Shown here: piece by piece, positions 1 to 64,000 of the stretch
Position numbering within the stretch: the first letter of the stretch is position 1
Layout of the letters: every line of letters starts with the position of its first letter
Source: Candidatus Zhuqueibacterota bacterium
GTDB taxonomy: Bacteria; Zhuqueibacterota; Zhuqueibacteria; Thermofontimicrobiales; Thermofontimicrobiaceae
Reading direction: 5' to 3'
Assembly: GCA_034506395.1 (NCBI GenBank)
Contig: JAPDPQ010000001.1
Span: 4,435-68,434 of the forward strand
Length of the DNA stretch: 64,000 nucleotides
Made by a program: the position numbers and the translations under genes
The notes under the pieces: generated by a model
Told to the model about the DNA's origin: nothing
Seen by the model: the letters and a program-made list of their open reading frames with translations, nothing else
Database searches by the model: none

Positions 1-1
1 G

Positions 2-760
2 GTTGGCAATGCCGGCTGTGCTGGTTGTGCCAATGGTCAGATCGGTCAAAATGGGCCTGGCGAAATCACGATTAGCACTGGTAATCGTAATTTTGCTGGC
101 AAGCAGGGGAAGGGGGAGGTCTATTTGGCTTCACCCGCTACTGTTGCAGCCTCCGCCGTGGCGGGGATCATTACTATTGCCAAACGCATTCCAAAAGACC
201 CAGTGCTGTTTCAGACTGGGATGGCAAAAAGGAGGCAACGCGCGGAGCCACGGACAACTGCTATTGCGAGCGAGAGGCCGACCCGATTGAATGGACGCGT
301 CTGGGTGATCCGCAAGGATAACATCGACACCGATATGATTTTTCACAACCGGTACCTCGCCATCACCGATGTGGCGCAGATGGGACAATACACTTTCGAT
401 AATCTGGCTGGATGGGAGGACTTCGCCCAAAAAGCTAAGCCTGGGGACATTGTCGTGACTGGCAAAAATTTCGGTGCTGGGAGCTCGCGCCAGCAAGCGG
501 TGGATTGTTTCAAAAGCTTGGGAATCGCTCTGATCATTGCAGAATCCTTTGGCGCAATTTACGAGCGCAACGCCATCAATGCTGGAATGCCGATCATTCG
601 ATCCGATTTAGTGCAAACCGATATCCAGGATGGGGAAATCATCGAGATCGATCTAAAAACTGGCAAGATCTTCCGACCTAAAAATCAACAGCAATATCAA
701 GCAGAGCCATTTTCCCCAGTTCAGATGGAGATCTATCAGCGCGGTGGATTATTGGGCTAA
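2..760 (+). CDS. Aconitase-family hydratase/dehydratase, 5'-truncated by the window edge. The large-subunit C-terminus is fused to a small-subunit (swivel, LeuD-like) domain.
   Basis: Frame 2 is open from base 2 and reads VGNAGCAGCANGQIG..NRNFAGKQG..YLASPATVAASAVAG, which are large-subunit Fe-S/C-terminal motifs. It runs without a stop into track ORF 125..760, which carries GRVWV..DNIDTDMI..GKNFGAGSSRQQA (swivel-domain motifs). Confidence 0.8.
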   Translation, partial: VGNAGCAGCANGQIGQNGPGEITISTGNRNFAGKQGKGEVYLASPATVAASAVAGIITIAKRIPKDPVLFQTGMAKRRQRAEPRTTAIASERPTRLNGRVWVIRKDNIDTDMIFHNRYLAITDVAQMGQYTFDNLAGWEDFAQKAKPGDIVVTGKNFGAGSSRQQAVDCFKSLGIALIIAESFGAIYERNAINAGMPIIRSDLVQTDIQDGEIIEIDLKTGKIFRPKNQQQYQAEPFSPVQMEIYQRGGLLG

Positions 761-793
761 GTTTATTTGGCTGAACATAAAAATTAATCCCCT

Positions 794-829
794 TGTCATA
801 CGAATCCTTCCTGACGAAGTGAGGAGGTC
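794..829. repeat. REP-like short dispersed repeat copy (TGTCAT..CGAA..CGAAG.GAGGA..TC), same family as the copies at 40456-40626
   Basis: tgtcatacgaatccttcctgacgaagtgaggaggtc resembles the reverse complement of 40598-40626 (aaatgtcattgcgaacgaagggaggaatct), with a 10-nt insertion. Confidence 0.4.
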
Positions 830-1072
830 GATGAGCATGTCTCATTTTTTATCTTTATAGTGCAGTGGCTCGCGATTGAAACGTGAAAAAGCCAATGCGC
901 TCAAGATCAATCTATGCTTTGGCAGAGAACTGAGTTATCTATTGCCAGGCCGCAAATTCAAAATTATCGCCGAGAGTCAATTCTTCTCTCTATCTTCAAT
1001 TTAAATCATTGATCGGCTCTGAATCTTTTTTCCACTGGAAACATCAAATTATCAGAATAATGGAGAGATCCA

Positions 1073-1285
1073 ATGGAAAAAGAAATTGAGCCGATCATTC
1101 AAAAATATTGCGGTGCACTTGAGGAACGGATCGCAGCTTGCCACGACAAAAAGGTTGCTCGGCTCTTGAAACAGTTCCTTTTTAATGAGATTCGGCAACA
1201 CTGTAAAAATAAAGCAACCCTGGCTGCTGTGCGCGCGCATATCGATTCGCTCATTCAAAAGCGATTTCAAAGCAAACCAAACTGA
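1073..1285 (+). CDS. Small hypothetical protein (70 aa), Cys/His-containing
   Basis: The ORF has a GGAGAG Shine-Dalgarno shortly upstream of the ATG and is immediately followed by the DUF1858-like gene. No family recognised. Confidence 0.4.
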   Translation: MEKEIEPIIQKYCGALEERIAACHDKKVARLLKQFLFNEIRQHCKNKATLAAVRAHIDSLIQKRFQSKPN

Positions 1286-1294
1286 AATTTAGCA

Positions 1295-1510
1295 ATGTCA
1301 GAAGTGAACAAAACTATCCCGATTGAAGAACTGGTCGTAAAATTTCCGCAATCGGTCAATTATTTGATGAACAAAGGGATCAAATGCATTGTTTGTGGGG
1401 AACCGATCTGGGGGACGCTTGAGGACGCTGCAAAGGAGCGCGGTTTTAGTGATCACGATATCGAAAGGCTTGTCGACGAGCTGAATCAACAGCTATCGCC
1501 AACCCTTTAA
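1295..1510 (+). CDS. DUF1858-like small redox-disulfide domain protein (hybrid-cluster-protein-associated type)
   Basis: 71 aa reading IEELVVKFPQSVNYLMNKGIKCIVCGEPIWGTLEDAAKERG. The layout (helix, CxxC, 'tLEeAa..hG') matches my memory of DUF1858. Confidence 0.6.
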   Translation: MSEVNKTIPIEELVVKFPQSVNYLMNKGIKCIVCGEPIWGTLEDAAKERGFSDHDIERLVDELNQQLSPTL

Positions 1511-1714
1511 ATCTTGAAAACTGATCATAGATATGAGGGAATCCTCCATCATAAACCAATTGCGAAAATAAAACTATCACTTGAGTAGATAAAGAAGTCA
1601 CCTCTATCTCATTCATAAAAGTGCCAACAGATGCCTGCAGTCGCAGGCGTGACATTCAGAATGTGGGGACTTATTTTTGGTAGAAGTATAAATTTGATTA
1701 AGAAGGACAGCTTT

Positions 1715-2155
1715 ATGAGAGCAAGGATCAAACGAGTTGATGGGTTAAGTTTAATCGGGAAGGCGGATTCGAATCACTGGGTGCCAATGGACACAGTGGA
1801 GGATTTTGGCGGTCATAATGCGGGCACAAAACCGATGGAATTGGTGCTATTGGGGCTTGGCGGTTGTACAGCGATGGATGTGCTATCGATTATGACAAAA
1901 AAACGCGCGCCAATCCAAGATTTTGAAATGGAGCTTGAGGCTGAGCAAGCAGCAGATTATCCAAAAGTATTCACCAAAATCAAAATCACTTACATTTTTT
2001 ACGGGGACAAAGAGAAAATCAAGGGAAAAGATATTGAGCGGGCCATCGAACTCTCACGGGATGTGTATTGCCCCGTCTCCAATATGTTAAAACATTCGGT
2101 AGCCATTGAGCATCACTACGAAATTCGAGAGCCCAAAATTGGTACAGACCAATGA
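1715..2155 (+). CDS. OsmC/Ohr-family peroxiredoxin-like protein
   Basis: KPMELVLLGLGGCTAMDVLSIMTKKR and DVYCPVSNML are the two conserved Cys blocks of the OsmC family. Start placed at ATG 1715, preceded by AAGAAGGA, rather than the track start at 1631. Confidence 0.8.
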   Translation: MRARIKRVDGLSLIGKADSNHWVPMDTVEDFGGHNAGTKPMELVLLGLGGCTAMDVLSIMTKKRAPIQDFEMELEAEQAADYPKVFTKIKITYIFYGDKEKIKGKDIERAIELSRDVYCPVSNMLKHSVAIEHHYEIREPKIGTDQ

Positions 2156-2267
2156 CTGTTCTAATATGCGTCCCAGCAGCTACGGACCAATCATTTTTTC
2201 GAGTGAAACTTAGCTCTCGAGATTGAGCATCAACAAAATATGTCTTGTTTTTTTCATGAAAATTTCT

Positions 2268-2296
2268 ATATTTCCGTTAACAAAAAACGGAAATAT
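2268..2296 (+). promoter_or_regulatory. Perfect 11-bp inverted repeat (ATATTTCCGTT-N7-AACGGAAATAT) overlapping the sigma-factor start codon
   Basis: Read directly: left arm 2268-2278, loop 2279-2285, right arm 2286-2296. The A and T of the ATG at 2295 lie in the right arm. Confidence 0.5.
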
Positions 2297-2870
2297 GGAT
2301 ATGGAATTGACAGAACAAGAATTGATCCGTCGTGCAAAGCAAGGAGATCGGGCAGCTCAGGCTAAAATTGTAAAAGACCATGAGAAAATGGTCTATAATT
2401 TGGGTCTAAAATTATTGGGCAACCCTGACCAAGCAGAGGGCGTTTTGCAAGAGACCTTCCTCAAGGTATTGCAAGCGCTTCCCAAATTCGAGGAAAAATC
2501 TCAGCTCTCGACTTGGATCTATCGCATCGCGACCAATCAGGCGCTCATGCGATTGCGTTCTCGCAAACGTCGTTTTATTTCAATTGAGGAAAATCCAGAA
2601 TTTGAGGATAAAGATTACACGACCTTCGCTCAATCGTTGGATGCAACCCCACTGGATGACGTGCTGAATCAGGAATTGCGAGAAAAGATGGATCGAGCGA
2701 TTGAGCAATTGCCAGATAATTATAAAACAGTGTTCGTGATGAAGGATATCGAAGGGATGGCATTGAAGGAAATTGCAGAAATTTTAGACCTGTCTTTGCC
2801 TGCAGTCAAATCCAATCTGCACCGCGCCAGAGTTACTCTTCGAAATAAATTGGCTGAAATGTGGAACTGA
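2295..2870 (+). CDS. ECF-subfamily sigma-70 RNA polymerase sigma factor
   Basis: Region 2 (VYNLGLKLLGNPDQAEGVLQETFLKV..WIYRIATNQALMRLR) and region 4 (VFVMKDIEGMALKEIAEILDLSLPAVKSNLHRAR) motifs. Start moved to ATG 2295, or possibly 2301. Confidence 0.85.
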   Translation: MDMELTEQELIRRAKQGDRAAQAKIVKDHEKMVYNLGLKLLGNPDQAEGVLQETFLKVLQALPKFEEKSQLSTWIYRIATNQALMRLRSRKRRFISIEENPEFEDKDYTTFAQSLDATPLDDVLNQELREKMDRAIEQLPDNYKTVFVMKDIEGMALKEIAEILDLSLPAVKSNLHRARVTLRNKLAEMWN

Positions 2871-2880
2871 GGAATTTGCG

Positions 2881-3114
2881 ATGGAATGTTTTGAGTCTCT
2901 GGAAAAAATTTGTGAAGCGCTTGGAGAAGATATCGATAGCCCAATGTGCAAAGAGGTTGAGGAGCATTTGCGCAATTGCCCCCGCTGTTGCGCCCACGTC
3001 GATTCGGTCCGCAAGGTCGTTCGGCTTTATCGACAGATTGGCGATGCGGAGGTGCCTGTAGCCGTGGACGAACGATTGTGGAAAGTGCTCAATCTTTCAA
3101 AGCCACAAGACTGA
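2881..3114 (+). CDS. Short soluble zinc-binding anti-sigma factor (ZAS type)
   Basis: Starts 11 nt after the sigma-factor stop. 77 aa with EEHLRNCPRCC (HxxxCxxC ZAS motif). No hydrophobic segment long enough for a TM helix. Confidence 0.65.
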   Translation: MECFESLEKICEALGEDIDSPMCKEVEEHLRNCPRCCAHVDSVRKVVRLYRQIGDAEVPVAVDERLWKVLNLSKPQD

Positions 3115-3368
3115 AGCTTGGCGCAAACCAGCTTCTATCTTTGAGCCCTACTGTTGCGCGCAGCAAATTATTATTATCCCACCGAACCAAACTAAATTCA
3201 TTTTCAAATGCAGTTCAGCCCTCGCTTCCGTTCTTTTGACCCTCCACATTTTGACTCGATCATTCGTCCGCCTTTATGCGCGGAATTACCTTTGGTGACT
3301 TTATATTCATGACTACAATAAGATCGATGCTTGGTGATGAGAAGATGGCAAAAGGCACGATTATTCGC

Positions 3369-3397
3369 TTGACAGATTGCCGATTATTTTGTATATT
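3369..3397 (+). promoter_or_regulatory. Sigma-70-type promoter upstream of the RpiB-DeoC gene
   Basis: TTGACA (3369-3374), 17-nt spacer, TATATT (3392-3397), about 73 nt upstream of ATG 3470. The hexamers are identical to those of the rpsT promoter at 58338. Confidence 0.5.
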
Positions 3398-3469
3398 ACC
3401 GCCGTTTTTAAAATGCATCGCGCATGTGAGAGATCAACCATGTAACAAACGAGAAAGATTCGGAATCAG

Positions 3470-4876
3470 ATGAGCACCCAGCCGGGAATTAAAATCCGAA
3501 AAATTGCTATCGGCGCCGACCATGCGGGATTTGAGCTCAAGGAGAAGCTCAAAAAATATCTTGCTGATCGAGGGCATCATCTTTTTGATTGTGGAACTTT
3601 CAGCACCGAATCCGTGGATTATCCGAAGATCGCCTTTCAGGTTGCACAATTGGTGAGCAGAGGCGAATATGAATTGGGAATCATGATCGACGGTGCGGGG
3701 ATTGGTTCGGCGATGGCAGCCAATAAGGTCCCCGGTATTCGAGCGGCTCTCTGTTACGATCTTTCGACCGCACGCAATAGTCGCGAGCACAACAACGCCA
3801 ATGTCCTCACTCTGGGGGGTGGGCTGATCGGTTTTGAATTGGCCAAACAGATCGTCGATACCTGGCTGGCATCAGAGTGCACAGTCGATCGACACCTGCG
3901 CCGAGTACAGATGATCCATGACATCGAACAAGGAAAATTCACTGTGAATCAGATAACGATGCCTCCAGGTCCCTCATCTGGGTTGGCAATTTCCGAGGAA
4001 GACGTTAAGAAAATCGTTTCGAGAGTCCAAACTTTATTACAGCAGCAGATGGGAACTGGTGCGATGTGGACATCCGCTAGTTGTCAAAATCCCACATGCA
4101 ATTCGTGCGGCCAATGTGCGAATAAGGCCCCTGATGCCGTTCGTCAATTTATTTCCATTGGTGCTGCGCGCATCTCTAATGCTCCAGGTGGCATCGGTGC
4201 CCCGCAGGACATCGCCAAATTTATTGACCACACGCTGCTCAAGCCAGAAGCTACGATTTCGGATATCGAACGGGTTTGTCAGGAGGCAGTGAAATATCAA
4301 TTTGCAGCGGTGTGTATTAATCCCTGCTATGTGAAATTGGCGCATGAATTGACACGTGGATCCAATGTAAAAGTTTGTAGCGTGGTTGGGTTTCCGCTCG
4401 GGGCAAGCATCACCGAGATTAAAGCCCTGGAGGCTCGGCGAGCGATTCGCGACGGGGCGAAGGAGATCGATATGGTAATCAACATCGGTGCACTCAAAAG
4501 CGACAATGATGAATTGGTGTTTCGGGACATCCGGACTGTGGTGGATGCTTGTGTGGATGGAAGCGCAATCTGCAAGGTTATCATTGAAGCAGCGCTCTTG
4601 ACCGATGAAGAGAAAGTGAGGGCGTGCGAGCTGGCAAAGCGGGCGCGAGCCCATTATGTGAAAACGTCGACGGGATTCGGCCCCGGCGGTGCGACTGCGC
4701 ATGACGTCGCGCTGATGCGACAGGTGGTGAGCGGCACACGAATGGGCGTGAAGGCTGCGGGCGGCATCCGATCGCTGGCAGACGCACAAAAGATGATCGA
4801 AGCGGGGGCCACTCGGATCGGCGCCAGCGCTGGCGTGAAAATCGTCCAAGAAGCAGCAAAGGTGGCAAATCCCTGA
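3470..4876 (+). CDS. Fusion protein: RpiB/LacAB-family sugar-phosphate isomerase (aa 11-155), linker (aa 156-245), deoxyribose-phosphate aldolase DeoC/DERA (aa 246-468)
   Basis: The N-terminal half reads [49 protein letters not shown] (RpiB family). The C-terminal half reads [42 protein letters not shown] (class I DERA with Schiff-base Lys). The linker holds an amphipathic helix ([19 protein letters not shown]) and a C-x4-C-x2-C-x2-C cluster. Confidence 0.9.
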
Positions 4877-5063
4877 TCGCCTCGGTCTCGTTCCCAACAC
4901 TTATCAGGTCACTATCGCTGCATCATCTTTTATTTTTTTATGCAAAAAATCGATGTTACATATAACTGAGAGCAAAACCGAACAAGATTAGTTATTGATG
5001 AGTCAGCCCATTTAAAATCCAAAATTCTAACAATGTTTTGAATTTGTTCACAAGGAGAGCTCT

Positions 5064-5693
5064 GTGGTTGACCTACGCGCTTATGTCTTTTTGGACAATC
5101 TTCAGCCGCAATACGCCGCCTTTTTGGGCACGGTGGCACAAGGGTTCCTGCCAATCGCCCACATGGCGTCGCTTTATGTCGAGATCTCCCCAGGGATCGA
5201 AATCAATCGTATCACGGATATCGCTTTGAAATCGACTCGGGTAACGCCGGGGATGCAAATTGTGGAACGCCTTTATGGTTTGCTTGAGATCCATTCTGAG
5301 TCTCAGGCGGACGTTCGGCAGGCTGGTCAGGCGATTTTGGACGCGTTGGGTTTAAAGGAAGAAGATCGCTGGAAGCCGAAGATTTACTCCAGCCAGGTGA
5401 TCCGACGAATTGATGACCATCAGACGCAATTGATTAATCGCATGCGCCACGGCAACATGATCATTCCGGGCCAGACATTGTATGTGATGGAAGTTGCCCC
5501 GGCAGCTTATGCCGCACTGGCAGCGAACGAAGCGGAAAAGGCCGCCGAAATTAATATCCTAGAGGTTCGAGCTTTTGGCAGTTTTGGACGCGTTTATCTG
5601 GGAGGAGAGGAACGCGATATCGACGTGGGGTGGCGCGCGGCTGTTCATGCCATTGAAAGCGTCACTGGCAAAATGTTTGAAGGAGCGTCTTAG
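5064..5693 (+). CDS. BMC shell protein with tandem BMC domains (BMC-T, probably permuted type)
   Basis: 209 aa with two halves, each showing the BMC-domain pattern (..[20 protein letters not shown].. and ..[45 protein letters not shown]). GTG start with AAGGAG 7 nt upstream. Confidence 0.6.
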
Positions 5694-5916
5694 GTCGCTA
5701 TCCCTCTGCGCCAAAATATTTTATTGCTGATGCGTATCAACCCCATGGGCTTAAAGTTCTTCATCTTTCCATAATGAAAAAATAACGGACGCTTTTAAGG
5801 GAAGCTCATAAATTTTCCAACTTTTTTTCAGACTTCTGTGCAATGAGCCGATATCGATCAATCTCCTGTCACTGTTGAATAGGTAGGAGTCTATTTTATT
5901 TTAACAAGTCACAACT

Positions 5917-5945
5917 CAGGCATGCCCGCATTAACAGGCATGCCC
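5917..5945. promoter_or_regulatory. Two copies of CAGGCATGCCC (palindromic core GGCATGCC) 18 bp apart; candidate operator upstream of the BMC-H gene
   Basis: Read directly: 5917-5927 and 5935-5945. They are bracketed by TTAACAAGT at 5901-5909 and 5992-6000. Confidence 0.4.
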
Positions 5946-6013
5946 CGATTTTGCAATTTATTTGAATTTTATGAAAGTCTCAGTTATTTAGTTAACAAGT
6001 TTAGGACAGCGCA

Positions 6014-6041
6014 TTGACAAATTGGTTTAGAACATTTTACT
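6014..6041 (+). promoter_or_regulatory. Candidate sigma-70 promoter for the BMC-H operon segment
   Basis: TTGACA (6014-6019), 16-nt spacer, TTTACT (6036-6041). AGGAGG Shine-Dalgarno at 6049-6054 precedes ATG 6063. The -10 element is weak. Confidence 0.3.
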
Positions 6042-6062
6042 GGTACTCAGGAGGAATGAAGC

Positions 6063-6383
6063 ATGGCCGAAGCTTTAGGAATGATTGAATGTCGTAGTTT
6101 TCCAGCAATGGTGGAAGCTGCAGATGCCATGGTTAAGGCTGCCAAGGTTGAGTTGGTCAGTTACGAGAAAACTGGGGGAGGATACGTCACTGCGATCATC
6201 CGTGGGGATGTTGCTGCGGTAAAGGCCGCTTGCGAAGCTGGACAAGCTGGTGCCGCCAAAGTGGGTGAGGTCGTTGCCGTGCATATTATCGCTCGGCCGC
6301 ACAGCAATGTGGACCTGGTATTGCCATTGGGCAGAAAGGAACAGGTAGCCGCAGAGCTGAAGAAAACCAAGCGCGATGAATAA
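6063..6383 (+). CDS. BMC shell protein BMC-H (PduA/EutM-like hexamer)
   Basis: [66 protein letters not shown] is the canonical single BMC domain. Confidence 0.95.
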
Positions 6384-6612
6384 TCAATAAAGGGCTGGAT
6401 AGAAGCCGCAAGTCAACGACGCTGCAAGTTGCTCTTGTTTGCTTTTAAAAATTTTTCAGCCAAGAGGCAAAACTATTTTTCCTTGCGTTAATAGCGGCTG
6501 AGAAAGAATTGAACTTCTGAAATAGCCCCTGATTCTGAATAGTTGGTAGCGAATAAGTTTGAAGCCATAAATTTGAGACAAATTGCTGCCAGAGTTATGA
6601 GCAGGAAAAGCT

Positions 6613-6912
6613 ATGGTATTAGCCAAAGTAATTGGGACCGTGGTCGCCACGCGAAAAGAAAAGAGCATGGAAGGGCTCAAATTCCTGCTTTTGCGACAGG
6701 TCGACCTCGATGGCAACGAGATTGGGGGTCATATCGTTGCTGCTGATGCTGTTGGTGCAGGTCTGGGCGAAATGGTGCTTTATGCCACTGGTAGCTCGGC
6801 TCGACAAACCGTAATGACTGATAAGCGGCCTTGCGATGCGGTCATTATGGCCATTGTGGATAACTGGGAAGTGAACGGACAGATCAAATACAAAAAAGGA
6901 CAACATGATTGA
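6613..6912 (+). CDS. BMC vertex protein BMC-P (EutN/CcmL family), paralog 1
   Basis: [51 protein letters not shown] is the typical EutN/CcmL pattern. Confidence 0.9.
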
Positions 6913-7027
6913 CCTGCTCCGCCGCCTAATATTTTCCATTAGCCGTGCAATGACAGATTGTTGAGATTTAAACTCCAATGAAACCGCAGGCTGATTTGGC
7001 ATTTAATGAAATAACAGGTAGCGCAAA

Positions 7028-7594
7028 TTGGATCGACCTTTTTTAATCGGCAAAAAGATCTATCTCCGACCAGTAGAGCCTGAGGATGCGGCATTTCTCG
7101 CTCGGGGGGAAAATCACCCAGCGGTGCGCGAGGCGTTATTTCTGGCATTCCCCGTGAGTATGGGAACTGAGCTGGAGAAGATCGAGCAATTCATCAAATC
7201 CAAAGAAGCAATTGTGCTGATCATTGTAGACCAGCAGACGAATCAACCAGTCGGCCAGACCGCATTCTTTCGCATCGATTTCGTCAGCCGAGCGGCCGTT
7301 TTTTATCTGGCAATCCTCGATCCGAGCCATTGGTCGAAGGGGTATGGCTCGGAGGCCACACAACTCATGGTTGATTACGCATTCGAGACGCTCAATCTCA
7401 ATCGCATCCAGCTTCATGTCTGCGCCGAAAATACCCCTGCCATTCGGATTTATGAGCGCGCTGGATTCAAAAAAGAGGGAGTTTTACGACAGGCTATGTT
7501 TCGCAACGGGGCTTATGTGGATTTCTGGGTGATGGGCATCTTGCGGAGCGATTGGTCGGTGCGATCTCAAAATAGCCAAGTCTTTTCGGCATAA
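7028..7594 (+). CDS. GNAT-family N-acyltransferase (RimJ/RimL-like) embedded in the BMC locus
   Basis: IYLRPVEPEDAAFL..SKGYGSEATQLMVDYAFETLNLNRIQLHVCAENTPAIRIYERAGFKKEG gives the GNAT motifs A/B. TTG start; there is no in-frame ATG upstream of the conserved core. Confidence 0.75.
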   Translation: MDRPFLIGKKIYLRPVEPEDAAFLARGENHPAVREALFLAFPVSMGTELEKIEQFIKSKEAIVLIIVDQQTNQPVGQTAFFRIDFVSRAAVFYLAILDPSHWSKGYGSEATQLMVDYAFETLNLNRIQLHVCAENTPAIRIYERAGFKKEGVLRQAMFRNGAYVDFWVMGILRSDWSVRSQNSQVFSA

Positions 7595-7741
7595 GCCAAT
7601 CAAATCCAGCCATAAATTCATCGACACAATAGGTATTTTTCGCCGGTGGTTGAATGATCTTAATAGTTGATTAGAGACTTTCGTTCACATACAACAATTA
7701 TTTGGTTTATCATGCGATCACTTTAACGCTGGAGCGAACCC

Positions 7742-9187
7742 TTGTCTTTCCTTGGTGAAAATCAGATCGAAACGATCGCCCAAAAAATTGTGGAGATCAT
7801 TATTGGCAAGAGCTCAGTGCCGGACGCGGGTATAAGGAGTAGCTCGGTCTTTCGTTCAGGCTGGTTGGGGATTTTCCCCACCATCGATGAAGCCGTGACC
7901 GCGACTTCGATCGCTCAGCGGCAATTGACCAGCATGACGCTCCGAAAGCGAGATGAGATCATCGCCAGTATCCGAGCCATGATGCTGGAACATGCGCGGG
8001 AGTTGGCCGAATTCGCCGTTGCAGAGACAGGGTTGGGCCGCGTCGAAGATAAGATTGCCAAAAATAAATTGGTGAGCGAGAAGACGCCTGGGACAGAAGA
8101 TCTCTATCCGATTGCCCGATCTGGAGACCACGGGCTAAGCTTGTTCGAGCCAGCGCCTTATGGCGTTATTGGCGCCATCACGCCAATTACCAACCCCACT
8201 TCTACGATCATCTGCAACACGATCGGAATGGTTGCAGCGGGCAACGGGGTGGTTTTCAACGTTCATCCTGGGGCAAAAAACACCTCAATCCAAAATATCC
8301 ATTTAATAAACCAGGCTATTATCCAAGCTGGTGGGCCCGTGAATTTGGTCAGTGGCATAACCGAGCCAACAATTGCAACGGCACAGCAATTGATGCGCCA
8401 TCCTGGGATACGAATTTTGGTCATCACAGGCGGAGGTGCTGTGGTCCGAGAAGCGATGAACAGTGGCAAGCGAGCCATTTGCGCTGGGCCCGGCAATCCA
8501 CCTGTGGTAGTTGATGAAACCGCTGATTTGGAGCGCGCTGGCGAGTTCATCGTGAAAGGCGCATCGTTCGACAATAACATCATCTGTGTGGATGAAAAGG
8601 AACTCATCGTGGTTGAGGCAGTGGCAGACCAATTGCTCAGGATCATGCAGAACAAAGGGGCGATCTTGCTAAAACCCCAGCTTCTCCCCCAGCTCGAGCA
8701 ATTATTGTTCGAGAAAACGAACGGGCCGGCCAAGCCAGGGATGATAAATAAAAGCTTGATCGGCAAAAATGCCAATTTGATCCTCTCGAAATTGGGGCTA
8801 TCGGTCGATGATCGGATTCGATTGGCCGTCATCGAGGTCGATCGCACCCATCCGCTGGTCTGGACCGAACAGATGATGCCAATTTTGCCGATGGTGCGGG
8901 TGGCGAATGCGGATGAGGCAATCGATTTGGCAAAACAGGTAGAAGGTGGAAATTATCATACTGCGGTTATGTATTCCCGAAATCTGGACAATCTCAGCCG
9001 GATGGCCCGGGAAATTAACACGACAATTTTTGTGAAAAACGGTCCCGCCTATGCTGGATTAGGATTTGGCGGCGAGGGATACACTTCTTTTTCTATCGCC
9101 AGCCCAACGGGAGAGGGCTTAACAGGTCCGCGCAGTTTCTCAAGAGAGCGGCGTTGCGTGTTGGTAGATCATTTTCGGATCGTTTAA
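7742..9187 (+). CDS. CoA-acylating aldehyde dehydrogenase (EutE/PduP family) with an N-terminal encapsulation-peptide-like helix
   Basis: 481 aa with the ALDH core and catalytic Cys context FDNNIICVDEKELIV. N-terminal ENQIETIAQKIVEIIIGK (7754-7807) is an amphipathic helix followed by a linker. TTG start with GGAG 7 nt upstream; the first internal Met is already inside the conserved core. Confidence 0.9.
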   Translation: MSFLGENQIETIAQKIVEIIIGKSSVPDAGIRSSSVFRSGWLGIFPTIDEAVTATSIAQRQLTSMTLRKRDEIIASIRAMMLEHARELAEFAVAETGLGRVEDKIAKNKLVSEKTPGTEDLYPIARSGDHGLSLFEPAPYGVIGAITPITNPTSTIICNTIGMVAAGNGVVFNVHPGAKNTSIQNIHLINQAIIQAGGPVNLVSGITEPTIATAQQLMRHPGIRILVITGGGAVVREAMNSGKRAICAGPGNPPVVVDETADLERAGEFIVKGASFDNNIICVDEKELIVVEAVADQLLRIMQNKGAILLKPQLLPQLEQLLFEKTNGPAKPGMINKSLIGKNANLILSKLGLSVDDRIRLAVIEVDRTHPLVWTEQMMPILPMVRVANADEAIDLAKQVEGGNYHTAVMYSRNLDNLSRMAREINTTIFVKNGPAYAGLGFGGEGYTSFSIASPTGEGLTGPRSFSRERRCVLVDHFRIV

Positions 9188-9188
9188 T

Positions 9189-9812
9189 ATGAAACTATAC
9201 CCTGCAATTGCGCTGATCGAGTTTAGTAGCATTGCCACCGGAGTAATTGCTGGCGATGCGATGATCAAAAGAGCGCCGATTTCCATGTTAAAGGCTGGCA
9301 CGGTCAGCCGAGGAAAATATCTGGTGATGATTGCTGGTAGCACAGCAGCGGTCGAGGAATCTTATCGGGCTGGTCTAAGCGTCGGCGAAGCTGCGGTCAT
9401 CGATAAGGTTTTTCTGCCTGATGTGCATCCGCAGGTGCTCGACGCTATCCTTGGAGCAAGAAAAAAAATCAGCTCCGAGGCACTCGGGCTGATCGAAACC
9501 GCATCTATTGCCGCGACGATCGCCGCCGCTGATGCTGGCATCAAAGGGGCGATGGTCGATATCATCGAAATTCGGCTGGGCGACGCATTGGGCGGCAAGG
9601 CATTTGTGATGATGAACGGAACAGTCCACGACGTCACCGCTGCAGTTACCATTGGGCTGAAAGCGATCTCCAATGAAGCGCTTTGGCGCAATCATATCAT
9701 CATCCCATCGTTGCATCACGAAATGGCCCGTCAGATCGACCGTTCGAGCCGATTTGCCCTGGTAGAATATCAAAAATTAGCTGGAGACGAGAGCGAACAT
9801 GTTACTGGGTAA
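9189..9812 (+). CDS. BMC shell protein with tandem BMC domains (BMC-T, PduT-like topology, no Cys)
   Basis: Two BMC domains: IALIEFSSIATGVIAGDAMIKRAP..KYLVMIAGSTAAVEES and ALGLIETASIAATIAAADAGIKGA..GGKAFVMMNGTVHDVTAAV. Starts 1 nt after the AldDH stop. Confidence 0.85.
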   Translation: MKLYPAIALIEFSSIATGVIAGDAMIKRAPISMLKAGTVSRGKYLVMIAGSTAAVEESYRAGLSVGEAAVIDKVFLPDVHPQVLDAILGARKKISSEALGLIETASIAATIAAADAGIKGAMVDIIEIRLGDALGGKAFVMMNGTVHDVTAAVTIGLKAISNEALWRNHIIIPSLHHEMARQIDRSSRFALVEYQKLAGDESEHVTG

Positions 9813-10089
9813 AGTGATCGGCACTGTTACGCCCTGCGTGGTTTACCCCGGACTCGAAGGCGTTCCGCTTCTGCTGGTTCAGCCGCTGAGTAAAAACTCC
9901 AAAGCGGTCGGCAAGCCCATTGTCGCCTGCGATGCCACCCGAATGGCTGGTCCAGGAGAACTGATCTATTACGAGGGCGGCCGCGAGGCAGCGCTGGCAT
10001 TAGATCCCTGGTTCGTCCCAGTGGATCACACCATCATTGGCATTGTGGATGGCGTCCATCTAATCGATGAAAGCTCTCAGTCCGAGTGA
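9799..10089 (+). CDS. BMC vertex protein BMC-P (EutN/CcmL family), paralog 2
   Basis: MLLGKVIGTVTPCVVYPGLEGVPLLLVQPL..VACDATRMAGPGELIYYEGGREA. Overlaps the preceding BMC-T gene by 14 nt. Confidence 0.85.
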   Translation: MLLGKVIGTVTPCVVYPGLEGVPLLLVQPLSKNSKAVGKPIVACDATRMAGPGELIYYEGGREAALALDPWFVPVDHTIIGIVDGVHLIDESSQSE

Positions 10090-10319
10090 AATTCAACTCT
10101 TTCAACCTCGCAGACAGCAAGTTCCTGCTGCAAAATGTCAAAAAGAGGCTATATTTTCACGCCGGCGAAGGCAGGTATCTCAACATTCGGTTGACCTAAC
10201 GATCAGTTTAGAAGGAGGTTCCTGTGCGCAAGCCAGCGGACAGAAATGAGAGGGCTCAACCATAGCGCTTTTTGCAACAGAAACTCGCTAGCTAATTTGT
10301 TAGAATTGGAGAAAAAGTT

Positions 10320-10592
10320 GTGATTATCGGCAAAGTCGCTGGAGAAATCTACTCCACGATCAACCACAGTTTCTATGATCAAAAAAAACTGCTGATCGTG
10401 GACAAATTGGACCTAACTGGAACGCCCACAGGCGACTATTTGATCGCAGTAGATTCCGTCGATGCTGGGCTCGGTGAAACGGTATTGGTCATTGATGAAG
10501 GCAATTCGGCCCGACAGGTAGTAAGCGATCCCAATGCGCCAATCCGCTCAATCATTATCGGGATCATCGATGCCGTGCGCATTGAGAGGTGA
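10320..10592 (+). CDS. BMC vertex protein BMC-P (EutN/CcmL family), paralog 3
   Basis: IIGKVAGEIYSTINHSFYDQKKLLIVDKLD..IAVDSVDAGLGETVLVIDEGNSARQ. GTG start with GGAGA 8 nt upstream. Confidence 0.85.
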   Translation: MIIGKVAGEIYSTINHSFYDQKKLLIVDKLDLTGTPTGDYLIAVDSVDAGLGETVLVIDEGNSARQVVSDPNAPIRSIIIGIIDAVRIER

Positions 10593-10840
10593 CTTCAATT
10601 CAAGAGCGAGATAGCAGCGTTCATCCTCCGTTCGCCGTTCCTTCGGTCCTCGCTCAAGCCAGTCGCTTCAGGTTGTCAAATTTATATCGATGCAAAGGAT
10701 GAAATATTTGACGAGCTCAAAGAGATTTGCTTTTACGATTTTGGGCCCTATTTGCATTCTTTCAGAAAAGCGTTATATTTAATTGATCGTTATTTAATCT
10801 TATTTCGAATTGCTAATCGAACCAAGCGTAGAAAGATTAT

Positions 10841-11527
10841 ATGGCGAATGAATGGCAATTGCGACGGGAGATCGTCGCGATTGGCAAAAAGGCTTACGAA
10901 CGCGGGCTGGTGACGGCCACAGATGGGAATATCAGCGTGCGAGTCATGGGAGATCGTTTTCTGATCACACCGAGCGGCAGTTGCCTCGGAGAATTGGCAC
11001 CCGAACAATTGGTTTATGTCGATTTTGAAGGCAAGACATTATCTGGCGGTAAGCCAACTGGAGAGCTGGCCATGCACCTGGCTGCTTATCGAGAGCGGCC
11101 AGACATCCATGCCGTCTTGCATGCACACCCACCAATTACCACGGGCTTTACCATCGCTGGCGAATCACTGGCGCAATGCGTCATCCCCGAGGTTGTGGTG
11201 ATCTTCGGGACCATCCCTACTACGGAATATGCCACTATTTCAACTGAAGAGGGTGCCAAAGTCATTCGGGAATTGATCCGCGACCATGATGCTTTGATAT
11301 TGGATCGGCATGGGACAATTACAGTGGGAAAAACCCTCATCGACGCATATCGCAAACTCGAGAAGGTCGAATATGCCGCCCAGGTCACCCTGGTTGCCAA
11401 ACAATTGGGCAAAGTGAAAACCTTATCGCGTGAACAAATTCAAAAATTGGAAGCCGTCAGGCAAAAATATGGCTATCAGGGCCGAAAATCGCTATGCGAG
11501 GCATGTGGCCTCTGCAATATTTCATGA
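10841..11527 (+). CDS. Class II (metal-dependent) aldolase/adducin-family protein (FucA/RhaD/DrdA/MtnB-like) with a C-terminal helix and CxxCxxC tail
   Basis: GLVTATDGNISVR..ELAMHLAAYRERPDIHAVLHAHPP..ILDRHGTITVGKTL gives the His metal ligands of class II aldolases. The tail is LSREQIQKLEAVRQKYGYQGRKSLCEACGLCNIS. Confidence 0.85.
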   Translation: MANEWQLRREIVAIGKKAYERGLVTATDGNISVRVMGDRFLITPSGSCLGELAPEQLVYVDFEGKTLSGGKPTGELAMHLAAYRERPDIHAVLHAHPPITTGFTIAGESLAQCVIPEVVVIFGTIPTTEYATISTEEGAKVIRELIRDHDALILDRHGTITVGKTLIDAYRKLEKVEYAAQVTLVAKQLGKVKTLSREQIQKLEAVRQKYGYQGRKSLCEACGLCNIS

Positions 11528-11694
11528 AATCAGTCAGCGCTGACGACTTCATCCAATTGAATTAAAGCATCGACAAATTGCCGTGATCGCCAATTGCGCG
11601 AATTGACCCAATTAACCCAATTTTGCTATTCGCCAAATTAGCTTTATTCGTTTGAATTCGCTGTTTTATTCTATATCCCATCGCGCCAATCCAG

Positions 11695-12588
11695 ATGAAG
11701 GAGAACAAATTTTTGACTGCAAATCAGCAAGAACCGATCCAATCCACATACGACTGTATCCCCTGTGCTATCGGGAGCCTGATCACTCTATTTAAAAAAG
11801 GACTGGTTTCAGAAAGGGATCAGGAAATCGCCATGCGAGCATTATTGCGTTATCTCAGCACCATTGATTTCCATCAATCCCCTCCCCAAATCGGTCAACA
11901 GATGCAACGGATCATTCGACACGTGCTCAATAATCCTGATCCGTATTTAGAAATCAAACAGCAATTCAATCGCTTGCTTCTCGATCATTACGTTGAATTA
12001 AAAGCATGGGTGGACCAGGCGGCAGATCCATTTCAGATGGCATTGCGATTGTCCATCGCTGGAAACGTGATCGATTTCGGTCCGAATCAACGCTTTGATG
12101 TCCACCAAACATTGGAACGGGCAAAGACTATTGTCCTGGCGATCGATGATTCAGAGCCTTTGCGCCAGGCCATCTCGAAAGCAACGCTACTTCTCTATTT
12201 GGGAGATAATGCTGGCGAAATCGTGTTGGATCGTATTTTCCTGGAAACGATTAACCATCCCAATGTCTATTTTGCTGTTCGCAGTGCGCCCATCATCAAT
12301 GACGCATTGCTGGAAGACGCAATCATGGTAGGAATCGACAAAATTGCCCATGTCATCACCAATGGGGATGATGCGCCTGGGACAATCTTAGAGAACACCT
12401 CAGCCCAATTTAAGACAATTTTTGACCAAGCGGATCTGATCATTTCAAAAGGCCAGGGCAATTATGAGGGTCTTAGCTGCGTTGATAAAAATATCTTCTT
12501 TTTGCTAATGACCAAATGCGAGCATGTCGCTAATCATCTTGGAGTAAAAAAAGGTGATTTTGTGGTGAAACAAGGACAAGGTTGTTGA
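11695..12588 (+). CDS. DUF89 (ARMT1-like) metal-dependent phosphatase family protein
   Basis: YLGDNAGEIVLDRIFLE and IISKGQGNYEGLS match the DUF89 signature blocks as I remember them. N-terminal CIPCAIGS. Confidence 0.7.
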   Translation: MKENKFLTANQQEPIQSTYDCIPCAIGSLITLFKKGLVSERDQEIAMRALLRYLSTIDFHQSPPQIGQQMQRIIRHVLNNPDPYLEIKQQFNRLLLDHYVELKAWVDQAADPFQMALRLSIAGNVIDFGPNQRFDVHQTLERAKTIVLAIDDSEPLRQAISKATLLLYLGDNAGEIVLDRIFLETINHPNVYFAVRSAPIINDALLEDAIMVGIDKIAHVITNGDDAPGTILENTSAQFKTIFDQADLIISKGQGNYEGLSCVDKNIFFLLMTKCEHVANHLGVKKGDFVVKQGQGC

Positions 12589-12795
12589 GTTAAACTGTGT
12601 TAAAATTCTTGATGATCATTGCATGAGGGTTCTACAATTGAATCCATTCGAATTTTGCTCGTCGCTGCTAAAAAAGTTTAGGAATCCGTTTTGTCTCATT
12701 CATCGATGTACGCATTGATTTTATTCATAAATTAACAGATGAGCTGTTGAAAATAGCTTTTTGTATTTTGCAGAAATTCCTCAAATGTACAAGCA

Positions 12796-13623
12796 ATGGA
12801 GAAACCCATGTATCCAGTTCTTTTTAGATTTGGTGCCTTTGAGCTCCGCAGCTACGGTCTCGCTCTGGCGCTGAGCGTGGCGCTGGGAATTTGGATTTCT
12901 TTGAAGCGAGCGCCTCGCTATGGAGTCAAAAAAGAAACGATTCTCGATCTGGCTGTGATCATTATGCTGGCAGCGATCATTGGCAGTCGATTCTGGTATG
13001 TGATCTATCATATTGATGAATTTCGCGGGCATTGGTTCGATACCATCAACCCGTTTCAGGGTGGCACGATCGGGATTGCTGGTTTATCCATGGTCGGCGG
13101 GGTGGTTTTGGCAATTCTTTCGGCGCTGGTCTACGCGATGGTCAAGAAATTGGACTTTCTGAAGTTGGGCGATACCATCGCCCCAGTTTTTTTACTTGGC
13201 GAAGGGATCGTCCGCGCTGGTGGCTGCTTTCTGAACGGCTGTTGTTTCGGTCGCCCTACCGATAGCCCGCTGGGCATTGTTTTTCCTCCAGAGGGCGTGG
13301 CTGGTTCGCTGTTCCCTCACACGCATCTTTGGCCTGCCCAACTGTTCGCCTCTGCATTGGGTTTCATTGGATTTGCCCTCGCCCTCTGGCTTGATCGAAA
13401 ATCCAAATTCAAAGGATTTACCTTTTGGCTGGTGTTCGGGTATTATGCAATCGATCGGTTCATCGTAGATCAATTTCGCTATTATGAATCACCTCAAGTA
13501 TTAGCCACATTAGGGCCGATCACTTTTAACGCGAATCATTTGTTGCTGGCCGGATTGTTTATTTTCAGCGTCTTTTTCTTCATTCGAGGCTGGCGCCAGC
13601 AGCAGAGGTCAGAGAGAAAATAG
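12796..13623 (+). CDS. lgt: Prolipoprotein diacylglyceryl transferase
   Basis: YPVLFRFGAFELRSYGLALALSVALGIWI..GRPTDSPLGIVFP; multi-TM Lgt pattern. The start could be ATG 12808 instead. Confidence 0.85.
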   Translation: MEKPMYPVLFRFGAFELRSYGLALALSVALGIWISLKRAPRYGVKKETILDLAVIIMLAAIIGSRFWYVIYHIDEFRGHWFDTINPFQGGTIGIAGLSMVGGVVLAILSALVYAMVKKLDFLKLGDTIAPVFLLGEGIVRAGGCFLNGCCFGRPTDSPLGIVFPPEGVAGSLFPHTHLWPAQLFASALGFIGFALALWLDRKSKFKGFTFWLVFGYYAIDRFIVDQFRYYESPQVLATLGPITFNANHLLLAGLFIFSVFFFIRGWRQQQRSERK

Positions 13624-14628
13624 ATTGATGTGTTCCTGAGTTCGCTCGACTTGATGGAACGCATCCTGTTGTGACCTAACACAAAATCAAAAAAGTTCTT
13701 TCGATGAATTGAATGGGGGACAAGATGAATTGAAATGGCTCAAGGCTGCAACTTTCTTAATTTTCGCTTGGGCACCTTCTTCTTGTACCCTCTTTCTGAC
13801 ATCTTCAATTTACGATCGAATGATTTCTTTCATGAACGCAATGGCAAAATTAGTAGCTCTGAAAAATTTAAATTGCATCCCTGGCATGATCTATGCCCCA
13901 AAGAAAGCTTCATCCTCATCAAATGGCCATTGTCTTCAATTTAATATTGATCGATCATTTTGACTGAGCATTCAATCGTAAAAAGTGATATTCAAAAAGA
14001 ATTTTTCTGCCTGCATAATCTATCTGTGAAAATCAATTTATTGAGCATCTATTGGGTTTTGATCGTCACGACCCATTTGAAAATTTCTAATGAAGCAGCC
14101 TTATTTATCGCCCACAGCTTTTATGGCCCGAACATCAAAATTTGGAATTTAACCTTATTGGCTTATTTCTTGGCTGTTTGAAGATTTTGATCTCCATCCT
14201 CGATATGATAGTCAGCTTTCGAAAACAAAAATAAGGTGCTTTGATTTCACCCGACATGCTATAGCTTCTCCATGTTGCGGATTTGCTTTATCCAGCCACT
14301 AACAATTTTAGGCAGCCAAAGCGCATTTTATCCTATTTCTGGGGAAATCAGCCGAGCAGAGGATTCTGAGAGTAGACACTTTTGGCTCTAGATCCGATTA
14401 GCTTGAAACATTGGGGCGAATGGATGAGCTTCATTGATTTTGATAAATAGCATGCTGAGAATTGCATCCATTGACATGGAATCAACATTGAAAACAATTT
14501 CTGCTGAAGATCTCTCCTCCTTAAAAATTTCAATTTTTCTCGCCCACGGCTGAGTCAAATTATGTGGATATGTGAAGATATGTTTCAATCCTACAAAGCA
14601 GGTGCTAATAATTAGCTGGCAACCAAAG

Positions 14629-15504
14629 CTACATTTTGCGGCATACAATGCAAACATACGGAATGGTGAGGTGCAAAGCGCCGTTCATATGAGCAATGCG
14701 ATTCAATTTTTGTTCAACAATTTCAAACACAGGCTTTCGATCTTCTGGAGAAAGGATCTTTTCCCAACTTTCTAAAAACGCAAGCTTGATGAAGAAATGA
14801 CCGAACATGGCACTGCCATCCAAAAAACTCATCGAAAAATGATCTTCATGAATTTTCTTGATGCGAAAACCTGCAGTGGTGATCATTTTCAGCGTCTGAT
14901 GAAGGGGTCTGCGTTTTTCATGAATATGTTTGTGCATCTCGTCAATTTCCCGCCGCTTTCCCATCTCGCTTAAGGTTTGTTCGAAAATTTGATAAAACTC
15001 CTTCATGGTTCCTGGAAGGTTGACAGTAAGAATAAATTGGGCGTGAGGCTGGCTCACCCGTGCACATTCTGCCAAAACAGCCTCAGGATCGGACACATTA
15101 TTGATCCCATTATTGGACACGATCAAATGAAAAAAGAGAGCGGGAAAAGGCAAATGTTCTCCCAGTGCTTGGATTAAAGCGACATTGGATAGGGCTTGAC
15201 CGTGAGCCTTTAATTGAGCTCGCTTTAGAGCGGCGAACCATGGGTCAATCCCATAAATTTGACATGAGGCACCCATCCGATTGGCCAATTCGATCAATGG
15301 GAAGCCCGCTCCACAGCCGAGATCCAGTACATTCATCTTCGGCTTCATCAAAACGCTATCTAAAAGTCTCAATCCGAATGGCGCAGACCACAATGGGAGA
15401 TCATCCAGAATCGAAACGAGCAATGGATCGTTTGAATCGAACTTCTGACTGACATAATTGTGCATGATTGAGATCCCGTGGTTCGTTGATTTTTTGAATA
15501 TCAC
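14629..15504 (-). CDS. Class I SAM-dependent methyltransferase
   Basis: VLDLGCGAGFPLIELANRMG is the SAM-binding motif I. The start is uncertain: GTG 15504 or ATG 15465. Confidence 0.7.
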   Translation of the reverse strand: MIFKKSTNHGISIMHNYVSQKFDSNDPLLVSILDDLPLWSAPFGLRLLDSVLMKPKMNVLDLGCGAGFPLIELANRMGASCQIYGIDPWFAALKRAQLKAHGQALSNVALIQALGEHLPFPALFFHLIVSNNGINNVSDPEAVLAECARVSQPHAQFILTVNLPGTMKEFYQIFEQTLSEMGKRREIDEMHKHIHEKRRPLHQTLKMITTAGFRIKKIHEDHFSMSFLDGSAMFGHFFIKLAFLESWEKILSPEDRKPVFEIVEQKLNRIAHMNGALHLTIPYVCIVCRKM

Positions 15505-15642
15505 GATGAGTGATGCGCAGCAGGATCGAAGATCAGCTGCGAGGAATCTTTTATTGCTGGGGAACCCATAAGTTGCCCATCAGTAGAATAGTAAAACTTT
15601 AAATAAATTGCAACCATTATTTAACAATAGGAGTGATTCAGC

Positions 15643-17262
15643 ATGAAAAATTTTCTCCTCGTTGCCCTGGTACTCATGTTTTCACAACTTTTCTCTCCCC
15701 AAACAATTTTTTCCTGTACCAATTATTTGATCACCAAAGGTGCCGCTGTCGATGGCTCGACCATGATCACCTATGCCGCTGATTCGCATGAGCTCTATGG
15801 TGAATTATATTTCACGCCTGCTGCCGATCATCTTCCTGGCACGCTGCTCGATATTTACGAATGGGACACGGGCAAATTTTTAGGCCGGATCAAACAGGTG
15901 GCTCACACATATGCGGTTGTAGGCAACATGAACGAACATCAGGTCTCTATTGGGGAAACAACCTGGGGTGGTCGCGAGGAATTGAAGGATCCAAAAGCCA
16001 TCATGGATTACGGGAGTTTGATGTACATTGCCCTGCAGCGCGCAAAAACCGCCCGCGAAGCCATCAAAGTGATCGCGGATCTCGTTGCTGAGTATGGCTA
16101 CTATAGCTCGGGCGAATCGTTCTCTATCGCCGATCCCAATGAGGTCTGGATCATGGAGATCATCAGCAAAGGACCGAACAACAAAGGGGCGGTCTGGGTC
16201 GCTCGTAAGGTGCCCGATGGCTACATTTGCGCTCACGCCAACCAAGCTCGCATTCGGCAATTTCCATTGAATGATAAAGAGAACTGCCTTTATTCCCCTG
16301 ATGTGATCTCCTTTGCGCGCGAAAAGGGCTATTTTACAGGCGAGGACAAAGATTTCAGTTTTGCAGACGCTTACGCCCCCCTGGATTATAGTGCCTTGCG
16401 ATTCTGCGAAGCGCGAGTATGGAGCATGTTCCGACGTGCAGCCCCATCGTTGAACCTGTCGATCGATTACGTAAAGGGAGTGAAAGGCGCTGAGCCATTG
16501 CCATTATGGATTAAGCCTGATAAAAAACTTTCAGTCCACGATGTTATGGAATTGATGCGCGATCATTTTGAAGGAACCGAATTCGACATGACCAAAGATG
16601 TGGGGGCAGGGCCCTTTCAGCTTCCATACCGCTGGCGTCCGCTCACTTGGAAGGTCGATACCGTTACCTATTGTAACGAACGCGCAGTTTCGACTCAGCA
16701 GACCGGCTTTTCTTTTGTAGCCCAAGCGCGCTCGTGGTTGCCAGACCCAATCGGCGGCGTATTGTGGTTCGGCGTCGATGATACCTATAGCACAGTCTAT
16801 GTTCCCATGTATTGTGGAATTAAACAAGTCCCTCATAGCTTTGCAGTAGGCACTGGATCATTCGATGAATTTAGCTGGGAATCGGCTTTCTGGGTGTTCA
16901 ATTTCGTGGCCAACTATGCATATTCCCGATACAGCGATATGATCAAGGATATCCAAAAGGTGCAGCGTGAGCTGGAGGGAAAATTTTTCGCCGATCAATC
17001 GGAAATCGAAGCTGCTGCGCTGGCGTTATACAAACAATCGCCACAACTGGCCCGAGATTATTTGACCGAATATTCGGTAAAGCAAGGCGATGCCACGGTC
17101 CAGCGCTGGAAAAAATTGGGCGAATTCCTCCTGTATAAATATCTCGATGGAAATGTGAAAAATGAGCTGGGAAAAGTCACCCATCCCGGCTATCCTGAAT
17201 CCTGGTATCGCCGCATCGTTAACGAAACTGGCGAACATTTTAAAATGAAATCACTGCAATGA
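15643..17262 (+). CDS. Secreted C69-family dipeptidase
   Basis: Signal peptide, then the nucleophile Cys in FSCTNYLITKGAAVDGSTMITYAADS, which is typical of the mature N-terminus of peptidase family C69. Confidence 0.8.
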   Translation: MKNFLLVALVLMFSQLFSPQTIFSCTNYLITKGAAVDGSTMITYAADSHELYGELYFTPAADHLPGTLLDIYEWDTGKFLGRIKQVAHTYAVVGNMNEHQVSIGETTWGGREELKDPKAIMDYGSLMYIALQRAKTAREAIKVIADLVAEYGYYSSGESFSIADPNEVWIMEIISKGPNNKGAVWVARKVPDGYICAHANQARIRQFPLNDKENCLYSPDVISFAREKGYFTGEDKDFSFADAYAPLDYSALRFCEARVWSMFRRAAPSLNLSIDYVKGVKGAEPLPLWIKPDKKLSVHDVMELMRDHFEGTEFDMTKDVGAGPFQLPYRWRPLTWKVDTVTYCNERAVSTQQTGFSFVAQARSWLPDPIGGVLWFGVDDTYSTVYVPMYCGIKQVPHSFAVGTGSFDEFSWESAFWVFNFVANYAYSRYSDMIKDIQKVQRELEGKFFADQSEIEAAALALYKQSPQLARDYLTEYSVKQGDATVQRWKKLGEFLLYKYLDGNVKNELGKVTHPGYPESWYRRIVNETGEHFKMKSLQ

Positions 17263-17557
17263 CAATCCAGAATCGAGCACATCGAATCTGGAATGCTCTT
17301 ACAAGAGCTCTGCTCTTCAACTTATGAGTGCTTTCAAAAACCGCAAATTCTGCTATGTACCAATTGGCGCATTTGCTGATTTGAAATTGATTCCCCCAAT
17401 TGGCTAAATTCGCGGCCAAGGTAGAGTGGACTCATTTCTCAATAGCAAAACAATCATAAGACGATGGGAGATCGCTGTTCGGCAGCGATCTTTCATCGAA
17501 TCATCTCTGGTGAATCCTCGGAATCATGGCGTTCGATCAAGTGGCTGGAAAAAACAA

Positions 17558-17586
17558 TTGACATTTGAACGAAAAAATTGTATACT
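17558..17586 (+). promoter_or_regulatory. Sigma-70-type promoter upstream of the TerB-like gene
   Basis: TTGACA (17558-17563), 17-nt spacer, TATACT (17581-17586). GGGAGG Shine-Dalgarno before ATG 17648. Confidence 0.5.
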
Positions 17587-17647
17587 GTGGCGTTCAAGAC
17601 AATCAGATTCGCTCAAACCATCAAGTTAATAACGAGGGAGGAACTCA

Positions 17648-18091
17648 ATGGAAGGCATAATCCAGAAGGCTATGGAGATGTTCGAAATTCCGGCCCATCG
17701 CACTCACTATCTGTTTCTACTTCCTGCTTTCTATGTCGCTAAAGCTGATGGAAAGCTTTCAATGAAAGAAATCATGGCGCTCCGACTTCATGCTGTCACC
17801 CTCGGGCTCATCGGTCCCCAGGATGAGGATAGTGCTGAGTTAGAAACATTTTTTGAAAAAAAGATTGAGCAATTCGGCAAAGAATTGAAACTCAGTGATC
17901 TGGATTTATTGGCCAAGGCAATCAATGCTCGATTGACCAATTACACCCCAGACAAAGCCAAGGCGATTCGCGAGAGCATCTATCAATTATGCATGCACGT
18001 CGCGGATGCATCAGGGCCACTGTTCGGAGAAAATATTACTGAAGAAGAGCGCGAGATGTTGAAACAAATCTTTTATAAGCTGGAAAAATGA
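17648..18091 (+). CDS. TerB-like (DjlA N-terminal-like) domain protein
   Basis: FYVAKADGKLSMKEIMAL resembles the ADGxxxxxE repeat of the TerB family. 147 aa, all-helical appearance. Weak call. Confidence 0.4.
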   Translation: MEGIIQKAMEMFEIPAHRTHYLFLLPAFYVAKADGKLSMKEIMALRLHAVTLGLIGPQDEDSAELETFFEKKIEQFGKELKLSDLDLLAKAINARLTNYTPDKAKAIRESIYQLCMHVADASGPLFGENITEEEREMLKQIFYKLEK

Positions 18092-18417
18092 GATCGCCTG
18101 AAACATTTTCTTCAGGGCATGTATGCTGATCTCTGCAGCGCAATCAACTTAAAGCCAGCTCATCATTCGATCGGCAACCATGAGATGCTGCTTTGTAAGC
18201 GCAATCGCCTCAACAGCCAGAAATGGACACGCATCTCAGAATTGGCCCATTTTATCAACAAAGATTGCTGCACTCAAATGGGTCTCTGCGACCTTCGAAA
18301 CATCCCAGCAATGAGTTCTCAGCTTTATCGAAGCCACCTGAAACCTGAGCCAAAAGCGCTGAGGGGATATCTCATTTTGAATAGCAACTTATAACAACCG
18401 ACCTTTGAAATTGGGGA

Positions 18418-18840
18418 ATGAAACAAATGAAATTTTACACTGAATATCTCTGGTTCAATACTGCACGCAAACGGGAGTTCATCAACATCACAGACGAAGC
18501 TGAGAGGGTTTTGAAAAAAAGTGGCATAAAAGAGGGAATGATGTTGGTATCTGCAATGCACATTACAGCAGGCGTTTATGTAAACGATGCCGAGCCAGGC
18601 CTGATTCAAGATATAGAAGATTGGCTACAAAAATTAGCCCCTGAGGGCGTTAATTATCGGCATCATCGCACTGGGGAGGTCAATGGCGATGCCCATTTGA
18701 AGAATCTACTTATCGGGCATCAAGTGATTGTGCCAGTTACTCAAGGCGAGCTTGATCTTGGGCCATGGCAGCAAATCTATTACGCTGAGTTCGATGGTCA
18801 GCGTCGAAAACGGTTGATCATCAAAGTGATGGGGGAATGA
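18418..18840 (+). CDS. YjbQ/UPF0047-family protein (secondary thiamine-phosphate synthase enzyme)
   Basis: [67 protein letters not shown] is the YjbQ signature. Confidence 0.8.
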
Positions 18841-20591
18841 TTCAAATGACAAAAGGCATTCGAATTGCTCTGGCGCAAATTGATGTTACCGTCGGTGATC
18901 TGGCTAATAATGAGCAGAAAATCAAAGCCGCAATCCAACAAGCCAGGAATGCTCAGGCAGATGTAGTTGCGTTCCCGGAATTGGTGATCACTGGGTATCC
19001 GCCAGAGGATTTATTGCTTCGCCGGCAATTCGTTCAGGACAATCTCCATTGTCTCAATCGAATTATTCCAGCAACCCGCGATATTCTGGCGATTGTGGGA
19101 TTTGCCGATCGAGAGGGGAATAAGCTATTTAACGCCGCAGCAGTGATTGCCAATGAAAGATTGGTCGCTGTGTATCATAAAATTCATCTACCCAATTACG
19201 GTGTTTTCGATGAGAAACGCTATTTTGAACCGGGAGAGCGGCCGCTGATTGTGGAGTGGAACGATATCAAGATCGGACTCAGCATCTGCGAGGATATCTG
19301 GATACCCGACAGTGTCGTCGAGACACAGGCTATTTCCACAGGTGCGGAGATCCTTTTAAACATCTCATCTTCGCCATATCATTCAGGCAAGGTGGAAGAG
19401 CGCGAGATTTTGCTCAAAAAAATAGCGGTAAATAACCGCGCCATGGTCTGCTACGTCAATCTCATCGGGGGGCAAGATGAGTTGGTATTTGATGGAAGCA
19501 GCCTAATTCTCAATGAGCGGGGGGAGATTCTCGCTCGCGGAAAACAGTTCGAAGAAGACCTGATCCTATTCGACCTCGATGTCTCGGTGATCCAGGCAAT
19601 CCGAGCAAAGGACGAATCGTTTCAGGGCCGTCGGGCAGCGTTCGATCCACCATTCAAGATTGAACTGATCGACCTTCCAGATCCGAGGCCAATGCCCTTT
19701 GAGCAGAAGCCGAGACTCCCCATTTCGCAAGTTCTCAAACTGGATCCATTGACCGAAATTTATCAGGCCCTGGTCTTAGGTACCCGCGATTACGTTCGAA
19801 AGAACGGTTTTCAAAAAGTCGTATTGGGGTTAAGCGGCGGTATCGATTCGGCATTGACGGCTGCTATCGCGGTAGACGCGTTGGGCTCGAAGAATGTCAT
19901 CGGCGTAAGTATGCCGTCAATATTCTCTTCCAAAGGTAGCATTGAGGATGCCGCCCAATTGGCAAAAAATTTGGGGATCAAGAATCTCATCATCCCTATA
20001 CAAAATACATTTGAAGCTTATCAAAACATGCTTCAAAACACTTTTGACAATCTGCCATTTGATATTACCGAGGAAAACATTCAAGCACGGATCCGTGGCA
20101 ATATCGTCATGGCGCTGTCCAACAAGTTCGGCTGGCTGGCTCTGAGCACGGGCAATAAAAGTGAAATTAGCGTAGGCTATTGTACGCTGTACGGAGATAT
20201 GGCCGGCGGTTTCGCTGTGATCAAAGATGTCCCCAAGACCCTGGTCTATCAATTGGCCAAGAATTTGAACAAGATCAAAGGACGAGAGATTATTCCGCAC
20301 AACACCATGGTCAAACCGCCTTCGGCTGAACTTCGGCCGAATCAGAAAGATGAAGATAGCCTGCCACCGTACGATATTTTAGATCCGATTTTGGCCGAAT
20401 ATGTAGAAAAGGACGCTTCCATCGAAAAAATTGTGGCGCTCGGCTTTGACGAAGCGATCGTGCGAAAAGTGATCCGACTGGTGGATCAGAGCGAATATAA
20501 ACGACGGCAAGGAGCTCCGGGTGTCAAAATTACGCCTCGGGCGTTTGGGAAGGATCGTCGGATGCCGATTACCAATCGCTATCGCTTGTGA
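18837..20591 (+). CDS. nadE: Glutamine-dependent NAD+ synthetase (nitrilase domain + NAD synthetase domain)
   Basis: [32 protein letters not shown] (CN hydrolase domain) followed by [14 protein letters not shown] (PP-loop). ATGA overlap with the yjbQ-like gene. Confidence 0.9.
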
Positions 20592-20934
20592 ACCCTTGAT
20601 AATTATCTGGACCACGCAAATAGAACAACCACGGAATTTTTTTGGTCTCAGAACTGAAAGGTCTCAGAAACAAAATTCTGTGAGCTTTCATTGCTGCGAC
20701 CATCCTTTTAAAGAATAACTACAAATGCAAACAAAAATCAATTCAGTTTTCCGCCTTAAGTTGCTTGTAAATCGGTCTTGGTTTATGTATATTGAGGACC
20801 AATAATGCTTCTCGCCCGCTTGCTGATGGCTAAGGGCTGGTTGAGACGATTATTCTACATTGCGATTGTACTTTAAATTTGACCTGAATAAAACGCTGGT
20901 CAGCTATTCCTCCAAAAAAAAATGCAATAGAAAT

Positions 20935-21279
20935 ATGAAACCGATCACGCTACAACAATGTCAGCAACTTGTCGATGACTGGATCACCACCGTCGGCGTG
21001 CGCTATTTTTCCGAATTGACCAACCTGGCGCAATTAATGGAAGAAGTGGGCGAGGTTGCCCGCATCATGTCCCGCACCTATGGGGATCAGAGCTTCAAAA
21101 AATCGGATGAGGCGAAAAAACTATCAGAGGAATTGGCGGATGTGTTTTTTGTGCTCGTCTGCATTGCCAATCAAACTGGCGTGGATTTGACCGAGGCGTT
21201 CTGGCAGGGGATGGAAAAACGAACGAACCGCGATCGGGAACGACATCAAAACAACATGAAATTGAAACAGGGTGCTTGA
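20935..21279 (+). CDS. MazG-like nucleotide pyrophosphohydrolase
   Basis: LAQLMEEVGEVARIM..SEELADVFFVLVCIANQTGVDL gives the EExxE/ExxD helices of the MazG family. Start moved to ATG 20935. Confidence 0.7.
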   Translation: MKPITLQQCQQLVDDWITTVGVRYFSELTNLAQLMEEVGEVARIMSRTYGDQSFKKSDEAKKLSEELADVFFVLVCIANQTGVDLTEAFWQGMEKRTNRDRERHQNNMKLKQGA

Positions 21280-21314
21280 TCTTTGATAGACTTAAATCCT
21301 TTCGCACATGAGCC

Positions 21315-22166
21315 ATGGATGCAGATAAAGCGAAAAATGGACCGACCGTGAGCGTGATCATCCCGACCTATAATCGCGCAAATTGGTTGGCAGGTGCAAT
21401 TGAGTCGGTTTTAGTTCAATCTTATCAGGATCTCGAATTGATCCTCATTGATGACGGCTCAACGGATGAAACGCCTGAGTTAGTGGCACATTATGGGGAT
21501 CGCATCCGTTATTATGCGCAAGACCATCGCGGGCCAGCGGCCGCCAGAAATTTGGGCATTCAGAAAGCTCAGGCTGATTTAATCGCGTTTCTGGATTCTG
21601 ATGATCGCTGGCTGAAAGACAAGCTGCAAGCCCAGGTGGATCTGATGCTGAATCATCCGGAAATCAAGATTTGCTACACAGACGAAATCTGGATTCGACG
21701 AGGGGTAAGAGTCAATCCAAAGAAAATTCACCAAAAATATTCAGGGTGGATCTATCAGAGATGTCTGCCATTGTGCATTATCAGCCCATCATCAGTGATG
21801 ATACGTCGGGAGGTATTCGATCGGGTCGGCCTGTTTGATGAACAATTTCTGGTGTGCGAAGACTATGAGTTCTGGCTGCGGATCAGTCATCGGTTTCCGA
21901 TTACATTTATCAATCAGCCGCTGATCATTAAATACGGGGGACATCAAGATCAGCTTTCAAGGCAATTTTGGGGGATGGATCGATTCCGGGTTATGGCGCT
22001 GGAAAAGATGCTCCAAGATCATTCGCTCTCAGAAATTGATCGGAATGCCACAATCCAGATGCTGATCCAAAAATGCAACATCTTGATCAATGGCTTTGAG
22101 AAACGCGGCAAAACAGCGGAAGGCGATCTCTATCGATCGATTCGAGATAAATATCGCACAAATTGA
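21315..22166 (+). CDS. Family 2 glycosyltransferase
   Basis: VSVIIPTYNRANWL..LILIDDGSTDET..AFLDSDD are GT2 motifs. Confidence 0.8.
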   Translation: MDADKAKNGPTVSVIIPTYNRANWLAGAIESVLVQSYQDLELILIDDGSTDETPELVAHYGDRIRYYAQDHRGPAAARNLGIQKAQADLIAFLDSDDRWLKDKLQAQVDLMLNHPEIKICYTDEIWIRRGVRVNPKKIHQKYSGWIYQRCLPLCIISPSSVMIRREVFDRVGLFDEQFLVCEDYEFWLRISHRFPITFINQPLIIKYGGHQDQLSRQFWGMDRFRVMALEKMLQDHSLSEIDRNATIQMLIQKCNILINGFEKRGKTAEGDLYRSIRDKYRTN

Positions 22167-22370
22167 ACCATATCGAGCAGATCATGCAGCTCAATGGTCA
22201 AATTGGATCGATCGATTGAGTCTGACTGAAATTTAAGTTTTGGAACCCACGTCATGATGAGTGGATGGATAAAATGGAGCGAATTGAATAGCTAAGTGTC
22301 CGAAAGATTGGGTGCGGGTCAAGCATCATCATGATTGGATGTTTCGGTGGAAACGGCTAACAAAGGCCAC

Positions 22371-23381
22371 TTATAACGAAGTCAATTTCAAGCCAGGGAT
22401 TGGTGCTAGCCCAAAGTCCGAACGAATCCCACGTTTTAGCTTCTGCTGTCCAAGCCAAGCCACCATTGCAGCGTTATCGGTACAAAGGATCGGCTCCGGA
22501 ACATAAATCTTGAAGCCTTCGATCGCTGCGCGTTGTTGAAATGCCGATCTAAGCCGGCGATTTCGTGCAACTCCACCGACCAAACAGATATCGCGCACCT
22601 TTTTGTCGCGGGCGGCTGCCACTGTTTTTTCCACCAGCACCTCGATTAGCGCTGCCTGAAAGCTGGCCACAATATCAGCGATATGAGCCTGGCGCTGGTC
22701 CGTTGGCATTCGTTTGAGATGATATAGGACCGCAGTTTTCAGGCCGCTGAAGCTAAAGTTATAATCATGCGTTTTGATCAGGGAGCGCGGAAAATGGATA
22801 TAAGTTTCATCACCCTGAGCAGCAAGCTGATCGATGATCGGCCCACCAGGGTAGCCCAGCTCCATCATCTTTGACACCTTATCGAACGCCTCTCCTGCCG
22901 CATCATCTAACGTTCGGCCTAAAACTTCATATTGCTCCATGCCTTTCACCAGAACAAGCAGCGTGTGGCCGCCAGAGACAACCAAGGAGATAAAGGGGAA
23001 TTCAAGATCTGGATGATTGACATAGACCGAGAACACATGCCCCTCAATATGATTGATCCCGACCCAAGGCAATTGGAGTGCGTATGCCAAGGCTTTTGCC
23101 GTGTTTAATCCGACCAAAATCGAACCAACCAAACCTGGCCCATAGGTCACTGCAATCCCTTCAAGCTGCGAAAATTCTAAATTAGCATCCGAAAGCGATT
23201 TCTTGATGATGGGCAGAATGAGGCGCATGTGCTCTCGAGAAGCCAATTCTGGAACAACCCCTCCGTACTGCTGATGGATGGTTTGCGAAGCGATGACATT
23301 CGAACGTAAGCCGTCTGGGGTATAAACCGCCGCTGCGGTTTCATCACATGAGGTTTCAATTCCCAAAACAATCATGGTCAA
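22371..23381 (-). CDS. tsaD: tRNA N6-adenosine threonylcarbamoyltransferase
   Basis: VLGIETSCDETAAAV..HMRLILP..HIEGH..GGVARN is the Kae1/TsaD pattern. Confidence 0.9.
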   Translation of the reverse strand: MTMIVLGIETSCDETAAAVYTPDGLRSNVIASQTIHQQYGGVVPELASREHMRLILPIIKKSLSDANLEFSQLEGIAVTYGPGLVGSILVGLNTAKALAYALQLPWVGINHIEGHVFSVYVNHPDLEFPFISLVVSGGHTLLVLVKGMEQYEVLGRTLDDAAGEAFDKVSKMMELGYPGGPIIDQLAAQGDETYIHFPRSLIKTHDYNFSFSGLKTAVLYHLKRMPTDQRQAHIADIVASFQAALIEVLVEKTVAAARDKKVRDICLVGGVARNRRLRSAFQQRAAIEGFKIYVPEPILCTDNAAMVAWLGQQKLKRGIRSDFGLAPIPGLKLTSL

Positions 23382-23396
23382 TTGGCTCGCTTGGGA

Positions 23397-24338
23397 TTAT
23401 TTGATCTTTTCAACGACAATTTTAAATCGCTTTGGTTTGACATCGCGATAACGAACCCCTTTTGGAGTATCAATATATGCCAGATGGTTCTTGCTTTGTG
23501 AGGCCTTCACTTTTTGATAGTCAATATATGCTCTAATATCATTCTGCGTGACATTCAATAAAATATCAGCTCCTCCCTCCAAAACGAGAGACAAAGTAGA
23601 AGGCAACACCGTCACCCTCAAGTCCGGTGGCTGATTGATGACAGTCACCGGTACCTCCGATAGCGGCTTCTCCATCAATTTCTGGACATTGACATAAAGG
23701 TTTACCTCGCGAGTCAATAGGCGCAGATGCTCGATATCTGGCCTGATCAACCTGAGCTTTTCGGTTAAATTGCGGTTGATATTTTTATACCGACGTCGTT
23801 CAGTGAAAATCGCATCCACCCTTTTGAGCTCAGTGATCGGGATCATTACCTCAGCGGAATCGGGGATTAACTTAACATCATCAACGACGGTATAGCCAGG
23901 AACTGGGGTTACCTCAACATCAGGTACGATTGCAACCTTTGTGGTGATGAGATCCATAATAAGAATTTTCAAAGTTTCGGGGTGTACGATGTTGAGCACT
24001 TCGATATCGCTATCTCGAAGCAATTTCACCTGATTCTTATCCAATACAAGATTGGCTGATCGGAAAACATGGGAGACATCAAGGTTGTAAAAGATATCCT
24101 TTCTGAGCATCGTGGTGAGCAGTGAACGTCCCTTTCCCCAACAAGTGATTTTTACCTTGCTCGGGATATCAGAGCTAATCACTCGATTCGGCCCAAGATT
24201 CGTAATCCGAAGCGGAACATTCAGCTCATATCGGTAATTATCTTCCATCTTCACAAAAAACCATATCACGCTGGCCAAGGCAATTACCGCCAATTTAATT
24301 TTCAGATTGCGAACAATTCCAACATTCATCGGTTTCAT
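23397..24338 (-). CDS. YbbR-like (CdaR-like) repeat-domain membrane-anchored protein
   Basis: N-terminal TM segment (VIALASVIWFFV) followed by repeated beta-rich modules of about 85 aa, as in YbbR proteins. Call is by architecture only. Confidence 0.45.
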   Translation of the reverse strand: MKPMNVGIVRNLKIKLAVIALASVIWFFVKMEDNYRYELNVPLRITNLGPNRVISSDIPSKVKITCWGKGRSLLTTMLRKDIFYNLDVSHVFRSANLVLDKNQVKLLRDSDIEVLNIVHPETLKILIMDLITTKVAIVPDVEVTPVPGYTVVDDVKLIPDSAEVMIPITELKRVDAIFTERRRYKNINRNLTEKLRLIRPDIEHLRLLTREVNLYVNVQKLMEKPLSEVPVTVINQPPDLRVTVLPSTLSLVLEGGADILLNVTQNDIRAYIDYQKVKASQSKNHLAYIDTPKGVRYRDVKPKRFKIVVEKIK

Positions 24339-24452
24339 CTCGATCCTTTGGCTCGCTTAACGTGAAAAGAGGGTATCAGGAACTAACTCCTTTTACCCTC
24401 TTCATATGATCGACCCGTGGTAGGAAAAGGATCTGGGCGAGGCGAAGATTCT

Positions 24453-24647
24453 TTATTTATGAGATTGACCAATCACTTTGCCGATACTTAGCTCACCATT
24501 GTCGATTCGAATATTAAAGCCACATTCTGGATTGGTGCAGACCCAGGCTTTATACATAATTGATGAACCCTCACGACCATAGTCTGATAAAGGAATGAGT
24601 ACTCCAGTGGAGCATTTCAAACATTCTGGATAAGCAGTTTCCATCAT
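24453..24647 (-). CDS. Small zinc-ribbon protein (64 aa)
   Basis: Two Cys pairs, CLKC..(27 aa)..CTNPEC. No family recognised. Confidence 0.45.
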   Translation of the reverse strand: MMETAYPECLKCSTGVLIPLSDYGREGSSIMYKAWVCTNPECGFNIRIDNGELSIGKVIGQSHK

Positions 24648-24973
24648 AAAAGACCTCCCCTCACAATTTAACTAGTTCAAGTTTTAAAATCCCCAATGAA
24701 TTGATATTTTTGTGCTATCGCCGTTGGATTTAATAATTCCATCCCTCCTTCAAGAAATGTGAATATCAGGTCTGACAACTCAAAAAATAATTTTCATCTT
24801 CCTCGCCCAAATCCAAATTCATCGGACCAATCCAATGTTCGCCCTTGGCTTAAAAAAAATTTAACATAATTTCTATATAAAGTCAATATATTTTTTGGAT
24901 CAATACTTGTATTTGCCATTATGGTAGTTTCGTGTAAGGTGCAAACTGATTATTGTGTTCTTTTGGCATAATA

Positions 24974-25699
24974 TCACCACAGCAGCCGTACCGATAAACC
25001 AATCGCCATGGAAATCGATAGCGAGGCAATAAGATTGATCATCAGAAGTTGACGGCTTGCTCTTCCATGAAGAATTAGTCTGGGGATAAAAGCAACTGGA
25101 ATGAGAAAGAAGAACCAACCTCCGAAGATCATCCCTAAAGTGGAAAAGAACCGCTCAATATATCCGATGCGCCGTTTGTTGGCATTCGGAAAAATAATGG
25201 ATTGTTCGGCTGTTGGTTGAGTCAATTGATGAATGAATTTTTTGACATAGTAAATAATCACTCCCCCGCCAAACATCGAAACCACCAAGCCAGTGAGCGT
25301 GATAATTACCTTTCGATTCAAATAGTAGTCGGCGACAAAACGGTTCGCGATCTGCGGTGAAGGAATGTGAAATAAATGATAGCATGTGAGCCAAATAAAA
25401 AAGATATGCAATATTTGATCAACTAAAAAAACAAACACCGAATCATTTAGCACATTCCGTGTGAGAACCAGTTTCATCCAGTCTAAAATAAAGTGAATGC
25501 CAAACAGAAACAAGATCGCCAGCCGGAAATTTGCAAACTCCAGAAATGGAAACGCAATGATGATGTTAGTGATCAACGAAATGAAAATATGAGGCAGGAG
25601 CCCCCATTTGTATTTTGATTTTAACGCAAAAATTTTATCTGACTGGAGTGGAAAATCCGCGATAAAATGCGCTAGGAGCAAGAGCCAGAATAAATTCAT
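24974..25699 (-). CDS. DUF3307-family integral membrane protein
   Basis: The N-terminus FWLLLLAHFIADFPLQSDKIF matches the DUF3307 signature (LxxHxxxDFxLQ). Multiple TM segments. Confidence 0.6.
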   Translation of the reverse strand: MNLFWLLLLAHFIADFPLQSDKIFALKSKYKWGLLPHIFISLITNIIIAFPFLEFANFRLAILFLFGIHFILDWMKLVLTRNVLNDSVFVFLVDQILHIFFIWLTCYHLFHIPSPQIANRFVADYYLNRKVIITLTGLVVSMFGGGVIIYYVKKFIHQLTQPTAEQSIIFPNANKRRIGYIERFFSTLGMIFGGWFFFLIPVAFIPRLILHGRASRQLLMINLIASLSISMAIGLSVRLLW

Positions 25700-25816
25700 C
25701 GATTAGCGGTCCTGGGAACTATTATTGCGATCCATCATAATTGTCTCTCTGGAAAAACCGGCTTAAAATATCGATTGAGAGGCAAGTGCCCTGGGCAATT
25801 CAACGGCATTCGTTTT

Positions 25817-26260
25817 CTATTCTTTCACGACCCATAATTTGATCTTGGCTTCGACTTCGCTGTGCAATTTGATTGGGATATCGTAGATTCCCAATGCCTT
25901 GATGGGTTCATCAAGCAAAATTTTTTTGCGATCGATATCAAAGCCTTTTTCCTTTAGCAAATCGGCGATGTTTTGGCTGGTTACGGAACCGAATACCCGA
26001 TCCTCCTCGCCAACCGCTACAGTGGCGGTACAAGAGACACCATTCAACTTTTGGGCAAGCAGCTCAGCGTTCTTCTTATCTTTATTAAGCTTCAGTTTAA
26101 TTCGTTTTTGTTCTTCTTCTAAAATCTTTAGATTTCTCTGGTCAGCTTTCAGCGCCAAGCCTTGGGGGATTAGATAATTGCGCGCATAACCATCTTTCAC
26201 TTCAATGATATTGCCAGCCGTTCCCAGAGATTCGACATCTTTTTTCAAAATAACTTTCAT
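25817..26260 (-). CDS. rplI: 50S ribosomal protein L9
   Basis: MKVILKKDVESLGTAGNIIEVKDGYARNYLIPQGLA. Start at ATG 26260, preceded by GAGGGA. Confidence 0.95.
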   Translation of the reverse strand: MKVILKKDVESLGTAGNIIEVKDGYARNYLIPQGLALKADQRNLKILEEEQKRIKLKLNKDKKNAELLAQKLNGVSCTATVAVGEEDRVFGSVTSQNIADLLKEKGFDIDRKKILLDEPIKALGIYDIPIKLHSEVEAKIKLWVVKE

Positions 26261-26285
26261 CAGCGATCTTCCCTCATGCAAATGG

Positions 26286-26507
26286 TTATCGACTCATTTC
26301 TGCCACATAAGGAATTAATGCTAATTGTCGAGCGCGCTTAATCGCTTTCACCAGCATCCGTTGATGCTTAGCACAGGTCCCTGAAGTGCGACGTGGAATT
26401 ATCTTCCCTTGTTCGGTCGTAAAGCGCATAAGCTTTTTGTCGTCCCGGAAATCTATATAGATAGCATTCTCCTCACAAAAACGACAGATCCGTTTTTTCT
26501 TTAGCAT
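26286..26507 (-). CDS. rpsR: 30S ribosomal protein S18
   Basis: IDFRDDKKLMRFTTEQGKIIPRRTSGTCAKHQRMLVKAIKRARQLALIPY. Confidence 0.95.
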   Translation of the reverse strand: MLKKKRICRFCEENAIYIDFRDDKKLMRFTTEQGKIIPRRTSGTCAKHQRMLVKAIKRARQLALIPYVAEMSR

Positions 26508-26547
26508 AGCTGTTTGGTTCTCCTAGTTAAATCATCCTTCCTTGGCA

Positions 26548-27075
26548 TCATAAATTTAAGTCCTTATATCCAAAGTCGTATTGCTCTAATTGCGGTTGCG
26601 TTACCGCTGGGGCTGAAGCATGATTGTCATTAATGATCGTTTCCGCCATTTCCGTTTCAGTGGGTTCATAGTCATATTCTTTCTCATCAAATGCCGTGTC
26701 ATACTCATTTTCATCTTTAGAGGAACTTTTTCGATTAAGAAACTGAATGCGCCGGGCTTTAATCTCAACAACATTTCGGCTGGTCCCATCATCGTTCCGC
26801 CAGCTTCGGCTTTGCAGCTCTCCATCGATGATTACCGCGCTTCCTTTGCTCAGGTTTTCGTAGCAGCTTTCGGCCAGTTTATACCAGGCAACTACCCCAA
26901 CATAACAGACATTTTCTCGCCATTGACCATTATTGTCCTTGAATTTTCGATTTGATGCGATGAAAAAGTTGGCCACTGGCGTTCCATTGGTCGTCTTTCG
27001 AAATGATGGATCACATGTCAAGTTCCCTGCAATGAGTACATTATTGATATCAGGCATTTTCAGATTCGACATCAT
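26548..27075 (-). CDS. ssb: Single-stranded DNA-binding protein with a non-canonical C-terminal tip
   Basis: OB fold reading NNVLIAGNLTCDPSFRKTTNGTPVANFFIASNR..VIIDGELQSRSWRNDDG. The acidic tail ends ..EQYDFGYKDLNL instead of D-D-D-I-P-F. Confidence 0.85.
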   Translation of the reverse strand: MMSNLKMPDINNVLIAGNLTCDPSFRKTTNGTPVANFFIASNRKFKDNNGQWRENVCYVGVVAWYKLAESCYENLSKGSAVIIDGELQSRSWRNDDGTSRNVVEIKARRIQFLNRKSSSKDENEYDTAFDEKEYDYEPTETEMAETIINDNHASAPAVTQPQLEQYDFGYKDLNL

Positions 27076-27198
27076 TTAGAACCTCCCTGAAAATCATTTG
27101 GCCTCAAGTCATTTCTCCATTTTCATCAATTATGACGCTGCACGACTGATTCATCTGCATCTCCATGATGTGAAGAATATGTCTTCCCGAACGAACCC

Positions 27199-27636
27199 TT
27201 ATTCGACGTTTGTTTCGGTGGCAAGCTCGACGGGTTCTTCTTCCGCTTCATCCAGCTCTTCGGTTTCGATCAGTTCTTCTAATTCTGGAATTTCTTTTTC
27301 TTCTGGAACCTGTTTTGCCATTTTGATCTGGTCCAAGTAGGTCAGAGCTTTTTTGCTCAAAGTTACCGTGAGATAGCGCAAGATGTTTTCATCCAATCGG
27401 TAATCTCGCTCTAAAATTTTAACCAGATTACTGGGCGCCTCAAAAATGATCTCCACGTAATAGCCATATTGGCGTTTTCTAATCTCATAAGCCAATCGCC
27501 GCTTTTCCCAACGATCTACATTGAGCACTTTACCACCATTGTTATTGATGATCCTGAGGATCTTTTCAATAGTGGCTTCGATCTCTTCGCTCTTTAAAAG
27601 TGAATCAATAACGACAACAGTTTGATAGGTTCTCAA
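27199..27636 (-). CDS. rpsF: 30S ribosomal protein S6 (acidic C-terminal extension)
   Basis: [47 protein letters not shown]. Confidence 0.9.
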
Positions 27637-27665
27637 ATCATTTACCTCCTGACTAATTTCCTAAT

Positions 27666-29726
27666 TCAAAATAATGGCGCGATAACTAGGGAAATAATGC
27701 TCATCAATTTTATCAAGATATTGAGGGATGGTCCCGATGTGTCCTTGAACGGATCGCCCACAGTATCTCCGACAACAGCAGCTTTATGGGAAGGAGACCC
27801 TTTGCCGCCAAGCGCACCGCTTTCAATATATTTTTTGGCGTTATCCCATGATCCACCCGCATTGGCCATAAAGATCGCCAACAACACGCCAGAGACAGTA
27901 GTTCCCGCCAGCACTCCTCCCAGCATTTGCGGCTTATTAAGGACCAAGCCGAAGAATACTGGAGTGAGTACAGCTAAGAGCCCTGGGGCGATCATCCGTT
28001 TGATTGCTGCTTTGGTCGCGATGTCTACACAGCGCGCATAATTGGCCTTTGTTTTTCCCTCGAGAAGGCCAGGAATTTCTTTGAACTGACGCCTCACTTC
28101 CTCGATCATATCGAAGGCCGCCCTTCCCACCGCACGTAGCGCGAACGATGAAAACACAAATGGCAGCACTCCACCAATGAACAAACCGGCCATTATCCAT
28201 GGATCATCAATATCCAGGCTCAGGTTATGGCCAATTGCCCGAGCCGCGGTTTCACGGTACGCAGCAAACAACGCCAGGGCCGTCAACGCCGCAGAACCAA
28301 TGGCAAATCCTTTACCGATAGCAGCGGTGGTATTGCCTACCGCATCCAATTTGTCGGTTCGGCTTCTCACCTCCTGAGGCAGTCCCGACATTTCGGCACA
28401 CCCGCCAGCATTATCGGCGATCGGCCCATAAGCATCAATCGCCAATTGGATGCCGGTGATCGAAAGCATGCCCAACGCGGCAATGGCAATTCCATATAGA
28501 CCGGCAAAAACGTAAGACACAATGATCGCAACCGCAATCGCAATGACTGGCAGTGCAGTTGAGAACATGCCATTCGCTAATCCAGCGATAATATTGGTTG
28601 CTGCCCCTGTTTCACTCGCCTTAGCAATCATTCGCGCTGGCCGGCGTGATTCTGCTGTGTAATACTCTGTCAGCAACCCGACAGCAATTCCCGCGATCAA
28701 TCCTGCAACGATCGCACCATACACAGAATGAGCACCAACCATCAAATTTTCGCCAGCCCTCCATTGAACGGGTTCTGGAACAAAAAATCGAATCACGAAA
28801 TAGCTAGCGATAAGCATCAGCAACCCAGCGATCCCCGTCCCAACATTCAATGCGGTTTGTGGGTTCCCCCCCTCTTTGGTCTTCACAAAAAAAGTGCCGA
28901 TGATCGAAACAATAATTCCCATCCCTGCAAGCATCAAAGGCAGTATCACAAAATTGCTATGCCCAGCACCCGCTGCCAAAACCATTGCGCCGATAATGGC
29001 GCCAACATAAGATTCAAACAGATCTGCGCCCATCCCAGCGACATCGCCGACATTGTCTCCGACATTATCAGCAATGGTAGCAGGATTCCGCGGATCATCT
29101 TCAGGAATGCCGGCTTCCACCTTTCCAACCAAGTCCGCACCAACATCAGCCGCCTTGGTGTAAATGCCACCTCCCACGCGGGCAAACAAAGCGATGCTGG
29201 AAGCCCCCATTGCAAATCCCGATAGGATCGTCATCACTCGTGACAAATCAGCATTGGCCTTCAACCCACCATATAAATAGAACAGCAGGGTAATGCCGAT
29301 GATCCCCAGCCCTACAACGCTCATGCCCATTACCGAGCCACCGCTGAAAGCGACTTTAAGCGCTGCATTCAAGCTGGTACGCGCTGCTTGCGTGGTTCGG
29401 TGATTGGCTGAGGTTGCAACCCGCATCCCAAAAAGCCCAGCTAAACCGCTACATAAAGCTCCCACAATGAACGACACCGCTACCAAACTTGTTCCCTGGG
29501 AGGCATTCCCCATTGCCAAAAGGATGGCTACTGCAATCACAAACACAGCCAAGACTTTATATTCTCGGGCCAAGAACGCCATTGCACCCTCGCGCACCGC
29601 TTGTCCAATCGACTGCATTGTCTCATTTCCAGGGTCCTGCCGATTAATCCAGCGTGACTTAATGAAAGCATACAATAATGCCAGCACACCGCTTGCTAAT
29701 CCCAACCAGACCAACTCGCTCCGCAC
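27666..29726 (-). CDS. hppA: Membrane-bound ion-translocating pyrophosphatase, K+-dependent type
   Basis: 686 aa, about 16 TM segments, with [19 protein letters not shown] and DNVGDNVGD motifs. [10 protein letters not shown] has Ala rather than Lys after GNTT, the marker of the K+-dependent clade. GTG start with AGGAGG 7 nt upstream. Confidence 0.9.
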
Positions 29727-29842
29727 GCTTCATCCTCCTCATAAAATTTAAACCTTACCCGATTGTGATCTTATCAGTATCATAATTCATAACAGGCCTT
29801 TGATGCGATGCGCACCATCACCATATTAAAGCCAGGATTTTA

Positions 29843-30472
29843 TTACTCCTCTTTTTTCTCAGTCACTGGTGCTTTCTCAGCTTCAGCAGCAGCTTCTACC
29901 ACCTCTGGTTTCACTTCTTTTTCAACGGTTGGCGGTAATACGTTCACGATAGGCTGATCTAAGTCACCAACGATTGTGGCTTTTTCAATTGACAAAGAAC
30001 GCGCGGTAATCGTATCACCGATATTCAGCTTCGTCACATCGATCTCAATCCGATCAGGAATATCCAATGGCAAACACTCAACTTCGAGTTCCCGGAGATA
30101 TTGATGCAAAATTCCACCTTGCTGTTTCACCCCTATCGCTTCTCCGACCAGAACGATGGGCACATTGATAGTGATCTTTTCTTCGAGACTGACGCCTTGT
30201 ACATCGATATGAACAAGCGTTTGTTTGACTGGATCCACTTGAACATCTTTTATGATGGCTTTTTGTTTGCGTTTCTTGCCAAGTTGAAAATCAATTAAAC
30301 CGGATTCAGAACCTAAAATCTTTAACGTTTCTCTTTGATCGAGTGCTATCGGAATTGCTTTTTCGCCATGACTGTAAAAAATCCCAGGGATTTTCCCTTC
30401 TCTGCGCAATTTTTTAGCAAATCCCTTACCAGTTTTTTCACGGGGTTGAGCTTGCAATAAAAGTTCAGACAT
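29843..30472 (-). CDS. rplY: 50S ribosomal protein L25 / general stress protein Ctc (long form)
   Basis: REKTGKGFAKKLRREGKIPGIFYSHGEK..LVHIDVQ, with a Lys/Glu-rich C-terminal tail. Confidence 0.85.
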   Translation of the reverse strand: MSELLLQAQPREKTGKGFAKKLRREGKIPGIFYSHGEKAIPIALDQRETLKILGSESGLIDFQLGKKRKQKAIIKDVQVDPVKQTLVHIDVQGVSLEEKITINVPIVLVGEAIGVKQQGGILHQYLRELEVECLPLDIPDRIEIDVTKLNIGDTITARSLSIEKATIVGDLDQPIVNVLPPTVEKEVKPEVVEAAAEAEKAPVTEKKEE

Positions 30473-30502
30473 TCTCGTTCTCCATTCAATTCCTAAAATT
30501 TA

Positions 30503-31438
30503 TCAATCAAATAAAATACTAATGGATTCCTCATTATGAATTCGCTGGATGGCATTCCCGAATAAATTCGCCACCGATATTACTTTTAATTTATCGAACA
30601 TCTTTTTTTCATCCAACGGGATCGTATCAGTAACAACGATTTCAGAAAAAAAGGAATTTTTCAATTTTTCTGGCGCATTCCCAGACAAGATAGCATGGGT
30701 ACACCCGGCATAAGCACCTTTTGCCCCCTCCAAAAACGCTGCCTCAGCCGCTTGCAGCATTGTCCCTCCGGTATCGACAATATCGTCGATAATAAGGATG
30801 TTTTTATCCTTCACTGAACCAATGATACTCATGACCTCCGCTTGGTTTGGCTTTGGTCGGCGTTTGTCCGCAATCGCAAGGGGAATATGAAGTCGTTTCG
30901 CATAAGCCCGGGCAAATTTGACGCCGCCAATATCGGGAGATAGCACCACCAAATCCTCTATCCCACGTTTCAAATAATAGTCGACCAAAATCGGTGCCGA
31001 ATATAAATGATCCAGTGGGATATCAAAAAAACCTTGAATTTGGGCAGCATGAAGATCCATGGTCAAAACGCGATCTGCCCCAGCAGTGGTGATCAGATTT
31101 GCCACCAATTTCGCGGTGATCGCCACGCGCGGCTGATCTTTTCGATCTTGCCGGGCATATCCATAATATGGAATGACAGCGGTGATCCTTTTAGCCGAAG
31201 AACGACGCGCTGCATCGATCATGATAAGCAATTCCATCAAATTGCTAGATGGCGCATTGGTTGACTGAACGATGAAAACATCACAACCACGGATATTCTC
31301 ATTATACTTCACCCAAATTTCACCATCGCTAAAGTATTGGATGCTGGAATCCCCTAGCGGGATACCCAAGTAATCGACAATCTTCTTGGCCAATTGCTTT
31401 CCATTCGTTCCAGCGAATACCTTCAAAGAATTGCTCAT
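30503..31438 (-). CDS. prs: Ribose-phosphate pyrophosphokinase
   Basis: LKVFAGTNGKQLAKKI..YYGYARQDRK..DLHAAQIQGFF..IIDDIVDTGGT. Start moved to ATG 31438; the longer track ORF would run into the tRNA gene. Confidence 0.9.
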   Translation of the reverse strand: MSNSLKVFAGTNGKQLAKKIVDYLGIPLGDSSIQYFSDGEIWVKYNENIRGCDVFIVQSTNAPSSNLMELLIMIDAARRSSAKRITAVIPYYGYARQDRKDQPRVAITAKLVANLITTAGADRVLTMDLHAAQIQGFFDIPLDHLYSAPILVDYYLKRGIEDLVVLSPDIGGVKFARAYAKRLHIPLAIADKRRPKPNQAEVMSIIGSVKDKNILIIDDIVDTGGTMLQAAEAAFLEGAKGAYAGCTHAILSGNAPEKLKNSFFSEIVVTDTIPLDEKKMFDKLKVISVANLFGNAIQRIHNEESISILFD

Positions 31439-31615
31439 CAATTCAAGGTCCTTAGATAAAAAATGACGAGAAAACTTATGGAGCCAGCACCAAAACGATC
31501 TCAGGGGAACATAAAGTTTCCGTTTGACAGGTTGGGACATCACCCGTGATGTCGGCTCCAATACCGCTTTTCGTCATTCACCATACAATAAAGAGCTATC
31601 ACAATCAAAAACAAG

Positions 31616-31686
31616 CTGGGGCGGGAGGATTCGAACCCCCGATACAGGGACCAAAACCCTGTGCCTTGCCGCTTGGCCACGCCCCA
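31616..31686 (-). tRNA. tRNA-Gln (anticodon UUG)
   Basis: The reverse complement folds by hand into a cloverleaf. Acceptor TGGGGCG/CGCCCCA, anticodon stem CAGGG/CCCTG with loop TTTTGGT (anticodon TTG), T-arm GGGGG-TTCGAAT-CCTCC. No encoded CCA. Confidence 0.9.
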
Positions 31687-31707
31687 GTGTTGGACAATTC
31701 TAACATA

Positions 31708-32007
31708 TTAATACAGCTCATCCTCAGAGGTGGACTCTTCGACTGGAGCTCCTGATTGCAATTTTCGATTGTACTCTTCAAGGATGACTTTTTCAATCAA
31801 CTGACGAAACTCGTTGTTGATTGGATGGGCAATATCTCGAAAGGAACCATCAGACATTCTTCGACTGGGCATACTGACAAAATAGCCGTTTGCCCCTTTT
31901 ATGACTTTCATTCCGCGGACAACAAACTGATTATCAAACGTTACATTAACAAAAGCTTTCAGCTTTTCTTCGTTGCGTAGGGTAACGTTGACTTCTGTTA
32001 TTTCCAT
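31708..32007 (-). CDS. spoVG: SpoVG-family regulator
   Basis: MEITEVNVTLRNEEKLKAFVNVTFDNQFVVRGMKVIKGANGYFVSMPSRR. Start at ATG 32007, preceded by GGAGAGAGGA. Confidence 0.9.
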   Translation of the reverse strand: MEITEVNVTLRNEEKLKAFVNVTFDNQFVVRGMKVIKGANGYFVSMPSRRMSDGSFRDIAHPINNEFRQLIEKVILEEYNRKLQSGAPVEESTSEDELY

Positions 32008-32200
32008 TCCTCTCTCCTGCAATACTAATAAAATCTAAAAATGGCTGCTTGCTTTGTTTTGGCTTCTTGTTGTCTACTCTATTGGAGCATGTTCCTATCA
32101 TATTGCCCTTGGTTGCAGTTCCAATAACATTTGATAACAGAAAAAATTTGTCCCGTCTAATTATTTGTCCCCTACTCGTCTCCACTCCCGAAATCTCAAA

Positions 32201-33082
32201 CTACAGATGGGTCGTTGTTATCATTGGCATTGCAACGATAATTTGGTAGGGCATAAATCCTGACCTCTCCACCGCCACCGCATCTGTATAATTATCAAAC
32301 AATCCATAAATGGTTGATCCACTGCCCGACATACTAGCGAAAAATGCGCCTCGATCATATAGCATTTGTTTGATCTCGCCAAGCAATGGATAGCGCCGAA
32401 GAACCACCTCCTCTAAATCATTTCGAACGACCTTTCTTAGATCAGAAATTGTCATACCCTTGAAAAATAAGTAGGATAATTTAATACTTTTTTTTGTCTT
32501 TGTCAAGCTAAAATTATAATTACTAAATGCCCATCTTGAAGAAATTTCAATATTTGGATATACGAGAACACAAAAAAAATTAAATGGTAATTCAATCGGT
32601 CGAATTTGATCCCCGATCCCTGTGCCTAATGCTGTACCACCATACAAGAAAAACGGCACATCCGCACCCAGCTCTTTAGCCAGTTCATGGAATCGATCGA
32701 GCGATAAATCCAATCGCCAAAGGCGAGATAAGCCCCTTAAGACTGCCGCCGCGTCACTGCTTCCACCCCCTAATCCTGCTGCTAATGGAATGTGCTTATA
32801 AAGCCGAATCAAGACACCGTCATTCCGACCACTATGCTGGCGAATTAATTTTGCTGCCTGAACGCAGAGGTTCGATTCGCCCAAAGGCAGCCTTGCATCA
32901 TTACTCCACAATTCGATCCCATGATGATCCGTTTTTTGGATTATTATCTCGTCATAAAGATCAATTTGTTGGAAAATCGTTTCAATCTCGTGATAGCCAT
33001 CGGAACGTCTGCCTAAAATTTGGAGCCCAATATTGATTTTCGCATAAGCTCTCTCGTAACATTCCTCCATAATGGCGATCAC
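32201..33082 (-). CDS. ispE: 4-diphosphocytidyl-2-C-methyl-D-erythritol kinase
   Basis: AYAKINIGLQILGRRSDGYHEIETIF..IPLAAGLGGGSSDAAA is the GHMP kinase motif. Confidence 0.85.
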   Translation of the reverse strand: MIAIMEECYERAYAKINIGLQILGRRSDGYHEIETIFQQIDLYDEIIIQKTDHHGIELWSNDARLPLGESNLCVQAAKLIRQHSGRNDGVLIRLYKHIPLAAGLGGGSSDAAAVLRGLSRLWRLDLSLDRFHELAKELGADVPFFLYGGTALGTGIGDQIRPIELPFNFFCVLVYPNIEISSRWAFSNYNFSLTKTKKSIKLSYLFFKGMTISDLRKVVRNDLEEVVLRRYPLLGEIKQMLYDRGAFFASMSGSGSTIYGLFDNYTDAVAVERSGFMPYQIIVAMPMITTTHL

Positions 33083-33287
33083 TATTATTCAATGTCACTA
33101 ATTTGTCAGAATAAGCTGTTACCCGAAAGCTATAAACAAGCATCTTCGCTGATAATAAACAAAAACTCCATTAAGATGGAGCTCACATTCGTTATGCAAT
33201 TCATTTCGAACGATCTTTTTATTCGGTCAAAAATTAAGAATTTTTTTTGAATTTGTCAACATTTATTTCTCTCTCCGTACATTTATC

Positions 33288-33316
33288 TTGCAATCGTTGC
33301 TTTGTTTTTGTATCTT
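33288..33316 (+). promoter_or_regulatory. Sigma-70-type promoter upstream of lpxH
   Basis: TTGCAA (33288-33293), 17-nt spacer, TATCTT (33311-33316). Confidence 0.4.
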
Positions 33317-33352
33317 ATCACACCAATGAATGAAACTGGGGTGGAGCTGGAG

Positions 33353-34078
33353 ATGGAAAAGATATTTTTTATTTCGGATCTTCACATCGGTGCTGGTACC
33401 AGAAGCGAAGAAGAACTTAGGCTGAAGCGACTCTTTTCATTTTTTCATCATATCAATCAACCTGGCAATCAGCTTTTCATAGTTGGAGATCTGTTCGATT
33501 TCTGGTTTGAATATCGGCATGTGATCCCAAACCAATATTTCAATGTCCTTTATCGCATTCATCAGCTTATCGAGAGCCAGGTGACGGTTCATTTCCTCCC
33601 AGGAAATCATGATAGCTGGATTAAAGATTTCTTTGCCAAACATGTCAAAATGCGGGTTCACCCAGAAATGGCCGAGCTTGTAATCCAATCGAAAAAATTG
33701 TTATTGTTTCATGGGGATGGTATTTCCAAAAAGGATGTGGGGTATCGAATTCTAAAAAAGATCTTTCGCAATCCAGTAAACATATTTTTATATCGGTTGG
33801 TTCATCCTGATATTGGGATCCCGCTGGCAAAGCTAATGTCCCAGGGGAGTAGAAAGCATACCGCTGGGAAAATCCTTAATGATGAAGAAGACTACTGGAA
33901 CTTCGCCATGGAGAAATTTCAATTGGGTTTCGATTATGTGATCGTCGGTCATTCTCATAACCCATTATTCAGGAAATTCGGAGACCAAGCGTTTTTAAAT
34001 TTGGGGGACTGGATCAATCATTTTAGTTATGGGGAATTACATCGCGGTGAGTTAACTTTGCGCTATTGGAACAGTTGA
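33353..34078 (+). CDS. lpxH: UDP-2,3-diacylglucosamine diphosphatase (LpxH-type metallophosphoesterase)
   Basis: IFFISDLHIGAG..LFIVGDLFDFWFEY..GNHD..GHSH. Start at ATG 33353, preceded by GGAG. Confidence 0.75.
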   Translation: MEKIFFISDLHIGAGTRSEEELRLKRLFSFFHHINQPGNQLFIVGDLFDFWFEYRHVIPNQYFNVLYRIHQLIESQVTVHFLPGNHDSWIKDFFAKHVKMRVHPEMAELVIQSKKLLLFHGDGISKKDVGYRILKKIFRNPVNIFLYRLVHPDIGIPLAKLMSQGSRKHTAGKILNDEEDYWNFAMEKFQLGFDYVIVGHSHNPLFRKFGDQAFLNLGDWINHFSYGELHRGELTLRYWNS

Positions 34079-34266
34079 TTTTTCCTTGTCGTTTAATTCA
34101 TGAATTTTGAGCATGCAAGGGAATAAATTTTCGCTGATTATAGCGAAACTTCAAATGAGAACATTTTTTTCTGGATTACCACTTCTGCCCGAGTGCCTTG
34201 ATTGGGCTTGTTAGGCTCGTGATAGATTCACTAGGCTCTTAAAGCGAAAGCACTGTTGAGGAGCAA

Positions 34267-36471
34267 ATGCGGAGATATAGACGAATTATGGAATTAAACA
34301 ATTCTTCAAGTCCATCACAACAATTCTCCACACTAAACTTTCAAAGCTGGAAAGTCAGGATTGCAATCATATTCGGACTGTTGATATTGTTTCTTATTAT
34401 TTATATCGCGATTTTGAGTCAGGACCTACCTTCGTTAAGTCAATTGGAGAACTACGATCCTGAGCTGGCGACCAAGCTTTACTCTCGGGATGGGGTGGTG
34501 ATTAAAGAGCTCTTTACCAAAAAGCGGATCTTCATCCCGTTGGAGCAAATTCCGGACAACATGATTAAAGCAGTGTTGGCCACAGAGGACCGCATTTTTT
34601 ACAAGCATTGGGGCATCAATGTAAAACGCTTTACTTACGTGATGTTGGTCAATCTCATTCATTTTCGTTATCAACAGGGAGCAAGCACCATTACCCAGCA
34701 ATTGGCCCGACAATTATATTTGAATTTGGAAAAGAAAATCTCGCGCAAGATCAAAGAGTGGATCACGGCCATCCAGATTGAACGGACCTATACGAAGAAT
34801 GAAATCTTGGAGATGTACCTGAACCAGATGAATTTTGGTCAGGGCAATTATGGGGTGCAAGCTGCAGCATTGGATTTCTTCGGGAAGAACGCACGAGATT
34901 TGACGCTCGAGGAATGTGCTTTGTTGGCTGGATTATTGCAGCGACCTGCCTCATACTACCCCTACCGCTATCCAGAGCGCGCCATGCAGCGGAGAAACGT
35001 GGTGTTGCATAATATGTTGGAGCAAAAATACATTACTCGGGAACAGTATGAGCAGGCTAAAGCCCAGCCGCTTCGATTGAAGCCTTATGATCCAAAGGCG
35101 ATCTACGGGATCGCTCCATATTTCACTGAATATGTACGCCAGCAACTGCAGGATCGTTATAGCATGGACCTTTATAAAGGGGGCTATTCAGTATATACTA
35201 CGTTAGATACCAGAGTGCAAGCAGCAGCCGAGCGGGCGATGCAAAACCAGCTCCACCAATTGCAGAAAAAATTTAACAAACGGCTCATTTCCAGCAATCG
35301 ATTTAAAAAATTGATTCCAGAAGAGGTTTTAGCCGAAATTCCTCTTGAGCGGCTTAAGAGCAATGAACGACTACTGGACTCGCTTTTAACAGAATATGTG
35401 CCAATTCAAGCGGCGCTGATCGCCCTTGATCCGCGGGATGGACAGATCTTAGCAATGATCGGAGGACGAGACTTTGAAAAATACAAGTTCAATCGTGCCC
35501 TTCAAGCAAAAAGGCAGCCAGGATCAACTTTTAAACCGATTGTTTACACGGCTGCGATTGATAATGGATATCCGCCATGTTACGAACTTTTGAACCAGCC
35601 AGTGGTGCTATATCTTCCAAACGGTGATCGATGGGCACCACGCAATTATGACAATTCCCAGGGCGGGCCAACTACGTTGCGTGAAGCCTTACGACGTTCG
35701 CTAAATCTGGTGACCGCTCGACTGGTCCAAGAACTTGTTCCACCGAAAACGGTAGCTGATTATGCAGAAAAATTGGGCATTACCACCCCTGTTCCGCCCT
35801 ATGAGGCCGTTGCCCTTGGCTCGGCGGATGTAATTCTGGCCGAAATGACAGCTGCCTTTGGCGTTTTTGCCAATCAGGGAATTCTCACCAAACCCTTTGG
35901 CGTCTTGAGAGTCGAGGATAAATACGGCAATAAATTGGAAGAAAATAAGCCCGAAATCAAAGAGGTGCTTCGTAAGGAAACAGCCTATATCATGGCGGAT
36001 ATGCTCAGAACCGTTGTGGATCATGGCACTGGGGTCGCAGCCCGGACGACCTTTCATTTCTATCGACCCGCAGGTGGTAAAACTGGGACAACGAATGGTT
36101 TCACCGATGCGTGGTTCATTGGCTTTACCCCACAAATCGTTGCTGGAGTTTGGGTCGGCTTCGATGACCCAGCGCTGTCCCTCGGAGAAGGACAAGCTGG
36201 CGCTGTCGTTGCGCTGCCGATCTGGGCGCCGTTCATGAAAACCGCCCACGATACCCTCGAGCTCCCAGTACTCGATTTCGAAATGCCCCCTGGGGTGGTC
36301 CGTTTGGAAATCTGCAAAGAAACAAAAAAATTGGCGTCCGAATATTGTCCTGAAATCATCTCCGAGCTATTCGAAACCCGGTTTGCCCCGACCGAGCATT
36401 GCGATGTTCATACGGGATTCCATGACAGGAAAAAATCCCAGGAAAACATCCGCAAACGCATTCGCTTCTGA
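34267..36471 (+). CDS. Class A penicillin-binding protein (PBP1A: glycosyltransferase + transpeptidase)
   Basis: ATEDRIFYKHWGI..GASTITQQLA (GT51 domain), then QPGSTFKP (SxxK) and KTGTT in the transpeptidase domain. Confidence 0.9.
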   Translation: MRRYRRIMELNNSSSPSQQFSTLNFQSWKVRIAIIFGLLILFLIIYIAILSQDLPSLSQLENYDPELATKLYSRDGVVIKELFTKKRIFIPLEQIPDNMIKAVLATEDRIFYKHWGINVKRFTYVMLVNLIHFRYQQGASTITQQLARQLYLNLEKKISRKIKEWITAIQIERTYTKNEILEMYLNQMNFGQGNYGVQAAALDFFGKNARDLTLEECALLAGLLQRPASYYPYRYPERAMQRRNVVLHNMLEQKYITREQYEQAKAQPLRLKPYDPKAIYGIAPYFTEYVRQQLQDRYSMDLYKGGYSVYTTLDTRVQAAAERAMQNQLHQLQKKFNKRLISSNRFKKLIPEEVLAEIPLERLKSNERLLDSLLTEYVPIQAALIALDPRDGQILAMIGGRDFEKYKFNRALQAKRQPGSTFKPIVYTAAIDNGYPPCYELLNQPVVLYLPNGDRWAPRNYDNSQGGPTTLREALRRSLNLVTARLVQELVPPKTVADYAEKLGITTPVPPYEAVALGSADVILAEMTAAFGVFANQGILTKPFGVLRVEDKYGNKLEENKPEIKEVLRKETAYIMADMLRTVVDHGTGVAARTTFHFYRPAGGKTGTTNGFTDAWFIGFTPQIVAGVWVGFDDPALSLGEGQAGAVVALPIWAPFMKTAHDTLELPVLDFEMPPGVVRLEICKETKKLASEYCPEIISELFETRFAPTEHCDVHTGFHDRKKSQENIRKRIRF

Positions 36472-36933
36472 GGCCCAAGGCCTTTGGGAGACATTGCGGT
36501 TATATGGCCATTAATGTTTTCTAGGTCAAACAATCAGTGATTTGCAATGAATTGCGCCCGCTCCACCCCTTCGACCAGCACATTGACTCCGTCCTAGCTT
36601 GCGCAACTCATTCGGATCGCGTGAATTATTTGTAGGTCAGAAGTAGCAATCCTTTATTTATGAAGAGGGATGGAATAGTTTTATCCGCCTCACCTTCGAA
36701 TTGCAAAGCTCTCGAATTTATTGATACAAAAAATCTCTCGGGAAAACTATTTTATGATTCTTCATCCCTAACTTGTAGAGCTCTGCAAATTGAGCAAATT
36801 GCCTATAAGCAAATGTCCCTCTGCTGACGCATGACTCGCATTTATTTAAACACCCAATAAGTTAGCAGATCCCTACCTCTCCAGGGATGATATCGATATT
36901 GCGATATTTTTGAGCTATGAAGGCAATCGCAGG

Positions 36934-38229
36934 TTAGTGAATGGAGCCCAATATCAATCTTGGGACCTGACATGGTGCTTCATCAATTTCAATTGCCGAT
37001 CGTAAAGCGTGTTCAATTTGCTCAGCATTCATCACTTTTGAGTGATAGATTTCAGCCAAAGGCTCACCGCGTTCCACGCGATCACCGACTTTATGGCACA
37101 AAACGATCCCCGCGGTGGGATCAATGGGATCTCCAATTTTTGCCCGACCAGCGCCGAGTTCCATGGACAACAAGCCGATCTTCAGCGCATTTATCTCGTG
37201 AACATAACCTGATTTGGTGCTGAGCACGGTTTCATGATATTGGCTGAAGGGATATCGAGCAGGATTTTCAACGACTGAAATATCACCTCCCTGGGCAGTT
37301 ACCATCTCAATAAATTTATTATAGGCAGCTCCATTGGCTAATAAAAATTGCAATTGATCAGAATGATGAATTGGCTTTCCCGCCAATCGCAGCATCTCTG
37401 CCGTGAGCGCCAAAGTAATTTCAACTAAGTCATTTGGGCCACCACCATGCAATGTATCAATTGCTTCTTTAACCTCCAGCCAATTCCCAACCGCATAACC
37501 TAAAGGCTGATCCATGGCCGTCATCATGGCCGTAGTGGGCAGGCCGAAGCTTTTTGCAATCGAGATGAATGTCTCGGCTAATTGGTTCGCTCGGTCAAAT
37601 GAGCTAAAAAATGCTCCACGACCAGTTTTAACATCCAACACCAGGGCCTTTGCACCTTCTGCGATCTTTTTGCTCAATATGCTGGCAACAACTAAAGGGA
37701 TCGATGGCACAGTTCCTGTGCGATCGCGTAACGCATAAATCTTTTTGTCCGCCGGGACAATCTCATCGGTTTGCCCAATCATGGCAAGGCCGATTTTTTC
37801 AACTTGTTGAACGAACTCTGTCAAGCTCAACTGGGTTCGAAAGCCGGGGATCGATTCTAATTTGTCCAATGTCCCACCAGAATGGCCCAATCCACGACCA
37901 GACATCATGGGAACTGCTACCCCTGCCGCGGCGGCCAATGGGGCCAAGACCAATGACACCTTATCACCGACCCCTCCAGTGCTGTGCTTATCGACAGGCA
38001 TCCGATCTAAATGGCTGAAGTCTACCGTCCGGCCCGATTGAACCATGAGCTTGGTCAATGCTTGAGTCTCTTCTATGCTCATGCCCTGAAAATAAATGGC
38101 CATCAATAAAGCGGCCATTTGGTAGTCTGGGACCAAACCAGCGACATAGCCATCGATTATTGATTTCAACTCTGCCTCTGAAAGGTGAGATCCGTCTCGC
38201 TTTTTCACAATCAATTGTTCAATATTCAT
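36934..38229 (-). CDS. deoA: Thymidine / pyrimidine-nucleoside phosphorylase
   Basis: IVKKRDGSHLSEAELKSII..DKHSTGGVGDKVSL..SGRGLGHSGGTLDKLE. Start at ATG 38229, preceded by GGAAGAGGA. Confidence 0.9.
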   Translation of the reverse strand: MNIEQLIVKKRDGSHLSEAELKSIIDGYVAGLVPDYQMAALLMAIYFQGMSIEETQALTKLMVQSGRTVDFSHLDRMPVDKHSTGGVGDKVSLVLAPLAAAAGVAVPMMSGRGLGHSGGTLDKLESIPGFRTQLSLTEFVQQVEKIGLAMIGQTDEIVPADKKIYALRDRTGTVPSIPLVVASILSKKIAEGAKALVLDVKTGRGAFFSSFDRANQLAETFISIAKSFGLPTTAMMTAMDQPLGYAVGNWLEVKEAIDTLHGGGPNDLVEITLALTAEMLRLAGKPIHHSDQLQFLLANGAAYNKFIEMVTAQGGDISVVENPARYPFSQYHETVLSTKSGYVHEINALKIGLLSMELGAGRAKIGDPIDPTAGIVLCHKVGDRVERGEPLAEIYHSKVMNAEQIEHALRSAIEIDEAPCQVPRLILGSIH

Positions 38230-38319
38230 CGTTCCTCTTCCTTTTTCCAAAAAACAAAGAAGCAATCAAACAACGATTGCTTCTTTAATTTTGTTTTCAT
38301 TCTATAGCTCTATTTCGTG

Positions 38320-39681
38320 TCAACTAAGAGCGCTCAATTGCTTAATCTCCTCAACAAATTGATAAGCCAGTGCATTGGCTTGGTCCATGGTTTTCGCCTC
38401 AGCGTAGATTCGGATAATTGGCTCTGTATTGGACGGTCGAATTTGCACCCAGCGATCGGGCCATAGGATCTTCAAACCGTCCGTCAGATCGAGACGCTGG
38501 TTATTGTATTTATTGGTCATCGTCTTCAATAACTCGCCAATATTCACATCGGCCAATTCAATGCGACTCTTAGCGATCACATATTGCGGCAAAGATCGTT
38601 GCAATTCGCCAATAGAGCCCCCAAATTCAGCCAATTGCTGCAAAGTTAAGGCAATTCCCACTGGTGCATCTCGGCCTAAATGAAGCTCCGGCAAGATAAC
38701 TCCTCCGTTTCCTTCCCCACCGATCACCGCCTTCACTTCCTTCATCTTTTTTGCGACATGAATTTCCCCAACTTTGGTTCGAAACACCTCAGCGCCATAT
38801 TTGGCAGCAATTTCGTCGATCGCCTGGGTGACCGAGACATTGACCGCCACTGGCCCGTGTCTTTTTTGAAGCACATAATTCACAGCTAACGCCAAAGTAT
38901 ACTCCTCGCCCAGGGGATTGCCGTGCTCATCGACAATGGCGAGCCGATCGACATCCGGATCCACTGCAAAGCCCAGATCGGCACCAGTGCGCTTCACTGT
39001 CTGGCATAATTCTTTGAGATTCTCTGGCAATGGTTCTGGTGGATGCGAAAATAACCCAGTTGGATCCTCATTGATAAATATCACATCGCATCCCAGGCGT
39101 TGCAATAATTGGGGTAAAATGGTCCCACCTGCTCCATTCACACAATCTACGACAACCCTAAATTTCCGGGCAGCTATCTTCTCTGGTGAAATCAAATCTA
39201 ATCGCAAAATGGCATCGATATGATGCCGAATAGCGGTGTTATTAAGTTCGATCTTTCCAATTTGATCCCAAGGGACAAAGCGAAATTCTGCTTCGTCGGC
39301 AAGCTGAATGACTTTCTTGCCTTGTATCTCATCGAGGAACATGCCAGAGGCATCGATCAATTTCAACGCGTTCCATTCGATTGGATTATGGCTGGCTGTG
39401 ATGGCAATGCCTCCACGCGCCTTAAAATGCTCCACCGCCAATTCTACCGTTGGCGTTGGGCAAATGCCGATATCAATTACATCGCATCCCATGGCCGTCA
39501 GGCCAGAGAGCACCGCATGCTTGACCATGGGTCCAGTGATTCGGGAGTCTCTTCCTACCACCACCTTTCCTCCACCCAAATAAGCCCCGAATGCCTGGGC
39601 GTATCGGAGGACCACCTCTGGGGTTAACCCATCTCCAACCACGCCTCTTATTCCCGAGATGCTAACCATTAATTTCGCCAC
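38320..39681 (-). CDS. Phosphohexomutase-superfamily mutase (PMM/PGM/GlmM-like; possibly acting as a phosphopentomutase)
   Basis: VSISGIRGVVG..GGIAITASHNP (phosphoserine loop)..FAVDPDVDR (Mg site)..GGEGNGG. Substrate specificity cannot be read from the sequence by eye. Confidence 0.8.
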   Translation of the reverse strand: MAKLMVSISGIRGVVGDGLTPEVVLRYAQAFGAYLGGGKVVVGRDSRITGPMVKHAVLSGLTAMGCDVIDIGICPTPTVELAVEHFKARGGIAITASHNPIEWNALKLIDASGMFLDEIQGKKVIQLADEAEFRFVPWDQIGKIELNNTAIRHHIDAILRLDLISPEKIAARKFRVVVDCVNGAGGTILPQLLQRLGCDVIFINEDPTGLFSHPPEPLPENLKELCQTVKRTGADLGFAVDPDVDRLAIVDEHGNPLGEEYTLALAVNYVLQKRHGPVAVNVSVTQAIDEIAAKYGAEVFRTKVGEIHVAKKMKEVKAVIGGEGNGGVILPELHLGRDAPVGIALTLQQLAEFGGSIGELQRSLPQYVIAKSRIELADVNIGELLKTMTNKYNNQRLDLTDGLKILWPDRWVQIRPSNTEPIIRIYAEAKTMDQANALAYQFVEEIKQLSALS

Positions 39682-39720
39682 TTCAACCTCCGTTGCAGTT
39701 TGTTATCAGCCAGTGCCATT

Positions 39721-40296
39721 TTAGAACCGATTATAATGAACAATATCGCTTAATCTTCTTTTAGGGACATGCAGAACACCTTGATCGTCCTTCCAATATT
39801 TAATTGAATCTTTCACTTCTTCCACTACTGGCGACTCATCGGGATAGCCCAATGCCACTACCGAGTCGATTTGATAATGCTGGGGGATGTCAAAAACCGA
39901 TCTCAATTGATTCCGATCGATCGATCCCAGCCAGCAAGATCCTACATTTTCTTCCAGGGCTGTCAGGATCATGTTTTCGATAGCCGCGGCTGCGTCCACG
40001 CTGCCGTTCCCCGATTTGATCTGAGTATTGACCAACACCACAATATACGCCACTGGACGTTTTCCTTCAGGGGGATTCCCCGCAGGAGCAATATAACCTG
40101 CCCATTTCAAAGCAGGAAATACCTTGTTCACCATCTCCGGATCATCGACAATAATGAATTCCAATGGCTGCAGATTTGCCCCCGATGGCGCTAATCGTCC
40201 TGCGTTGACTAATTTTTCCAATAGCTCCAAAGAAAGCGGTTCTTGTTTAAACCGGCGAATCGTTCGACGCTTCAGAATTATCTCATAAACGCTCAC
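39721..40296 (-). CDS. Nitroreductase-family flavoprotein
   Basis: ILKRRTIRRFKQEP..AGRLAPSGANLQPLEFIIV. Confidence 0.8.
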   Translation of the reverse strand: MSVYEIILKRRTIRRFKQEPLSLELLEKLVNAGRLAPSGANLQPLEFIIVDDPEMVNKVFPALKWAGYIAPAGNPPEGKRPVAYIVVLVNTQIKSGNGSVDAAAAIENMILTALEENVGSCWLGSIDRNQLRSVFDIPQHYQIDSVVALGYPDESPVVEEVKDSIKYWKDDQGVLHVPKRRLSDIVHYNRF

Positions 40297-40455
40297 TTTT
40301 AACTCCTATTGATTGGCAAAAATTAGTAAATGATATAAACGAATATCAACGCTATCTGAGACGGGCCAAAATCAATTGCAAGGATAATTCAACCCGGATC
40401 AGTATTCTCCGAGCCGCCTTTCTTTTTTGCCGGATATAAGCATAGATTTTCGCCT

Positions 40456-40626
40456 GGATTCCTGCATTCGCAGAAATGACATCATGTTATCTGAATTCGA
40501 TTTTTATATTAGAAACAAATTAGTGTCTGAACGAAAACTTACCTCTCTGTCATTTCGATTGCAGGGCGAAATCTTCAAAAGAATCTCAAAGTAGTAAGAT
40601 TCCTCCCTTCGTTCGCAATGACATTT
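40456..40626. repeat. Cluster of three REP-like repeat copies in an intergenic region (40456-40483 +, 40547-40576 inverted, 40598-40626 +)
   Basis: ggattcctgcattcgcagaaatgacatc; reverse complement of ctgtcatttcgattgcagggcgaaatcttc; agattcctcccttcgttcgcaatgacattt. The shared core is ..TTCG..(A)ATGAC. Copies 1 and 2 form an inverted pair. Confidence 0.5.
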
Positions 40627-40739
40627 TTAATTCAAATTTAATGGTTTTCATTCAGGCATTGATTAATTTGACATTGAAAATTTTGCCGCAGCAAAATATA
40701 TTGAAAATTTGGTCGAAAATCAATAGTAAATTTGAACCT

Positions 40740-41669
40740 CTATTCTGAGTGAAACCGATCGATTAATAGCCCATGCCGCACTCCCCTATCGCTAATGATC
40801 ACTGACTTGCTCTGCATCTGTTTCATTATCGCCGAGACAATCATCCCACCAGCCAGAATCACATCCGCCCGATCAGCAGGCAGTCCAGGCATCCGCTTGC
40901 GTTCGGCAATGGTTTTTGATTTCAATGCGCTCACTAGCGTAGTGACGTCGTGATATGAAAGCTGCAATCCATGAATCAGATTTGCTTGATAACGACGCAA
41001 TTGGTGCTGCATTGCGCCCAGGGTGGTCATCGTTGCACCGACACCCACCAGAACGCTGATTGGCCCGGACCATGGAATCGCTTGGAATGCTGCTTTGATA
41101 GATCGATCAGCCAATTGAACTTCCTCATCGGTCACAGGATCTGAGATCAAAATTTGCTCCGTCAACCGCACCACACCGATATTCAAGCTGATCTTACCTA
41201 ATAGTTGCCGATCCTGGCTGAGAATGAATTCGGTGCTCCCGCCGCCCACATCGAAGATAAGCCACCGTGCTTTCGGGACAGGCAAACTGGAAATAACCGC
41301 CAGCCAAGAGAGGCGCGCTTCCTCTTCACCATCGATGATTTGGATGTTCAAATTAGCTTCTCTGCGCAACCGCTCAACGAAATCTTGTGCATTAGCAGCA
41401 GTGCGCAGCGCCATCGTACCGACTGCCAGAATGTGATCCACTTGTTGCTCTCGGGCAATGCCCAGAAACTTCTGAATTGCAGCGATGCTGCGTTCCATTG
41501 CAGCAGTATTGAGAAGACCGCTGCTATGCAATCCTTGCCCCAATCGTGTTACCTGAGAGGTATCCAGCACCGTTTCCCAATCTCCGTGGGCATTCTTTTC
41601 GGCAATCAGAAATTTTATCGCGTTGGTCCCAATATCGAGAACCGCTGCTCTTCGGATCTCCAAAGCCAT
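40740..41669 (-). CDS. ppx: Ppx/GppA-family phosphatase (exopolyphosphatase-like)
   Basis: AAVLDIGTNAIKFLIAE..LIFDVGGGSTEF is the ASKHA-fold Ppx/GppA pattern. Confidence 0.8.
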   Translation of the reverse strand: MALEIRRAAVLDIGTNAIKFLIAEKNAHGDWETVLDTSQVTRLGQGLHSSGLLNTAAMERSIAAIQKFLGIAREQQVDHILAVGTMALRTAANAQDFVERLRREANLNIQIIDGEEEARLSWLAVISSLPVPKARWLIFDVGGGSTEFILSQDRQLLGKISLNIGVVRLTEQILISDPVTDEEVQLADRSIKAAFQAIPWSGPISVLVGVGATMTTLGAMQHQLRRYQANLIHGLQLSYHDVTTLVSALKSKTIAERKRMPGLPADRADVILAGGMIVSAIMKQMQSKSVIISDRGVRHGLLIDRFHSE

Positions 41670-41733
41670 GTTCCTCTCAACGAATTAATTCCACCGTTTC
41701 TCTCTGATCACTGATCACTAAAACCCCTTTCAT

Positions 41734-43947
41734 CTATTCCTCCCCAATTTCTTTTCCCAGAAAATTGCGAAACCAGAATTGAACATTCTCTCGCGTAGAA
41801 TGATTTCGCTTTGTCCCGCCAACACCATGTCGAGCATTTGGATAGAGCATCAATTCAAAATCTTTATCAAGGTCCTGAAGTTTGCTGATAAGCTGAATGG
41901 TATTTTGCATGTGAACGTTATCATCCATGGTCCCGTGTGTGATCAAAAGATGTCCTTTGTATTTATCGGCGTGAGTGAGCACTGAACCAAATTCGTAGCC
42001 CTGAGGATTTTCGTCAGGCCGGTCCATGTAGCGTTCCGTATAAACGCTATCGTACAATCGCCAATCGACCACAGAATATTCGGCAATTCCATGGGTGAAG
42101 TAGTCCGCACCATAGGTCAACGCCATGCATGTGGTGTAACCGCCATAGCTTCCCCCGGCGATACCGATACGATTGGGATCAATAAAAGGCTGGCTGCGCA
42201 ACCATTTTGCCGCCTCGATGAGATCATTCATCTCCCATTTCCCCAGATTGCGATGCATCAGCGCCACTCCTTTTTTTCCGAAATGACCTGAGCCACGATG
42301 ATCGACGCTGATCATGATGATGCCATGTTGCGCAAAATAGTGCCATCTCAACGATGGGAACGAATTCGACACAGTAGCGGCGGCCGGACCGCCATAGATC
42401 TGAAACAGAACTGGGTAACGCTGAGAAGGATCGAAATTCGGTGGCAAGACCCAAATAGCGGGTAAATCATAGCCATCGCCGGATGGGATGCTAAATAATT
42501 CCACCTTGCCCAGATCATATTCGTCAAGTAGAGGTGTCCTTTCGGTCCCGAGCGTACGGATGATTTTTCCTTCGGTATCGCAGAGATCGAGTTGGCTCGG
42601 ATGATGAATACTTTGATGCCGATCGATAAAATATTTTCCGCCCGGCGCAACTTGGCATCGGTGGCTGCCAGGGGTTTTTGTGAGTCGCTTCAAATTTTTA
42701 CCTTTTAAATCGACGACATAAAGATGGTTTTCGGTGGAGCGCTCTTTTGACCCATGGAAATAGACTAGATCATTCGCCTCGTCCACCAGCGCTATATCAT
42801 TCACATTCCACTCACCGCTGGTCAGCCGCTGTTTCAATTGACCATCCAAGTCGTGATAATAAAGATGTGCCCAACCGTCTTTATTCGAGCGAAGCAACAT
42901 CCCTCTGCCGTCTTTGAATAAATAGAGATCCTCAAAAAACTCAACCCAGCTATCCTGATGCTCTTGATAAATCAGCTTGATTTGACCGGTATTGGGATCA
43001 GCCGAGTAGATAATCAATTGATCCTGCCCACGATTCATCCATTGAAACAATAATTGTTTGCTATCTGGCGTCCAAAACGGCCAGGCCACATAGTGATCCG
43101 CCCGCTCATCGAGATCGACCCAGACCAGCTTGTTCTGATCGAGATGATAAATTCCCAGCCGGACATAAGGATTTGGATCGCCTGCTTTGGGATAGCGAGT
43201 GATCTCAAGTTCGCCATGCACACCATCAGCCCGATAGAGCGGGAAAGTCGGTACAGGGCTATCATCGAATCGCAGGAACGCGATCATGTTGCTATTCGGC
43301 GCCCACCAGAATGCTGCATAGCGCGAGGCTCGGCCTAAGATCTCTTCATAATACACCCAAGAGGCATAACCATTGTAGACCGTCTCGGACCCATCACAGG
43401 TCAGTTGGCGCTCAAGCCCGCTCTCCAGGTCCAATGCGTAAAGGTTATTTTGTCGCGTATAGGCAACATAGCGCCCGTTGGGCGAAAACTTCCCATTTTT
43501 CTCTGGAGCTGGTGTGGCAGTGATCTGTCTGAAGATTCGTTTCAAAGGAGAATAATAATAAAGATCATTTTCAGAGTTGAAGAGAAAACCGCTGTAATCC
43601 TCCAAACGATCTTCAAAGCTTTGCAACGAAAATCCCTCTGACAGGAGATCCTTGTGCTTCTCCTCGTCAAAATAAATCGATGACTCTCCAGTGCGGGCAT
43701 TGACTCGCAGCACCTTCCGAGTCGCTTTTGGACCTGTTCCAACTATTTGCCACTCCAGGTAATGTTTCTCATCCAGCCATCCAACGATCATGGGCAAATT
43801 TCCCAACAATTTTGGCTCAGCTCCTTTGAACACCTGGTTGAACGTGAGTCGCTTTTTTTGTGCCCAATTGTCCGAATAGGTCATTCCAAGTAATGAAAAA
43901 GTAACGAGCCAGAAAATAATCTTACCAAATCTCCCTTCCATGGTCAC
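41734..43947 (-). CDS. Secreted S9-family dipeptidyl-peptidase IV (DPP-IV-like)
   Basis: Signal peptide, a beta-propeller half, and a C-terminal alpha/beta hydrolase with IGIAGGSYGGY (GxSxGG nucleophile elbow), plus D..H later in the sequence. Confidence 0.85.
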   Translation of the reverse strand: MTMEGRFGKIIFWLVTFSLLGMTYSDNWAQKKRLTFNQVFKGAEPKLLGNLPMIVGWLDEKHYLEWQIVGTGPKATRKVLRVNARTGESSIYFDEEKHKDLLSEGFSLQSFEDRLEDYSGFLFNSENDLYYYSPLKRIFRQITATPAPEKNGKFSPNGRYVAYTRQNNLYALDLESGLERQLTCDGSETVYNGYASWVYYEEILGRASRYAAFWWAPNSNMIAFLRFDDSPVPTFPLYRADGVHGELEITRYPKAGDPNPYVRLGIYHLDQNKLVWVDLDERADHYVAWPFWTPDSKQLLFQWMNRGQDQLIIYSADPNTGQIKLIYQEHQDSWVEFFEDLYLFKDGRGMLLRSNKDGWAHLYYHDLDGQLKQRLTSGEWNVNDIALVDEANDLVYFHGSKERSTENHLYVVDLKGKNLKRLTKTPGSHRCQVAPGGKYFIDRHQSIHHPSQLDLCDTEGKIIRTLGTERTPLLDEYDLGKVELFSIPSGDGYDLPAIWVLPPNFDPSQRYPVLFQIYGGPAAATVSNSFPSLRWHYFAQHGIIMISVDHRGSGHFGKKGVALMHRNLGKWEMNDLIEAAKWLRSQPFIDPNRIGIAGGSYGGYTTCMALTYGADYFTHGIAEYSVVDWRLYDSVYTERYMDRPDENPQGYEFGSVLTHADKYKGHLLITHGTMDDNVHMQNTIQLISKLQDLDKDFELMLYPNARHGVGGTKRNHSTRENVQFWFRNFLGKEIGEE

Positions 43948-44260
43948 CTCTTTGAATTTCGATCAAAATTAATATCGGCAAATATAAGTGGAACTTTGCT
44001 AGGCCTAATTCTTTCGATTGGCCTAATAATAACGAAAATTATTTTTAATTTCAAGCATAAAATCCCTCATCAGAAAAAAGATCACGAAATGGAATTTCAT
44101 AATTAGATGTCGTTTCTCAGTCACTTAATTAAAAAAAATCGAATGGAGGATTTCAACAATTGATCTTCATCGAACCTTATTCTTGCTTTTTTAAATTTAT
44201 TTTTGTACATTTGCCATCGCTTTAAAATTGTGGTTGATCATTTCTATACGGATTGATGGA

Positions 44261-44761
44261 ATGAAGCTGAATCGACTGAAAGTTGCACTATTGTTCACAT
44301 TGGTGATACTTTGCACTGGATGCGACCTGACAACCAAATGGTTGGCTGCTCAACATCTCCAATGGGCCAATCCCGTGACCATTATTCCCAATTTGATCGA
44401 ACTTCGCTATACGGAAAATGAGGCCATTGCGTTCAGTATGTTGCGTTCGATCGATTCTGGGACGCGGAGGTGGATCATCTATTCGCTGTCCACTTTTGCG
44501 TTGATCTTCCTTGTGCTGATGATTTGGGAGGTACGAAAAGATTCATTCCTGGGATTGACAGCGTTGATGCTGATTCTCTCGGGTGCAATTGGCAATCTGA
44601 CCGAACGGATCTTCCGCGGCTATGTGATCGACTTCATTCACCTCCATTATTATGATCGGTTCAGCTGGCCAATCTTCAACGTTGCGGACATTCTGATCAC
44701 CTGCGGCGGAATTCTATTGGCAATCCTGATGCTCCGCAGAAAGAAAAAACATACTGAATAA
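44261..44761 (+). CDS. lspA: Lipoprotein signal peptidase II
   Basis: YTENEAIAFSML..GAIGNLTERI..VIDFI..WPIFNVADI are the LspA conserved blocks. Start moved to ATG 44261. Confidence 0.85.
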   Translation: MKLNRLKVALLFTLVILCTGCDLTTKWLAAQHLQWANPVTIIPNLIELRYTENEAIAFSMLRSIDSGTRRWIIYSLSTFALIFLVLMIWEVRKDSFLGLTALMLILSGAIGNLTERIFRGYVIDFIHLHYYDRFSWPIFNVADILITCGGILLAILMLRRKKKHTE

Positions 44762-45013
44762 TTTGGCCACTATCAATTGGATGAAACAATATAATAATCG
44801 GCACGCCATTGCTGCCGCCAATTTGATGTCATTATTAAAATGATTTTTTATCGTTTTTTGAAACGATCTTTCCCCTCCAAAATCGCTCTATGCATCCTTT
44901 TCGCGCGATTCGAGCGGTGAACTCATGATCATTTCATCTCGATAATGCAAATGGGGCATAGGGGGATCAATCAAATTCATTTGTGTAAACCATGGTTTCT
45001 TCGTGAAGAGGCA

Positions 45014-45769
45014 ATGATGATGGATTTCAGCGTTGTTCCCACAGCACCAATTGATGTCGATCAACTAAAAGCTCAATTGATAAACTTATGCGACCAATTC
45101 AATATTACCCGATTTGAACCGGATGACATCGTTGAACTCATTGAAGATGGAGAGACTGTCGACTGGATTATCAGTCAATTGCGATTGGATAATGCGGAAC
45201 TGGATGGGGCGCAATTCGAATCAGTACTAAATGGGCTGGCATCGGTCCTTGCCCCTCCAAAAGAAGCGGAATTGATCGAGGAAGCGGGGGTTGAGGCTGG
45301 TGAGGAACAGCCTGAAGTCGGCGAGGTGGAAGAAACGGAGGCAGCAGAGGCGATCCCAAGCATTGATCTTTCGCAGCTTGATCTCGGACAATTGGCCCCT
45401 CAGCTGGAAGAGTTGATGGGCGCGAAGTTGCCTCCTGGGATTAATTTGAAACAGATCCAAAAAATGATGGCCTCTCCTCAGGGCGCTTTTTTGGCCGATT
45501 TCGGATTGTTCTGTCAGGAGCAGGGGTTCGATATGAACGCCATATCGGATCCAAAGCAGCTTGAGGCATTGAATGAGCAATGGATGGCAACACCGAGACC
45601 AGCCTTTGAAGGCAAAACTCCTGCCGAAGTCGCCCGAGAAAACCCAACGCTTTATTCGTTTAAAAAAGTGGAAACATACCGCCGAACCGAACCGCGCATT
45701 GGCAGAAACGACCCTTGCCCCTGCGGTAGTGGGAAAAAGTACAAAAAATGTTGTGGGAAAGGGAAATGA
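45014..45769 (+). CDS. SEC-C-motif protein with a long acidic linker
   Basis: C-terminal [20 protein letters not shown] is the SEC-C zinc motif. Central [30 protein letters not shown]. The start is one of three consecutive ATGs (45014-45022) after GAAGAGG. Confidence 0.65.
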
Positions 45770-45896
45770 CGAATTGAAACTTTTCAGATATCATAAATCA
45801 CAAATCCCTTAGCAGCAGGCGACGATGATTTTTAGGGAAAAAATGCTGGAAATTGAATCAAGATAGGCCATAAATTATCACAAATCCCTTCTCTCC

Positions 45897-46496
45897 ATGC
45901 CAGGGCATCAGTTATGGTCAAAGTTTATTGTGCTTCTTTATATCGCTATGAAATTATCAGAGTCCGAAAGCACCTTGTTTTTTAATTTGTACCATCCTTT
46001 GCTGCTGTTTGCAAATCAGCAATACCCAGTGATCAACGACGTGTTTACTGTGGATGGGTTGCGAAAAAAGTCTTCCGAGCAGTTGAGCGCGCTGCGACAG
46101 GTGCTCTACCAGTATCCAATTTTATTCGATCAGTTCGTTGCTGCGAATCCATTTCATTTTTTACCGCATGAACTGGAACTCATCAAAAGCTGGCAACGTT
46201 GGATCGTTGGGCGTTTTTTTATTTTCAGGGAGACCAATTATTACACCATTTTTCTTTCGAACATTCGGCCAATCCGAGCTTACGCGGTTCTGGCGCTCAA
46301 CTCCCGATTCTCTGAAATCTTTGCTGCCTCTTTGCCCGTTTATGTTGAAACAGCTCTATTGCCCTTTCGCGACAAAATAATCGCTGATGGAATCTTCAGC
46401 TATTTTCGATTGCAATTCAGCCATGGCTTCATCCGTAAATTGCATCAATCCTATATGGAGGCGATTGATCACGAAGGCATCATCACATCACTTTAA
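45897..46496 (+). CDS. Hypothetical protein (199 aa or shorter), no family recognised
   Basis: Long ORF with normal-looking composition directly downstream of the SEC-C gene. Start uncertain (ATG 45897 or 45948). Confidence 0.4.
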   Translation: MPGHQLWSKFIVLLYIAMKLSESESTLFFNLYHPLLLFANQQYPVINDVFTVDGLRKKSSEQLSALRQVLYQYPILFDQFVAANPFHFLPHELELIKSWQRWIVGRFFIFRETNYYTIFLSNIRPIRAYAVLALNSRFSEIFAASLPVYVETALLPFRDKIIADGIFSYFRLQFSHGFIRKLHQSYMEAIDHEGIITSL

Positions 46497-46752
46497 TCCT
46501 TTAGATCATTTTGGGATCGAGTTTTCAAATCCAAAGTAGATTCGACCTTCATTCCAAAAATTTCATACCGCTTACTTCGCAGCACACCCTTAGCTGTGAT
46601 CGAAATCGATCGTTTAATATCTGGTAGTGCCAATTTCATGCGGTCATTAGCTTTTCATTTCATCATTTCTTGCTATTTTAGCATTCAGCGGCGAGACCAT
46701 TCTCCGATGACCCTTGCTCAGCCACAAGCTGCGTTTGTTGTCGGTTTGCAAT

Positions 46753-47757
46753 TTAGATCATGTTTAGGGTTTTGAGGAGAAAGATGCCCAAGGAGATAGT
46801 AATGATCGATCCAAGGGTGGTCATGACGATGATGTTGCCGGCCAATTCGCTATTGCAGCCCATTGCTTCCGCCATAACAAAGCTGACGATGGCGGAGGGG
46901 GTGGCGAACAAGAGAAATACCACCCCCAGGTCCTGACCAGAAAGACCCAATCGAAAGCCCAGCACTGCGATGGTTGCAGGGATAATGACGATTTTCAAAA
47001 TGGTAGCGACCGCCGCCAATCGCGCATCTTTTTTGATTTGCTCAAAATCCAATGAACCGCCGATCCCGAGCAGCGCCAGGGGCAATGTAATAGCCGCCAG
47101 GCTATTGATGGTTGTGATCAAAAACTGAGGTAACTCGATGTCGAAATACGAAAATGGCAGGGCGATGATGGTCGCAAGGATAAGTGGGTTGGTGAAAATT
47201 TCGGACAACATCTGCTGGAGCGTCAACTGTTTGTCGGCCCGGATCGGTACCGTCAATGCGATGATTGCCAGAATGTTATAGAGTGGCATGACGAACGCCA
47301 ACAAAATGGCCGCCTTACTCAGCGCTGCCGGACCAAACATGTTAGCGATCAGGGCAAAACCGATAATTGCAAAATTGCTGCGAAAACTGCCTTGAATAAA
47401 TGAAGCGCGATCCCGACCATTATTTGACAACCCCAGAGAGATCAGCCAGCTCAATGCAAAAAAAAAGAGCACACTGAGATAAACAAACAGGATCAGCTTT
47501 AGGCTGAAAGTCATTTTCAAATCGGTGCGCGAAAGGCTCTCGAATACCAGTGCTGGGGCGGCAACGGTGAACACGATTTTCGAAGAGATGCTCACAAAAT
47601 TGCCATTGATTAACCCCTTTTTCTTCAATCCATATCCCAAAAAAATAATCAAGAATACCGGGGCCACCCCATTGAATGAGAAAATCAGATTTTGCATCGA
47701 AGGTTCTCTATTTCTCTCAAGGATTTTCATCGCGACAGATCGGTTGAAAATCCTCAT
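46753..47757 (-). CDS. AEC-family (auxin efflux carrier) transporter
   Basis: About 10 TM segments. GVAPVFLIIFLGYGLKK at the N-terminus is typical of AEC/malonate-type permeases. ATG 47757 overlaps the upstream stop (ATGA); ATG 47697 is an alternative start. Confidence 0.75.
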   Translation of the reverse strand: MRIFNRSVAMKILERNREPSMQNLIFSFNGVAPVFLIIFLGYGLKKKGLINGNFVSISSKIVFTVAAPALVFESLSRTDLKMTFSLKLILFVYLSVLFFFALSWLISLGLSNNGRDRASFIQGSFRSNFAIIGFALIANMFGPAALSKAAILLAFVMPLYNILAIIALTVPIRADKQLTLQQMLSEIFTNPLILATIIALPFSYFDIELPQFLITTINSLAAITLPLALLGIGGSLDFEQIKKDARLAAVATILKIVIIPATIAVLGFRLGLSGQDLGVVFLLFATPSAIVSFVMAEAMGCNSELAGNIIVMTTLGSIITISLGIFLLKTLNMI

Positions 47758-48833
47758 TGTAAAATATTCTGTTTTTGCTCCAAATAATAAATATAATTCT
47801 CGAAAGAGACATCGGAGGGCACACGATGATCGACCATCGGGATATAGCCTCCCTGGTCTACCAGCGGAGCAATTCGCTCCAGCTCCCGATCGATGGCTTC
47901 TTTGCCTTTGATCAATGCTGTTTTATCCACACCGCCCATTAATAATATCGCATTGCCATATCGCTGTCGCAGCAGAACCGGATCGGTATGGAGCGCCTCG
48001 ATCGGAAACATGCAATTGATCCCTGCCTCCAACCAACCAGGCACTAACTCATATATACAGCCATCGCAGTCAAGCACATTAATATCGACGCCATATTTTT
48101 GCAGCGCTGCCGTAACCCGTTTATAGCGTGGCACCATCAGTTCCTGAAACAGCTTGGGCGAAATCAACGGCCCGCGATTATAACACATATCCTCCCACCA
48201 CCAGGCCATATCGACTCGAATTCCTGGGAGACTTTGCTCGATCAGCTGCAGTGTCAATTGGGTCAGATGCTCCATCATCTCTTCCACCCAGTCGCGATCA
48301 GTCATGATCGCAATAGACAGGTTTTCCATCCCCATCCAGTTTCGGAGAACGCCATAAAGGGAGCCGGCATCGAATCGGATTGGCATCCCGATCGCATGAG
48401 CTTCCACCACGGCTGCTCGAACATCTCCGATTCGCTCAGCGAAATTCGGATCGAGATGCTCAGTTCGATAGCGTTCCCAATCTTCCCGGGTCTCAATACC
48501 GAATTTCAGATAGCGAGGGATGGTCTCACCAAATTTTGGTGACTGACAGATGATCCCTTCTTCATTTTGATAGACCCTGTAGTCGGCTCCTTCCTCTAAT
48601 ACACGGTAGTCGAACCGCGGACAAAGGCCATTTTTAGCAGGTAGCCAGGGGATAATCTCTACGCCCTCCAACCCCAAATATCGTTCGACATCTTGGTTCG
48701 TTTTCACATGAACTGGCAGACCTTGCGTATGCCATTTCTCGATCGTCTCATCCCAATAGCCGAATTCCATATTAGGAACGCGATCTGGCTTTTGCCAGTG
48801 CATCACTCTATAAAAACGTTCTTGGGTCGTCAT
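47754..48833 (-). CDS. Uroporphyrinogen-decarboxylase (URO-D) family protein, MtaA/CmuA-like branch, function unknown
   Basis: 359 aa with overall URO-D-like TIM-barrel pattern (RFYRVMHWQKPDRVP.., ..DMAWWWEDMCYNRGPLISP.., ..NVLDCDGC..). The family call is from memory of such 'URO-D like' proteins. Confidence 0.6.
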   Translation of the reverse strand: MTTQERFYRVMHWQKPDRVPNMEFGYWDETIEKWHTQGLPVHVKTNQDVERYLGLEGVEIIPWLPAKNGLCPRFDYRVLEEGADYRVYQNEEGIICQSPKFGETIPRYLKFGIETREDWERYRTEHLDPNFAERIGDVRAAVVEAHAIGMPIRFDAGSLYGVLRNWMGMENLSIAIMTDRDWVEEMMEHLTQLTLQLIEQSLPGIRVDMAWWWEDMCYNRGPLISPKLFQELMVPRYKRVTAALQKYGVDINVLDCDGCIYELVPGWLEAGINCMFPIEALHTDPVLLRQRYGNAILLMGGVDKTALIKGKEAIDRELERIAPLVDQGGYIPMVDHRVPSDVSFENYIYYLEQKQNILQ

Positions 48834-49224
48834 TTTCGTCTCCAGTCATTGGTTTGACTTTAGCCGTCTGCAAGATTCCAAAATGCTACCCTGGGAATGT
48901 AGACACATCTGAATTTGCCGTTCAAAAAAATTAACGATGATCTTGCATTCGGAGCAATGTTTGGATCGATTTGAATCGCTTAATATAGTGCTCTCGCCCT
49001 AAAATAGCAAGCAAAACTTTCTGTTTGATCCAAGCCATATGAGACAAAAGTTTTCCTTGAAATTTTGGTTTTTTTTCTTAAATTGAATCTATAAGCATAT
49101 CGATCTCGATAAACTGCTCTCCATTTTTATGATGAGCAGAACTTTTTGCAATCTCAAGGAATGATAGATCGAAATATTAGGATTGGAGCAATAGAACGAA
49201 TCGTCAAAATAGGAGCGAATATCA

Positions 49225-51588
49225 GTGACGCCGAGAGTTGAGAAATTAAGAAGACAAAGCCTGGAGACTCCGACATCGATTACAGCAGAGCGAGCGGTTT
49301 TAATCACCGAATTCTATCGATCGCATGATGCATTGACTATCTCAGCGCCGATGCGCCGGGCATTGGCGTTCAAATATCTGATGGAACATAAAGCCGTTTG
49401 CATCAACGATGGTGAGTTGATCGTTGGCGAGCGCGGACCGGCTCCTCGGTCAACCCCAACATTCCCAGAGATCTGCTGCCATACGATTGAGGAGCTTGAG
49501 ATCCTCAATTCGAGGGAAAAAGTGAGCTACGCGGTCTCTGAAGAAACCAAGCGGATTTATCGCGAGCAAATTATTCCCTATTGGAAGGGAAAGACTATTC
49601 GGGAAAAGATCTTTGAGGAGATGACCGATGAGTGGAAAGCGGCCTATCGCGCTGGGATTTTTACCGAGTTCATGGAGCAACGCGCTCCTGGTCATACAGC
49701 ATTAGATGACAAAATTTACTTGAAAGGCTTTTTGGGATTTAAGAAAGAGATCGAAGAGCAACTGAGTCGATTGGATTATCTAAACGATCCGGAAGCGTAC
49801 GAGAAGCAGGAACAGCTCAAAGCCATGGCCATTGCTGCGGATGCCATCATTCGCTATGCCGAACGACATGCCGAACTCGCCCAACAAATGGCCCGCAAAG
49901 AATCTGATCCAGTCAGGAAACGCGAACTTGAGCAAATTGCAGAAATCTGCGCCTATGTCCCAGCCAATCCGCCACGAACCTTCTGGGAGGCGCTGCAGGC
50001 GTACTGGTTCACCCATGTTGGGGTGATTTCGGAATTAAACACCTGGGACGCCATCTGCCCTGGCCGATTCGATCAGCATTTTTATCCGTTTTACAAAAAG
50101 GACATTGAGTCTGGTCTATTGTCTCGAGAGGCCGCTAAGGAGCTTCTGCAATGCTTCTGGATCAAATTCAACAATCAGCCCGCCCCTCCAAAGGTGGGCG
50201 TCACTGCTCAGGAGAGCGGGACTTATAACGATTTTGCGCTGATTTCGCTGGCCGGACAAACGCGCGATGGAAAAGACGGTGCCAACGAGCTCTCCTATTT
50301 ATGCCTCGATGTATTGGAGGAATTGCGGCTGGTGCAGCCCCACTGTTGCGTTCAATTGAGCCAGCAAAATCCCGATCGCCTGCTGAAGCGTGCGCTCGAG
50401 GTCAATCGCACTGGTCTGGGTCAACCCTCGATCTTCAATCATGACGCCGTGGTCCAGGAGCTTATTCGCCAGGGCAAATCTATCGAAGACGCGAGGACCG
50501 GCGGCACCAGTGGGTGTGTGGAGACCGGGGCATTGGGCAAGGAAAATTACAATCTCACCGGCTACTTTAATATGATGAAAGTGCTGGAAATCACGCTCCA
50601 CAATGGCGTCGATCCCCGTACTGGAGAAAAGATCGGGATCGAAACCGGGGATCCCACTCGATTTGAAAATTTTGAGCAATTATTCGAGGCTTATAAAAGA
50701 CAGCTTCGGCACTTCATCGACATTAAGATCCGAGGCAATAACATCATCGAAAAAATCTATGCGCAATATATGCCCACGCCGTTTCTTTCATTGTTGATTA
50801 GCGATTGCATTCAACGTGGTAAAGATTATCACAATGGCGGAGCGCGCTACAATACAAGCTACATCCAGGGCGTTGGTTTGGGCAGCATTACGGACGCCAT
50901 GAGCTCATTGAAATATCATGTTTACGATCATCGCAAGCTCACCATGGAGCAGATGCTCAGCGTCCTTAAAGATAATTATGAGGGCCATGAAAGGATTCGG
51001 CAGATGATGCGCTATCAGACACCCAAGTACGGCAATGACGATGATTATGCCGATGAGATTATGAAGCGGGTATTTGAAGCCTACTTTGAAGCGATCGATG
51101 GCAGGAAAAATATGAAAGGAGGAACTTATCGCATCAACTTGCTCCCGACGACGGTTCATGTCTACTTTGGCTCAGTGGTGGGAGCAACTCCCGATGGTCG
51201 AAAGGCAGGAGACGTACTCTCTGAAGGGGTGTCTCCAGTTCAGGGGGCGGATCGAAACGGTCCAACAGCAGTGATTAAATCGGTAGCCAAAATCGATCAT
51301 TTACGCACGGGCGGCACTTTGCTGAATCAGAAATTTTCACCTTCGCTACTGAGCAGCGATAACGGACTCGCTGGACTCGCCCATTTGGTACGATCTTATT
51401 TTAAAATGAACGGACATCACATCCAATTTAATGTGGTGACCGCTGCTACGCTCCGAGCGGCTCAGCAGCACCCAGAGAAGTATCGCGACCTGATCGTTCG
51501 GGTGGCAGGATATAGCGATTATTTCTGCAACTTGAATAAAGGCCTGCAGGATGAGATCATCGCCAGGACCGAACATCAAAGCTTTTAG
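49225..51588 (+). CDS. Glycyl radical enzyme of the dehydratase/eliminase (GCVE) clade; substrate unknown
   Basis: 787 aa. Glycyl radical motif LIVRVAGYSDYF (Gly762, codon 51508-51510). Thiyl loop GTSGCVETG (Cys431-x-Glu433, 50515-50523). N-terminal PFL-like fold motifs (INDGELIVGERG, FTEFMEQRAPGH). GTG start. Confidence 0.9.
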   Translation: MTPRVEKLRRQSLETPTSITAERAVLITEFYRSHDALTISAPMRRALAFKYLMEHKAVCINDGELIVGERGPAPRSTPTFPEICCHTIEELEILNSREKVSYAVSEETKRIYREQIIPYWKGKTIREKIFEEMTDEWKAAYRAGIFTEFMEQRAPGHTALDDKIYLKGFLGFKKEIEEQLSRLDYLNDPEAYEKQEQLKAMAIAADAIIRYAERHAELAQQMARKESDPVRKRELEQIAEICAYVPANPPRTFWEALQAYWFTHVGVISELNTWDAICPGRFDQHFYPFYKKDIESGLLSREAAKELLQCFWIKFNNQPAPPKVGVTAQESGTYNDFALISLAGQTRDGKDGANELSYLCLDVLEELRLVQPHCCVQLSQQNPDRLLKRALEVNRTGLGQPSIFNHDAVVQELIRQGKSIEDARTGGTSGCVETGALGKENYNLTGYFNMMKVLEITLHNGVDPRTGEKIGIETGDPTRFENFEQLFEAYKRQLRHFIDIKIRGNNIIEKIYAQYMPTPFLSLLISDCIQRGKDYHNGGARYNTSYIQGVGLGSITDAMSSLKYHVYDHRKLTMEQMLSVLKDNYEGHERIRQMMRYQTPKYGNDDDYADEIMKRVFEAYFEAIDGRKNMKGGTYRINLLPTTVHVYFGSVVGATPDGRKAGDVLSEGVSPVQGADRNGPTAVIKSVAKIDHLRTGGTLLNQKFSPSLLSSDNGLAGLAHLVRSYFKMNGHHIQFNVVTAATLRAAQQHPEKYRDLIVRVAGYSDYFCNLNKGLQDEIIARTEHQSF

Positions 51589-51741
51589 TTGTCGACCTCA
51601 ATGAGCTGTTTCACCTCTTATTTCAAAACGAAACGGGTGATGACCAAATTATCAGACCCGATTTCTATCGCGCGACCAATCGAGTAGCTGTCAGTTTGTT
51701 TTTGCCTTGGCATTGATTGAATAGGAACTTTTTGCCAGAAT

Positions 51742-52842
51742 TCATTGGTAATAGACCACGATGGCCTTGATCAGCCCAAACAATTTTTTATGAAGTTCCC
51801 ATGGGATACCATCGACTGACATAGCTGGGTGGCCAAGTTTGCCGTCAACGGCGATTCCAGTTTGAAAATAGCTCTCGATGAGTTTCGTTTCCGCAGCTTC
51901 ATCGAAAAGCTCGAGAAACTCATCGGCTCGATTCAGACAGAGATATAACCCAGCGATCAGTGCATAAGCTGCCCAATTGGACACTCCGGCCACGATAGTC
52001 GCATCGGCTGCCACGCGACAGGCAAATTTGCCCGCGTGGGCTGAGGCGATGTTGCACGCAATAACACGCCATGGAATGGAACCCATGCCGATTTCATTTC
52101 CTCCATCACCAATGCCAATCGTAAAAATCGGTTTCGAGGCGATCGTTTTGTTCTCGAATAACAGATGAATGGGGGCTGTGTCCTGACCAACCGGAAGGCC
52201 GTTCATCGTGAAGGGCTCGCCTTGCGATTCGCCCGGCCCTTGGGAAAGAAACCTGTTGAAATTGGATTCATCTGATAAATTTTCTTGCTTGGAGAACGAT
52301 TCGAGGGTATGGCTGGGTCCCACCCGTTCGATCGCGATCAAACAGCTCAGACGGTCATGGTTCAAGAAGAAATTTCGAACTTCTTCCATCATCATGTTGT
52401 TGTTGGCATATCGAATATCTTGTGCAGCCACATGATCGGACCGCGACCATTGAGAAGGGAATTCGATCAATTCACAATGATCCAGTTGATTGGCATAAAG
52501 GTGAACTCCCTGTGCCAGCAAGGGGAGGCCATAACGATCACTGATGAGCAAGACAGGGTATCCCAGCCGATTCAATCCTCGGGCCAGAAATAATGCACCA
52601 GGTGGGCCATCGTTCTCTGGCGCTGGTGGCTGTACATTCGGAATAAAAAAACCTGTCACAATGCCCACCTCATTGCCAGGATGCTCGATCAGAAATTGGA
52701 TCGCTTTCGCCAAATGACCTTGGGTCCTGGTACAGAGATTATCCTCTGGGATTCGGTGAATTCCGCGGCACCCCACATCGGTTTGAATGAGCCATTCCAA
52801 TTGCGCAAGCTGCTGCATTTTTATTTGGTCAGAAATTTTCAT
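51742..52842 (-). CDS. DUF4392 (D-glutamate cyclase-like) domain protein
   Basis: 366 aa with ..IVTGFFIP.., ..ERVGPS.. and ..IGIGDGGNEIGMG.. blocks, which I associate with the DUF4392 / glutamate cyclase domain. Moderate confidence only. Confidence 0.5.
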   Translation of the reverse strand: MKISDQIKMQQLAQLEWLIQTDVGCRGIHRIPEDNLCTRTQGHLAKAIQFLIEHPGNEVGIVTGFFIPNVQPPAPENDGPPGALFLARGLNRLGYPVLLISDRYGLPLLAQGVHLYANQLDHCELIEFPSQWSRSDHVAAQDIRYANNNMMMEEVRNFFLNHDRLSCLIAIERVGPSHTLESFSKQENLSDESNFNRFLSQGPGESQGEPFTMNGLPVGQDTAPIHLLFENKTIASKPIFTIGIGDGGNEIGMGSIPWRVIACNIASAHAGKFACRVAADATIVAGVSNWAAYALIAGLYLCLNRADEFLELFDEAAETKLIESYFQTGIAVDGKLGHPAMSVDGIPWELHKKLFGLIKAIVVYYQ

Positions 52843-52916
52843 TCCAGCAGGATCATTGCCTCATAAAAGAACCATCCCATCAATGCTCATCTTCTTTTCG
52901 GAGCAGGTTCGTGATA

Positions 52917-55900
52917 TTATCTTGCAATCACCATTTTTCGCGTGAGCCGTTCAGTCGGCGTAATTAAACTATAAAAATAGATACCGCTCACAACACTCTC
53001 TCCCAGATCATCCCTTCCATCCCAATAGATTGTGTAAAAACCAGCTTTATGAAACTCATCAACCAGCGTCTTGATCTTTCGCCCCAGCACGTTGCTAATC
53101 ATGATTTTCACCTGACCATCGGTTGGGATCTCATATTTGATCGAAGTCTGGGTGTTAAAAGGATTGGGATAATTTTGCCATAGCATGAATTTTTCTGGTT
53201 TGGGCGCTGTAAGAGCAATGACGTTGTGAAATTTTTTCTTGCCGGTCAAGCTCAACTGTTCCAATTTGTAAAAATAGGTTTTTCCCGCCTCAGCGGTGCG
53301 ATCCTGAAACGAATAATGCTCCTTTCCCGTGATGAGCTGATCGGTGAGCCGGGTGAAGTCCTTGTTGGGTGATTCGCTGCGATAAAGATGAAACCCTGCA
53401 CAATTGGTTTCATAGCTAATGATCCAAAAAAGATCAATGGTGGCATCGCTATTGATGCGGCCGAAGAAATTATCGAGCTGGGCAAATTGCGGATAATAAG
53501 AACAAGCCAAATTGCACTTTCGAAATCCAGATTGATAACCATTACTTGTCAACAACTTGACACGCCAGTAAAACGGTCGATCAATGCTGATCCGCTCAAA
53601 CCCGATCAATTGATTCAAGTTGATCCTCTTCGTTCGGCAGGTGTCGGTACTGATCAATTTTGAAAATGTGCTGTCCCAGCTGAGCTGAATCACATATCGG
53701 CACTTCGTGAGATCAATGTCCTGCGAAAGTAACGAATCATTTTCCCAAATGAATAGATCTTCCTCGTGAATTCGACCTCCTTGAATTGGGAAGATCAACC
53801 GAGGGGCAGGTAACTGGATTTGTTTGGCTGGATGAATCACCCAATGGTGCATGACTGTGGTATCGCGACCTTCGACAACGAGCCATACAGTATCACTCAT
53901 TGAAATGGCTGAATTGACACGATAACAAAAACTGCTGTCCTGGCCGATTTTCATAAGCTGCTGACCGATCGACCAACGATATTGAAGAACATCGCGATCT
54001 CCTTCGCGCACCCCAACCGAAAGGGTGAGGCTATCTGGTGGAGTAATTGAGAGTTCCTCTTCCTTGGGGTAAAATGCCAATCGGAATGGGCGAGCTTCCA
54101 GCATCTTGGCCTTTTGGATATACCAGCGATGAACGATCGCGCTATCTCCATGTTCGATCAGCACTGTAATTGTATCGATTTTCGAATCGCGAAAGACAGG
54201 ATGATAGACGAAAATCGAGTCCTGGGCTGAGGAGTCGATCTGATGATTAACTTTCCATCGAAACCGAAAGTCATTCTTGGCATGGCGAACCAGAAAGACC
54301 AAACTATCGCTCAAAACTACTACCGAATCCTGGGGCAGATAGTGAATTTTTTTGCTCTCGGCGATGGAATCGAGCGGGCTGGGCCATAAGATCCATTGCA
54401 AATAAATGGCAGTATCGGCATCGGTGATACTGAGCCTCAGGGTATCGACAGTTGAACGATTTTCGGTGCAGCTAAAAACATATTGGTGCTGGCGGGCTGA
54501 GCGATCGATCAGGCCATTGAGTGACCAACTATATCGCAAACTGTCATGATCCGGATCCTGGCACAGCACTTGAAATTGAATGCTATCGCTTTTGACGATG
54601 AACGAATCAAGCGGGGGAGAACAATACCGGATTTGAGGTGCTCGATTTGGCCGCACTTTTGTGCTTACAATCCAGCGATGCGTCATGGAGCTATCCTGAT
54701 CCGCAATTTCGACTACAATCGTATCTAGGACTGTCGATTTATCCCCTTTGATAAATTTGTAGCTTGGCTCAACGGCAATGTTATCTTTCTTGCCATTGAT
54801 CAACCAACGCCAGTGATATTTCCCTCTCGCAACAGAATCAGCTAAAACCGATAGGATCAGAGTATCCCCAAATGCAATAGTCGTGTCAGATTGGGGCAGA
54901 AATCGCAAATCATTCAGGAGCCGGCGCGCCACGATCAAATCTACGATCCATTGATGTCTTAAGGTGGTATCTGAGGCAATAATGGTCACTGCAATAACAT
55001 TCTTGCCGGAGACGAGGGAATCGGAGGGGATCAATACCCAAGGATTTATGCTTGGTGCAAAAATTCTCTCATTAACCTGCCAGCGAAAAGAGAGCGAATC
55101 GACATCGGACGAGAACGTTTGTATTGAACATTTGAGCCGATCACCTATCCTTATGGTTGTATCTGATTTGGGGAATGTCCCAACAATAGCGATCTTGTTG
55201 GCGCTTTTCTGAGGCCACAAAATCCAGGAATGAATCAGAGTAGTGTCTTCATCAAAATGTCTGATTTTTACCGTGATGGTATCATTGGGTTTCTGTTCGA
55301 ACTGGTATGATTGAAAGGCAATTCGATTCGAATCATTCGAAATGGGCTTTCTATTCAACAGCCATTGAAATGAATATTTTTCTGAATCAATTGGCACGAC
55401 AGCAAAAGATATCGACGCCCCTTTTAAGATTGATGTATCTTGGGAGGGAAAAAATTGGAATAGGGATCGCAGCTCGGGATGAACAAACACAACATTGGAT
55501 CTTGTGATTTCATGAGCGACCGAATCAAAAGCAGAGATATAATACCAGTAGCGCTGATTCGGATTGGTGTTGACGTCTGTGAAAAGAGTATCCGAAGCCG
55601 GGAATTGAGAGATGGGTCGAAACGATCGCTGATGCTCCTCTTTTCGGAAGAGACAATAGCCCGCAAACTCAGGATCGCCAGTCCACTGCAAACTTGGAGG
55701 AAATCGATTAACGATTGTTAAACTGGGTGGTTGGATAATTCGGTTTATGAACGTAAACTCTTTCTCACAACGAAAACCCTCTTGTGTTGATATTTCGAGC
55801 ACAAGTCTGGCTTTATAGCCATGCGGACAATCGCCATTCATCGTTAATATCATCGGCGCCAATTCGTTGGTGAATTCCTGATTGTATTCCAATACAGGAA

Positions 55901-57449
55901 GAGTCACGTTCGAATTTTCGATGGCGACTTGAAGATCGCGGCTGAAGAGTTGCATCGATATCCCATGGGCAGTTGAAGAGAGATTTTTGATCTTGAACCA
56001 GATTGGAACCGAAAGACAATTTGATTTATGATCTTTTTCGCCAGATAGATCAAACTGGATTTGTCGAACGACGATATTCGGCAGGAATTGGGAATTGACC
56101 GCACGGAAGAAATTGATTCTCCCAGCTCCCAGTTGGCCATAATAACCAGAGTTTTTCTGATAAATATTGTCACTGCTCCATAGAATTCTTTTCTTCAAGC
56201 TGTCGGTGGTGATGATTTTTTCATTGGACAACAATATCCCAGCTAAGCAAGTGACATGGGCAGCGGCGATGGATGTGGGTGAAGGCCAATATTTAATCGA
56301 ATCTGTTGCACTGATGGATGCGAAAAGCTGAGCAGGGGCAGCCAGATCGATCCAGGGCCCGAAATTGCCGGATGAAATTTTTTGGTCATATTGATCTGTT
56401 GCCGTGACTGACCAGACCTCAGGAAAGGCGGCTGGATAAGCCGGCGCTTGGGCAAAATAATCTCCAGCAGCAGAGATGATCACCACATCGCGCTTGGCAG
56501 CGTATCGGATTGCGTGGTGAAGCAATCGAGAGGAATCTTCTCCAGCCCAACTCAAACATATAACTCGAGCGCCGTGATTAGCCGCGTAGACGATCGCTTG
56601 GGCTGCTGCAGCAGCGGGTACCAAGATTTTGCCTTGTCGCGTCAACAAACCTGCTTTCAACGCCATCAGCGTCAATCGACCTCCTGAGCGAAAACTCGTC
56701 CAATTAAGCAGCGGCTGCATGATCATTCTTGCCAGAGAAGTTCCGTGTCCTGACTCGTCAATGGATTGATTGGTCCAATCGATCCCGTATCGGACCATCA
56801 TTTCCCTGGGCACAAAATTCCAGCCACAAAGATCATCAACCAGGCCATTGCCATCATTATCTTTTCCATCAGCCTTTTCTAGCCGGTTATGCCAGAGAAT
56901 TTCGCTCAAATGGGGATCGGTCTGATCGACCCCAGCATCGATACTGGCAATTGTCAGCGAATATTTTGGGCTCAGCTTTTCTAACAGATCGATTGTTTGC
57001 ATTTCCAACGGCATAACGATCGGCGGATTCGTCGTCACTTCCGCATAATAAAAATAATTGTAATCGACCCAATCAACATCTTTTAATTTTTCATAACTGC
57101 TCCTGATCCTCGAGGCCGCGATCCCGTTGGAAAATCGCAACAAATAACAGCGATCCAGAGGATTTCCATTAATCGGTCCTCTGCTGAACAACGGAATTAT
57201 CTCTTTTAACCGATAAATCGCGTTAAGAGAATCTAATTGAAAAACTCCAGTCAAAAATGGCGACTTGCTCAGATTGATTTTCAATGGAGACTTCAATCGA
57301 ATAATGAGTTCGTTACGCGCATATTGCTCTGATATTACGGAAGGCTGAGCATAAACGACTTGCGGAACGATAAAAAGTTGGCGGGGCGCTAAGATGGAAA
57401 TACTCAGCACAATAAATCCAGCTATAATTTTTATACCAACCTTCTTCAT
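52917..57449 (-). CDS. Secreted S8 (subtilisin-family) serine peptidase, 1510 aa, with two Fn3-like modules, six tandem Ig-like repeats and a T9SS-type C-terminal sorting domain
   Basis: Signal peptide and I9-like propeptide. Catalytic blocks SIDAGVD (Asp), GHGTSLA (His), SPTSIAAAHV (Ser). C-terminal LWQNYPNPFN..IYFYSL..MVIAR (aa 1422-1510, nt 52920-53186) is the NYPNPFN-type sorting/FlgD-Ig-like domain. Confidence 0.85.
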   Translation of the reverse strand: MKKVGIKIIAGFIVLSISILAPRQLFIVPQVVYAQPSVISEQYARNELIIRLKSPLKINLSKSPFLTGVFQLDSLNAIYRLKEIIPLFSRGPINGNPLDRCYLLRFSNGIAASRIRSSYEKLKDVDWVDYNYFYYAEVTTNPPIVMPLEMQTIDLLEKLSPKYSLTIASIDAGVDQTDPHLSEILWHNRLEKADGKDNDGNGLVDDLCGWNFVPREMMVRYGIDWTNQSIDESGHGTSLARMIMQPLLNWTSFRSGGRLTLMALKAGLLTRQGKILVPAAAAAQAIVYAANHGARVICLSWAGEDSSRLLHHAIRYAAKRDVVIISAAGDYFAQAPAYPAAFPEVWSVTATDQYDQKISSGNFGPWIDLAAPAQLFASISATDSIKYWPSPTSIAAAHVTCLAGILLSNEKIITTDSLKKRILWSSDNIYQKNSGYYGQLGAGRINFFRAVNSQFLPNIVVRQIQFDLSGEKDHKSNCLSVPIWFKIKNLSSTAHGISMQLFSRDLQVAIENSNVTLPVLEYNQEFTNELAPMILTMNGDCPHGYKARLVLEISTQEGFRCEKEFTFINRIIQPPSLTIVNRFPPSLQWTGDPEFAGYCLFRKEEHQRSFRPISQFPASDTLFTDVNTNPNQRYWYYISAFDSVAHEITRSNVVFVHPELRSLFQFFPSQDTSILKGASISFAVVPIDSEKYSFQWLLNRKPISNDSNRIAFQSYQFEQKPNDTITVKIRHFDEDTTLIHSWILWPQKSANKIAIVGTFPKSDTTIRIGDRLKCSIQTFSSDVDSLSFRWQVNERIFAPSINPWVLIPSDSLVSGKNVIAVTIIASDTTLRHQWIVDLIVARRLLNDLRFLPQSDTTIAFGDTLILSVLADSVARGKYHWRWLINGKKDNIAVEPSYKFIKGDKSTVLDTIVVEIADQDSSMTHRWIVSTKVRPNRAPQIRYCSPPLDSFIVKSDSIQFQVLCQDPDHDSLRYSWSLNGLIDRSARQHQYVFSCTENRSTVDTLRLSITDADTAIYLQWILWPSPLDSIAESKKIHYLPQDSVVVLSDSLVFLVRHAKNDFRFRWKVNHQIDSSAQDSIFVYHPVFRDSKIDTITVLIEHGDSAIVHRWYIQKAKMLEARPFRLAFYPKEEELSITPPDSLTLSVGVREGDRDVLQYRWSIGQQLMKIGQDSSFCYRVNSAISMSDTVWLVVEGRDTTVMHHWVIHPAKQIQLPAPRLIFPIQGGRIHEEDLFIWENDSLLSQDIDLTKCRYVIQLSWDSTFSKLISTDTCRTKRINLNQLIGFERISIDRPFYWRVKLLTSNGYQSGFRKCNLACSYYPQFAQLDNFFGRINSDATIDLFWIISYETNCAGFHLYRSESPNKDFTRLTDQLITGKEHYSFQDRTAEAGKTYFYKLEQLSLTGKKKFHNVIALTAPKPEKFMLWQNYPNPFNTQTSIKYEIPTDGQVKIMISNVLGRKIKTLVDEFHKAGFYTIYWDGRDDLGESVVSGIYFYSLITPTERLTRKMVIAR
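53832..55463 (-). repeat. Six tandem ~85-105-aa coding repeats inside the S8 peptidase (aa ~663-1206)
   Basis: Each unit contains [FY]x[FWY][RQS]W.[LVI][NG] (YSFQWLLN, LSFRWQVN, YHWRWLIN, LRYSWSLN, FRFRWKVN, LQYRWSIG). Each ends D[TS]..[HQ].W[IVY] (LIHSWILWP, LRHQWIV, MTHRWIV, IYLQWILWP, IVHRWYI, VMHHWVIHP). Confidence 0.8.
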
Positions 57450-58337
57450 CGCAACCCTTTGCTCTGCTGCAGTGCTTCAGGATGGATTTCTGGAGAAACC
57501 GATTGAAGATCTATCTGAGATAGGATTAAAATGATGTTTAGAAGAAAAATTAGGTCGTATCAAATCTTCAATAACAATTTCTCCAAAATTATTTTTCTTT
57601 CGATGATTTGTAAAGTCTTTGGGTTCAGCAATCTCTTTTCATTGCTATCTTTTCTCCAAAACTTTACGAGCTTTTCAATGAGCGTTTCTTTTTCTCATTG
57701 AAGGTCTAATCATTTTCCCTCTGTCTTGATCTGAGCTACCCCCTCTCCTAAAGGATTGGCCAGCATTGAATCGTCATCCTTGAATGAAGCCATTTGGCGC
57801 CCATTTTATTTCGAAAAATAGCTCCCGAATCATCACGCTATTTATATACCAATTAGTTTGGATATTGTCAAGTAGTTTGTTAGTTTAAAGCAAAAAATGA
57901 TCAATCAAACCTATCTGCCTATCGATCACGAAAATTTCGATTTGCTGCAACCATTTTAAGAGAGATCAAACCAACCTCTCTCATTCGTCCTTCTTAATAG
58001 AATTACTGCATGCAATTTTCATTTGTTCCAAAGGAGAGGGGTTATGTTTGAGGGTTTACCAAGATGTTGATTCAACCAATGCTTTCTTACACATTTTTTT
58101 TCACTAAACCACTTTCTCAAGCTGAAGGATTAATAGATTGCCTGATCCCCAATATGCGGGTGAATCGCGAGCCTAACCCAATCTAAATTGCATTCCCTTC
58201 TTGGAAAGCTGAAATTAACGAGGTCATCCACTCCGATTGCATGATTGCAAATGATAATTTTTCTAAAAGGGAGAAGTTCGTTGCTTCTTAAAGCACCTTT
58301 GCGCCCTTTTCCGCTTGATATTTGACAAAATTTTCTA

Positions 58338-58366
58338 TTGACATTCTTGATATTTTTTCTTATATT
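58338..58366 (+). promoter_or_regulatory. Sigma-70-type promoter of rpsT
   Basis: TTGACA (58338-58343), 17-nt spacer, TATATT (58361-58366). AAGGAG Shine-Dalgarno before ATG 58414. Confidence 0.55.
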
Positions 58367-58413
58367 CTGCCTGCCTTAATGATAATGAATTAAAATTTAA
58401 AACGAAGGAGTCT

Positions 58414-58671
58414 ATGGCACATCATAAATCGGCAATCAAGCGGATAAAAACCAGCCGAAAACAGAATCAACGCAATGTGAGCTATAAATCTCAGATGAAG
58501 ACCGTAATAAAGAAGGTATTGGGCATTAAAGATAAAGATGCGGTTCAGAATGAGGTGAAAAAGGCATATAAGCTGTTGGATAAGCTAGCAGCAAAGGGGA
58601 TTATACATAAAAATAAAGCTGCAAATAAAAAGTCCAAATTAGCTAGACATGCTAACAAAATAGCTGCATAA
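58414..58671 (+). CDS. rpsT: 30S ribosomal protein S20
   Basis: MAHHKSAIKRIKTSRKQNQRNVSYKSQMKTVIKKV..KGIIHKNKAANKKSKL. Confidence 0.95.
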   Translation: MAHHKSAIKRIKTSRKQNQRNVSYKSQMKTVIKKVLGIKDKDAVQNEVKKAYKLLDKLAAKGIIHKNKAANKKSKLARHANKIAA

Positions 58672-58748
58672 TTTGATATTTCATTTTTCTTTTGAAATCT
58701 ATCTACGACTGGCATTAGATCTGATCAACAATCAGATCATGAAAAGCT

Positions 58749-58825
58749 GAGGCCGGAGTGGCTAGCCAAAACCGGTAACTCCCCCTAATCCCGGGATGGC
58801 ATTATAACTCCGGTCTCTTTTTTTT
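58749..58825 (+). terminator. Intrinsic terminator after rpsT: 11-bp stem enclosing a 47-nt insert, followed by T8
   Basis: GAGGCCGGAGT (58749-58759) pairs with ACTCCGGTCTC (58807-58817), with one G-U pair, then TTTTTTTT (58818-58825). Confidence 0.6.
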
Positions 58826-58988
58826 GTCTATAAGGGTTTTGCAAATATTCAATCTACAGGATAACAATCATGCCTTAAAACAAAGGGCAACCAATCATTT
58901 CACTGCCTGCCTCAGAATGCGACAAAAAGGGGTCCCGCCTAATCAACACACCTTCCTTGAATATGCAATTTTGCTGTCCTCAATTCTT

Positions 58989-60473
<1,485 letters not shown>

Positions 60474-61085
60474 TCAAAACTAATTAAAATTTATCGATTG
60501 AAAGCATTCCTAACGAGCAATCTTTTTTATTTAAGCTGCCGTTAACTCTTCAAAAGCAAATTTGATCAATCAATTCGGCTGAACCATCAGGAGATAATCG
60601 AACCAAGCAGAATTCACCGAATTCTTCCTTTGGTTCAACCTTCATTTTTTTTTGATGGGCCTTCTATAAAAATAAAGTTGTCCAATAATACTAAATATTT
60701 TGCTCAGAGTCAACTATTTTTCAGCAATCTCTCAGTTGACACGTTCAATGACATCCGTTTATCGACCATAATAGGGATCACTCAATATATTAAGACGGTT
60801 TTAAACAACTCGCTCACAATCAACTGGAATAACCGATCCATGACGCTAAATAAAAACCTCAAAGAAGGGCATATTGAAAAAGGAGATGTACTGGTCTCAA
60901 TTCACCTCAACTACAAGCGACCAAGATTATCAATCATGGAAGAAATTCTGCAAAATCTGCCTAGTGAGAAGCAGGCGATGATGAGATAGGCTTGATTCAA
61001 AATTTAGTATTGATTTATTCGGAAAATTTTCCTATTATTGGTGACTTTAAAAAGTAATTAGTAGCGGTACAAGGTAGTGAACAAT

Positions 61086-62882
61086 ATGTCAATCGAGCTC
61101 ATTAGAAATTTCTCAATTATCGCACATATCGATCACGGAAAATCGACGTTAGCGGATCGGTTATTGGAGGCAACTGGCACGCTTCGCAAAGAGGAGATGG
61201 TCGATCAGGTTCTCGATAGTATGGATTTGGAACGGGAACGGGGGATTACAATCAAGGCCCATGCCATTACCATGACTTATCATGCTGACGATCATAAAAC
61301 CTACACCTTGAATTTGATCGACACTCCAGGCCATGTCGATTTTTCTTATGAAGTTTCGCGCAGCTTGGCGGCGTGCGAAGGCGCAATCTTGGTAGTTGAT
61401 GCCACGCAGGGCGTCGAAGCCCAAACGATTAGCAATCTCTATTTGGCGTTGGAAAACAATCTCGAGATCATTCCCGTGATCAATAAAATTGACATGCAGA
61501 ACGCCCGAATCGATGCGGTAAAACAACAGATCGTCGAAATCATGGGAATAGACGAGCGTGATATTTTATTATGCAGTGCTCGGGAGGGAATTGGCATCCA
61601 TGAGTTACTGGAGGCGGTTGTCCATCGGATTCCACCGCCGAAGGGCGATCCAACCGCACCGTTGCAAGCATTGATTTTCGATTCCATGTTTAATAGTTAT
61701 CGAGGCGCGATCGCTTATATCCGGGTTTTTCAGGGGGAGATTTATACAGGGATGCCCATAAAATTCTTCTCTCATGATAAAATTTATGAAGTGGCTGAAG
61801 TGGGCATTTTGAAATTGAAGAATATCCCTCGCGATCGATTAACTGTGGGAGAAGTTGGATATGTTATCGCTGGTGCAAAAGAGGTAAAGGATACTAAGGT
61901 CGGCGATACCATCACCTCCGCAGAGAATCCAGCGCCAAAACCGCTGCCTGGTTATCGAGAAGCCAAACCTATGGTGTTTAGCAGCCTCTTTCCAGCAAAA
62001 AATGAGGATTATGAAGATCTTCGGGATGCTTTGGAGCGTCTTAAGCTCAATGATGCTGCATTGGTATTTGAACCTGAGAATTCGCTCGCCCTCGGTTTTG
62101 GGTTTCGCTGTGGCTTTCTGGGATTGCTCCACATGGAGATCATTCAGGAGCGGCTAGAGCGTGAATATCATCTAAATTTGGTCAATACCCTTCCCAGTGT
62201 CGCGTTTCGAGTTCATAAGACCAATGGGGAAATCGTCATGGTGGATAACCCTGTTAAAATGCCTCCAGCAGGAAACATCAAGTTGATCGAAGAACCCTAT
62301 GTTCGCGCTGACATTTTAACTCCTATTGAATACATCGGTAACATCATGAAGATCGCACAGGAGCGGCGCGGCATATATAAAAACACCGATTACCTCGATC
62401 CCACGCGGGCGAATCTTCATTATGAGTTTCCCTTAGCAGAGATCATTTATGATTTTTATGACAAATTGAAATCGGTGAGCAAAGGTTACGCATCTTTCGA
62501 TTATGAATTTCTCAATTATCAGCCGGGCGATCTAATCAAATTGGATATTCTAATCAATAAAGAACCTGTGGACGCCCTGTCGATCATCATTCATCGTTCC
62601 AAGGGTTACGAATGGGGCCGAAAGGTTTGCCAGAAGCTCAAGGAACTGATCCCTCGGCAAATGTTTGAAGTGGTGATTCAGTCGGCAATTGGAAGCAAAA
62701 TCATTGCAAGGGAAACAATTCGACCATTGCGGAAAAATGTTACCGCGAAATGCTACGGAGGCGATATCACGCGCAAAAGGAAGTTGCTGGAAAAACAAAA
62801 GGAGGGAAAAAAGCGGATGAAACAATTGGGGAGTGTCGAGGTGCCTCAGGAAGCGTTCTTGGCGGTGTTAAAGGTGGATTGA
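61086..62882 (+). CDS. lepA: Elongation factor 4
   Basis: [36 protein letters not shown], plus the LepA-specific C-terminal domain. ATG 61086 preferred over GTG 61077. Confidence 0.95.
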
Positions 62883-63221
62883 ACTTATTGGACCATATCG
62901 AGCTGAGCGAATTAAATATGGCTCTTGACGATCCGCATCGAAAATCAATCAGAGGTCTGATTGTGAACTTTTGAAGCCTCTTGACTGATTGAAATCATGA
63001 GAATGTCCTGGACCTATGAATCCAAGGCTCTTGGATAACTTATTTGGCGGATGAAATAAATCGGGTTGCAAAGGAGACAAGCTCGCGGATGAAGCGACTG
63101 CGGATCAATATCGCTTCTTTGCCTGATCTGTAATGGTGAAACCGCGCTCAACCGTCTCCCGTATTGAAAGGTCGCATTTTTATAATTCTCAAAAAGATTT
63201 TCAAGCGAAAGGAGCTCTCCG

Positions 63222-63980
63222 TTGATCGAGGCAATTCATCTAACCAAGCGATTTGATGGGCTGGTAGCTGTTAATGATCTCAATCTCCAGGTTCATAGAG
63301 AACTTTTTGTATTTCTCGGTCCGAATGGCGCAGGAAAAACGACAACCATTAAAATGATGACGGGGCTATTGCGCCCGAATTCTGGAACGGTTCGAATCGA
63401 GGGCTATGATCTGTTACAGCAACCCATTGAAGCCAAGAGAATGTTCGGCTTGGTCCCAGACACCCCAGTGCTTTACGATAAATTGACACTCAAGGAATTT
63501 TTGCAGTTCATCGCCGATCTGTATGAAGTGGAACGTTCGACCTTCCGTCGACGTTTTGCCAATCTTGTAGAATTGTTTGAGCTCGAAGATAAGATCGATG
63601 AATTGATCCAAAATTTTTCTCACGGCATGAAACAAAAGGCAATTTTGGCCGCCGCGCTGATCCATGACCCAAAAGTGTTATTTTTAGATGAACCGACTGT
63701 GGGATTAGACCCTAAGAGCGCGAGAAAATTGAAGGATCTGCTCCGAGGCTTGATAGAACAAGGGGTCACAATATTCATGTCCACGCACATTCTTGAAATT
63801 GCCGAAGCGATGTGCGATCGCGTGGGAATCATCGATAAAGGGAAATTGATAGCCTGCGGCACGATGCAGGAATTGCGTTTAAAATCTAAAAGACATGACA
63901 CCAGTTTGGAATCTATTTTTCTGGAACTCACTGGGGGCGATGAATATCATGATGTAATCAAATATTTGGAAGAAAAGTAG
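63222..63980 (+). CDS. ABC transporter ATP-binding protein (ABC-2/export type)
   Basis: GPNGAGKTTTIKMM (Walker A), FSHGMKQKAILA (signature variant), LFLDEPTVGLD (Walker B). TTG start with AAGGAG 8 nt upstream. A new ORF begins at ATG 63983 but is cut by the window edge. Confidence 0.85.
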   Translation: MIEAIHLTKRFDGLVAVNDLNLQVHRELFVFLGPNGAGKTTTIKMMTGLLRPNSGTVRIEGYDLLQQPIEAKRMFGLVPDTPVLYDKLTLKEFLQFIADLYEVERSTFRRRFANLVELFELEDKIDELIQNFSHGMKQKAILAAALIHDPKVLFLDEPTVGLDPKSARKLKDLLRGLIEQGVTIFMSTHILEIAEAMCDRVGIIDKGKLIACGTMQELRLKSKRHDTSLESIFLELTGGDEYHDVIKYLEEK

Positions 63981-64000
63981 CCATGAACTTTCATCAGCTT

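What the first reader, a model, noticed from the sequence alone, without database searches (positions are those of the whole stretch)
3369..12588. Complete BMC locus combining SPU (RpiB+DeoC) and PVM (class II aldolase) signatures but lacking the canonical cofactor-recycling enzymes
Seen: eleven co-oriented genes on the + strand. In order they are an RpiB-DeoC fusion, tandem-BMC protein, BMC-H, BMC-P, GNAT, acylating aldehyde dehydrogenase, second tandem-BMC protein, two more BMC-P, class II aldolase and DUF89. Established knowledge: RpiB plus DeoC beside shell genes defines the sugar-phosphate-utilisation (SPU) BMC class. A class II aldolase defines the Planctomycetes/Verrucomicrobia (PVM) class (Axen 2014; Erbilgin 2014; Sutter 2021). 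Aldehyde-oxidising metabolosomes normally contain AldDH plus a phosphotransacylase (PduL/Pta) and an alcohol dehydrogenase to recycle CoA and NAD+. Inference: this locus has two different aldolases, each expected to release an aldehyde plus a triose phosphate, feeding one AldDH. I find no PduL/Pta, alcohol dehydrogenase, acetate kinase or PduS/RnfC-like gene anywhere in the 64 kb, so half of the canonical core is missing or replaced. In addition, 4 of the 11 genes use GTG/TTG starts (5064, 7028, 7742, 10320). Two junctions are tightly coupled: the 9187/9189 junction and the 14-nt overlap at 9799-9812. This suggests tuned shell/cargo stoichiometry.
Basis: partly seen in the sequence, partly recalled or inferred. 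Interest (0 to 1): 0.75.

Follow-up and report, generated by a model that had tools for sequence, protein, structure and literature searches.

The report
Known SPU3-type bacterial microcompartment locus
This is a complete gene cluster for a protein-shelled organelle that most likely breaks down the sugar of DNA (deoxyribose phosphate) in an uncultured KSB1 bacterium; it belongs to a type (SPU3) that was catalogued in 2021, and its apparently missing enzymes are a published trait of that type, so it is ordinary.

Summary
The 64 kb window contains no PduL/Pta, alcohol dehydrogenase, acetate kinase, PduS or triosephosphate isomerase.

The locus matches the published description of subtype SPU3 point by point:
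- an RpiB-DeoC fusion with an internal encapsulation helix
- an AldDH with an N-terminal encapsulation peptide
- one BMC-H and three divergent BMC-P
- a CcmP-like BMC-Tdp
- a PduT-like BMC-Ts with no cysteine and no PduS
- no PTAC or ADH

The same nine-gene order, ending in the class II aldolase, occurs in bacterium BMS3Abin05, which the 2021 catalogue types as SPU3. It also occurs in KSB1 and other metagenomic contigs. Class II aldolases are not specific to PVM, and the shell here is not PVM-like.

The GNAT is an insertion specific to the KSB1 lineage. DUF89 is a neighbour that travels with lgt.

The non-ATG starts of Tdp and AldDH, and the AldDH/Ts coupling, are conserved across orthologous loci.

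One detail I did not find described: CxxCGxC motifs beside the encapsulation helices of both aldolases, which are present or absent together.

Verdict: a new member of a known kind, of low interest.

The parts
3267..3284 (+). Terminator-like hairpin that closes the upstream ECF-sigma/77-aa ORF unit
   Evidence: This is a consensus scan only.
3369..3397 (+). Sigma-70-like promoter TTGACA-17-TATATT, the likely start of the BMC operon.
   Evidence: 11 of 12 matches, the best site in 2800-13000. The sequence itself is shown. Function is not demonstrated.
3470..4876 (+). RpiB-like / DERA (DeoC) fusion, the SPU signature enzyme. The RpiB domain has Asp74 where RpiB has its catalytic Cys. The DERA residues D334, K398 and K428 are conserved.
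   Evidence: TIGR00126 deoC, 281 bits; invariant columns; alignment to RpiB structures shows IDGAG against ICGTG.
3995..4048 (+). Internal amphipathic helix (residues 176-193, [18 protein letters not shown]), the encapsulation-peptide-like element of the fused enzyme
   Evidence: Predicted as helix 176-193 in the AlphaFold2 model. The SxEDLxKIAxRIQxLL pattern is conserved in A1. The catalogue describes an internal EP in SPU3 fusions.
4082..4117 (+). [12 protein letters not shown] motif (C-x4-C-x2-C-G-x-C) in the inter-domain linker
   Evidence: Present in 53 of 120 fusion homologs. The structure prediction is uninformative here (pLDDT about 30).
5064..5693 (+). BMC-Tdp, CcmP-like, with a GTG start. 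Proposed gated conduit for sugar phosphates and for acetyl-CoA/CoA/NAD(H).
   Evidence: NCBIfam CcmP 343.7 bits against a cutoff of 340. PF27545 CsoS1D_N. 86-98% identity in orthologous loci. Non-ATG start in 7 of 7 loci.
6063..6383 (+). BMC-H, the single hexamer, with standard KAAK and RPH interface motifs
6613..6912 (+). BMC-P, first of the triplet
7028..7594 (+). GNAT (Acetyltransf_3, RimJ/SpeG-like) N-acetyltransferase with a TTG start. It is an insertion specific to the KSB1 lineage and has no terminal extension.
   Evidence: Present in L001, L002, L003, L088 and L089 only. Orthologues at 63-64% identity lie in unrelated contexts.
7742..9187 (+). CoA-acylating aldehyde dehydrogenase with a TTG start, an N-terminal encapsulation peptide (about residues 5-22, GENQIETIAQKIVEIIIG) and catalytic Cys282
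   Evidence: PRK15398, 658 bits; EP and non-ATG start conserved in 7 of 7 loci.
9189..9812 (+). BMC-Ts, PduT-like, with no cysteine at all (Ser at the PduT pore-Cys position). Its ATG lies 1 nt after the AldDH stop.
9799..10089 (+). BMC-P, second of the triplet, overlapping Ts by 14 nt
10320..10592 (+). BMC-P, third of the triplet, with a GTG start
10841..11527 (+). Class II (PF00596) aldolase-family enzyme, the conserved last gene of this SPU3 sub-variant. Its metal and acid-base residues E75, H94, H96 and H157 are invariant. It has a C-terminal CEACGLC tail (11495-11515) but not the amphipathic EP helix seen in longer homologs.
   Evidence: Found in the same position in L002, L004, L086, L087, L088 and L089.
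11695..12588 (+). DUF89/ARMT1 damage-control phosphatase homolog. It is probably a neighbour that travels with lgt (12796-13623), not part of the BMC.
   Evidence: A methyltransferase gene separates it from the aldolase in L002 and L089, and it is absent in L088, L004, L086 and L087.
36934..39681 (-). Thymidine/pyrimidine-nucleoside phosphorylase (36934-38265) and a PGM/PMM-family mutase (38320-39681, candidate phosphopentomutase). These are the likely suppliers of deoxyribose 5-phosphate.
   Evidence: Their orthologues (49% and 55% identity) and a SorC/DeoR-type regulator lie directly upstream of the SPU3 operon in L086.

Best explanation
The locus is an SPU3-type sugar-phosphate-utilisation metabolosome of a candidate division KSB1 bacterium.

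Shown:
- Gene content and order match the catalogued SPU3 type.
- The catalytic residues of DERA, AldDH and the class II aldolase are conserved.

Inferred mechanism:
- Deoxyribose 5-phosphate is made from deoxynucleosides by the nucleoside phosphorylase and the PGM/PMM-family mutase encoded 24 kb away.
- It enters a shell built from one BMC-H, three BMC-P, a cysteine-free BMC-Ts and a CcmP-like gated BMC-Tdp.
- The EP-tagged AldDH oxidises the acetaldehyde to acetyl-CoA.
- No PTAC, ADH or PduS is encoded. Acetyl-CoA/CoA, and presumably NAD+/NADH, would therefore exchange with the cytosol through the large gated Tdp pore. This is the model Dwyer et al. 2024 proposed for SPU types that lack PTAC.
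- The RpiB-like domain carries Asp in place of the catalytic Cys, as in all SPU RPIs. It most likely acts as a packaging scaffold.
- The class II aldolase is a conserved accessory of this SPU3 sub-lineage, and its substrate is unknown.
- The GNAT is a cytosolic passenger specific to this lineage. DUF89 is a neighbouring gene.
For: - The SPU3 description in Sutter 2021 Supplementary Data 2 is matched item by item.
- AldDH is 63% identical to that of the catalogued SPU3 locus L086, against 28-32% for SPU6-type loci of Anaerolineae.
- The order fusion-Tdp-H-P-AldDH-Ts-P-P-aldolase is seen in L002, L004/L005, L086, L087, L088 and L089. None of these has a gene hitting the PTAC, ADH, acetate kinase, PduS or TPI families within 10 kb.
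- BMS3Abin05 and KSB1 4572_119 shell proteins are labelled bmcType=SPU3 in the catalogue trees.
- DERA residues D334, K398 and K428 are invariant in 26 homologs. Their spacing of 64 and 30 residues matches the Chloroflexi SPU DERA residues D165, K229 and K258.
- RpiB Cys is replaced by Asp, as reported for all SPU RPIs.
- A nucleoside phosphorylase, a mutase and a DeoR-like regulator are adjacent to the operon in L086, and orthologues of the first two are in the window.
Against: - No experiment exists for any SPU3 BMC. Substrate entry, encapsulation and cofactor exchange through Tdp are hypotheses.
- NAD+ regeneration is unexplained.
- The role of the class II aldolase is unknown. All its NCBIfam hits are below cutoff (best: OtnC, 143 bits against 250).
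- The window aldolase lacks the C-terminal EP helix found in longer homologs, so its encapsulation is uncertain.
- The deoxynucleoside genes are 24 kb away on the other strand in this genome.
Confidence: 0.85

Rival explanations
1. One reading: a new hybrid organelle. It would combine SPU and PVM chemistry, with DERA and a fuculose/rhamnulose-1-phosphate-type aldolase both feeding aldehydes to one AldDH, and the missing recycling enzymes would be replaced by something new.
For: - Both aldolases have intact catalytic residues.
- The aldolase is a conserved last gene of the operon in several lineages.
- Its nearest solved relatives include fuculose-phosphate-type aldolases. A second aldehyde-releasing reaction is therefore chemically plausible.
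Against: - The same composition sits in a genome already typed as SPU3.
- The shell is not PVM-like and the taxon is wrong for PVM.
- PF00596 aldolases occur in many BMC types.
- Of 34 SPU3-like loci, 26 show no such aldolase (a few of these contigs are cut short), so it is accessory.
- No kinase or isomerase for fucose, rhamnose or 5-deoxyribose is present in the window.
Confidence: 0.1
2. The class II aldolase works on the triose-phosphate side rather than as a second aldehyde source. Examples would be condensing GAP and DHAP into a larger sugar phosphate that leaves through Tdp (the scheme drawn by Dwyer et al. 2024), or acting as an epimerase or decarboxylase.
For: [quoted passage not shown]
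- The best NCBIfam hits are a decarboxylase (OtnC) and an epimerase subfamily, all below cutoff.
Against: - PF00596 is not the fructose-bisphosphate aldolase family (this rests on established knowledge, not on a test here).
- No triosephosphate isomerase is encoded in the locus or the window.
Confidence: 0.3
3. The GNAT is a functional replacement for PTAC. It would consume acetyl-CoA made by AldDH and regenerate free CoA for the organelle.
For: - The GNAT lies immediately upstream of AldDH.
- It is intact in four independent relatives and has diverged about as much as its neighbours: 75-81% identity, against 74-85% for the fusion protein.
Against: - It has no N- or C-terminal extension relative to SpeG or RimJ models or to out-of-locus orthologues.
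- It is absent from 30 of the 34 SPU3-like loci.
- Orthologues at 63-64% identity sit in unrelated neighbourhoods.
- The same intergenic sites hold toxin-antitoxin insertions in relatives, which marks them as insertion hot spots.
Confidence: 0.05

Closest known systems
SPU3 BMC loci (Sutter et al. 2021, Nat Commun 12:3809, Supplementary Data 2; Dwyer, Sutter & Kerfeld 2024, Commun Biol 7:1562). The closest single example is the locus of bacterium BMS3Abin05 (L086).
   Same: - RpiB-DERA fusion with an internal EP-like helix.
- AldDH with an N-terminal EP.
- One BMC-H and a BMC-P triplet.
- A CcmP-like Tdp, and a Ts without cysteine or PduS.
- No PTAC or ADH.
- Identical gene order, including the terminal class II aldolase.
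- Protein identities to L086 run from 55% to 86%.
   Different: - This lineage carries a GNAT between the first BMC-P and AldDH.
- BMS3Abin05 has the nucleoside phosphorylase, the mutase and a DeoR-like regulator directly upstream. Here the first two are 24 kb away, and an ECF sigma factor lies upstream instead.
- BMS3Abin05 lacks both Cys motifs.
PVM BMC (Erbilgin et al. 2014; Sutter 2021)
   Same: - A PF00596 class II aldolase and an acylating AldDH in a shell-gene cluster.
- A BMC-P triplet.
   Different: - PVM has two BMC-H and no BMC-T, and is restricted to Planctomycetes and Verrucomicrobia. As far as I recall from Erbilgin 2014, which I did not check here, it also has PTAC.
- PVM has no DERA or RpiB.
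- Here the aldolase is accessory, not the signature enzyme.
SPU5 and HO BMC loci
   Same: - AldDH with an N-terminal EP.
[quoted passage not shown]
- A PF00596 aldolase, often with a C-terminal EP.
- AldDH related to that of SPU3.
   Different: - SPU5 lacks RpiB, often lacks DERA, and has a PduS/PduT pair.
- The HO main locus has no DERA or RpiB.
SPU6 BMC of Chloroflexi (partly characterised by Dwyer et al. 2024)
   Same: - DERA is the signature enzyme.
- The RPI has Asp in place of the catalytic Cys, and DERA and RPI associate physically.
- No PTAC, and a Tdp is present.
   Different: - The enzymes are separate proteins.
- AldDH has a C-terminal EP and belongs to a different clade (28-32% identity).
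- The Tdp belongs to a different clade.

Membership tests
SPU (sugar phosphate utilisation) BMC | A DERA (pfam01791) encoded with shell genes and carrying an extension that serves as an encapsulation peptide | tested here: met
   DeoC domain at residues 250-460 (TIGR00126, 281 bits). It is preceded by helix 176-193. Catalytic D334, K398 and K428 are invariant.
SPU (sugar phosphate utilisation) BMC | An RpiB-type protein (pfam02502) with Asp in place of the catalytic Cys66 (stated for 'all SPU RPIs', Dwyer 2024) | tested here: met
   Alignment to the RpiB structures 3HE8 and 1NN4 shows IDGAG against ICGTG, i.e. Asp74 at the Cys position.
SPU (sugar phosphate utilisation) BMC | An acylating aldehyde dehydrogenase in the locus | tested here: met
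   PF00171 and PRK15398 (658 bits), with Cys282 in the FDNNIIC motif.
SPU3 subtype | pfam02502 and pfam01791 fused, with pfam02502 N-terminal (12 of 31 catalogue loci, 20 in the 2024 curation) | tested here: met
SPU3 subtype | AldDH with an N-terminal EP, related to SPU3 AldDHs | tested here: met
   The N-terminal sequence GENQIETIAQKIVEIIIG plus linker precedes the Pfam domain, which starts at residue 48. It is 63% identical to the AldDH of the catalogued SPU3 locus L086, against 28-32% for SPU6-type loci. No formal tree was built.
SPU3 subtype | [quoted passage not shown] | tested here: met
   There is a single PF00936 single-domain protein with KAAK and RPH motifs. The three EutN_CcmL proteins are only 33-38% identical to one another. 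Colour-clade HMMs were not available.
SPU3 subtype | A BMC-Tdp of the CcmP-like clade | tested here: met
   NCBIfam CcmP equivalog, 343.7 bits against a cutoff of 340. CsoS1D_N hit. 86% identical to the BMS3Abin05 Tdp, which the catalogue labels ccmPlike SPU3.
SPU3 subtype | A BMC-Ts with no co-occurring PduS and no pore cysteine | tested here: met
   The Ts has no cysteine at all, with Ser in GTVSRGK. No PduS-type domains were found anywhere in the window.
SPU3 subtype | No PTAC, ADH or acetate kinase in the main locus, and satellite loci uncommon | tested here: met
   None is present in the 64 kb window, nor within 10 kb in six related loci. The rest of the genome cannot be searched with these tools.
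PVM BMC | [quoted passage not shown] | tested here: not met
   This locus has one BMC-H plus a Tdp and a Ts. The host is candidate division KSB1: a 100% identical GNAT is named as from that taxon.
PVM BMC | A class II aldolase as the signature (defining) enzyme, with PTAC in the core | tested here: not met
   An aldolase is present, but it is missing from 26 of the 34 SPU3-like loci, so it is accessory. No PTAC is present. The PTAC requirement rests on my recollection of Erbilgin 2014, which I did not re-read.

The most novel reading that the evidence does not exclude
The two cargo aldolases of this SPU3 sub-lineage carry matched cysteine motifs directly beside their encapsulation helices. The fusion protein has C-x4-C-x2-C-G-x-C just after its internal helix. 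The class II aldolase has C-x2-C-G-x-C at its C-terminus, which in longer homologs is followed by an EP helix.

The motifs are present together or absent together in 7 of 7 loci where both genes are seen. They could form a shared metal or Fe-S site that cross-links cargo, or senses redox state, during core assembly. That would be a packaging principle not so far described for BMCs. Together with the GNAT it might bear on how a metabolosome without PTAC, ADH or PduS handles its cofactors.
Probability: 0.1. Interest if true: 0.55.

Novelty: new member of a known kind. Interest (0 to 1): 0.17.

Why it matters
It matters little as a discovery. The locus adds one more KSB1 example to a BMC type that is already catalogued across more than ten phyla, and the absence of PTAC and ADH has already been published and discussed.

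The SPU3 type is still uncharacterised experimentally. How a metabolosome works without internal CoA and NAD+ recycling therefore remains an open question. This compact operon of nine core genes plus a GNAT insertion, with clear encapsulation elements, would be a reasonable construct for testing the idea that cofactors exchange through the Tdp pore.

The co-varying Cys motifs and the very high conservation of the Tdp are small new leads for that work.

Tried and rejected
- Hybrid SPU/PVM reading: rejected on shell composition, host taxon and the catalogue match.
- DUF89 as a BMC component, for example a sugar-phosphate damage phosphatase working with the organelle: rejected. In L002 and L089 a methyltransferase gene separates it from the aldolase, and it is absent from L088, L004, L086 and L087. 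It stays next to lgt.
- GNAT as a general SPU3 component: rejected.
- Assigning a substrate to the class II aldolase: all NCBIfam equivalogs are below cutoff and the PDB hits are generic aldolases of the FucA type. No assignment was possible.
- AlphaFold2 model of the fusion protein, to see whether the four Cys cluster together: the linker is at pLDDT about 30, so this was uninformative.
- Rfam scan of the window and small-ORF scan of the 369-nt Tdp/BMC-H gap: only one tRNA was found, elsewhere in the window, and nothing in the gaps.
The close relatives had to be reached through exact-protein look-ups instead.
- 'Enrichment' of non-ATG starts: not significant under the same ORF rule. The locus has 4 of 11 and the rest of the window has 19 of 38.

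Full report
**1. The observation**

The ORF list and the family searches confirm eleven co-oriented genes on the + strand:
- RpiB-DeoC fusion (3470-4876)
- a tandem-BMC protein (5064-5693)
- BMC-H (6063-6383)
- BMC-P (6613-6912)
- GNAT (7028-7594)
- acylating AldDH (7742-9187)
- a second tandem-BMC protein (9189-9812)
- two more BMC-P (9799-10089 and 10320-10592)
- class II aldolase (10841-11527)
- DUF89/ARMT1 (11695-12588)

It is the -35 hexamer of the best sigma-70-like promoter in the region (TTGACA-17-TATATT). A terminator-like hairpin at 3267-3284 lies just upstream of it. The first gene begins at ATG 3470.

The start codons are GTG (5064), TTG (7028), TTG (7742) and GTG (10320). There is a 1-nt junction between AldDH and Ts, and a 14-nt overlap at 9799-9812.

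I scanned every ORF of 130 aa or more in the 64 kb, apart from a few inside the locus that lie antisense to annotated genes. None matched PduL, Pta, Fe-ADH, acetate kinase, PduS or triosephosphate isomerase.

**2. Identity of the source**

The same locus, at 98-100% protein identity, is on a Logan contig from run SRR27730043. A 100% identical GNAT is deposited as coming from a candidate division KSB1 bacterium. A short NCBI contig of GCA_034506375.1 carries the same five genes. The window also encodes a protein with a T9SS sorting domain. By my own knowledge, that fits the FCB group of phyla.

**3. What the locus is**

Sutter et al. 2021 (Supplementary Data 2) describe subtype SPU3 with these features:
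- AldDH plus pfam02502 and pfam01791, fused in 12 loci with pfam02502 N-terminal
- EPs at the N-terminus of AldDH and internally in the fusion protein
[quoted passage not shown] - a CcmP-like BMC-Tdp
- a BMC-Ts with no co-occurring PduS and no pore cysteine
- hosts that include candidate division KSB1

Each item is met here:
- The first tandem protein reaches the NCBIfam CcmP equivalog cutoff (343.7 bits against 340) and hits CsoS1D_N.
- The second tandem protein is PduT-like and contains no cysteine at all.
- BMC-H has the KAAK and RPH motifs.
- The three BMC-P are only 33-38% identical to one another.
- AldDH begins with an amphipathic segment, GENQIETIAQKIVEIIIG, followed by a linker before the Pfam domain.
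- The fusion protein has a conserved helix at residues 176-193 between its two folded domains.

Dwyer, Sutter and Kerfeld 2024 add four points:
- PTAC is found essentially only in SPU1, SPU4 and SPU7.
- SPU types without PTAC typically encode a BMC-Tdp, through which acetyl-CoA is proposed to leave.
- ADH occurs only in some SPU2, SPU4 and SPU6 loci.
- A class II aldolase occurs at low frequency, in the subtypes that have a Tdp.

**4. Related loci**

The fusion protein has many full-length homologs: the 120 best hits are all fusions at 59-93% identity.

Exact-protein look-ups gave the gene order fusion-Tdp-H-P-AldDH-Ts-P-P-class II aldolase in six loci:
- two KSB1-like genomes at 84-85% fusion identity (L002 and L089)
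- a genome at 74% (L088)
- a KSB1 bacterium at 68% (L004/L005)
- bacterium BMS3Abin05 at 61% (L086)
- a further metagenomic contig at 57% (L087)

None of these has a PTAC, ADH, acetate kinase, PduS or TPI gene within 10 kb.

In the catalogue's own tree files, the BMS3Abin05 shell proteins (locus tags 02088-02092) and those of KSB1 4572_119 are labelled bmcType=SPU3. The KSB1 4572_119 fusion protein is hit P0033 (67% identity).

I also built a tblastn presence/absence matrix over 92 fetched loci. It finds 34 SPU3-like loci from Neomarinimicrobiota, Calditrichia, Planctomycetaceae, Elusimicrobia, Krumholzibacteriota, Woeseiaceae, Thermoanaerobaculia, Opitutales, Lentisphaerae, Acidimicrobiia, Chloroflexota and others. 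The counts are:

| Gene | Loci with it (of 34) |
|---|---|
| Class II aldolase | 8 |
| GNAT | 4 |
| DUF89 | 3 |

. A few of these contigs are cut short, so some absences may be artefacts.

The aldolase is therefore an accessory of one SPU3 sub-lineage. It has been inherited with the operon: its identity falls in parallel with that of the fusion protein.

**5. The extra genes**

*GNAT.* It sits between the first BMC-P and AldDH only in the closest lineage (L001, L002, L003, L088, L089). It has no terminal extension. Its orthologues at 63-64% identity in Neomarinimicrobiota and Calditrichaeota lie in unrelated neighbourhoods. In relatives, the same intergenic sites hold toxin-antitoxin genes. 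I therefore read the GNAT as a retained insertion, not a component of the organelle.

*DUF89.* It stays next to lgt. A methyltransferase gene separates it from the aldolase in L002 and L089, and it is absent in L088 and in all more distant loci. It is a neighbour.

**6. Enzymology that can be read from the sequence**

- DERA residues D334, K398 and K428 are invariant in 26 homologs. By motif they correspond to E. coli D102, K167 and K201; this equivalence rests on my own knowledge of the E. coli sequence. Their spacing of 64 and 30 residues matches the Chloroflexi SPU DERA residues D165, K229 and K258.
- The RpiB domain has Asp74 and Ala76 where RpiB has the catalytic Cys and Thr. This is the substitution reported for all SPU RPIs, and the SPU6 RPI showed little or no isomerase activity.
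- The class II aldolase keeps E75, H94, H96 and H157. By my own knowledge, these match the acid-base Glu and the three Zn-binding His of FucA. It reaches no equivalog cutoff: its best hit is OtnC at 143 bits against 250, followed by generic aldolase, epimerase and FucA models. Its substrate is unknown.
- It also lacks the linker plus amphipathic helix (VDEEVVDVVTEEVLKVLEEMG) that ends about 33 of its 120 closest homologs.

**7. Likely function**

A thymidine/pyrimidine-nucleoside phosphorylase (36934-38265) passes its NCBIfam cutoffs. Next to it is a PGM/PMM-family mutase (38320-39681). The two form a pair on the - strand. In BMS3Abin05 their orthologues (49% and 55% identity), together with a SorC/DeoR-type regulator, lie immediately upstream of the SPU3 operon. 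Nucleoside phosphorylase or mutase genes also flank several other SPU3 loci.

This supports the published model: deoxynucleoside, then deoxyribose 1-phosphate, then deoxyribose 5-phosphate, then DERA inside the shell giving G3P plus acetaldehyde, then AldDH giving acetyl-CoA. The cofactor-sized molecules would exchange through the Tdp. All steps beyond gene content are inference. No SPU3 organelle has been studied experimentally, and NAD+ regeneration remains unexplained for this type as a whole.

**8. Start codons and coupling**

Under the same mechanical ORF rule, half of the other genes in the window also start with a non-ATG codon. The count of 4 of 11 is therefore not informative.

The non-ATG starts of Tdp and AldDH are conserved in all seven orthologous loci examined. 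AldDH/Ts are adjacent or overlapping in six of the seven, and 22 nt apart in L087.

**9. Noticed in passing**

- The fusion linker carries [12 protein letters not shown] right after the EP-like helix, and the aldolase ends in CEACGLC.
- The motif is present in 53 of 120 fusion homologs and 77 of 120 aldolase homologs.
- Where both genes are seen in one locus, the two motifs are present together or absent together in 7 of 7 cases.
- Neither catalogue paper mentions the motif.
- The Tdp is the most conserved protein of the locus: 86-98% identity where the fusion protein is 57-85%.

**10. Verdict**

The interpretation as a novel hybrid lacking half its core is not supported. This is an ordinary SPU3 locus with a lineage-specific GNAT insertion, so it is a new member of a known kind and of low interest.

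Noticed in passing
window 4082-4117 and 11495-11515 (also L002, L004, L087, L088, L089; absent in L086): There are matched cysteine motifs beside the encapsulation helices of both cargo aldolases. The RpiB-DERA linker has C-x4-C-x2-C-G-x-C, and the C-terminus of the class II aldolase has C-x2-C-G-x-C. The motif is present in 53 of 120 fusion homologs and 77 of 120 aldolase homologs. Presence or absence is concordant in 7 of 7 loci where both genes are seen. Neither SPU paper that I read mentions it.
   Followed up: partly
window 5064-5693: The CcmP-like BMC-Tdp is far more conserved than any other protein of the locus: 86-98% identity across phyla where the signature enzyme is 57-85% identical. 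It also scores just above NCBI's beta-carboxysome CcmP cutoff, so annotation pipelines may name it as a carboxysome protein.
   Followed up: no
window 36934-39681 (- strand); L086 5535-9901: A thymidine/pyrimidine-nucleoside phosphorylase and a PGM/PMM-family mutase lie side by side. Their orthologues, plus a SorC/DeoR-type regulator, are directly upstream of the SPU3 operon in bacterium BMS3Abin05. This supports deoxynucleoside catabolism as the feed for the organelle.
   Followed up: partly
L003 11523-11738; L004 11415-12549; L088 11453-11641: In relatives, the intergenic gaps of SPU3 operons hold toxin-antitoxin-type genes (NTP_transf_2/HepT, RelB-like). These gaps therefore look like insertion hot spots. 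The GNAT of the window lineage sits in one of them.
   Followed up: no
L003 (CP070762.1, closed 5.2 Mb MAG) 10001-14215: The locus is split or truncated. The fusion gene, Tdp, BMC-H, BMC-P and a shortened GNAT (119 aa) are followed by unrelated reverse-strand genes. The half that should carry AldDH, Ts, two BMC-P and the aldolase must be elsewhere or lost.
   Followed up: no
window 49225-51588: A glycyl radical enzyme scores as trans-4-hydroxy-L-proline dehydratase (NCBIfam 1321 bits against a cutoff of 1100). No shell genes are nearby, and no activating enzyme was recognised among the scanned ORFs of the window.
   Followed up: no
window 2223-3114: An ECF sigma factor and a 77-aa ORF with no family hit lie directly upstream, in the same orientation. 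This pairing is conserved in L002, L088 and L089 (70-94% identity). The BMC operon itself has a sigma-70-type promoter, so a regulatory link is not evident.
   Followed up: no
window 7684-7713 and 10751-10779: Weaker promoter-like sites lie upstream of AldDH (10 of 12 matches) and of the class II aldolase (9 of 12). The total number of such sites in the region is no higher than in shuffled sequence.
   Followed up: no

Follow-up and report, generated by a model that had tools for sequence, protein, structure and literature searches.

The closest described relatives of the locus reported here are the sugar-phosphate-utilising (SPU) bacterial microcompartments (BMCs) of Dwyer, Sutter & Kerfeld 2024 (PMC11585597), whose SPU definitions we use throughout. 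Their SPU3 loci encode an RPI-DERA chimera in which Asp replaces the catalytic Cys of RpiB, as reported for SPU RPIs, and their SPU DERAs carry an extension that runs from a long amphipathic helix through a low-confidence element to the barrel. Both the inter-domain region of the chimera and the N-terminus of the aldehyde dehydrogenase (AldDH) were proposed there as encapsulation peptides (EPs), and the shell combines BMC-Tdp with a BMC-P triplet. The element that follows the helix is described as 'two beta strands (low pLDDT)', and neither cysteines nor metals are ever mentioned. Internal linker EPs have also been described for two fusions (Flav+DERA, CS+PTAC) from Hodarchaeales compartments (preprint PMC12747264), the one in Flav+DERA with experimental testing; there, too, the Cys motif that concerns us below is not discussed ('cysteine' has 0 occurrences).

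As for BMC class II aldolases, Aussignargues et al. 2015 (PMC4594438) see PVM, PVM-like and GRM5 enzymes as a core followed by a 'linker' of 23-81 aa and an EP of ~17 aa, with two EP-less exceptions. Their table gives aldolase linkers a Cys content of 5.5% against at most 1% in AldDH, CcmN, PTAC and one more class, without comment, and the linker is characterised as 'without composition or sequence conservation'.

The SPU3-like locus and its targeting helices

Judged by Pfam domains and gene order, the window (the whole stretch of Candidatus Zhuqueibacterota DNA that was analysed, 64,000 nucleotides) holds a microcompartment locus that is SPU-type and SPU3-like: an extended DERA, an acylating AldDH, BMC-H, BMC-T, a BMC-P triplet and an RPI-DERA fusion with the Cys-to-Asp replacement are all present. 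LacAB_rpiB and DeoC lie in one ORF, accompanied by Aldedh, Aldolase_II, BMC-H, two BMC-T and three BMC-P, which bears out the domain and shell family calls of a first-pass annotation; the peptides it had quoted were all found in the window on the + strand. The genes are:

3470-4876, + strand: RpiB-DERA fusion gene, 468 aa, signature enzyme of the SPU-type BMC (Pfam)
5064-10592, + strand: shell and accessory genes of the RpiB-DERA operon (Pfam BMC, EutN_CcmL, Acetyltransf_3)
5064-5693, + strand: BMC-Tdp (Pfam)
6063-6383, + strand: BMC-H (Pfam)
6613-6912, + strand: first BMC-P (Pfam)
7028-7594, + strand: GNAT (Pfam)
7742-9187, + strand: acylating AldDH with N-terminal EP and variable linker (Pfam Aldedh)
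7757-7810, + strand: AldDH N-terminal EP, ENQIETIAQKIVEIIIGK (window translation)
9189-9812, + strand: BMC-Ts (Pfam)
9799-10089, + strand: second BMC-P (Pfam)
10320-10592, + strand: third BMC-P (Pfam)
10841-11527, + strand: FucA-like class II aldolase, 228 aa, second aldehyde-generating enzyme (Pfam Aldolase_II)

This order is kept in four related loci (L161, L163, L164, L165), and the BMC-Tdp plus BMC-P triplet shell is that of PMC11585597. Compared with the loci in that paper, ours adds the FucA-type aldolase, the GNAT and a nearby DUF89 phosphatase, and is without PTAC, AlcDH and PduS; by gene and Pfam calls, no PduS or ferredoxin redox partner is encoded in the locus. A PduT-like pore Cys Fe-S site in the shell could not serve as a partner either: both BMC-T (as well as the BMC-P at 10320-10592) are free of Cys and the remaining shell proteins (BMC-H, two BMC-P) have one or two scattered Cys each, BMC-H having two. 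While PMC11585597 reports the RPI-DERA fusion from 20 loci, we find it in at least 594 confirmed stretches from GTDB species genomes.

In the fusion, LacAB_rpiB spans residues 12-149 and DeoC 250-460 (Pfam), an RpiB plus DERA architecture common to 120 homologues, and Asp74, nearly invariant in their alignment, stands in place of the RpiB catalytic Cys. Its further features are:

3989-4048, + strand: internal EP-like amphipathic helix, residues 174-193 (AF2, hydrophobic moment, alignment)
4082-4117, + strand: putative Cys4 knuckle, C205-x4-C210-x2-C213-G-x-C216 (clade alignment, profile searches)
4118-4204, + strand: conserved helix and connector leading from the knuckle to the DERA barrel, part of the SPU-specific extension (alignment)
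4205-4876, + strand: DERA TIM-barrel domain (alignment to solved DERA chains)

The barrel matches solved DERA chains over residues 246-460 with E-values down to 1.6e-77. Residues 156-244 are extra to the core folds, solved DERAs aligning from 245/246 and RpiBs over 4-155, and this extension has the anatomy published for SPU DERAs. Within it AF2 places a helix at 176-193 (pLDDT 63-72) whose hydrophobic moment of 0.45 is reached by 4% of shuffles and whose pattern, LSxEDLxxIAxRIxxLL, persists throughout the alignment of 120 fused homologues. Unfused DERAs have the equivalent helix at their N-terminus; here it is internal because RpiB is fused upstream, and the fusion has no N-terminal EP of its own, the previous stop lying only 8 codons upstream. 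EPs, short amphipathic helices of about 15-20 aa, are expected to be terminal and set off by a poorly conserved linker, whereas this helix lies at residues 174-193 of 468, and what comes next on its C-terminal side is no free linker but a conserved Cys loop and helix. By moment and alignment it is nonetheless a real, conserved EP-like helix, and an already published one (Dwyer 2024). The 19-letter string originally assigned to it is genuine, albeit starting at 3992 and not at 3989, which is the preceding Ile174. An EP buried between two domains had been thought unusual; this no longer holds, as it was published for the RPI-DERA chimera (PMC11585597) and an internal EP has been tested elsewhere (PMC12747264). 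In the Hodarchaeales Flav+DERA, which is an SPU-type DERA protein, the EP lies where two domains are joined, as here, save that the partner is a flavoprotein where ours is RpiB.

The helix of AldDH is terminal and followed by a linker, as expected of an EP. Although shuffled sequences give its hydrophobic moment (0.35) no significance, 45 AldDH orthologues from related loci conserve the heptad-like pattern L[ST]xxQ[VI]DxIAxR[LV] with a variable linker behind it, so that on alignment grounds this is likewise a real, conserved EP-like helix, previously described as an N-terminal EP of SPU AldDH (PMC11585597). The peptide itself had been identified properly at the outset and only its coordinates (7754-7807) were one codon off.

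Of the three cargo helices first proposed, it is the one on the aldolase that did not hold up. This enzyme, of the same family as the PVM, PVM-like and GRM5 aldolases of PMC4594438, is of FucA type (class II, PF00596), aligning to FucA structures through residue 213, ...KYGY segment included, with Zn ligands H94/H96/H157 and E75 invariant in the alignment. Its C-terminal region contains:

11423-11479, + strand: native C-terminal helix of the FucA fold (LSREQIQKLEAVRQKYGYQ), not an EP (structure alignment, AF2)
11495-11515, + strand: C-terminal Cys3 motif C219-x2-C222-G-x-C225, CEACGLC (homologue alignment)

The limits first given for the tail (11423-11524) and its Cys string (11495-11515) are exact. 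However, the helix aligns to residues 197-214 of 217 in 4c24 (6btd aligns up to 213), AF2 models it at 197-209 as part of the fold (pLDDT ~90), and LSREQIQKLEAVRQKYGY has a hydrophobic moment of 0.24, which equals the shuffle mean and is not that of an amphipathic helix. Since solved non-BMC FucA chains share this helix, and an EP should be absent from non-BMC homologues, we reject it as an appended EP.

Relatives of the window aldolase follow the published order of core, linker and EP (PMC4594438), and in more distant BMC aldolases a linker and a classical EP helix do come after the Cys motif. The window's enzyme stops 3 residues past this motif, as do its clade members P0121-P0157, much like the two EP-less exceptions in PMC4594438. 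From the alignment, a terminal EP is missing from this clade. The window aldolase therefore needs another way into the shell, and may either piggy-back on other cargo or enter via its ordered Cys tail.

Conservation and distribution of the Cys motifs

The Cys loop in the DERA extension, whose four Cys had been placed precisely at 4082-4117, consists of a ferredoxin-like CxxCGxC (CNSCGQC) preceded by a further Cys and followed by A-x-K-A-P (A-N-K-A-P in the window). Among 30 clade members whose loops diverge to ~30% identity, C205, C210, C213, C216 and Pro221 are the sole invariant loop positions. In the aldolase the three-Cys tail lies 9 residues past the catalytic-tail Tyr and has neither a fourth Cys nor a Pro. 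Of the 120 closest aldolase homologues, 80 have a CxxC(G)xC tail; an alignment of 28 tails has C15, C18 and C21 invariant and Gly at least 90% conserved. So where PMC4594438 sees no conservation in the linker, the first 7 linker residues are in fact a conserved CxxC(G)xC found in many lineages. On these alignments the Cys strings are under strong purifying selection, and they lie, as had been claimed, beyond the known folds of DERA (solved over 245-460), RpiB (4-155) and FucA. Published descriptions of the Cys motif were not found in the literature, the papers on the extensions included; the DERA and aldolase motifs are apparently undescribed until now.

Conservation within clades goes along with variation between them. 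Across 195 DERA extensions, which are not phylogenetically independent so that counts overstate the number of events, Cys content is bimodal, with 0-1 Cys in 56 and at least 4 in 113 (mode 4, 94 loops). The 4-2-2 spacing of the window occurs in 66/195, and other extensions use 2-3-3, 3-2-2 or 3-4-3, ligand positions shifting by lineage. A mode of four Cys despite varied spacing is the pattern expected of a four-ligand centre. In Cys-free orthologues from otherwise identical loci, hairpin-like sequences (IVCSxxNTVIIHYGH, LMDGRGVSVEK) occupy the knuckle site, and connector residues P221, G231 and R234 are conserved in all variants, Cys-free ones included. A dispensable Zn knuckle, we note, would equally account for loops that are lost so often and whose spacing varies.

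Is the ferredoxin likeness of the DERA loop more than a matter of its core? Compared with ferredoxin CxxCxxCxxxCP, it shares CxxCGxC and a Pro four residues past the third Cys, at the helix start. Unlike in ferredoxin, the beta-alpha-beta fold is missing, and in the window an Ala takes the place of the fourth Cys proper to the motif; the Pro is kept there, and the upstream Cys four residues away could substitute. This arrangement (an upstream Cys, then CxxCxxC-x3-(non-Cys)-Pro) is found in 76/198 DERA loops, while one relative (L076) has the canonical CxxCxxCxxxCP, three (L020, L054, L061) have CxxCxxxCxxxCP, and 15 loops retain Cys-Pro at the helix cap. The ferredoxin maquette KLCEGGCIACGACGGW, a 16-mer that assembles [4Fe-4S] in vitro (PMC6374738), reads C-x3-C-x2-C-x2-C where the window DERA reads C-x4-C-x2-C-G-x-C, both with an extra upstream Cys. 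By contrast, the two-CxxC layout of zinc ribbons and rubredoxin does not apply (a statement on that geometry only), the ligands falling within 11-14 residues with no intervening hairpin.

Profile searches lean the same way, with matches below threshold. Against the PDB, the knuckle profile ranks single-cluster 4Fe-4S ferredoxins first (7m1n at E=0.064, then 1clf and 1iqz). Sub-threshold Pfam matches among the 30 clade members are to Fer4_15 (11/30; best E 0.0022) and Fer4_13 (7/30; best E 1.6e-4), and unfused members match Fer4_9, Fer4_8, Fer4_21 and Fer4_6 (E ~0.003-0.006) with scores of 14.5-18 bits, where the families' listed cut-offs are 21-35 bits. No matched Pfam family attains its cut-off, and PDB E-values were at least 0.06. 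The single Pfam match of the window's own loop is to AZUL, a Zn-finger family (E=0.017), and its longer knuckle segment has no Pfam match. Since pLDDT falls below 50 in the DERA loop, AF2 gives no structural support. In the aldolase tail pLDDT is 73-82, i.e. ordered, and weak PDB and Pfam matches point to no single metal, one being to a 2Fe-2S domain (8uem, E=0.0026) and others to GATA, ZZ and CHY zinc fingers. As for the core of this enzyme, C113 is present in all 82 tail-bearing aligned aldolases, and C179 in 66% of tail-bearing as opposed to 3% of tail-less ones.

That the two aldolases share CxxCGxC, as the first-pass annotation had noticed, is confirmed. In six-frame segments of at least 60 aa from the window it occurs exactly twice, once on either enzyme, against an expectation from residue shuffling of 0.05 per window (P(>=2) = 0.001); for CxxCxxC, the probability in shuffled proteins is 0.009 (DERA) and 0.001 (aldolase). 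The two motifs are nevertheless independent of each other and not one shared device. Among 8 loci with both genes, all four combinations of presence and absence occur, by which an obligate pair is rejected: a Cys-free DERA accompanies aldolase CERCGVC in L165, Cys-rich DERAs accompany 1-Cys aldolases in L002 and L163, and both motifs are found together in the window, its closest relative L164 and L161. Any aldolase at all is encoded in only 3/37 adequately flanked DERA BMC loci. A portable helix plus Cys module was not found either: with the 77-aa extension as query, phmmer returned 4 matches from 1.84 billion representatives, three of them DERA proteins or fragments and one an unrelated Cys-rich repeat protein, and when every ORF of 80 related loci was scanned by regular expression, CxxCGxC turned up on DERA, on the aldolase, on one true ferredoxin and in spurious frames, but nowhere else. 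DERA-free BMC loci carry Cys-bearing aldolases, shell genes are absent within 10 kb (flanks only) of the aldolases in L162 and L097, and on metagenome contigs, mostly short ones, CxxCxxC aldolases lie near shell genes in 4 cases and without them (at least 5 kb) in 2, with 9 short-flanked.

The common function once proposed for the two strings is weakened by these findings, that is by varied DERA spacings, four versus three Cys, the four combinations and the few loci with an aldolase. Absence of the motif from orthologues in related BMC loci had been named in advance as telling against it, and such absence is seen on both sides: 56/195 DERA loops hold 0-1 Cys, and 39/121 aligned aldolases (the window's and its 120 closest homologues) have no CxxCxxC. 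Among the functions suggested at the time, metal or Fe-S binding appears a reasonable candidate for the Cys strings.

Proposed metal knuckles and competing readings

The account we prefer, and to which we would give an even chance, is that of an SPU3-like BMC with ordinary targeting helices, in which independent Cys loops are metal knuckles, the one on DERA being likeliest [4Fe-4S]-like. The loops sit at the base of the extensions, between catalytic domain and EP position, the order being EP helix, Cys4 loop, conserved helix and barrel in DERA, and core then Cys3 loop in the aldolase, with linker and EP to follow in its relatives. Both may be envisaged as small metal-centre knuckles, with the DERA loop a ferredoxin-type Fe-S site, [4Fe-4S]-like through four thiolate ligands, and Zn as the alternative metal. 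Such a knuckle would fold the tether and keep the EP helix against the enzyme, acting as a structural or stability module distinct from the EP. A structural rather than catalytic role is suggested because Cys-free orthologues carry hairpin-like sequence at the same place; the loop is lineage-variable, a Cys-free beta-hairpin replacing it in other clades. Metal binding, metal identity and structural role are what we infer from the presence, conservation, distribution and ferredoxin-like pattern of the Cys motifs.

Facultative structural metal knuckles are known from C+/C- ribosomal proteins, the adenylate kinase lid and the Fe-S domain of archaeal RNAP subunit D, and there, as in the DERA loops, four Cys come all-or-none with a metal-free hairpin substitute in some lineages. 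They usually use two separated CxxC pairs, unlike the contiguous ligands (11-14 residues) of DERA.

It is possible, though we rather doubt it, that Fe-S chemistry plays no part and each loop is simply a structural Zn(Cys)n knuckle that stiffens a hairpin and is freely exchanged for a Cys-free one, in the manner of C+/C- ribosomal proteins or the adenylate kinase lid. The bimodal Cys count (0-1 versus at least 4), the hairpin-like sequence at the site in Cys-free orthologues and the variable spacing would suit such knuckles, as would the absence of a redox partner from the locus, yet a contiguous CxxCxxC with all three Cys on one mononuclear Zn is unusual, this string being the hallmark of cubane sites. 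In bacterial proteins, a short Cys4 loop is usually a Zn site; in this family, however, the canonical CxxCxxCxxxCP does occur and Pro is kept at the ferredoxin position. Matches pull both ways, too, with AZUL alone for the window loop and GATA, ZZ and CHY zinc fingers for aldolase tails on one side, and 4Fe-4S ferredoxins as top PDB and Pfam matches of the DERA loop on the other.

In a more far-reaching version of the Fe-S idea, which we regard as unlikely, the Cys loops would be genuine Fe-S sites, natural 'ferredoxin maquettes' on the signature aldolases of a very widespread metabolosome, and would work as a switch that senses oxygen or redox state. While the cluster is bound, the extension would be folded, the EP presented and cargo condensed and encapsulated; once oxidising conditions have removed the cluster, the extension would unfold and cargo would aggregate or be degraded. 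If so, cluster loss could be why extension-bearing SPU DERA was reported to be insoluble in aerobic E. coli. On the aldolase, the tail together with a core Cys (C113 or C179) could clamp the mobile C-terminal tail and thereby gate activity.

We consider it improbable that CxxCGxC is one common device, part of the encapsulation signal, for instance for redox-controlled docking or for cross-linking of the two aldolases to each other or to the shell. Both motifs do adjoin EP positions on the signature aldolases of one operon, with no further CxxCGxC in the window, and they co-occur in the window, L164 and L161; the four presence/absence combinations (L165; L002, L163) and an aldolase in a mere 3/37 well-flanked DERA BMC loci contradict a joint role. 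The EP-less aldolase does need a route into the shell; of the shell proteins, both BMC-T and one BMC-P have no Cys and the others one or two scattered ones. Moreover, Cys-bearing aldolases are found in DERA-free BMC loci and, in L097 and L162, with no shell gene within 10 kb, and AldDH, though encapsulated too, has no CxxCGxC-type motif in its 45 orthologues.

Less probable still are intra- or intermolecular disulfides that form a metal-free redox switch in the manner of the carboxysomal CcmM SSUL domains. Redox-sensitive Cys are known in carboxysome scaffolds and provide a precedent, and genes for OsmC, an ECF sigma factor and an HxxxCxxC anti-sigma factor lie immediately upstream, although hosts are mostly uncultured sediment or groundwater lineages and the lumen of an NADH-producing metabolosome may be expected to be reducing. 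An even number of Cys (four) on DERA would allow pairing, the odd number (three) on the aldolase would not, and metal loops typically have just such a CxxCxxC spacing along with a conserved Gly and Pro. Finally, that the two strings resemble each other by coincidence and their Cys have no specific role is hardly tenable, given that Cys are invariant within clades while neighbours vary and that shuffling gives P = 0.001 for two window copies and 0.009 (DERA) or 0.001 (aldolase) for CxxCxxC, even if the motifs are short and the DERA loop is lost in many orthologues.

Implications for SPU compartments

For annotation, our findings mean that the 'poorly conserved linker' of BMC class II aldolases opens with a conserved CxxC(G)xC and that some BMC aldolase clades, that of the window included, are entirely EP-less. 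For the bench, the Cys4 loop suggests anaerobic expression and purification of DERA with Fe-S or Zn supplementation, and Cys-to-Ser substitutions would offer a handle for dissecting core assembly. Few metabolosomes are as widespread as SPU BMCs, and work on their biochemistry has only recently begun; if the metal-knuckle account of the DERA Cys4 loop is true, it would give a cargo-targeting extension its first assigned metal or cluster site.

The sugar-phosphate locus and its neighbours

The BMC genes of the window form one operon on the + strand, and the locus encodes an SPU3-type sugar-phosphate-utilising (SPU) microcompartment, a type for which Dwyer, Sutter and Kerfeld reported a chimera of RPI (RpiB) and DERA (the DeoC domain) (PMC11585597).

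Genes of the BMC locus and its flanks (window positions, strand, product)
1295-1510, +, DUF1858-like small protein
1631-2155, +, OsmC-family protein
2223-2870, +, ECF sigma factor
2881-3114, +, putative anti-sigma factor (77 aa)
3470-4876, +, RpiB-DeoC fusion (468 aa)
5064-5693, +, BMC-T(dp)
6063-6383, +, BMC-H
6613-6912, +, BMC-P
7028-7594, +, GNAT acetyltransferase, RimJ/RimL-like (Acetyltransf_3)
7742-9187, +, aldehyde dehydrogenase (AldDH)
9189-9812, +, BMC-T(s)
9799-10089, +, BMC-P
10320-10592, +, BMC-P
10841-11527, +, class II aldolase, FucA-type
11695-12588, +, ARMT1-like/DUF89 damage-control phosphatase

While 20 loci were reported for the SPU3 chimera (PMC11585597), we find the fusion far more widely, with at least 594 confirmed RpiB-DERA stretches in GTDB species genomes and with Calditrichota, Neomarinimicrobiota, Planctomycetota, Acidobacteriota, Woeseiaceae and Fibrobacteraceae represented among the 80 loci kept; in ~30 of these, mainly from Chloroflexota and Acidobacteriota, RPI and DERA are separate adjacent genes, unfused. 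Asp74 of the window's fusion (3689-3691) occupies the position of the RpiB catalytic Cys and is near-invariant in a 49-sequence alignment, consistent with the published absence of isomerase activity on ribose 5-phosphate in SPU RPIs. Two aldehyde-generating signature enzymes, DERA and the FucA-type aldolase, occur together in the locus. For recycling of CoA and NAD+ in the compartment, neither a phosphotransacylase (PduL/PTAC) nor an alcohol dehydrogenase nor a PduS homologue is encoded in or adjoining it (3470-12588).

The four-gene block 1295-3114 lies directly upstream of the operon, shows conserved synteny in L164, the closest genome, and may regulate the operon by redox state; its putative anti-sigma factor carries H-x3-C-x2-C (EEHLRNCPRCC), resembling the zinc/redox-sensing ZAS class. 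The GNAT gene, which sits between BMC-P and AldDH, is kept in L164 and absent from the related loci L161, L163 and L165, and its product might N-terminally acetylate proteins of the shell or cargo. Directly after the aldolase, and near the locus in L164 too, comes the DUF89 phosphatase with its N-terminal CxxC (YDCIPCAIG), for which sugar-phosphate housekeeping in a sugar-phosphate BMC is plausible.

Encapsulation helices and the aldolase C-terminus

The first-pass annotation had placed encapsulation peptides (EPs) on AldDH, within the fusion linker and on the aldolase. Its quoted peptides are all found in the window, with exact coordinates for the Cys span (4082-4117) and for the aldolase, and with two of the helices one codon off; EP-like helices, however, hold for two of the enzymes, the fusion and AldDH, and not for the aldolase. 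The fusion helix spans residues 176-193 (AlphaFold2) with a hydrophobic moment of 0.45, its pattern LSxEDLxxIAxRIxxLL recurs throughout an alignment of 120 fused homologues, and unfused DERAs carry its counterpart N-terminally. Because solved DERA structures align with residues 245/246-460 and solved RpiBs with 4-155, residues 156-244 are a BMC-specific insert. That the fusion lacks an N-terminal EP of its own follows from the just 8 codons between its start and the previous upstream stop. AldDH begins with an L[ST]xxQ[VI]DxIAxR[LV] helix, kept in 45 orthologues and followed by a variable linker. For SPU compartments, EPs have been described at the N-terminus of AldDH and at the C-terminus of SPU5 class II aldolases, and the stretch between the RPI and DERA domains of the chimera was proposed to act as its EP (PMC11585597). 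[quoted passage not shown] Hence the assignments on AldDH and the fusion linker are correct but known, and the supposed novelty of an internal EP between fused domains falls away, as both papers precede it.

The aldolase segment LSREQIQKLEAVRQKYGY was rejected as an EP: it matches a helix that solved non-BMC FucA proteins natively have at their C-terminus, aligning with VLPDEEMELMAEKFKTYG of 4c24 (residues 197-214 of 217) and with 6btd to residue 213, is modelled within the fold (pLDDT ~90, AlphaFold2) and is not amphipathic above shuffled sequence. Beyond the FucA fold, the window aldolase has YQGRKSLCEACGLCNIS only. Distant BMC aldolases run from core through CxxCxxC and linker to a classical terminal EP (e.g. 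VDERVVDVVVEEVLRVL, EIRLTYRELSALIEDAIRNLR) and so share the layout defined by Aussignargues et al. (linker of 23-81 aa, then EP of ~17 aa; PMC4594438), whereas the window aldolase's clade (homologues P0121-P0157) terminates directly past the Cys motif, which leaves the window aldolase without a recognisable EP.

Cys knuckles of the DERA extension and the aldolase tail

The SPU-specific N-terminal extension of DERA was described as an amphipathic helix of ~30 residues together with 'two beta strands' at low pLDDT (PMC11585597). What goes beyond earlier accounts is that, judged by sequence, these low-confidence strands are a conserved ferredoxin-like Cys knuckle, and so is the start of the BMC aldolase 'linker'. 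In the DERA loop (C205, C210, C213 and C216 of the fusion), nothing but the four Cys and a single Pro is invariant throughout the window's clade. Across 195 extensions, fused and unfused (120 database homologues, 75 genomic loci), the Cys count is bimodal, with 0-1 in 56, 2-3 in 26 and at least 4 in 113, the mode being exactly 4 (94/195). Spacing differs by lineage (4-2-2 in 66/195; also 2-3-3, 3-2-2, 3-4-3 and CxCCGxxCxxxC), and Cys-free orthologues of identical locus architecture have a hairpin-like sequence at the loop site, such as IVCSRDNTVIIHYGH or LMDGRGVSVEK. Four ligands kept despite shifting positions, together with all-or-none loss, are what a structural tetra-coordinate metal centre would produce.

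As to the metal, the loop reads like a ferredoxin half-motif (window loop, 16 residues, beside clostridial ferredoxin: TCIDCGNCANVCPV; relatives: TCIDCGQCADKAP), and we tentatively favour an Fe-S-type site over Zn. An upstream Cys plus CxxCxxC-x3-(non-Cys)-Pro occurs in 76/198 DERA extensions, Cys-Pro at the helix cap is retained in 15/198, CxxCxxxCxxxCP is present in three (loci L020, L054, L061), and the canonical CxxCxxCxxxCP (CTDCQFCAQKCP) in 1/198, the N-terminal extension of an unfused DERA from Ca. Aquidulcis (Chloroflexota; L076). In support of Fe-S, a PDB search with the loop profile ranks single-cluster 4Fe-4S ferredoxins first (7m1n, E=0.064; 1clf; 1iqz), albeit at non-significant E-values. 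Pfam returns Fer4_15 in 11/30 and Fer4_13 in 7/30 members (best E 1.6e-4), and several unfused members match Fer4 families at E ~0.003-0.006. The metal or Fe-S candidate of the first-pass annotation is plausible, although all matches with a listed cut-off score under it. A 16-residue maquette (KLCEGGCIACGACGGW) assembles a [4Fe-4S] cluster with C-x3-C-x2-C-x2-C spacing (PMC6374738), while the window loop is spaced C-x4-C-x2-C-G-x-C. Also counting against Fe-S are the loop's pLDDT below 50 (AlphaFold2), the lack of a redox partner encoded nearby and a match of the window's own loop to a Zn family alone (AZUL); that the loop binds Zn is somewhat less likely than Fe-S.

The aldolase tail (C219, C222, C225) has CxxC(G)xC in 80/120 closest homologues; across 28 diverse aligned tails all three Cys are invariant, with at least 90% conservation of the Gly, and the Cys number is always three, never four. 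The tail is modelled as ordered (pLDDT 73-82, AlphaFold2) and gives weak, mixed matches to a 2Fe-2S domain (8uem, E=0.0026) and to GATA and CHY zinc fingers. When core Cys were compared between 82 tail-bearing and 39 tail-less sequences, residue 179 (11375-11377; VE[YH]CA[QR]V) was Cys in 66% versus 3%, and C113 was present in all versus 67%. We infer that either position could provide a fourth ligand; residue 179 of the window aldolase is Ala, and the association of its Cys with the tail could instead be phylogenetic hitch-hiking. In other clades of BMC aldolases there is a two-Cys form (APAPIC...CQVVQAP) or no Cys motif. In the 2015 EP survey, a table lists 5.5% Cys for aldolase linkers versus at most 1% in the linkers of AldDH, CcmN, PTAC and one further class, a richness that the survey passes over without comment (PMC4594438).

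Distribution of the two motifs

Two copies of CxxCGxC occur in the window's six-frame segments of at least 60 aa (64 kb), both within the aldolases, where residue shuffles predict 0.05 (P for two or more = 0.001). The common function proposed for them is nevertheless not borne out, as the motifs are independent and, among loci with both genes, all presence/absence combinations occur.

Cys in DERA loop / aldolase tail (related loci)
4 / 3: window, L161, L164
4 / 1: L002
3 / 1: L163
0 / 3: L165
0 / 0: L036, L052

An aldolase is present in just 3/37 well-flanked DERA BMC loci, and Cys-bearing aldolases are common in DERA-free BMC loci. AldDH has no CxxCGxC-type motif. Of the shell proteins, both BMC-T and the BMC-P at 10320-10592 are devoid of Cys, and the remaining three each have just one or two, at scattered positions. 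When the DERA extension was searched against the whole database, no other protein family proved to carry it.

Cys-motif class II aldolases without nearby shell genes
L097, 9992-10903 (~10 kb flank each side)
L162, 10001-10690 (~10 kb flank each side)
L083, 9047-10681 (fetched flanks, ~5 kb only on one side)

Their neighbours are unrelated (PanE-like reductase, PhzF, GH113, T2SS, Na/Ca exchanger); the L097 aldolase also has a terminal EP-like helix, and in L083 the reading frame continues for ~320 residues ahead of the aldolase domain. Among DERA loci, L076, L048, L057, L058, L061, L063, L065 and L077 lack shell genes in the fetched stretch with full 10-kb flanks and could represent satellite loci.

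That CNSCGQC and CEACGLC are nearly identical would reflect a common chemistry, that of a CxxCGxC metal loop, and not a shared partner. Most likely, a metal staple, probably Fe-S, folds the base of the targeting extension. Such a metal-stapled fold would have a structural or stability role and may be oxygen-sensitive, and the knuckle would be dispensable where a lineage evolved a metal-free hairpin.

Follow-up and report, generated by a model that had tools for sequence, protein, structure and literature searches.

Genes and features of the locus

The window (the whole 64000-nucleotide stretch of DNA that was analysed) carries a gene of the phosphohexomutase (PHM) superfamily, hereafter the mutase, with a nucleoside phosphorylase gene (TP) downstream of it, and a microcompartment (BMC) locus on the other strand (Table 1). 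Both ORFs of the pair, their common orientation and the gap between them were confirmed as described in the first-pass annotation.

Table 1. Features of the window discussed in the text
Feature	Position	Strand	Remarks
RpiB–DeoC (RPI-DERA) fusion	3470–4876	plus	SPU3 signature enzyme; Pfam
BMC-domain proteins	5064–5693, 6063–6383, 9189–9812	plus	Pfam
GNAT	7028–7594	plus	Pfam
Aldehyde dehydrogenase (AldDH)	7742–9187	plus	Pfam
Two EutN/BMC-P genes	9799–10089, 10320–10592	plus	Pfam
Class II aldolase	10841–11527	plus	Pfam
ARMT1/DUF89 phosphatase	11695–12588	plus	Last gene of the BMC locus; Pfam
Thymidine/pyrimidine-nucleoside phosphorylase (TP; DeoA/Pdp family)	36934–38229	minus	431 aa from ATG; Pfam and NCBIfam
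Intergenic gap	38230–38319	minus	90 nt between co-oriented mutase (upstream) and TP
Mutase	38320–39681	minus	453 aa, GTG start; PHM superfamily; ORF check
Nitroreductase-family gene	39721–40296	minus	39 nt upstream of the mutase

TP contains the Pfam domains Glycos_trans_3N (PF02885), Glycos_transf_3 (PF00591) and PYNP_C (PF07831), and passed the NCBIfam models TIGR02644 (pyrimidine-nucleoside phosphorylase; 548 bits, cut-off 409) and NF004490 (thymidine phosphorylase; 533 bits, cut-off 269), falling below the cut-offs of both TIGR02643 and NF004747. Its predicted products are (deoxy)ribose 1-phosphate and the free base. A longer TP starting from the TTG at 38265 is unlikely, as this codon lies inside a hairpin and the homologues align from the ATG.

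This hairpin (38287–38255) comprises 14 bp followed by TTTTTT on the coding strand (−20.5 kcal/mol, z = −2.5) and looks like an intrinsic terminator; comparable hairpins were found 3′ of the mutase in three relatives (L001, L014 and L020). Because it sits in the gap, the mutase–TP operon that had been proposed is not established. In front of the TP ATG the gap also holds a ribosome-binding site rich in purines (GGAAGAGG). An Rfam search of the gap for a riboswitch returned a sub-threshold match to a generic hairpin alone, and a promoter scan gave no more matches than were found in shuffled sequence. On the other side of the mutase, the nitroreductase-family gene is retained as the upstream neighbour among KSB1 relatives and may share a transcription unit with it. 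Cell-envelope genes, encoding PBP1A and an LpxH-like phosphoesterase, lie just past TP.

Family and active-site motifs of the mutase

All four PGM_PMM Pfam domains (PF02878, PF02879, PF02880 and PF00408) were detected in the mutase, each above its gathering score. Alignment with 1WQA, 9DU5, 2F7L and Pseudomonas aeruginosa PMM/PGM revealed the complete set of superfamily loop signatures, namely the phosphoserine loop TASHNP with the catalytic Ser97 (pattern (T/S)-(A/G)-S-H-N-P), the metal loop DPDVDR (D-x-D-x-D-R), the sugar loop GGEGNGG (G-E-x-(N/S)-G) and the phosphate loop RPSNTEP (R-x-S-x-T-x-P).

The mutase scored 558 bits with TIGR03990, the equivalog model for archaeal-type GlmM (curated cut-off 439), and 232.7 bits with TIGR01455 for bacterial GlmM, below the curated cut-off of 447.55. 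The PGM/PMM enzymes PH0923 (599 bits) and TK1108 (588 bits), ST0242 (545 bits) and the phosphopentomutase TK1777 of Thermococcus kodakarensis (488 bits) also passed TIGR03990. This model is not function-specific and does not distinguish GlmM from a pentomutase; since it passes a proven pentomutase, no weight attaches to the name ‘phosphoglucosamine mutase’ given by PGAP. ST0242 is presumably active on GlcN phosphates, an assumption that was not used as evidence; a literature search gave no support for its aminosugar mutase activity.

The best PDB matches of the mutase were PGM/PMM enzymes, with phmmer scores of 340 bits for PH0923 and 328 bits for TK1108, compared with 200 bits for TK1777 and 123–152 bits for the solved bacterial GlmMs (such as those of Bacillus subtilis, Bacillus anthracis and Staphylococcus aureus), which belong to a different superfamily clade. 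When its phylogenetic placement was checked in a neighbour-joining tree, the FCB sequences grouped in a clade of their own, with the archaeal group as a whole as its sister, and apart from TK1777. These sequence comparisons place the mutase in an FCB-group clade within the COG1109/TIGR03990 family of archaeal type. Its orthologues make up a single clade in agreement with the species tree, and it is taken to be the single-copy, vertically inherited phosphosugar mutase of the FCB superphylum.

The first-pass annotation had drawn on the T. kodakarensis pentomutase as a precedent. TK1777 (PDB 9IX8) has the same superfamily membership and four-domain layout as the mutase. The two have in common the TASHNP serine loop, a metal loop rich in Asp and the R-x-S-x-TEP phosphate loop, and each comes from an organism in which the mutase goes together with a DERA-based route for deoxyribose. 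However, motif III has changed from GEEN to AAEP in TK1777, a change linked to pentose specificity (PMC11641776), whereas in the alignment to 9IX8 the ‘viggegnggvilpel’ of the mutase stands opposite ‘ifaaep-wklvhpkf’, with GEGN present and AAEP absent. TK1777 belongs, moreover, to a set of four paralogues and lacks hexomutase activity, whereas in KSB1 the enzyme is usually encoded by the sole PHM gene. The supposed kinship was thus not borne out, and the mutase is not a TK1777 orthologue.

The closest solved relatives, PH0923 (1WQA) and TK1108 (9DU5), have a nearly identical loop architecture, differing in the sugar loop (GGEENGG), the second Glu of which is Gly in all FCB sequences aligned, and in the metal loop (DGDADR). 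Their context is starch metabolism, whereas the bacterial mutase is found in a glmS or deo/BMC context. TK1108 has low activity on pentose phosphate (PMC11641776), and therefore the scaffold tolerates pentoses. Together with the range of enzymes that pass TIGR03990, this shows the PHM family to be catalytically plastic.

The microcompartment locus of the window

The region 3470–12588 meets the definition of an SPU3 locus, with an RPI-DERA fusion, which is the SPU3 marker (PMC11585597), AldDH and BMC-H, BMC-T and BMC-P shell genes; the class II aldolase likewise belongs to the known SPU3 set. The fusion, presumed to be the consumer of dR5P, is the only DERA within the window. It lies approximately 32 kb from TP rather than about 24 kb as first noted, 24 kb being how far TP is from the point at which the BMC locus ends (12588), and some 25 unrelated housekeeping genes separate this locus from the mutase–TP pair.

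In a sample of 35 metagenome SPU3 loci (at least 8 kb, on contigs with an RpiB–DeoC fusion), none had TP or the mutase within 10 kb, and a general physical link between SPU3 loci and the pair was rejected on this count. An ancestral adjacency of the two in KSB1 was also unsupported, since one inversion explains the synteny with L002, L003, L012 and L164. This inversion, of approximately 3.4–40.4 kb, puts the BMC locus and the pair at opposite ends. The closer relatives L161 and L162 already have the gene order of the window.

Conserved linkage in relatives

In 19 genomes, from KSB1, Zhuqueibacterota and Calditrichota, the mutase is followed downstream by a co-oriented TP, and because this adjacency is kept in related genomes while the flanking genes change, it is more than chance. 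In four of the clade loci whose sequence extends far enough downstream, neither TP nor DeoC is present. Elsewhere further genes join the pair, giving the orders mutase–DeoC–TP (L002 and L023), mutase–EutN–DeoC–TP (L004, L010, L038 and L049) and mutase–DeoC (L008). DeoC in L004, L008, L010 and L038 is 277–292 aa long with an amphipathic N-terminal extension resembling an encapsulation peptide (EP). Three Calditrichia loci have the same anchor genes and differ in what lies between them: the mutase alone in L013; the mutase, a plain DeoC, a class II aldolase and TP in L023; and in L026 the mutase, a regulator of the SorC family (B. subtilis DeoR type), RpiB–DeoC, shell genes, AldDH, EutN, a class II aldolase and TP, so that an entire SPU3 BMC locus is bracketed by the mutase and TP.

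Classical deo operons, such as deoCABD of Escherichia coli and dra-nupC-pdp of B. subtilis with its DeoR, usually carry DeoB. The clusters of the relatives resemble them in uniting DERA, a pyrimidine-nucleoside phosphorylase and a mutase, joined in L026 by the DeoR-type regulator, and in a pathway logic leading from nucleoside through dR1P and dR5P to G3P and acetaldehyde. Their mutase slot is filled by a PHM-superfamily enzyme, whereas DeoB belongs to the alkaline-phosphatase superfamily. If the PHM enzyme is counted as the mutase, L002, L004, L010, L023, L038 and L049 hold a deo-type cluster. The window departs from this arrangement in that just the mutase and TP adjoin, the hairpin lies within the pair, and DERA is found outside it as the distant BMC fusion.

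A different linkage was found in Gemmatimonadota, in which glmS lies directly downstream of the orthologue on the same strand in 21 loci; glmS is also near the orthologue in one Zixibacteria locus. This glmM–glmS-like arrangement points to a role probably shared with bacterial GlmM. Neither TP nor DeoC adjoined the orthologues in Gemmatimonadota, Ignavibacteria or Chlorobi. Comparison of the deo-linked (KSB1/Calditrichota) with the glmS-linked (Gemmatimonadota) orthologues revealed just five group-specific positions, and the active-site loops are identical except for N418 versus G, which does not track the genomic context, N being present in the glmS-linked sequence from Zixibacteria too. A search between these two groups for residues shifting specificity thus gave no sign of neofunctionalization.

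The two linkages bear on a glycogen or hexose role, in which the enzyme would be mainly a PGM/PMM like PH0923 and TK1108 and its neighbours irrelevant. Although the best PDB matches and the annotation of KSB1 MAGs with K15778 (pmm-pgm), K01835 (pgm) being nearly absent, agree with such a role, it explains neither the glmS linkage nor the deo/BMC linkage, and is compatible with a generalist enzyme rather than opposed to one. We consider it improbable.

Gene content and the function of the mutase

No DeoB-type domain was found among the Pfam-annotated ORFs of the window, and tblastn with E. coli and Bacillus cereus DeoB at E ≤ 1e-3 gave no match there, in agreement with the earlier statement that the window has no classical deoB. 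A search of the window and related loci together (2.03 Mb) with a validated DeoB query likewise gave no DeoB-like match (E ≤ 1e-3). A KO table of KSB1 MAGs was dropped as proof of deoB absence, as K01839 has no row in it. Neither a second PHM gene nor glmS or glmU is present in the window, and in no KSB1 locus does glmS adjoin the mutase.

In the same table (44 KSB1 MAGs), glmS was recorded in 41/44 and K15778 in 34/44, a single MAG having more than one copy, whereas canonical glmM (K03431) was found in 0/44 and the PHM gene is usually one per MAG. From the single-copy FCB clade, the Gemmatimonadota glmS linkage and the lack of canonical glmM in these MAGs, we infer that the mutase is probably the housekeeping hexosamine-phosphate mutase. 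The table also showed that pdp always occurs with deoC (22/22 versus 9/22; Fisher p = 1.9e-5), and this strict co-occurrence implies a complete pathway and therefore requires a pentomutase.

One possible source of that activity is a dedicated phosphopentomutase like TK1777 in KSB1 and Calditrichota, with GlmM activity coming from another protein. The deo-like and BMC-linked gene context, the phosphate loop IRPS (as in TK1777) and the failure of TIGR03990 to separate GlmM from a pentomutase are consistent with this. Yet the PHM and glmM counts given above leave little room for another GlmM, the mutase neither groups with TK1777 nor carries AAEP, and its active-site loops show no clade-specific change relative to the glmS-linked orthologues. 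We regard a dedicated enzyme as improbable. Thus the proposal of a pentomutase ‘rather than GlmM or PMM’ stood in its tie to nucleoside and deoxyribose catabolism and failed in its exclusiveness, owing to the GEGN loop, the bit scores, the glmS linkage and, in the KSB1 MAGs, the lack of a canonical glmM and a PHM gene that is usually the only one.

At the other extreme, the mutase would have a housekeeping function only, as GlmM and possibly also PGM/PMM; its TP, DeoC and BMC neighbours would be inherited synteny or insertions beside a stable anchor, and dR1P would be converted elsewhere. In accordance with this are the glmM–glmS arrangement with the same active-site loops, the 0/44 count for canonical glmM, the PBP1A and LpxH-like phosphoesterase genes past TP, the terminator-like hairpin, the hexomutase-type sugar loop and the general lack of this mutase near SPU3 loci. 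However, the linkage outlasts repeated rearrangement, the mutase being followed by TP alone, by DeoC–TP or by EutN–DeoC–TP, or having a whole BMC locus inserted exactly between it and TP, with outer flanks that vary across at least three phyla; none of these clusters has the DeoB usual in classical deo operons; and the pdp–deoC co-occurrence means that a pentomutase must exist. A purely housekeeping enzyme therefore appears unlikely to us, though less so than a dedicated pentomutase.

A proposed dual role of the mutase

The conserved linkage supports a functional tie of the mutase to nucleoside/deoxyribose catabolism and the SPU microcompartment. Taken with its probable housekeeping function, this suggests that one promiscuous mutase acts as both GlmM and phosphopentomutase, a comparative-genomic prediction for which we see the case as evenly balanced. 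In its housekeeping role the enzyme would convert hexosamine 6-phosphate into the 1-phosphate, a GlmM-type reaction leading to the precursors of peptidoglycan and LPS. In the catabolic role, in KSB1 and Calditrichota, it would act in place of DeoB: TP would use phosphate to cleave thymidine, deoxyuridine or uridine to (deoxy)ribose 1-phosphate; the mutase would shift the phosphate to C5 by a phospho-Ser97/Mg2+ mechanism with a bisphosphate intermediate; DERA, here the RpiB–DERA fusion of the SPU3 compartment, would cleave dR5P into glyceraldehyde 3-phosphate plus acetaldehyde; and the encapsulated aldehyde dehydrogenase would convert acetaldehyde into acetyl-CoA. The hairpin 3′ of the mutase would fit a constitutive housekeeping gene followed by a catabolic gene expressed separately or by read-through.

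Several observations weigh against such a dual role. The sugar loop is hexomutase-like (GEGN, without AAEP) and the mutase resembles the PGM/PMM enzymes more than it does TK1777. The terminator-like hairpin separates the mutase from TP in the window and several relatives, TP and DeoC are missing next to the orthologues of Gemmatimonadota, Ignavibacteria and Chlorobi, 0/35 SPU3 loci have TP or the mutase close by, and the BMC of the window is 24–32 kb off. Overall, the dual-function reading survives with partial support from these sequence comparisons. As to whether the pair feeds the BMC of the window, the pathway logic and the other genomes speak for the suggestion, but proximity here does not.

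More tentatively, and with rather less than even confidence, the mutase can be seen as the sole GlmM and a non-orthologous replacement of DeoB, forming with TP a new cytosolic feeder arm of the SPU compartment; the Calditrichia loci would then represent a deo cluster becoming encapsulated. In that case the series would possibly run from mutase–DeoC–aldolase–TP through mutase–EutN–DERA(EP)–TP to mutase–[whole BMC locus]–TP. L026 and the EutN–DERA satellites would add this arm to the known SPU3 set; the other SPU3 loci in the sample (35/35) lack it.

With >280 loci in 26 phyla, SPU microcompartments rank with the most widely distributed BMC types (PMC8217296), and their consumption of dR5P derived from DNA or nucleosides is already the working model of the field (PMC8217296, PMC11585597, PMC12747264). 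In published SPU models dR5P from DNA breakdown is the entry metabolite (PMC8217296, PMC11585597), and a text search of these two descriptions found no mention of a phosphorylase or mutase; for Asgard archaea, the general concept of an SPU compartment fed by a nucleoside phosphorylase and a deoxyribomutase is already on record (PMC12747264). If the mutase and TP are such a feeder, they would offer a testable entry route, from nucleoside through dR1P to dR5P in the cytosol and then into the shell. A bacterial PHM-family enzyme would be standing in for DeoB, which would matter when metabolism is reconstructed for KSB1, Calditrichota and related sediment bacteria, where the pentomutase step would otherwise count as missing. 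The results also carry a warning for annotation, as the equivalog TIGR03990 labels a pentomutase, two PGM/PMM enzymes and the mutase of the window all as ‘phosphoglucosamine mutase’.

The mutase–phosphorylase pair in the window

Pfam annotation of nearly every ORF of at least 150 aa in the window confirmed, through ORFs and domains, that a mutase of the phosphohexomutase (PHM) superfamily and a thymidine phosphorylase (TP) lie where the first-pass annotation had placed them, on the same strand with a 90-nt gap. The phosphorylase scored 548 bits with TIGR02644 and 533 bits with NF004490 (thymidine phosphorylase). No DeoB (the classical pentomutase), glmS, glmU or second phosphohexomutase was found among the annotated window ORFs, and a validated DeoB query gave no tblastn match in the window, so the earlier statement that it lacks deoB holds. 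Of the 'operon' proposed earlier, the co-orientation stands; co-transcription is not established, because a 14-bp hairpin with a T-run after it (coding strand; −20.5 kcal/mol, z = −2.5) lies in the gap. Terminator-like hairpins were found 3' of the mutase in the window and in three loci of related genomes carrying orthologues (L001, L014 and L020), and in two others (L003 and L012) mutase and TP abut with 1 nt between them. Such hairpins are in keeping with a housekeeping gene whose catabolic neighbour downstream is expressed conditionally.

Coordinates of features in the window and in related loci (L-numbers)
Feature	Source	Position	Strand	Details
OsmC, ECF sigma factor, small putative anti-sigma block	window	1631-3239		5' of BMC locus
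BMC locus	window	3470-12588	+	RpiB-DeoC fusion, BMC-H, BMC-T, BMC-P, GNAT, AldDH (aldehyde dehydrogenase), class II aldolase, DUF89 phosphatase
GNAT acetyltransferase	window	7028-7594		within BMC locus
Phosphorylase	window	36934-38229	-	431 aa counted from ATG; three pyrimidine-nucleoside phosphorylase domains
Hairpin and T-run	window	38255-38287		in the mutase–phosphorylase gap
Mutase	window	38320-39681	-	453 aa, GTG start; four PGM_PMM Pfam domains, all present
Nitroreductase-family gene	window	39721-40296	-	39 nt upstream of mutase
Glycyl-radical enzyme	window	49225-51588	+	787 aa, PFL-like + Gly_radical; ~10 kb from pair
GNAT	L003	16538-17065
GNAT	L012	13489-14016
GNAT	L164	7895-8437
DeoC-family ORF	L036	137-1156	-	339 aa, long N-terminal extension; 9 kb upstream of mutase

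The nitroreductase gene upstream of the mutase is also kept in L001, L002, L161, L162 and L163, one genome being otherwise differently flanked; the two genes may form one transcription unit, and no functional link between them is evident. The glycyl-radical enzyme is conserved in L161 and L162; nearby lie a membrane transporter and a URO-D-like protein.

The microcompartment (BMC) locus is of the SPU3 type in the nomenclature of PMC11585597, the sugar-phosphate utilization (SPU) subtype with an RpiB-DeoC fusion. This fusion had been put 24 kb from the pair; it lies ~32 kb away, the 24 kb being measured to the end of the BMC locus. The genes within these 24–32 kb are unrelated housekeeping genes, and the link between the pair and the window BMC is not positional. 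One inversion, spanning ~3.4–40.4 kb of the window and placing the BMC locus at one end and the pair at the other, accounts for the synteny with L002, L003, L012 and L164. Neither TP nor mutase was found within 10 kb of the SPU3 locus in any of 35 metagenome loci (each at least 8 kb).

In the same four relatives, the OsmC/ECF sigma/anti-sigma block precedes nitroreductase-mutase-TP, a difference explained by this same inversion of ~37 kb; in the closer relatives L161 and L162 (84–87% identity), the window arrangement is already present on the mutase side. A GNAT acetyltransferase accompanies DERA (DeoC): relatives from KSB1/Zhuqueibacterota that lack shell genes nearby have it directly 3' of a stand-alone DeoC, and the GNATs of L003 and L012 are 56–58% identical to that of the window.

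Relatives of the mutase

The homologue scan, with one genome per GTDB species, gave 80 loci with 47–73% identity to the mutase, from KSB1, Calditrichota, Ignavibacteria/Chlorobi/'Bacteroidota', Zixibacteria and Gemmatimonadota. In a neighbour-joining tree on BLOSUM distances, without support values, these sequences of the FCB superphylum formed one clade that branched internally by phylum, the pattern that one would expect of a vertically inherited single-copy gene. Its sister was the archaeal enzymes as a group, a placement that does not join the mutase to TK1777, the Thermococcus kodakarensis pentomutase to which the first-pass annotation had pointed. Among solved structures, the mutase matched the PGM/PMM enzymes PH0923 (1WQA) and TK1108 (9DU5) with 340 and 328 bits, ST0242 (2F7L) with 245 bits, TK1777 (9IX8) with 200 bits and several bacterial GlmM structures with 123–152 bits. 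Moreover, the pentose specificity of TK1777 has been attributed to an altered motif III, which reads AAEP in place of GEEN (PMC11641776), whereas the window mutase has GEGN, in a loop invariant across 23 aligned FCB sequences, and is therefore not of the TK1777 type. We consider a dedicated pentomutase improbable.

The window comes from a MAG of candidate division KSB1, and a protein identical to the mutase is on record as 'phosphoglucosamine mutase', a name given by PGAP. This name is worthless as functional evidence, because the NCBIfam equivalog TIGR03990 ('Arch_GlmM', cut-off 439 bits) passes not only the window mutase (558) and ST0242 (545), but also TK1777 (488) and two PGM/PMM enzymes (PH0923, 599; TK1108, 588), so that PGAP gives functionally different mutases one name.

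Requirement for a hexosamine-phosphate mutase and a pentomutase

The window encodes PBP1A and an LpxH-like enzyme, and therefore peptidoglycan is apparently made and LPS probably so, for which a hexosamine-phosphate mutase is needed. The earlier proposal was of a pentomutase rather than GlmM (the hexosamine-phosphate mutase) or PMM. In a KO table of 44 KSB1 MAGs (PMC9012183, supplementary file 7), glmM (K03431) occurs in 0/44, glmS (K00820) in 41, and K15778 (pmm-pgm), the assignment given to the mutase family, in 34, only a single MAG having additional copies of it. Both pgm (K01835) and manB (K01840) are found in 2/44. Among the genes of the window and this table, the mutase is the only candidate for the hexosamine-phosphate mutase. 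We regard a mainly PGM/PMM function, in keeping with the two best-scoring structures, as the least probable reading.

Like glmM, glmU (K04042) is absent from 44/44 MAGs, and K00972 (UAP1-type pyrophosphorylase) is present in most; KSB1 may therefore synthesize UDP-GlcNAc by a non-canonical, archaeal- or eukaryote-like route, with either GlcN-P or GlcNAc-P as the candidate amino-sugar substrate of the mutase.

In the same table, pdp always occurred with deoC (22/22 versus 9/22, Fisher p = 1.9e-5), which implies that a complete thymidine-to-acetaldehyde route, requiring a pentomutase, is under joint selection. The table has no row for K01839 (deoB) and is silent on it either way; no DeoB-like gene was detected in 2.03 Mb of sequence (the window and fetched loci).

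Gene neighbourhoods and a possible dual role

The neighbours of the mutase differ sharply between lineages. GlmS (GATase plus 2 × SIS, 608 aa) lies directly 3' on the same strand in 21 Gemmatimonadota loci, and near the mutase in one locus of Zixibacteria. Orthologues linked to glmS and those linked to deo genes share their active-site loops; only five positions are consistently group-specific, and the one of these that falls within a loop, N418 (G in the other state), does not track gene context. In KSB1, Zhuqueibacterota and Calditrichota, the phosphorylase is found 3' of the mutase in 19 genomes, including a complete 5.2-Mb genome with otherwise unrelated flanks. A DeoC gene lies between the two in L002 and L023, and EutN plus DeoC in L004, L010, L038 and L049. 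The DeoCs of L004, L008, L010 and L038 (277–292 aa) have an amphipathic N-terminal extension, e.g. MAAITSQDIEHIISQVIAEK, which we infer to be of the BMC encapsulation-peptide type.

Three Calditrichia genomes with common upstream anchor genes form a series: the mutase is alone in L013; followed by plain DeoC, class II aldolase and TP in L023; and followed by a SorC/DeoR-type regulator, RpiB-DeoC, shell genes, AldDH, EutN, class II aldolase and TP in L026. In L026, then, an entire SPU3 locus stands exactly where L023 has its plain DeoC.

The simplest account of the combined evidence is a single promiscuous phosphosugar mutase that would serve both amino-sugar and pentose phosphate metabolism, to which we give an even chance. 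The mutase would be constitutively required for amino-sugar precursors and, in KSB1 and Calditrichota, would have taken on the pentomutase step of a deo-type pathway; in many genomes, the DERA reaction of this pathway would have been relocated into an SPU microcompartment. That it is a housekeeping enzyme only, its synteny with TP and the other genes being non-functional, accords with the GlmS-linked loci and the shared loops; weighed against the pdp–deoC association and the Calditrichia series, this appears rather unlikely, though a serious rival.

Relation to known pathways

The deo pathway is textbook knowledge, and human PGM2 is a pentomutase of the PHM superfamily. TK1777 is another (PMC11641776). 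In the published working model, SPU compartments consume DNA-derived deoxyribose 5-phosphate (dR5P) (PMC8217296, PMC11585597); neither phosphorylase nor mutase is mentioned in the text of these two papers. A 2025 preprint on SPU-type compartments of Asgard archaea draws, from genome-wide reconstruction, a route from nucleotidase through nucleoside phosphorylase and 'phosphodeoxyribomutase' to dR5P (PMC12747264). Our literature search found no paper joining a phosphopentomutase to a BMC locus. What appears to be new is the identity of the candidate mutase, which belongs to a distinct FCB bacterial clade and also resembles the GlmM of the cell; the conservation of its physical link with DERA and TP; and the loci in which this link takes in BMC parts.

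An orphan pentamer gene beside the mutase

In Ignavibacteria and Chlorobi, the mutase is followed by an orphan EutN/BMC-P gene and DprA. A 96-aa EutN/CcmL gene lies immediately 3' of the mutase in L029, L036, L037 and L042, and also in L004, L010, L038 and L049. In Ignavibacteria, Chlorobi and 'Bacteroidota', housekeeping genes (DprA, DUF3109, RpoN, HslVU) come next, and no second shell gene was found within the 10-kb flanks. Outside KSB1 and Calditrichota, the DeoC-family ORF of L036, a Chlorobiaceae MAG, was the one DERA seen in the vicinity of the mutase. The orphan pentamer gene is conserved beside the mutase across phyla.

What the first reader, a model, noticed from the sequence alone, without database searches (positions are those of the whole stretch)
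49225..51588. Orphan glycyl radical enzyme (GCVE eliminase clade) with no activating enzyme in the window, in a peptidase-rich neighbourhood
Seen: a 787-aa GRE has an intact RVAGYS glycine loop and a GCVETG thiyl loop (Cys431-x-Glu433). No ORF with a radical-SAM CxxxCxxC motif is present anywhere in the 64 kb. The flanking genes are a URO-D-like/AEC pair (divergent) and a DUF4392 protein (convergent). Established knowledge: GREs require a dedicated radical-SAM activase that is almost always adjacent. The Cys-x-Glu loop is shared by the 1,2-eliminating GREs (glycerol/propanediol dehydratases, choline TMA-lyase, trans-4-hydroxy-L-proline dehydratase HypD, isethionate sulfite-lyase), in contrast to the Cys-Cys of pyruvate formate-lyase. 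Inference: the size and several motif blocks (PEICCHT, FTEFMEQRAPGH, QPAPPKVG, YGNDDDYAD) remind me most of the HypD/glycerol-dehydratase group. A hydroxyproline-type substrate would fit the nearby secreted DPP-IV (releases X-Pro dipeptides), C69 dipeptidase and giant S8 protease. I cannot verify substrate-binding residues by eye, and the unusual neighbours leave room for a new specificity.
Basis: partly seen in the sequence, partly recalled or inferred. Interest (0 to 1): 0.65.

Follow-up and report, generated by a model that had tools for sequence, protein, structure and literature searches.

The report
Hydroxyproline dehydratase with unlinked activase
The gene is an ordinary, clearly functional copy of the known anaerobic enzyme that dehydrates hydroxyproline (HypD), from an uncultured KSB1 bacterium; its only oddity is that its activating partner gene lies somewhere else in the genome instead of next door.

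Summary
A 787-aa glycyl radical enzyme (GRE) lies at 49225-51588(+) with intact RVAGYS and GCVE loops. There is no activase in the window, nor in about 14 kb of extra flank recovered from sister assemblies.

The enzyme is not of unknown specificity. It passes NCBIfam's trans-4-hydroxy-L-proline dehydratase (HypD) equivalog model (1321 bits, cutoff 1100). It is 56% identical to the crystallised C. difficile HypD, and all 15 published catalytic and pocket residues are identical.

The source is a candidate division KSB1 bacterium. In 80 species-representative relatives, 62 have the activase directly upstream. Fifteen do not, and these are scattered across the tree. Four KSB1-lineage genomes (83-100% identical HypD) all lack it, while the next relative (76%) has it.

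Within the activase-less lineage hypD has dN/dS of 0.03-0.04 at near-saturated dS. The Gly loop is unchanged and the radical domain is not accelerated. The enzyme is therefore in use and must be activated in trans. The activase itself was not located.

The URO-D-like, AEC and DUF4392 neighbours are lineage-specific synteny (0 of 80 in both reciprocal censuses). Proline-specific peptidases do recur next to hypD in other phyla, which supports a peptide-salvage role.

Verdict: a new member of a known family with a minority gene order. Low interest.

The parts
49225..51588 (+). hypD: trans-4-hydroxy-L-proline dehydratase (glycyl radical enzyme), 787 aa
   Evidence: NF043068 equivalog 1321.5 bits against a cutoff of 1100. 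PDB 6VXC 1074 bits, 56% identity over 779 aa with one gap. dN/dS 0.028 against the 91% relative.
49211..49215 (+). Shine-Dalgarno AGGAG, 9 nt before the GTG start
   Evidence: Read directly from the sequence. NCBI and other gene callers use the same 787-aa product.
48834..49224 (.). 391-bp divergent intergenic region, at the position where relatives carry the activase gene; no activase relic
   Evidence: The activase HMM gives no hit in six-frame segments of 30 aa or more. There are no Rfam matches. Two weak promoter-like sites lie at 49057-49084 and 49106-49133, not above chance.
49660..49695 (+). FTEFMEQRAPGH block carrying Phe149, Arg153 and His157 (C. difficile Phe152, Arg156, His160)
   Evidence: Residue mapping. 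Roles are from PMC7077986.
50044..50049 (+). Trp274-Asp275 (C. difficile Trp277, Asp278). The Asp is the proposed catalytic acid/base and is HypD-specific
50215..50235 (+). Ser331 to Phe337 segment (C. difficile Ser334, Asp339, Phe340): carboxylate anchor, water-mediated Asp, proline-aromatic Phe
50512..50523 (+). Cys loop GCVE (thiyl Cys431, Glu433)
51499..51516 (+). Gly loop RVAGYS (radical Gly762)
   Evidence: The 12-mer IVRVAGYSDYFC is the majority form in the family, 71 of 87 sequences.
47754..48833 (-). URO-D-like protein of unknown function, divergent from hypD. Syntenic neighbour in the KSB1 lineage only
   Evidence: Pfam URO-D 45 bits over the C-terminal half. Conserved next to hypD in L088-L090. 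None of 80 family loci elsewhere carries a HypD.
46753..47757 (-). AEC-family (Mem_trans) transporter, overlapping the URO-D-like gene by 4 bp
   Evidence: Pfam PF03547 110 bits. Not found next to HypD or the URO-D-like gene outside this lineage.
51742..52842 (-). DUF4392 / D-glutamate cyclase-like C-terminal domain protein, convergent with hypD. Not conserved beyond the 91% relative
   Evidence: Pfam PF14336 185 bits. Present in L088 and absent at this position in L089 and L090.
41734..43947 (-). DPP-IV-type prolyl dipeptidyl peptidase (S9B) with a signal-like N-terminus. Plausible upstream supplier of X-Pro and X-Hyp dipeptides
   Evidence: Pfam DPPIV_N 308 bits plus Peptidase_S9 178 bits. 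Homologues lie next to hypD in 4 of 80 loci from other phyla. N-terminus read.
52917..57449 (-). 1510-aa secreted S8 subtilase with a T9SS-type C-terminal tail
   Evidence: Pfam Peptidase_S8. Por_Secre_tail and FlgD_ig hits are faint or weak. Termini read.
15643..17262 (+). C69 dipeptidase with a signal-like N-terminus. It is 32 kb from hypD, so any link is weak
   Evidence: Pfam Peptidase_C69 307 bits. One relative, L042, has hypD-M24-C69.

Best explanation
This is a functional trans-4-hydroxy-L-proline dehydratase (HypD) of a candidate division KSB1 bacterium.

Once a radical-SAM activase has installed a radical on Gly762, the radical passes to Cys431. The thiyl radical abstracts a hydrogen from C5 of hydroxyproline, water is eliminated with help from Asp275, His157 and Glu433, and the product is delta-1-pyrroline-5-carboxylate (P5C).

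In the ancestor of this small lineage the activase gene, which sits directly upstream of hypD in most relatives, became unlinked. The enzyme is now activated in trans by an activase encoded elsewhere in the genome. That activase is most likely a relocated HypD-type one, because the recognition loop and the radical domain are unchanged.

The likely physiological role is salvage of hydroxyproline released from exported peptidase activity (S8, then DPP-IV, then dipeptidase).

Shown here: family membership, pocket identity, absence of an activase over about 78 kb, a lineage-wide arrangement, and strong purifying selection. Inferred: the existence and type of the trans activase, the substrate supply route, and the fate of P5C.
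For: Identity:
- NCBIfam glycl_HYPD equivalog scores 1321.5 bits (cutoff 1100). The next model, a subfamily, scores 729, and every other equivalog model falls far below its cutoff.
- PDB 6VXC (C. difficile HypD) scores 1074 bits against 597 for glycerol dehydratase and about 488 for the N-methyl-Hyp dehydratases 8ID1 and 8IOF.
- All 15 residues named in PMC7077986 are identical. They include the HypD-specific Asp278 and Asp339, and Ser334 where other eliminases have Phe.
- Those residues are invariant in 80 of the 82 aligned sequences; L040 alone differs, at Arg153 and Gly762.

Function retained without an adjacent activase:
- Four genomes with 83-100% identical HypD all lack the activase.
- dN/dS is 0.028 (dS 1.65) and 0.042 (dS 1.07) within that lineage.
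- AE-linked and AE-less relatives violate family-invariant columns at the same rate, 0.53 each.

The arrangement is real:
- It is reproduced in NCBI MAGs, a Logan assembly and a separate metagenome assembly with a 922-kb contig.

Trans-activation has precedent:
- E. coli PflA activates TdcE, which shares its Gly loop (PMC13450708 section 2.5).
- The radical-domain/rest identity ratio is 1.10, against 1.075 +/- 0.06 among AE-linked pairs. The Gly-loop 12-mer is the family-majority form.

Peptide link:
- An M24 Xaa-Pro peptidase lies near hypD in 10 of 80 loci, DPP-IV in 4 of 80 and C69 in 1 of 80, all in other phyla.
- The 76% relative reads activase-hypD-M24.
Against: - The activase was not found. 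Only about 78 kb of a multi-megabase genome could be inspected.
- A search seeded with the nearest relative's activase produced no KSB1-attributable hit among the 120 listed, and the two candidates I checked belong to other organisms.
- No P5C reductase or dehydrogenase was seen in the window.
- The lineage carries 23 private substitutions at positions that are at least 90% conserved in AE-linked relatives. Three are next to pocket residues: V159A, F277I and T335N. A shifted preference among hydroxyproline-like substrates is therefore not strictly excluded.
- No biochemical data exist for any KSB1 enzyme.
Confidence: 0.8

Rival explanations
1. Functional HypD, but activated by a non-cognate activase shared with another GRE system in the genome (for example a PFL or another eliminase), rather than by a relocated HypD-type activase.
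For: Shared activation exists: PflA activates both PFL and TdcE (PMC13450708). No HypD-type activase attributable to KSB1 appeared among the 120 closest homologues of the nearest relative's activase.
Against: Documented cross-activation is between GREs with the same Gly loop. The KSB1 Gly loop and radical domain remain canonical HypD and show no acceleration. Failure to find the gene among the 120 listed of 7951 scoring hits says little.
Confidence: 0.12
2. The enzyme has drifted to a related substrate, such as another hydroxyproline isomer or an N-methylated or otherwise modified hydroxyproline, and works with the conserved URO-D-like/AEC neighbours in a lineage-specific pathway.
For: The URO-D-like gene stays beside hypD in all four lineage genomes despite other rearrangements. 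The URO-D superfamily includes methyltransferases (weak MtaA-like hit, 24 bits). Three lineage-specific second-shell substitutions lie next to pocket residues. Sibling GREs for N-methyl-hydroxyprolines exist.
Against: All first-shell residues are identical, and the protein scores above the HypD equivalog cutoff. HpyG and HpzG score less than half as well. No corrinoid protein or MttB-type partner is nearby. The reciprocal censuses are 0 of 80 and 0 of 80. In L090 three unrelated genes separate the URO-D-like gene from hypD.
Confidence: 0.05
3. A decaying or silent relic: the activase was lost and hypD is no longer used.
For: No activase in about 78 kb. The window's HypD departs at 7 of 200 family-invariant columns, the second-highest count in the set.
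Against: dN/dS is 0.03-0.04 across near-saturated synonymous divergence in the activase-less lineage. The reading frame is intact in all assemblies with a good ribosome-binding site. The 7 changes are mostly conservative and fit the sequence being the most divergent ingroup member.
Confidence: 0.02
4. An assembly or binning artefact removed the activase.
For: All sources are metagenome-derived assemblies.
Against: The same junction (URO-D-like, 391-bp gap, hypD) is recovered in several independent assemblies and in diverged relatives at 91%, 84% and 83% identity.
Confidence: 0.01

Closest known systems
Trans-4-hydroxy-L-proline dehydratase HypD of Clostridioides difficile (PDB 6VXC/6VXE; Levin et al. 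2017; Backman et al. 2020, PMC7077986)
   Same: Same length class. 56% identity over 779 aa with one 1-residue gap. Identical Gly loop RVAGYSD, Cys loop GCVE, and all 15 catalytic, binding and contact residues. Passes the same NCBIfam equivalog model.
   Different: In C. difficile, hypD is flanked by its activase and by proC. Here neither lies within about 78 kb. The organism is an uncultured environmental KSB1 bacterium rather than a gut Firmicute. There are 23 lineage-private substitutions, three of them second-shell.
Environmental HypD loci of Anaerolineae, Aminicenantes, Gemmatimonadota and Planctomycetota (species-representative genomes, 64-71% identity), and the 76% relative L091
   Same: Same enzyme with the same invariant pocket. 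Some also sit beside proline-specific peptidases. Fifteen of 77 testable loci likewise lack an adjacent activase.
   Different: Sixty-two of 80 have the activase directly upstream on the same strand (61 by tblastn, typically ending a few tens of bp before hypD, plus L031 by HMM). None has the URO-D-like, AEC or DUF4392 neighbours.
E. coli TdcE and GrcA: GREs without their own activase, activated by PflA
   Same: A GRE gene that is not next to an activase gene and depends on one encoded elsewhere (PMC13450708; GrcA from my own knowledge).
   Different: Those are formate-lyase-type proteins sharing the PFL Gly loop RVSGYAV. Here the loop is the HypD type (RVAGYSD), and the trans partner has not been identified.
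N-methyl-hydroxyproline dehydratases HpyG (8ID1) and HpzG (8IOF), and glycerol dehydratase (1R8W)
   Same: CXE eliminase GREs. HpyG and HpzG also act on hydroxyproline-type rings.
   Different: Much weaker matches: 489, 487 and 597 bits against 1074 for HypD. The window protein keeps the HypD-specific residues instead.

Membership tests
Glycyl radical enzyme superfamily | PFL-like ten-stranded barrel domain plus a C-terminal glycine-radical domain | tested here: met
   PF02901 805 bits over residues 1-649; PF01228 131 bits over residues 666-768.
Glycyl radical enzyme superfamily | Conserved radical glycine in an RVxG[YF] loop and a thiyl cysteine on the Cys loop | tested here: met
   RVAGYS with Gly762; GCVE with Cys431.
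Glycyl radical enzyme superfamily | A radical-SAM activating enzyme encoded in the same genome | not testable with these tools
   Only about 78 kb of the genome was accessible and none is present there. The homologue search did not identify a KSB1 activase. Its presence is inferred from purifying selection.
GRE 1,2-eliminases | Cys-x-Glu motif on the Cys loop, rather than the Cys-Cys of PFL and TdcE | tested here: met
   Cys431-Val432-Glu433; definition.
HypD (trans-4-hydroxy-L-proline dehydratase) | Score above the curated equivalog threshold of NCBIfam NF043068 | tested here: met
   1321.5 bits against a cutoff of 1100, full length 4-785 aligned to 3-783 of 784.
HypD (trans-4-hydroxy-L-proline dehydratase) | HypD-specific acid/base residues Asp278 and Asp339 (strictly conserved in HypD and absent from other eliminases), plus His160 and Glu436 | tested here: met
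   Asp275, Asp336, His157 and Glu433; roles from PMC7077986.
HypD (trans-4-hydroxy-L-proline dehydratase) | Carboxylate-binding Ser334 (Phe in other eliminases), Tyr450 and Thr645; proline-aromatic Phe340; contacts Phe152 and Trp277; charge partners Arg156 and Lys326 | tested here: met
   Ser331, Tyr447, Thr642, Phe337, Phe149, Trp274, Arg153 and Lys323 are all identical. They are invariant in 81-82 of 82 relatives.
HypD (trans-4-hydroxy-L-proline dehydratase) | Cognate activase gene adjacent to hypD. This is the typical gene order, not a biochemical requirement | tested here: not met
   Absent here and in L088-L090. Present in 62 of 80 relatives and in L091.
HypD (trans-4-hydroxy-L-proline dehydratase) | Adjacent proC (P5C reductase), as in Clostridia. 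This feature is clade-specific | tested here: inconclusive
No P5CR-like Pfam domain was seen among the window ORFs.
HypD (trans-4-hydroxy-L-proline dehydratase) | Catalyses Hyp to P5C after activation | not testable with these tools
   Requires anaerobic biochemistry.
Other characterised GREs (CutC, HpsG/HpfG, PFL, indoleacetate and HPA decarboxylases) | Score above the respective NCBIfam equivalog cutoff | tested here: not met
   CutC 544 against 1050; HpsG 605 against 1000; HpfG 566 against 1000; PFL 133 against 994; indoleacetate decarboxylase 446 against 1100; HPA decarboxylase 374 against 1150.
GRE-activating enzymes (for the two radical-SAM genes just outside the window) | Match to TIGR02494, NF043069 or the HypD-activase profile | tested here: not met
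   L084 14275-15444 is HemW (TIGR00539, 315 bits against a cutoff of 205). L087 448-1365 best matches the PTO1314 family (127 bits) and NirJ-like models, with no activase model among the 25 listed of 41 matching families. A true neighbour activase (L004) scores 397 and 377 bits. The activase HMM gives no hits.

The most novel reading that the evidence does not exclude
In this KSB1 lineage the loss of the linked activase marks a real change in how or on what the enzyme works. One possibility is that HypD is serviced by a single 'generalist' activase shared among different GREs, which would widen the known rules of GRE-activase specificity. The other is that, together with the co-inherited URO-D-like/AEC pair and the three second-shell substitutions, it processes a modified hydroxyproline in a pathway not yet described.
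Probability: 0.07. Interest if true: 0.5.

Novelty: new member of a known kind. Interest (0 to 1): 0.2.

Why it matters
- **Distribution.** It adds candidate division KSB1 to the lineages with a confidently assigned anaerobic hydroxyproline dehydratase. NCBI currently labels the protein only as 'glycyl radical protein'. This fits the picture of these uncultured bacteria as degraders of detrital protein.
- **Annotation practice.** About one in five environmental hypD genes has no adjacent activase (15 of 77 testable loci), yet they show no sign of decay. 'Orphan' GREs should therefore not be read as either novel or dead.
- **Limits.** It does not change what is known about GRE chemistry.

Tried and rejected
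1. **Locating the trans activase.**
   - A search seeded with the nearest relative's activase gave 7951 hits, of which 120 were listed. None was attributable to KSB1.
   - The two most promising candidates (P0138, P0123) were activases beside their own GRE in other organisms. The result is inconclusive, not negative.
2. **Walking beyond the window.**
   - About 10 kb on the right and 4.5 kb on the left were recovered.
   - The two radical-SAM genes found there are HemW and a PTO1314/NirJ-like protein, not activases.
   - One anchor protein (1631-2155) was not on record with that start.
3. **A hidden alternative activase in AE-less relatives.** These loci share no gene other than hypD, and only scattered CxxxCxxC motifs occur, far from any N-terminus.
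4. **Functional coupling with the URO-D-like, AEC or DUF4392 genes.** Rejected by reciprocal censuses of 0 of 80 each. PDB searches for the two neighbours gave nothing informative: a spurious CpcJ hit, and the uncharacterised TON_0340.
5. **Riboswitch or other RNA upstream of hypD.** No Rfam match; only one tRNA in the whole window. The promoter and terminator scans were not above chance.
6. **Literature on the assemblies or on KSB1 GREs.** Nothing relevant was found.
7. **proC search.** The probe was recalled from memory and had no positive control, so its negative result carries little weight.
Full report
**1. The observation**

The ORF at 49225-51588(+) exists as described. It is 787 aa with a GTG start and an AGGAG 9 nt upstream. 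Pfam assigns PFL-like plus Gly_radical domains.

I tested the claim that no activase is in the window in four independent ways.
- No CxxxCxxC motif occurs in any six-frame stop-to-stop segment of 60 aa or more.
- tblastn with E. coli PflA gives no hit.
- No Radical_SAM domain occurs among about 42 ORFs of 150 aa or more scanned with Pfam.
- A profile HMM built from 56 bona fide HypD activases taken from related loci gives no hit at E<=10 in any frame. This includes the 391-bp gap upstream of hypD, where a relic would sit. The distant positive control, PflA, scores 212 bits against that profile.

The neighbours are as stated.

**2. What the enzyme is**

The protein scores 1321.5 bits against NCBIfam NF043068, the equivalog model for trans-4-hydroxy-L-proline dehydratase, whose trusted cutoff is 1100. 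All other equivalog models (CutC, sulfopropanediol dehydratases, PFL, the decarboxylases) fall far below their cutoffs.

Among solved structures the best match by a wide margin is C. difficile HypD (6VXC/6VXE) at 1074 bits. Glycerol dehydratase scores 597 bits. The N-methyl-hydroxyproline dehydratases HpyG (8ID1) and HpzG (8IOF) score about 488 (identities of the latter from PMC13450708). The alignment to C. difficile HypD is 56% identical over 779 residues with a single one-residue gap.

Backman et al. 2020 (PMC7077986) name 15 residues as catalytic, substrate-binding or contacting: Phe152, Arg156, His160, Trp277, Asp278, Lys326, Ser334, Asp339, Phe340, Cys434, Val435, Glu436, Tyr450, Thr645 and Gly765. 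All 15 are identical here, at native number minus 3. They include Asp278 and Asp339, which that paper describes as strictly conserved in HypD and absent from other eliminases. They also include Ser334, which replaces the Phe found in other eliminases.

Across 82 aligned sequences these 15 columns are invariant, apart from one odd sequence, L040. On sequence evidence the substrate is trans-4-hydroxy-L-proline and the product is P5C. The suggestion of a new specificity is not supported.

**3. Source organism and reality of the arrangement**

Exact-sequence look-ups place the gene in MAGs named 'candidate division KSB1 bacterium', where NCBI calls it only 'glycyl radical protein'. The same AEC / URO-D-like / hypD / DUF4392 / S8 order appears in several NCBI MAGs and in a Logan assembly, so it is not an assembly artefact.

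Using the outermost window genes as anchors, I read about 10 kb beyond the right edge and 4.5 kb beyond the left edge. Two radical-SAM genes lie there. One is HemW (TIGR00539, 315 bits, above its cutoff). The other is a PTO1314/NirJ-like protein. Neither matches any GRE-activase model or my activase profile. A genuine neighbour activase (L004) scores 397 bits to NF043069 and 377 bits to TIGR02494. The activase-free zone is therefore about 78 kb.

**4. How unusual an unlinked activase is**

A scan of species-representative genomes returned 80 HypD loci at 64-71% identity, mostly Anaerolineae/Chloroflexota, Aminicenantes, Gemmatimonadota and Planctomycetota.
- In 62 of them a PflA-like activase lies immediately upstream on the same strand (61 by tblastn, typically ending a few tens of bp before hypD, plus L031 by HMM).
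- Three loci have too little upstream sequence to judge.
- Fifteen have no activase anywhere in the held flanks.

Those 15 are scattered through a neighbour-joining tree, not clustered. They share no other gene. They break family-invariant columns no more often than AE-linked sequences do, at 0.53 each. Separation of hypD from its activase has therefore happened repeatedly and is a minority but ordinary arrangement.

**5. History in this lineage and evidence of function**

A protein search found a graded series of closer relatives.
- The 91% relative, on a 922-kb contig, is fully syntenic and lacks the activase.
- The 84% and 83% relatives also lack it and keep the URO-D-like gene upstream, although their other neighbours differ.
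- The 76% relative has the standard order of activase then hypD, followed by an AMP_N/M24 Xaa-Pro peptidase. Its activase scores 477 bits against my profile.

The unlinking therefore happened once, in the ancestor of a small lineage.

Within that lineage, Nei-Gojobori dN/dS for hypD is 0.028 (window against the 91% relative, dS 1.65) and 0.042 (84% against 83% relative, dS 1.07). More distant pairs are synonymously saturated, with pN/pS of 0.12-0.18. All pocket residues and the Gly loop are unchanged. A gene that could not be activated would not be held under such constraint, so an activase must act in trans.

The review PMC13450708 (section 2.5) notes that cross-activation is rare and tracks Gly-loop identity, as with PflA, PFL and TdcE. 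Here the Gly-loop 12-mer is the majority HypD form (71 of 87). The radical domain is no more diverged relative to the rest of the protein than in AE-linked pairs (ratio 1.10 against 1.075 +/- 0.06). That favours a relocated HypD-type activase over a foreign one, but this step is inference.

My attempt to find the gene failed. It used homologues of the nearest relative's activase, followed by a context check of the two best candidates.

**6. The neighbours**

The URO-D-like protein has only a weak Pfam match (45 bits over the C-terminal half) and no informative PDB relative. It is 75-87% conserved across the four lineage genomes.

None of the 80 HypD loci has a URO-D-like, AEC or DUF4392 homologue within 10 kb. 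Conversely, none of 80 metagenomic loci encoding URO-D-like relatives (43-75% identity) has a HypD, an activase or the AEC gene within 8 kb. That family mostly sits among its own paralogues. In the 83% relative, three unrelated genes separate it from hypD. I conclude the adjacency is inherited synteny, not a functional module, though a lineage-specific link cannot be excluded.

**7. The peptidase idea**

The window holds a DPP-IV-type S9 peptidase 5.3 kb upstream, a 1510-aa S8 subtilase 1.3 kb downstream and a C69 dipeptidase 32 kb away. All three have hydrophobic, signal-like N-termini, and the S8 has a T9SS-type tail. The rest of the window is housekeeping, so the local enrichment is modest.

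Independent comparative support does exist.
- Orthologues of the M24 Xaa-Pro peptidase lie within 7 kb downstream of hypD in 10 of 80 loci, and directly adjacent in four.
- DPP-IV homologues occur in 4 of 80 loci, directly adjacent in two Gemmatimonadota.
- One locus reads hypD-M24-C69.

A role in using hydroxyproline released from imported or periplasmically trimmed peptides is therefore reasonable. It remains an inference.

**8. Caveats**

- The lineage has 23 private substitutions at positions that are at least 90% conserved in AE-linked relatives. Three are beside pocket residues (V159A, F277I, T335N). The structure paper assigns them no role.
- The fate of P5C is unknown.

**9. Verdict**

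This is a confidently assignable HypD orthologue in a new, uncultured lineage, with a minority gene order in which the activase is unlinked. It is a new member of a known kind and of low interest. The one result that would change this is a demonstrated absence of any GRE activase from complete genomes of the lineage.

Noticed in passing
window 3470-11527 (+): A complete-looking bacterial microcompartment locus. It comprises an RpiB-DeoC fusion (3470-4876), a CsoS1D_N-type shell protein (5064-5693), BMC-H (6063-6383), EutN/CcmL pentamer proteins (6613-6912, 9799-10089, 10320-10592), a GNAT (7028-7594), an aldehyde dehydrogenase (7742-9187), a tandem-BMC shell protein (9189-9812) and a class II aldolase (10841-11527). 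From memory it resembles the sugar-phosphate-utilisation or PVM-like types. It lies about 40 kb from hypD. HypD has no N-terminal extension that could act as an encapsulation peptide, so no link is suggested.
   Followed up: partly
window 47754-48833 (-); loci L094-L173: The URO-D-like protein belongs to a widespread environmental family (more than 400 metagenomic relatives at 43-75% identity) of unknown function. The family often occurs in paralogous arrays, sometimes near an ABC-transporter ATPase. An LDCDGC motif is invariant in the four lineage copies. It has no informative PDB relative.
   Followed up: partly
L015, L018, L019, L022, L023, L025, L027, L029, L037, L053, L072, L076, L077, L079, L083: Fifteen of 77 testable species-representative HypD loci lack an adjacent activase. 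They are phylogenetically scattered, share no common neighbour and show no excess of changes at invariant columns. Unlinked activases are a recurrent feature of environmental hypD genes.
   Followed up: yes
L042 10001-15752; L056 and L069 about 10001-14629; L075 10001-18868; L091 410-5238: Recurrent hypD-peptidase gene orders occur in other phyla: hypD-M24-C69 (L042), hypD-DPP-IV (Gemmatimonadota L056 and L069), hypD followed a few kb downstream by DPP-IV and M24 (L075), and activase-hypD-M24 (L091).
   Followed up: partly
L040 1630-3984 (MAG labelled Ignavibacterium album): This HypD has Asp in place of the radical glycine (IVRVADYSDYFC) and Cys in place of Arg153, even though it has an adjacent activase. 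It is either an inactive copy or a sequencing or assembly error.
   Followed up: no
window 51742-52842 (-): The DUF4392 / D-glutamate cyclase-like protein is 366 aa. Its C-terminal 160 residues match the uncharacterised Thermococcus TON_0340 structures (87 bits). It is present next to hypD only in the window species and the 91% relative.
   Followed up: partly
window 49225-51588: There is an annotation gap. NCBI names this protein only 'glycyl radical protein' or 'formate C-acetyltransferase/glycerol dehydratase family', and JGI names its relatives 'formate C-acetyltransferase'. Yet it exceeds the trusted cutoff of the HypD equivalog model.
   Followed up: yes
window 52917-57449 (-): This 1510-aa S8 subtilase has a long repetitive middle region (many 'W-I/V-L/I-x-P' units that look like Ig-like repeats) and a T9SS-type C-terminal sorting domain. 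It is conserved at the same length in the 91% relative.
   Followed up: no
L091 200-397: In the 76% relative a small ThiS-like gene (65 aa) lies immediately upstream of the HypD activase. It was not seen in any of the 80 species-representative loci.
   Followed up: partly
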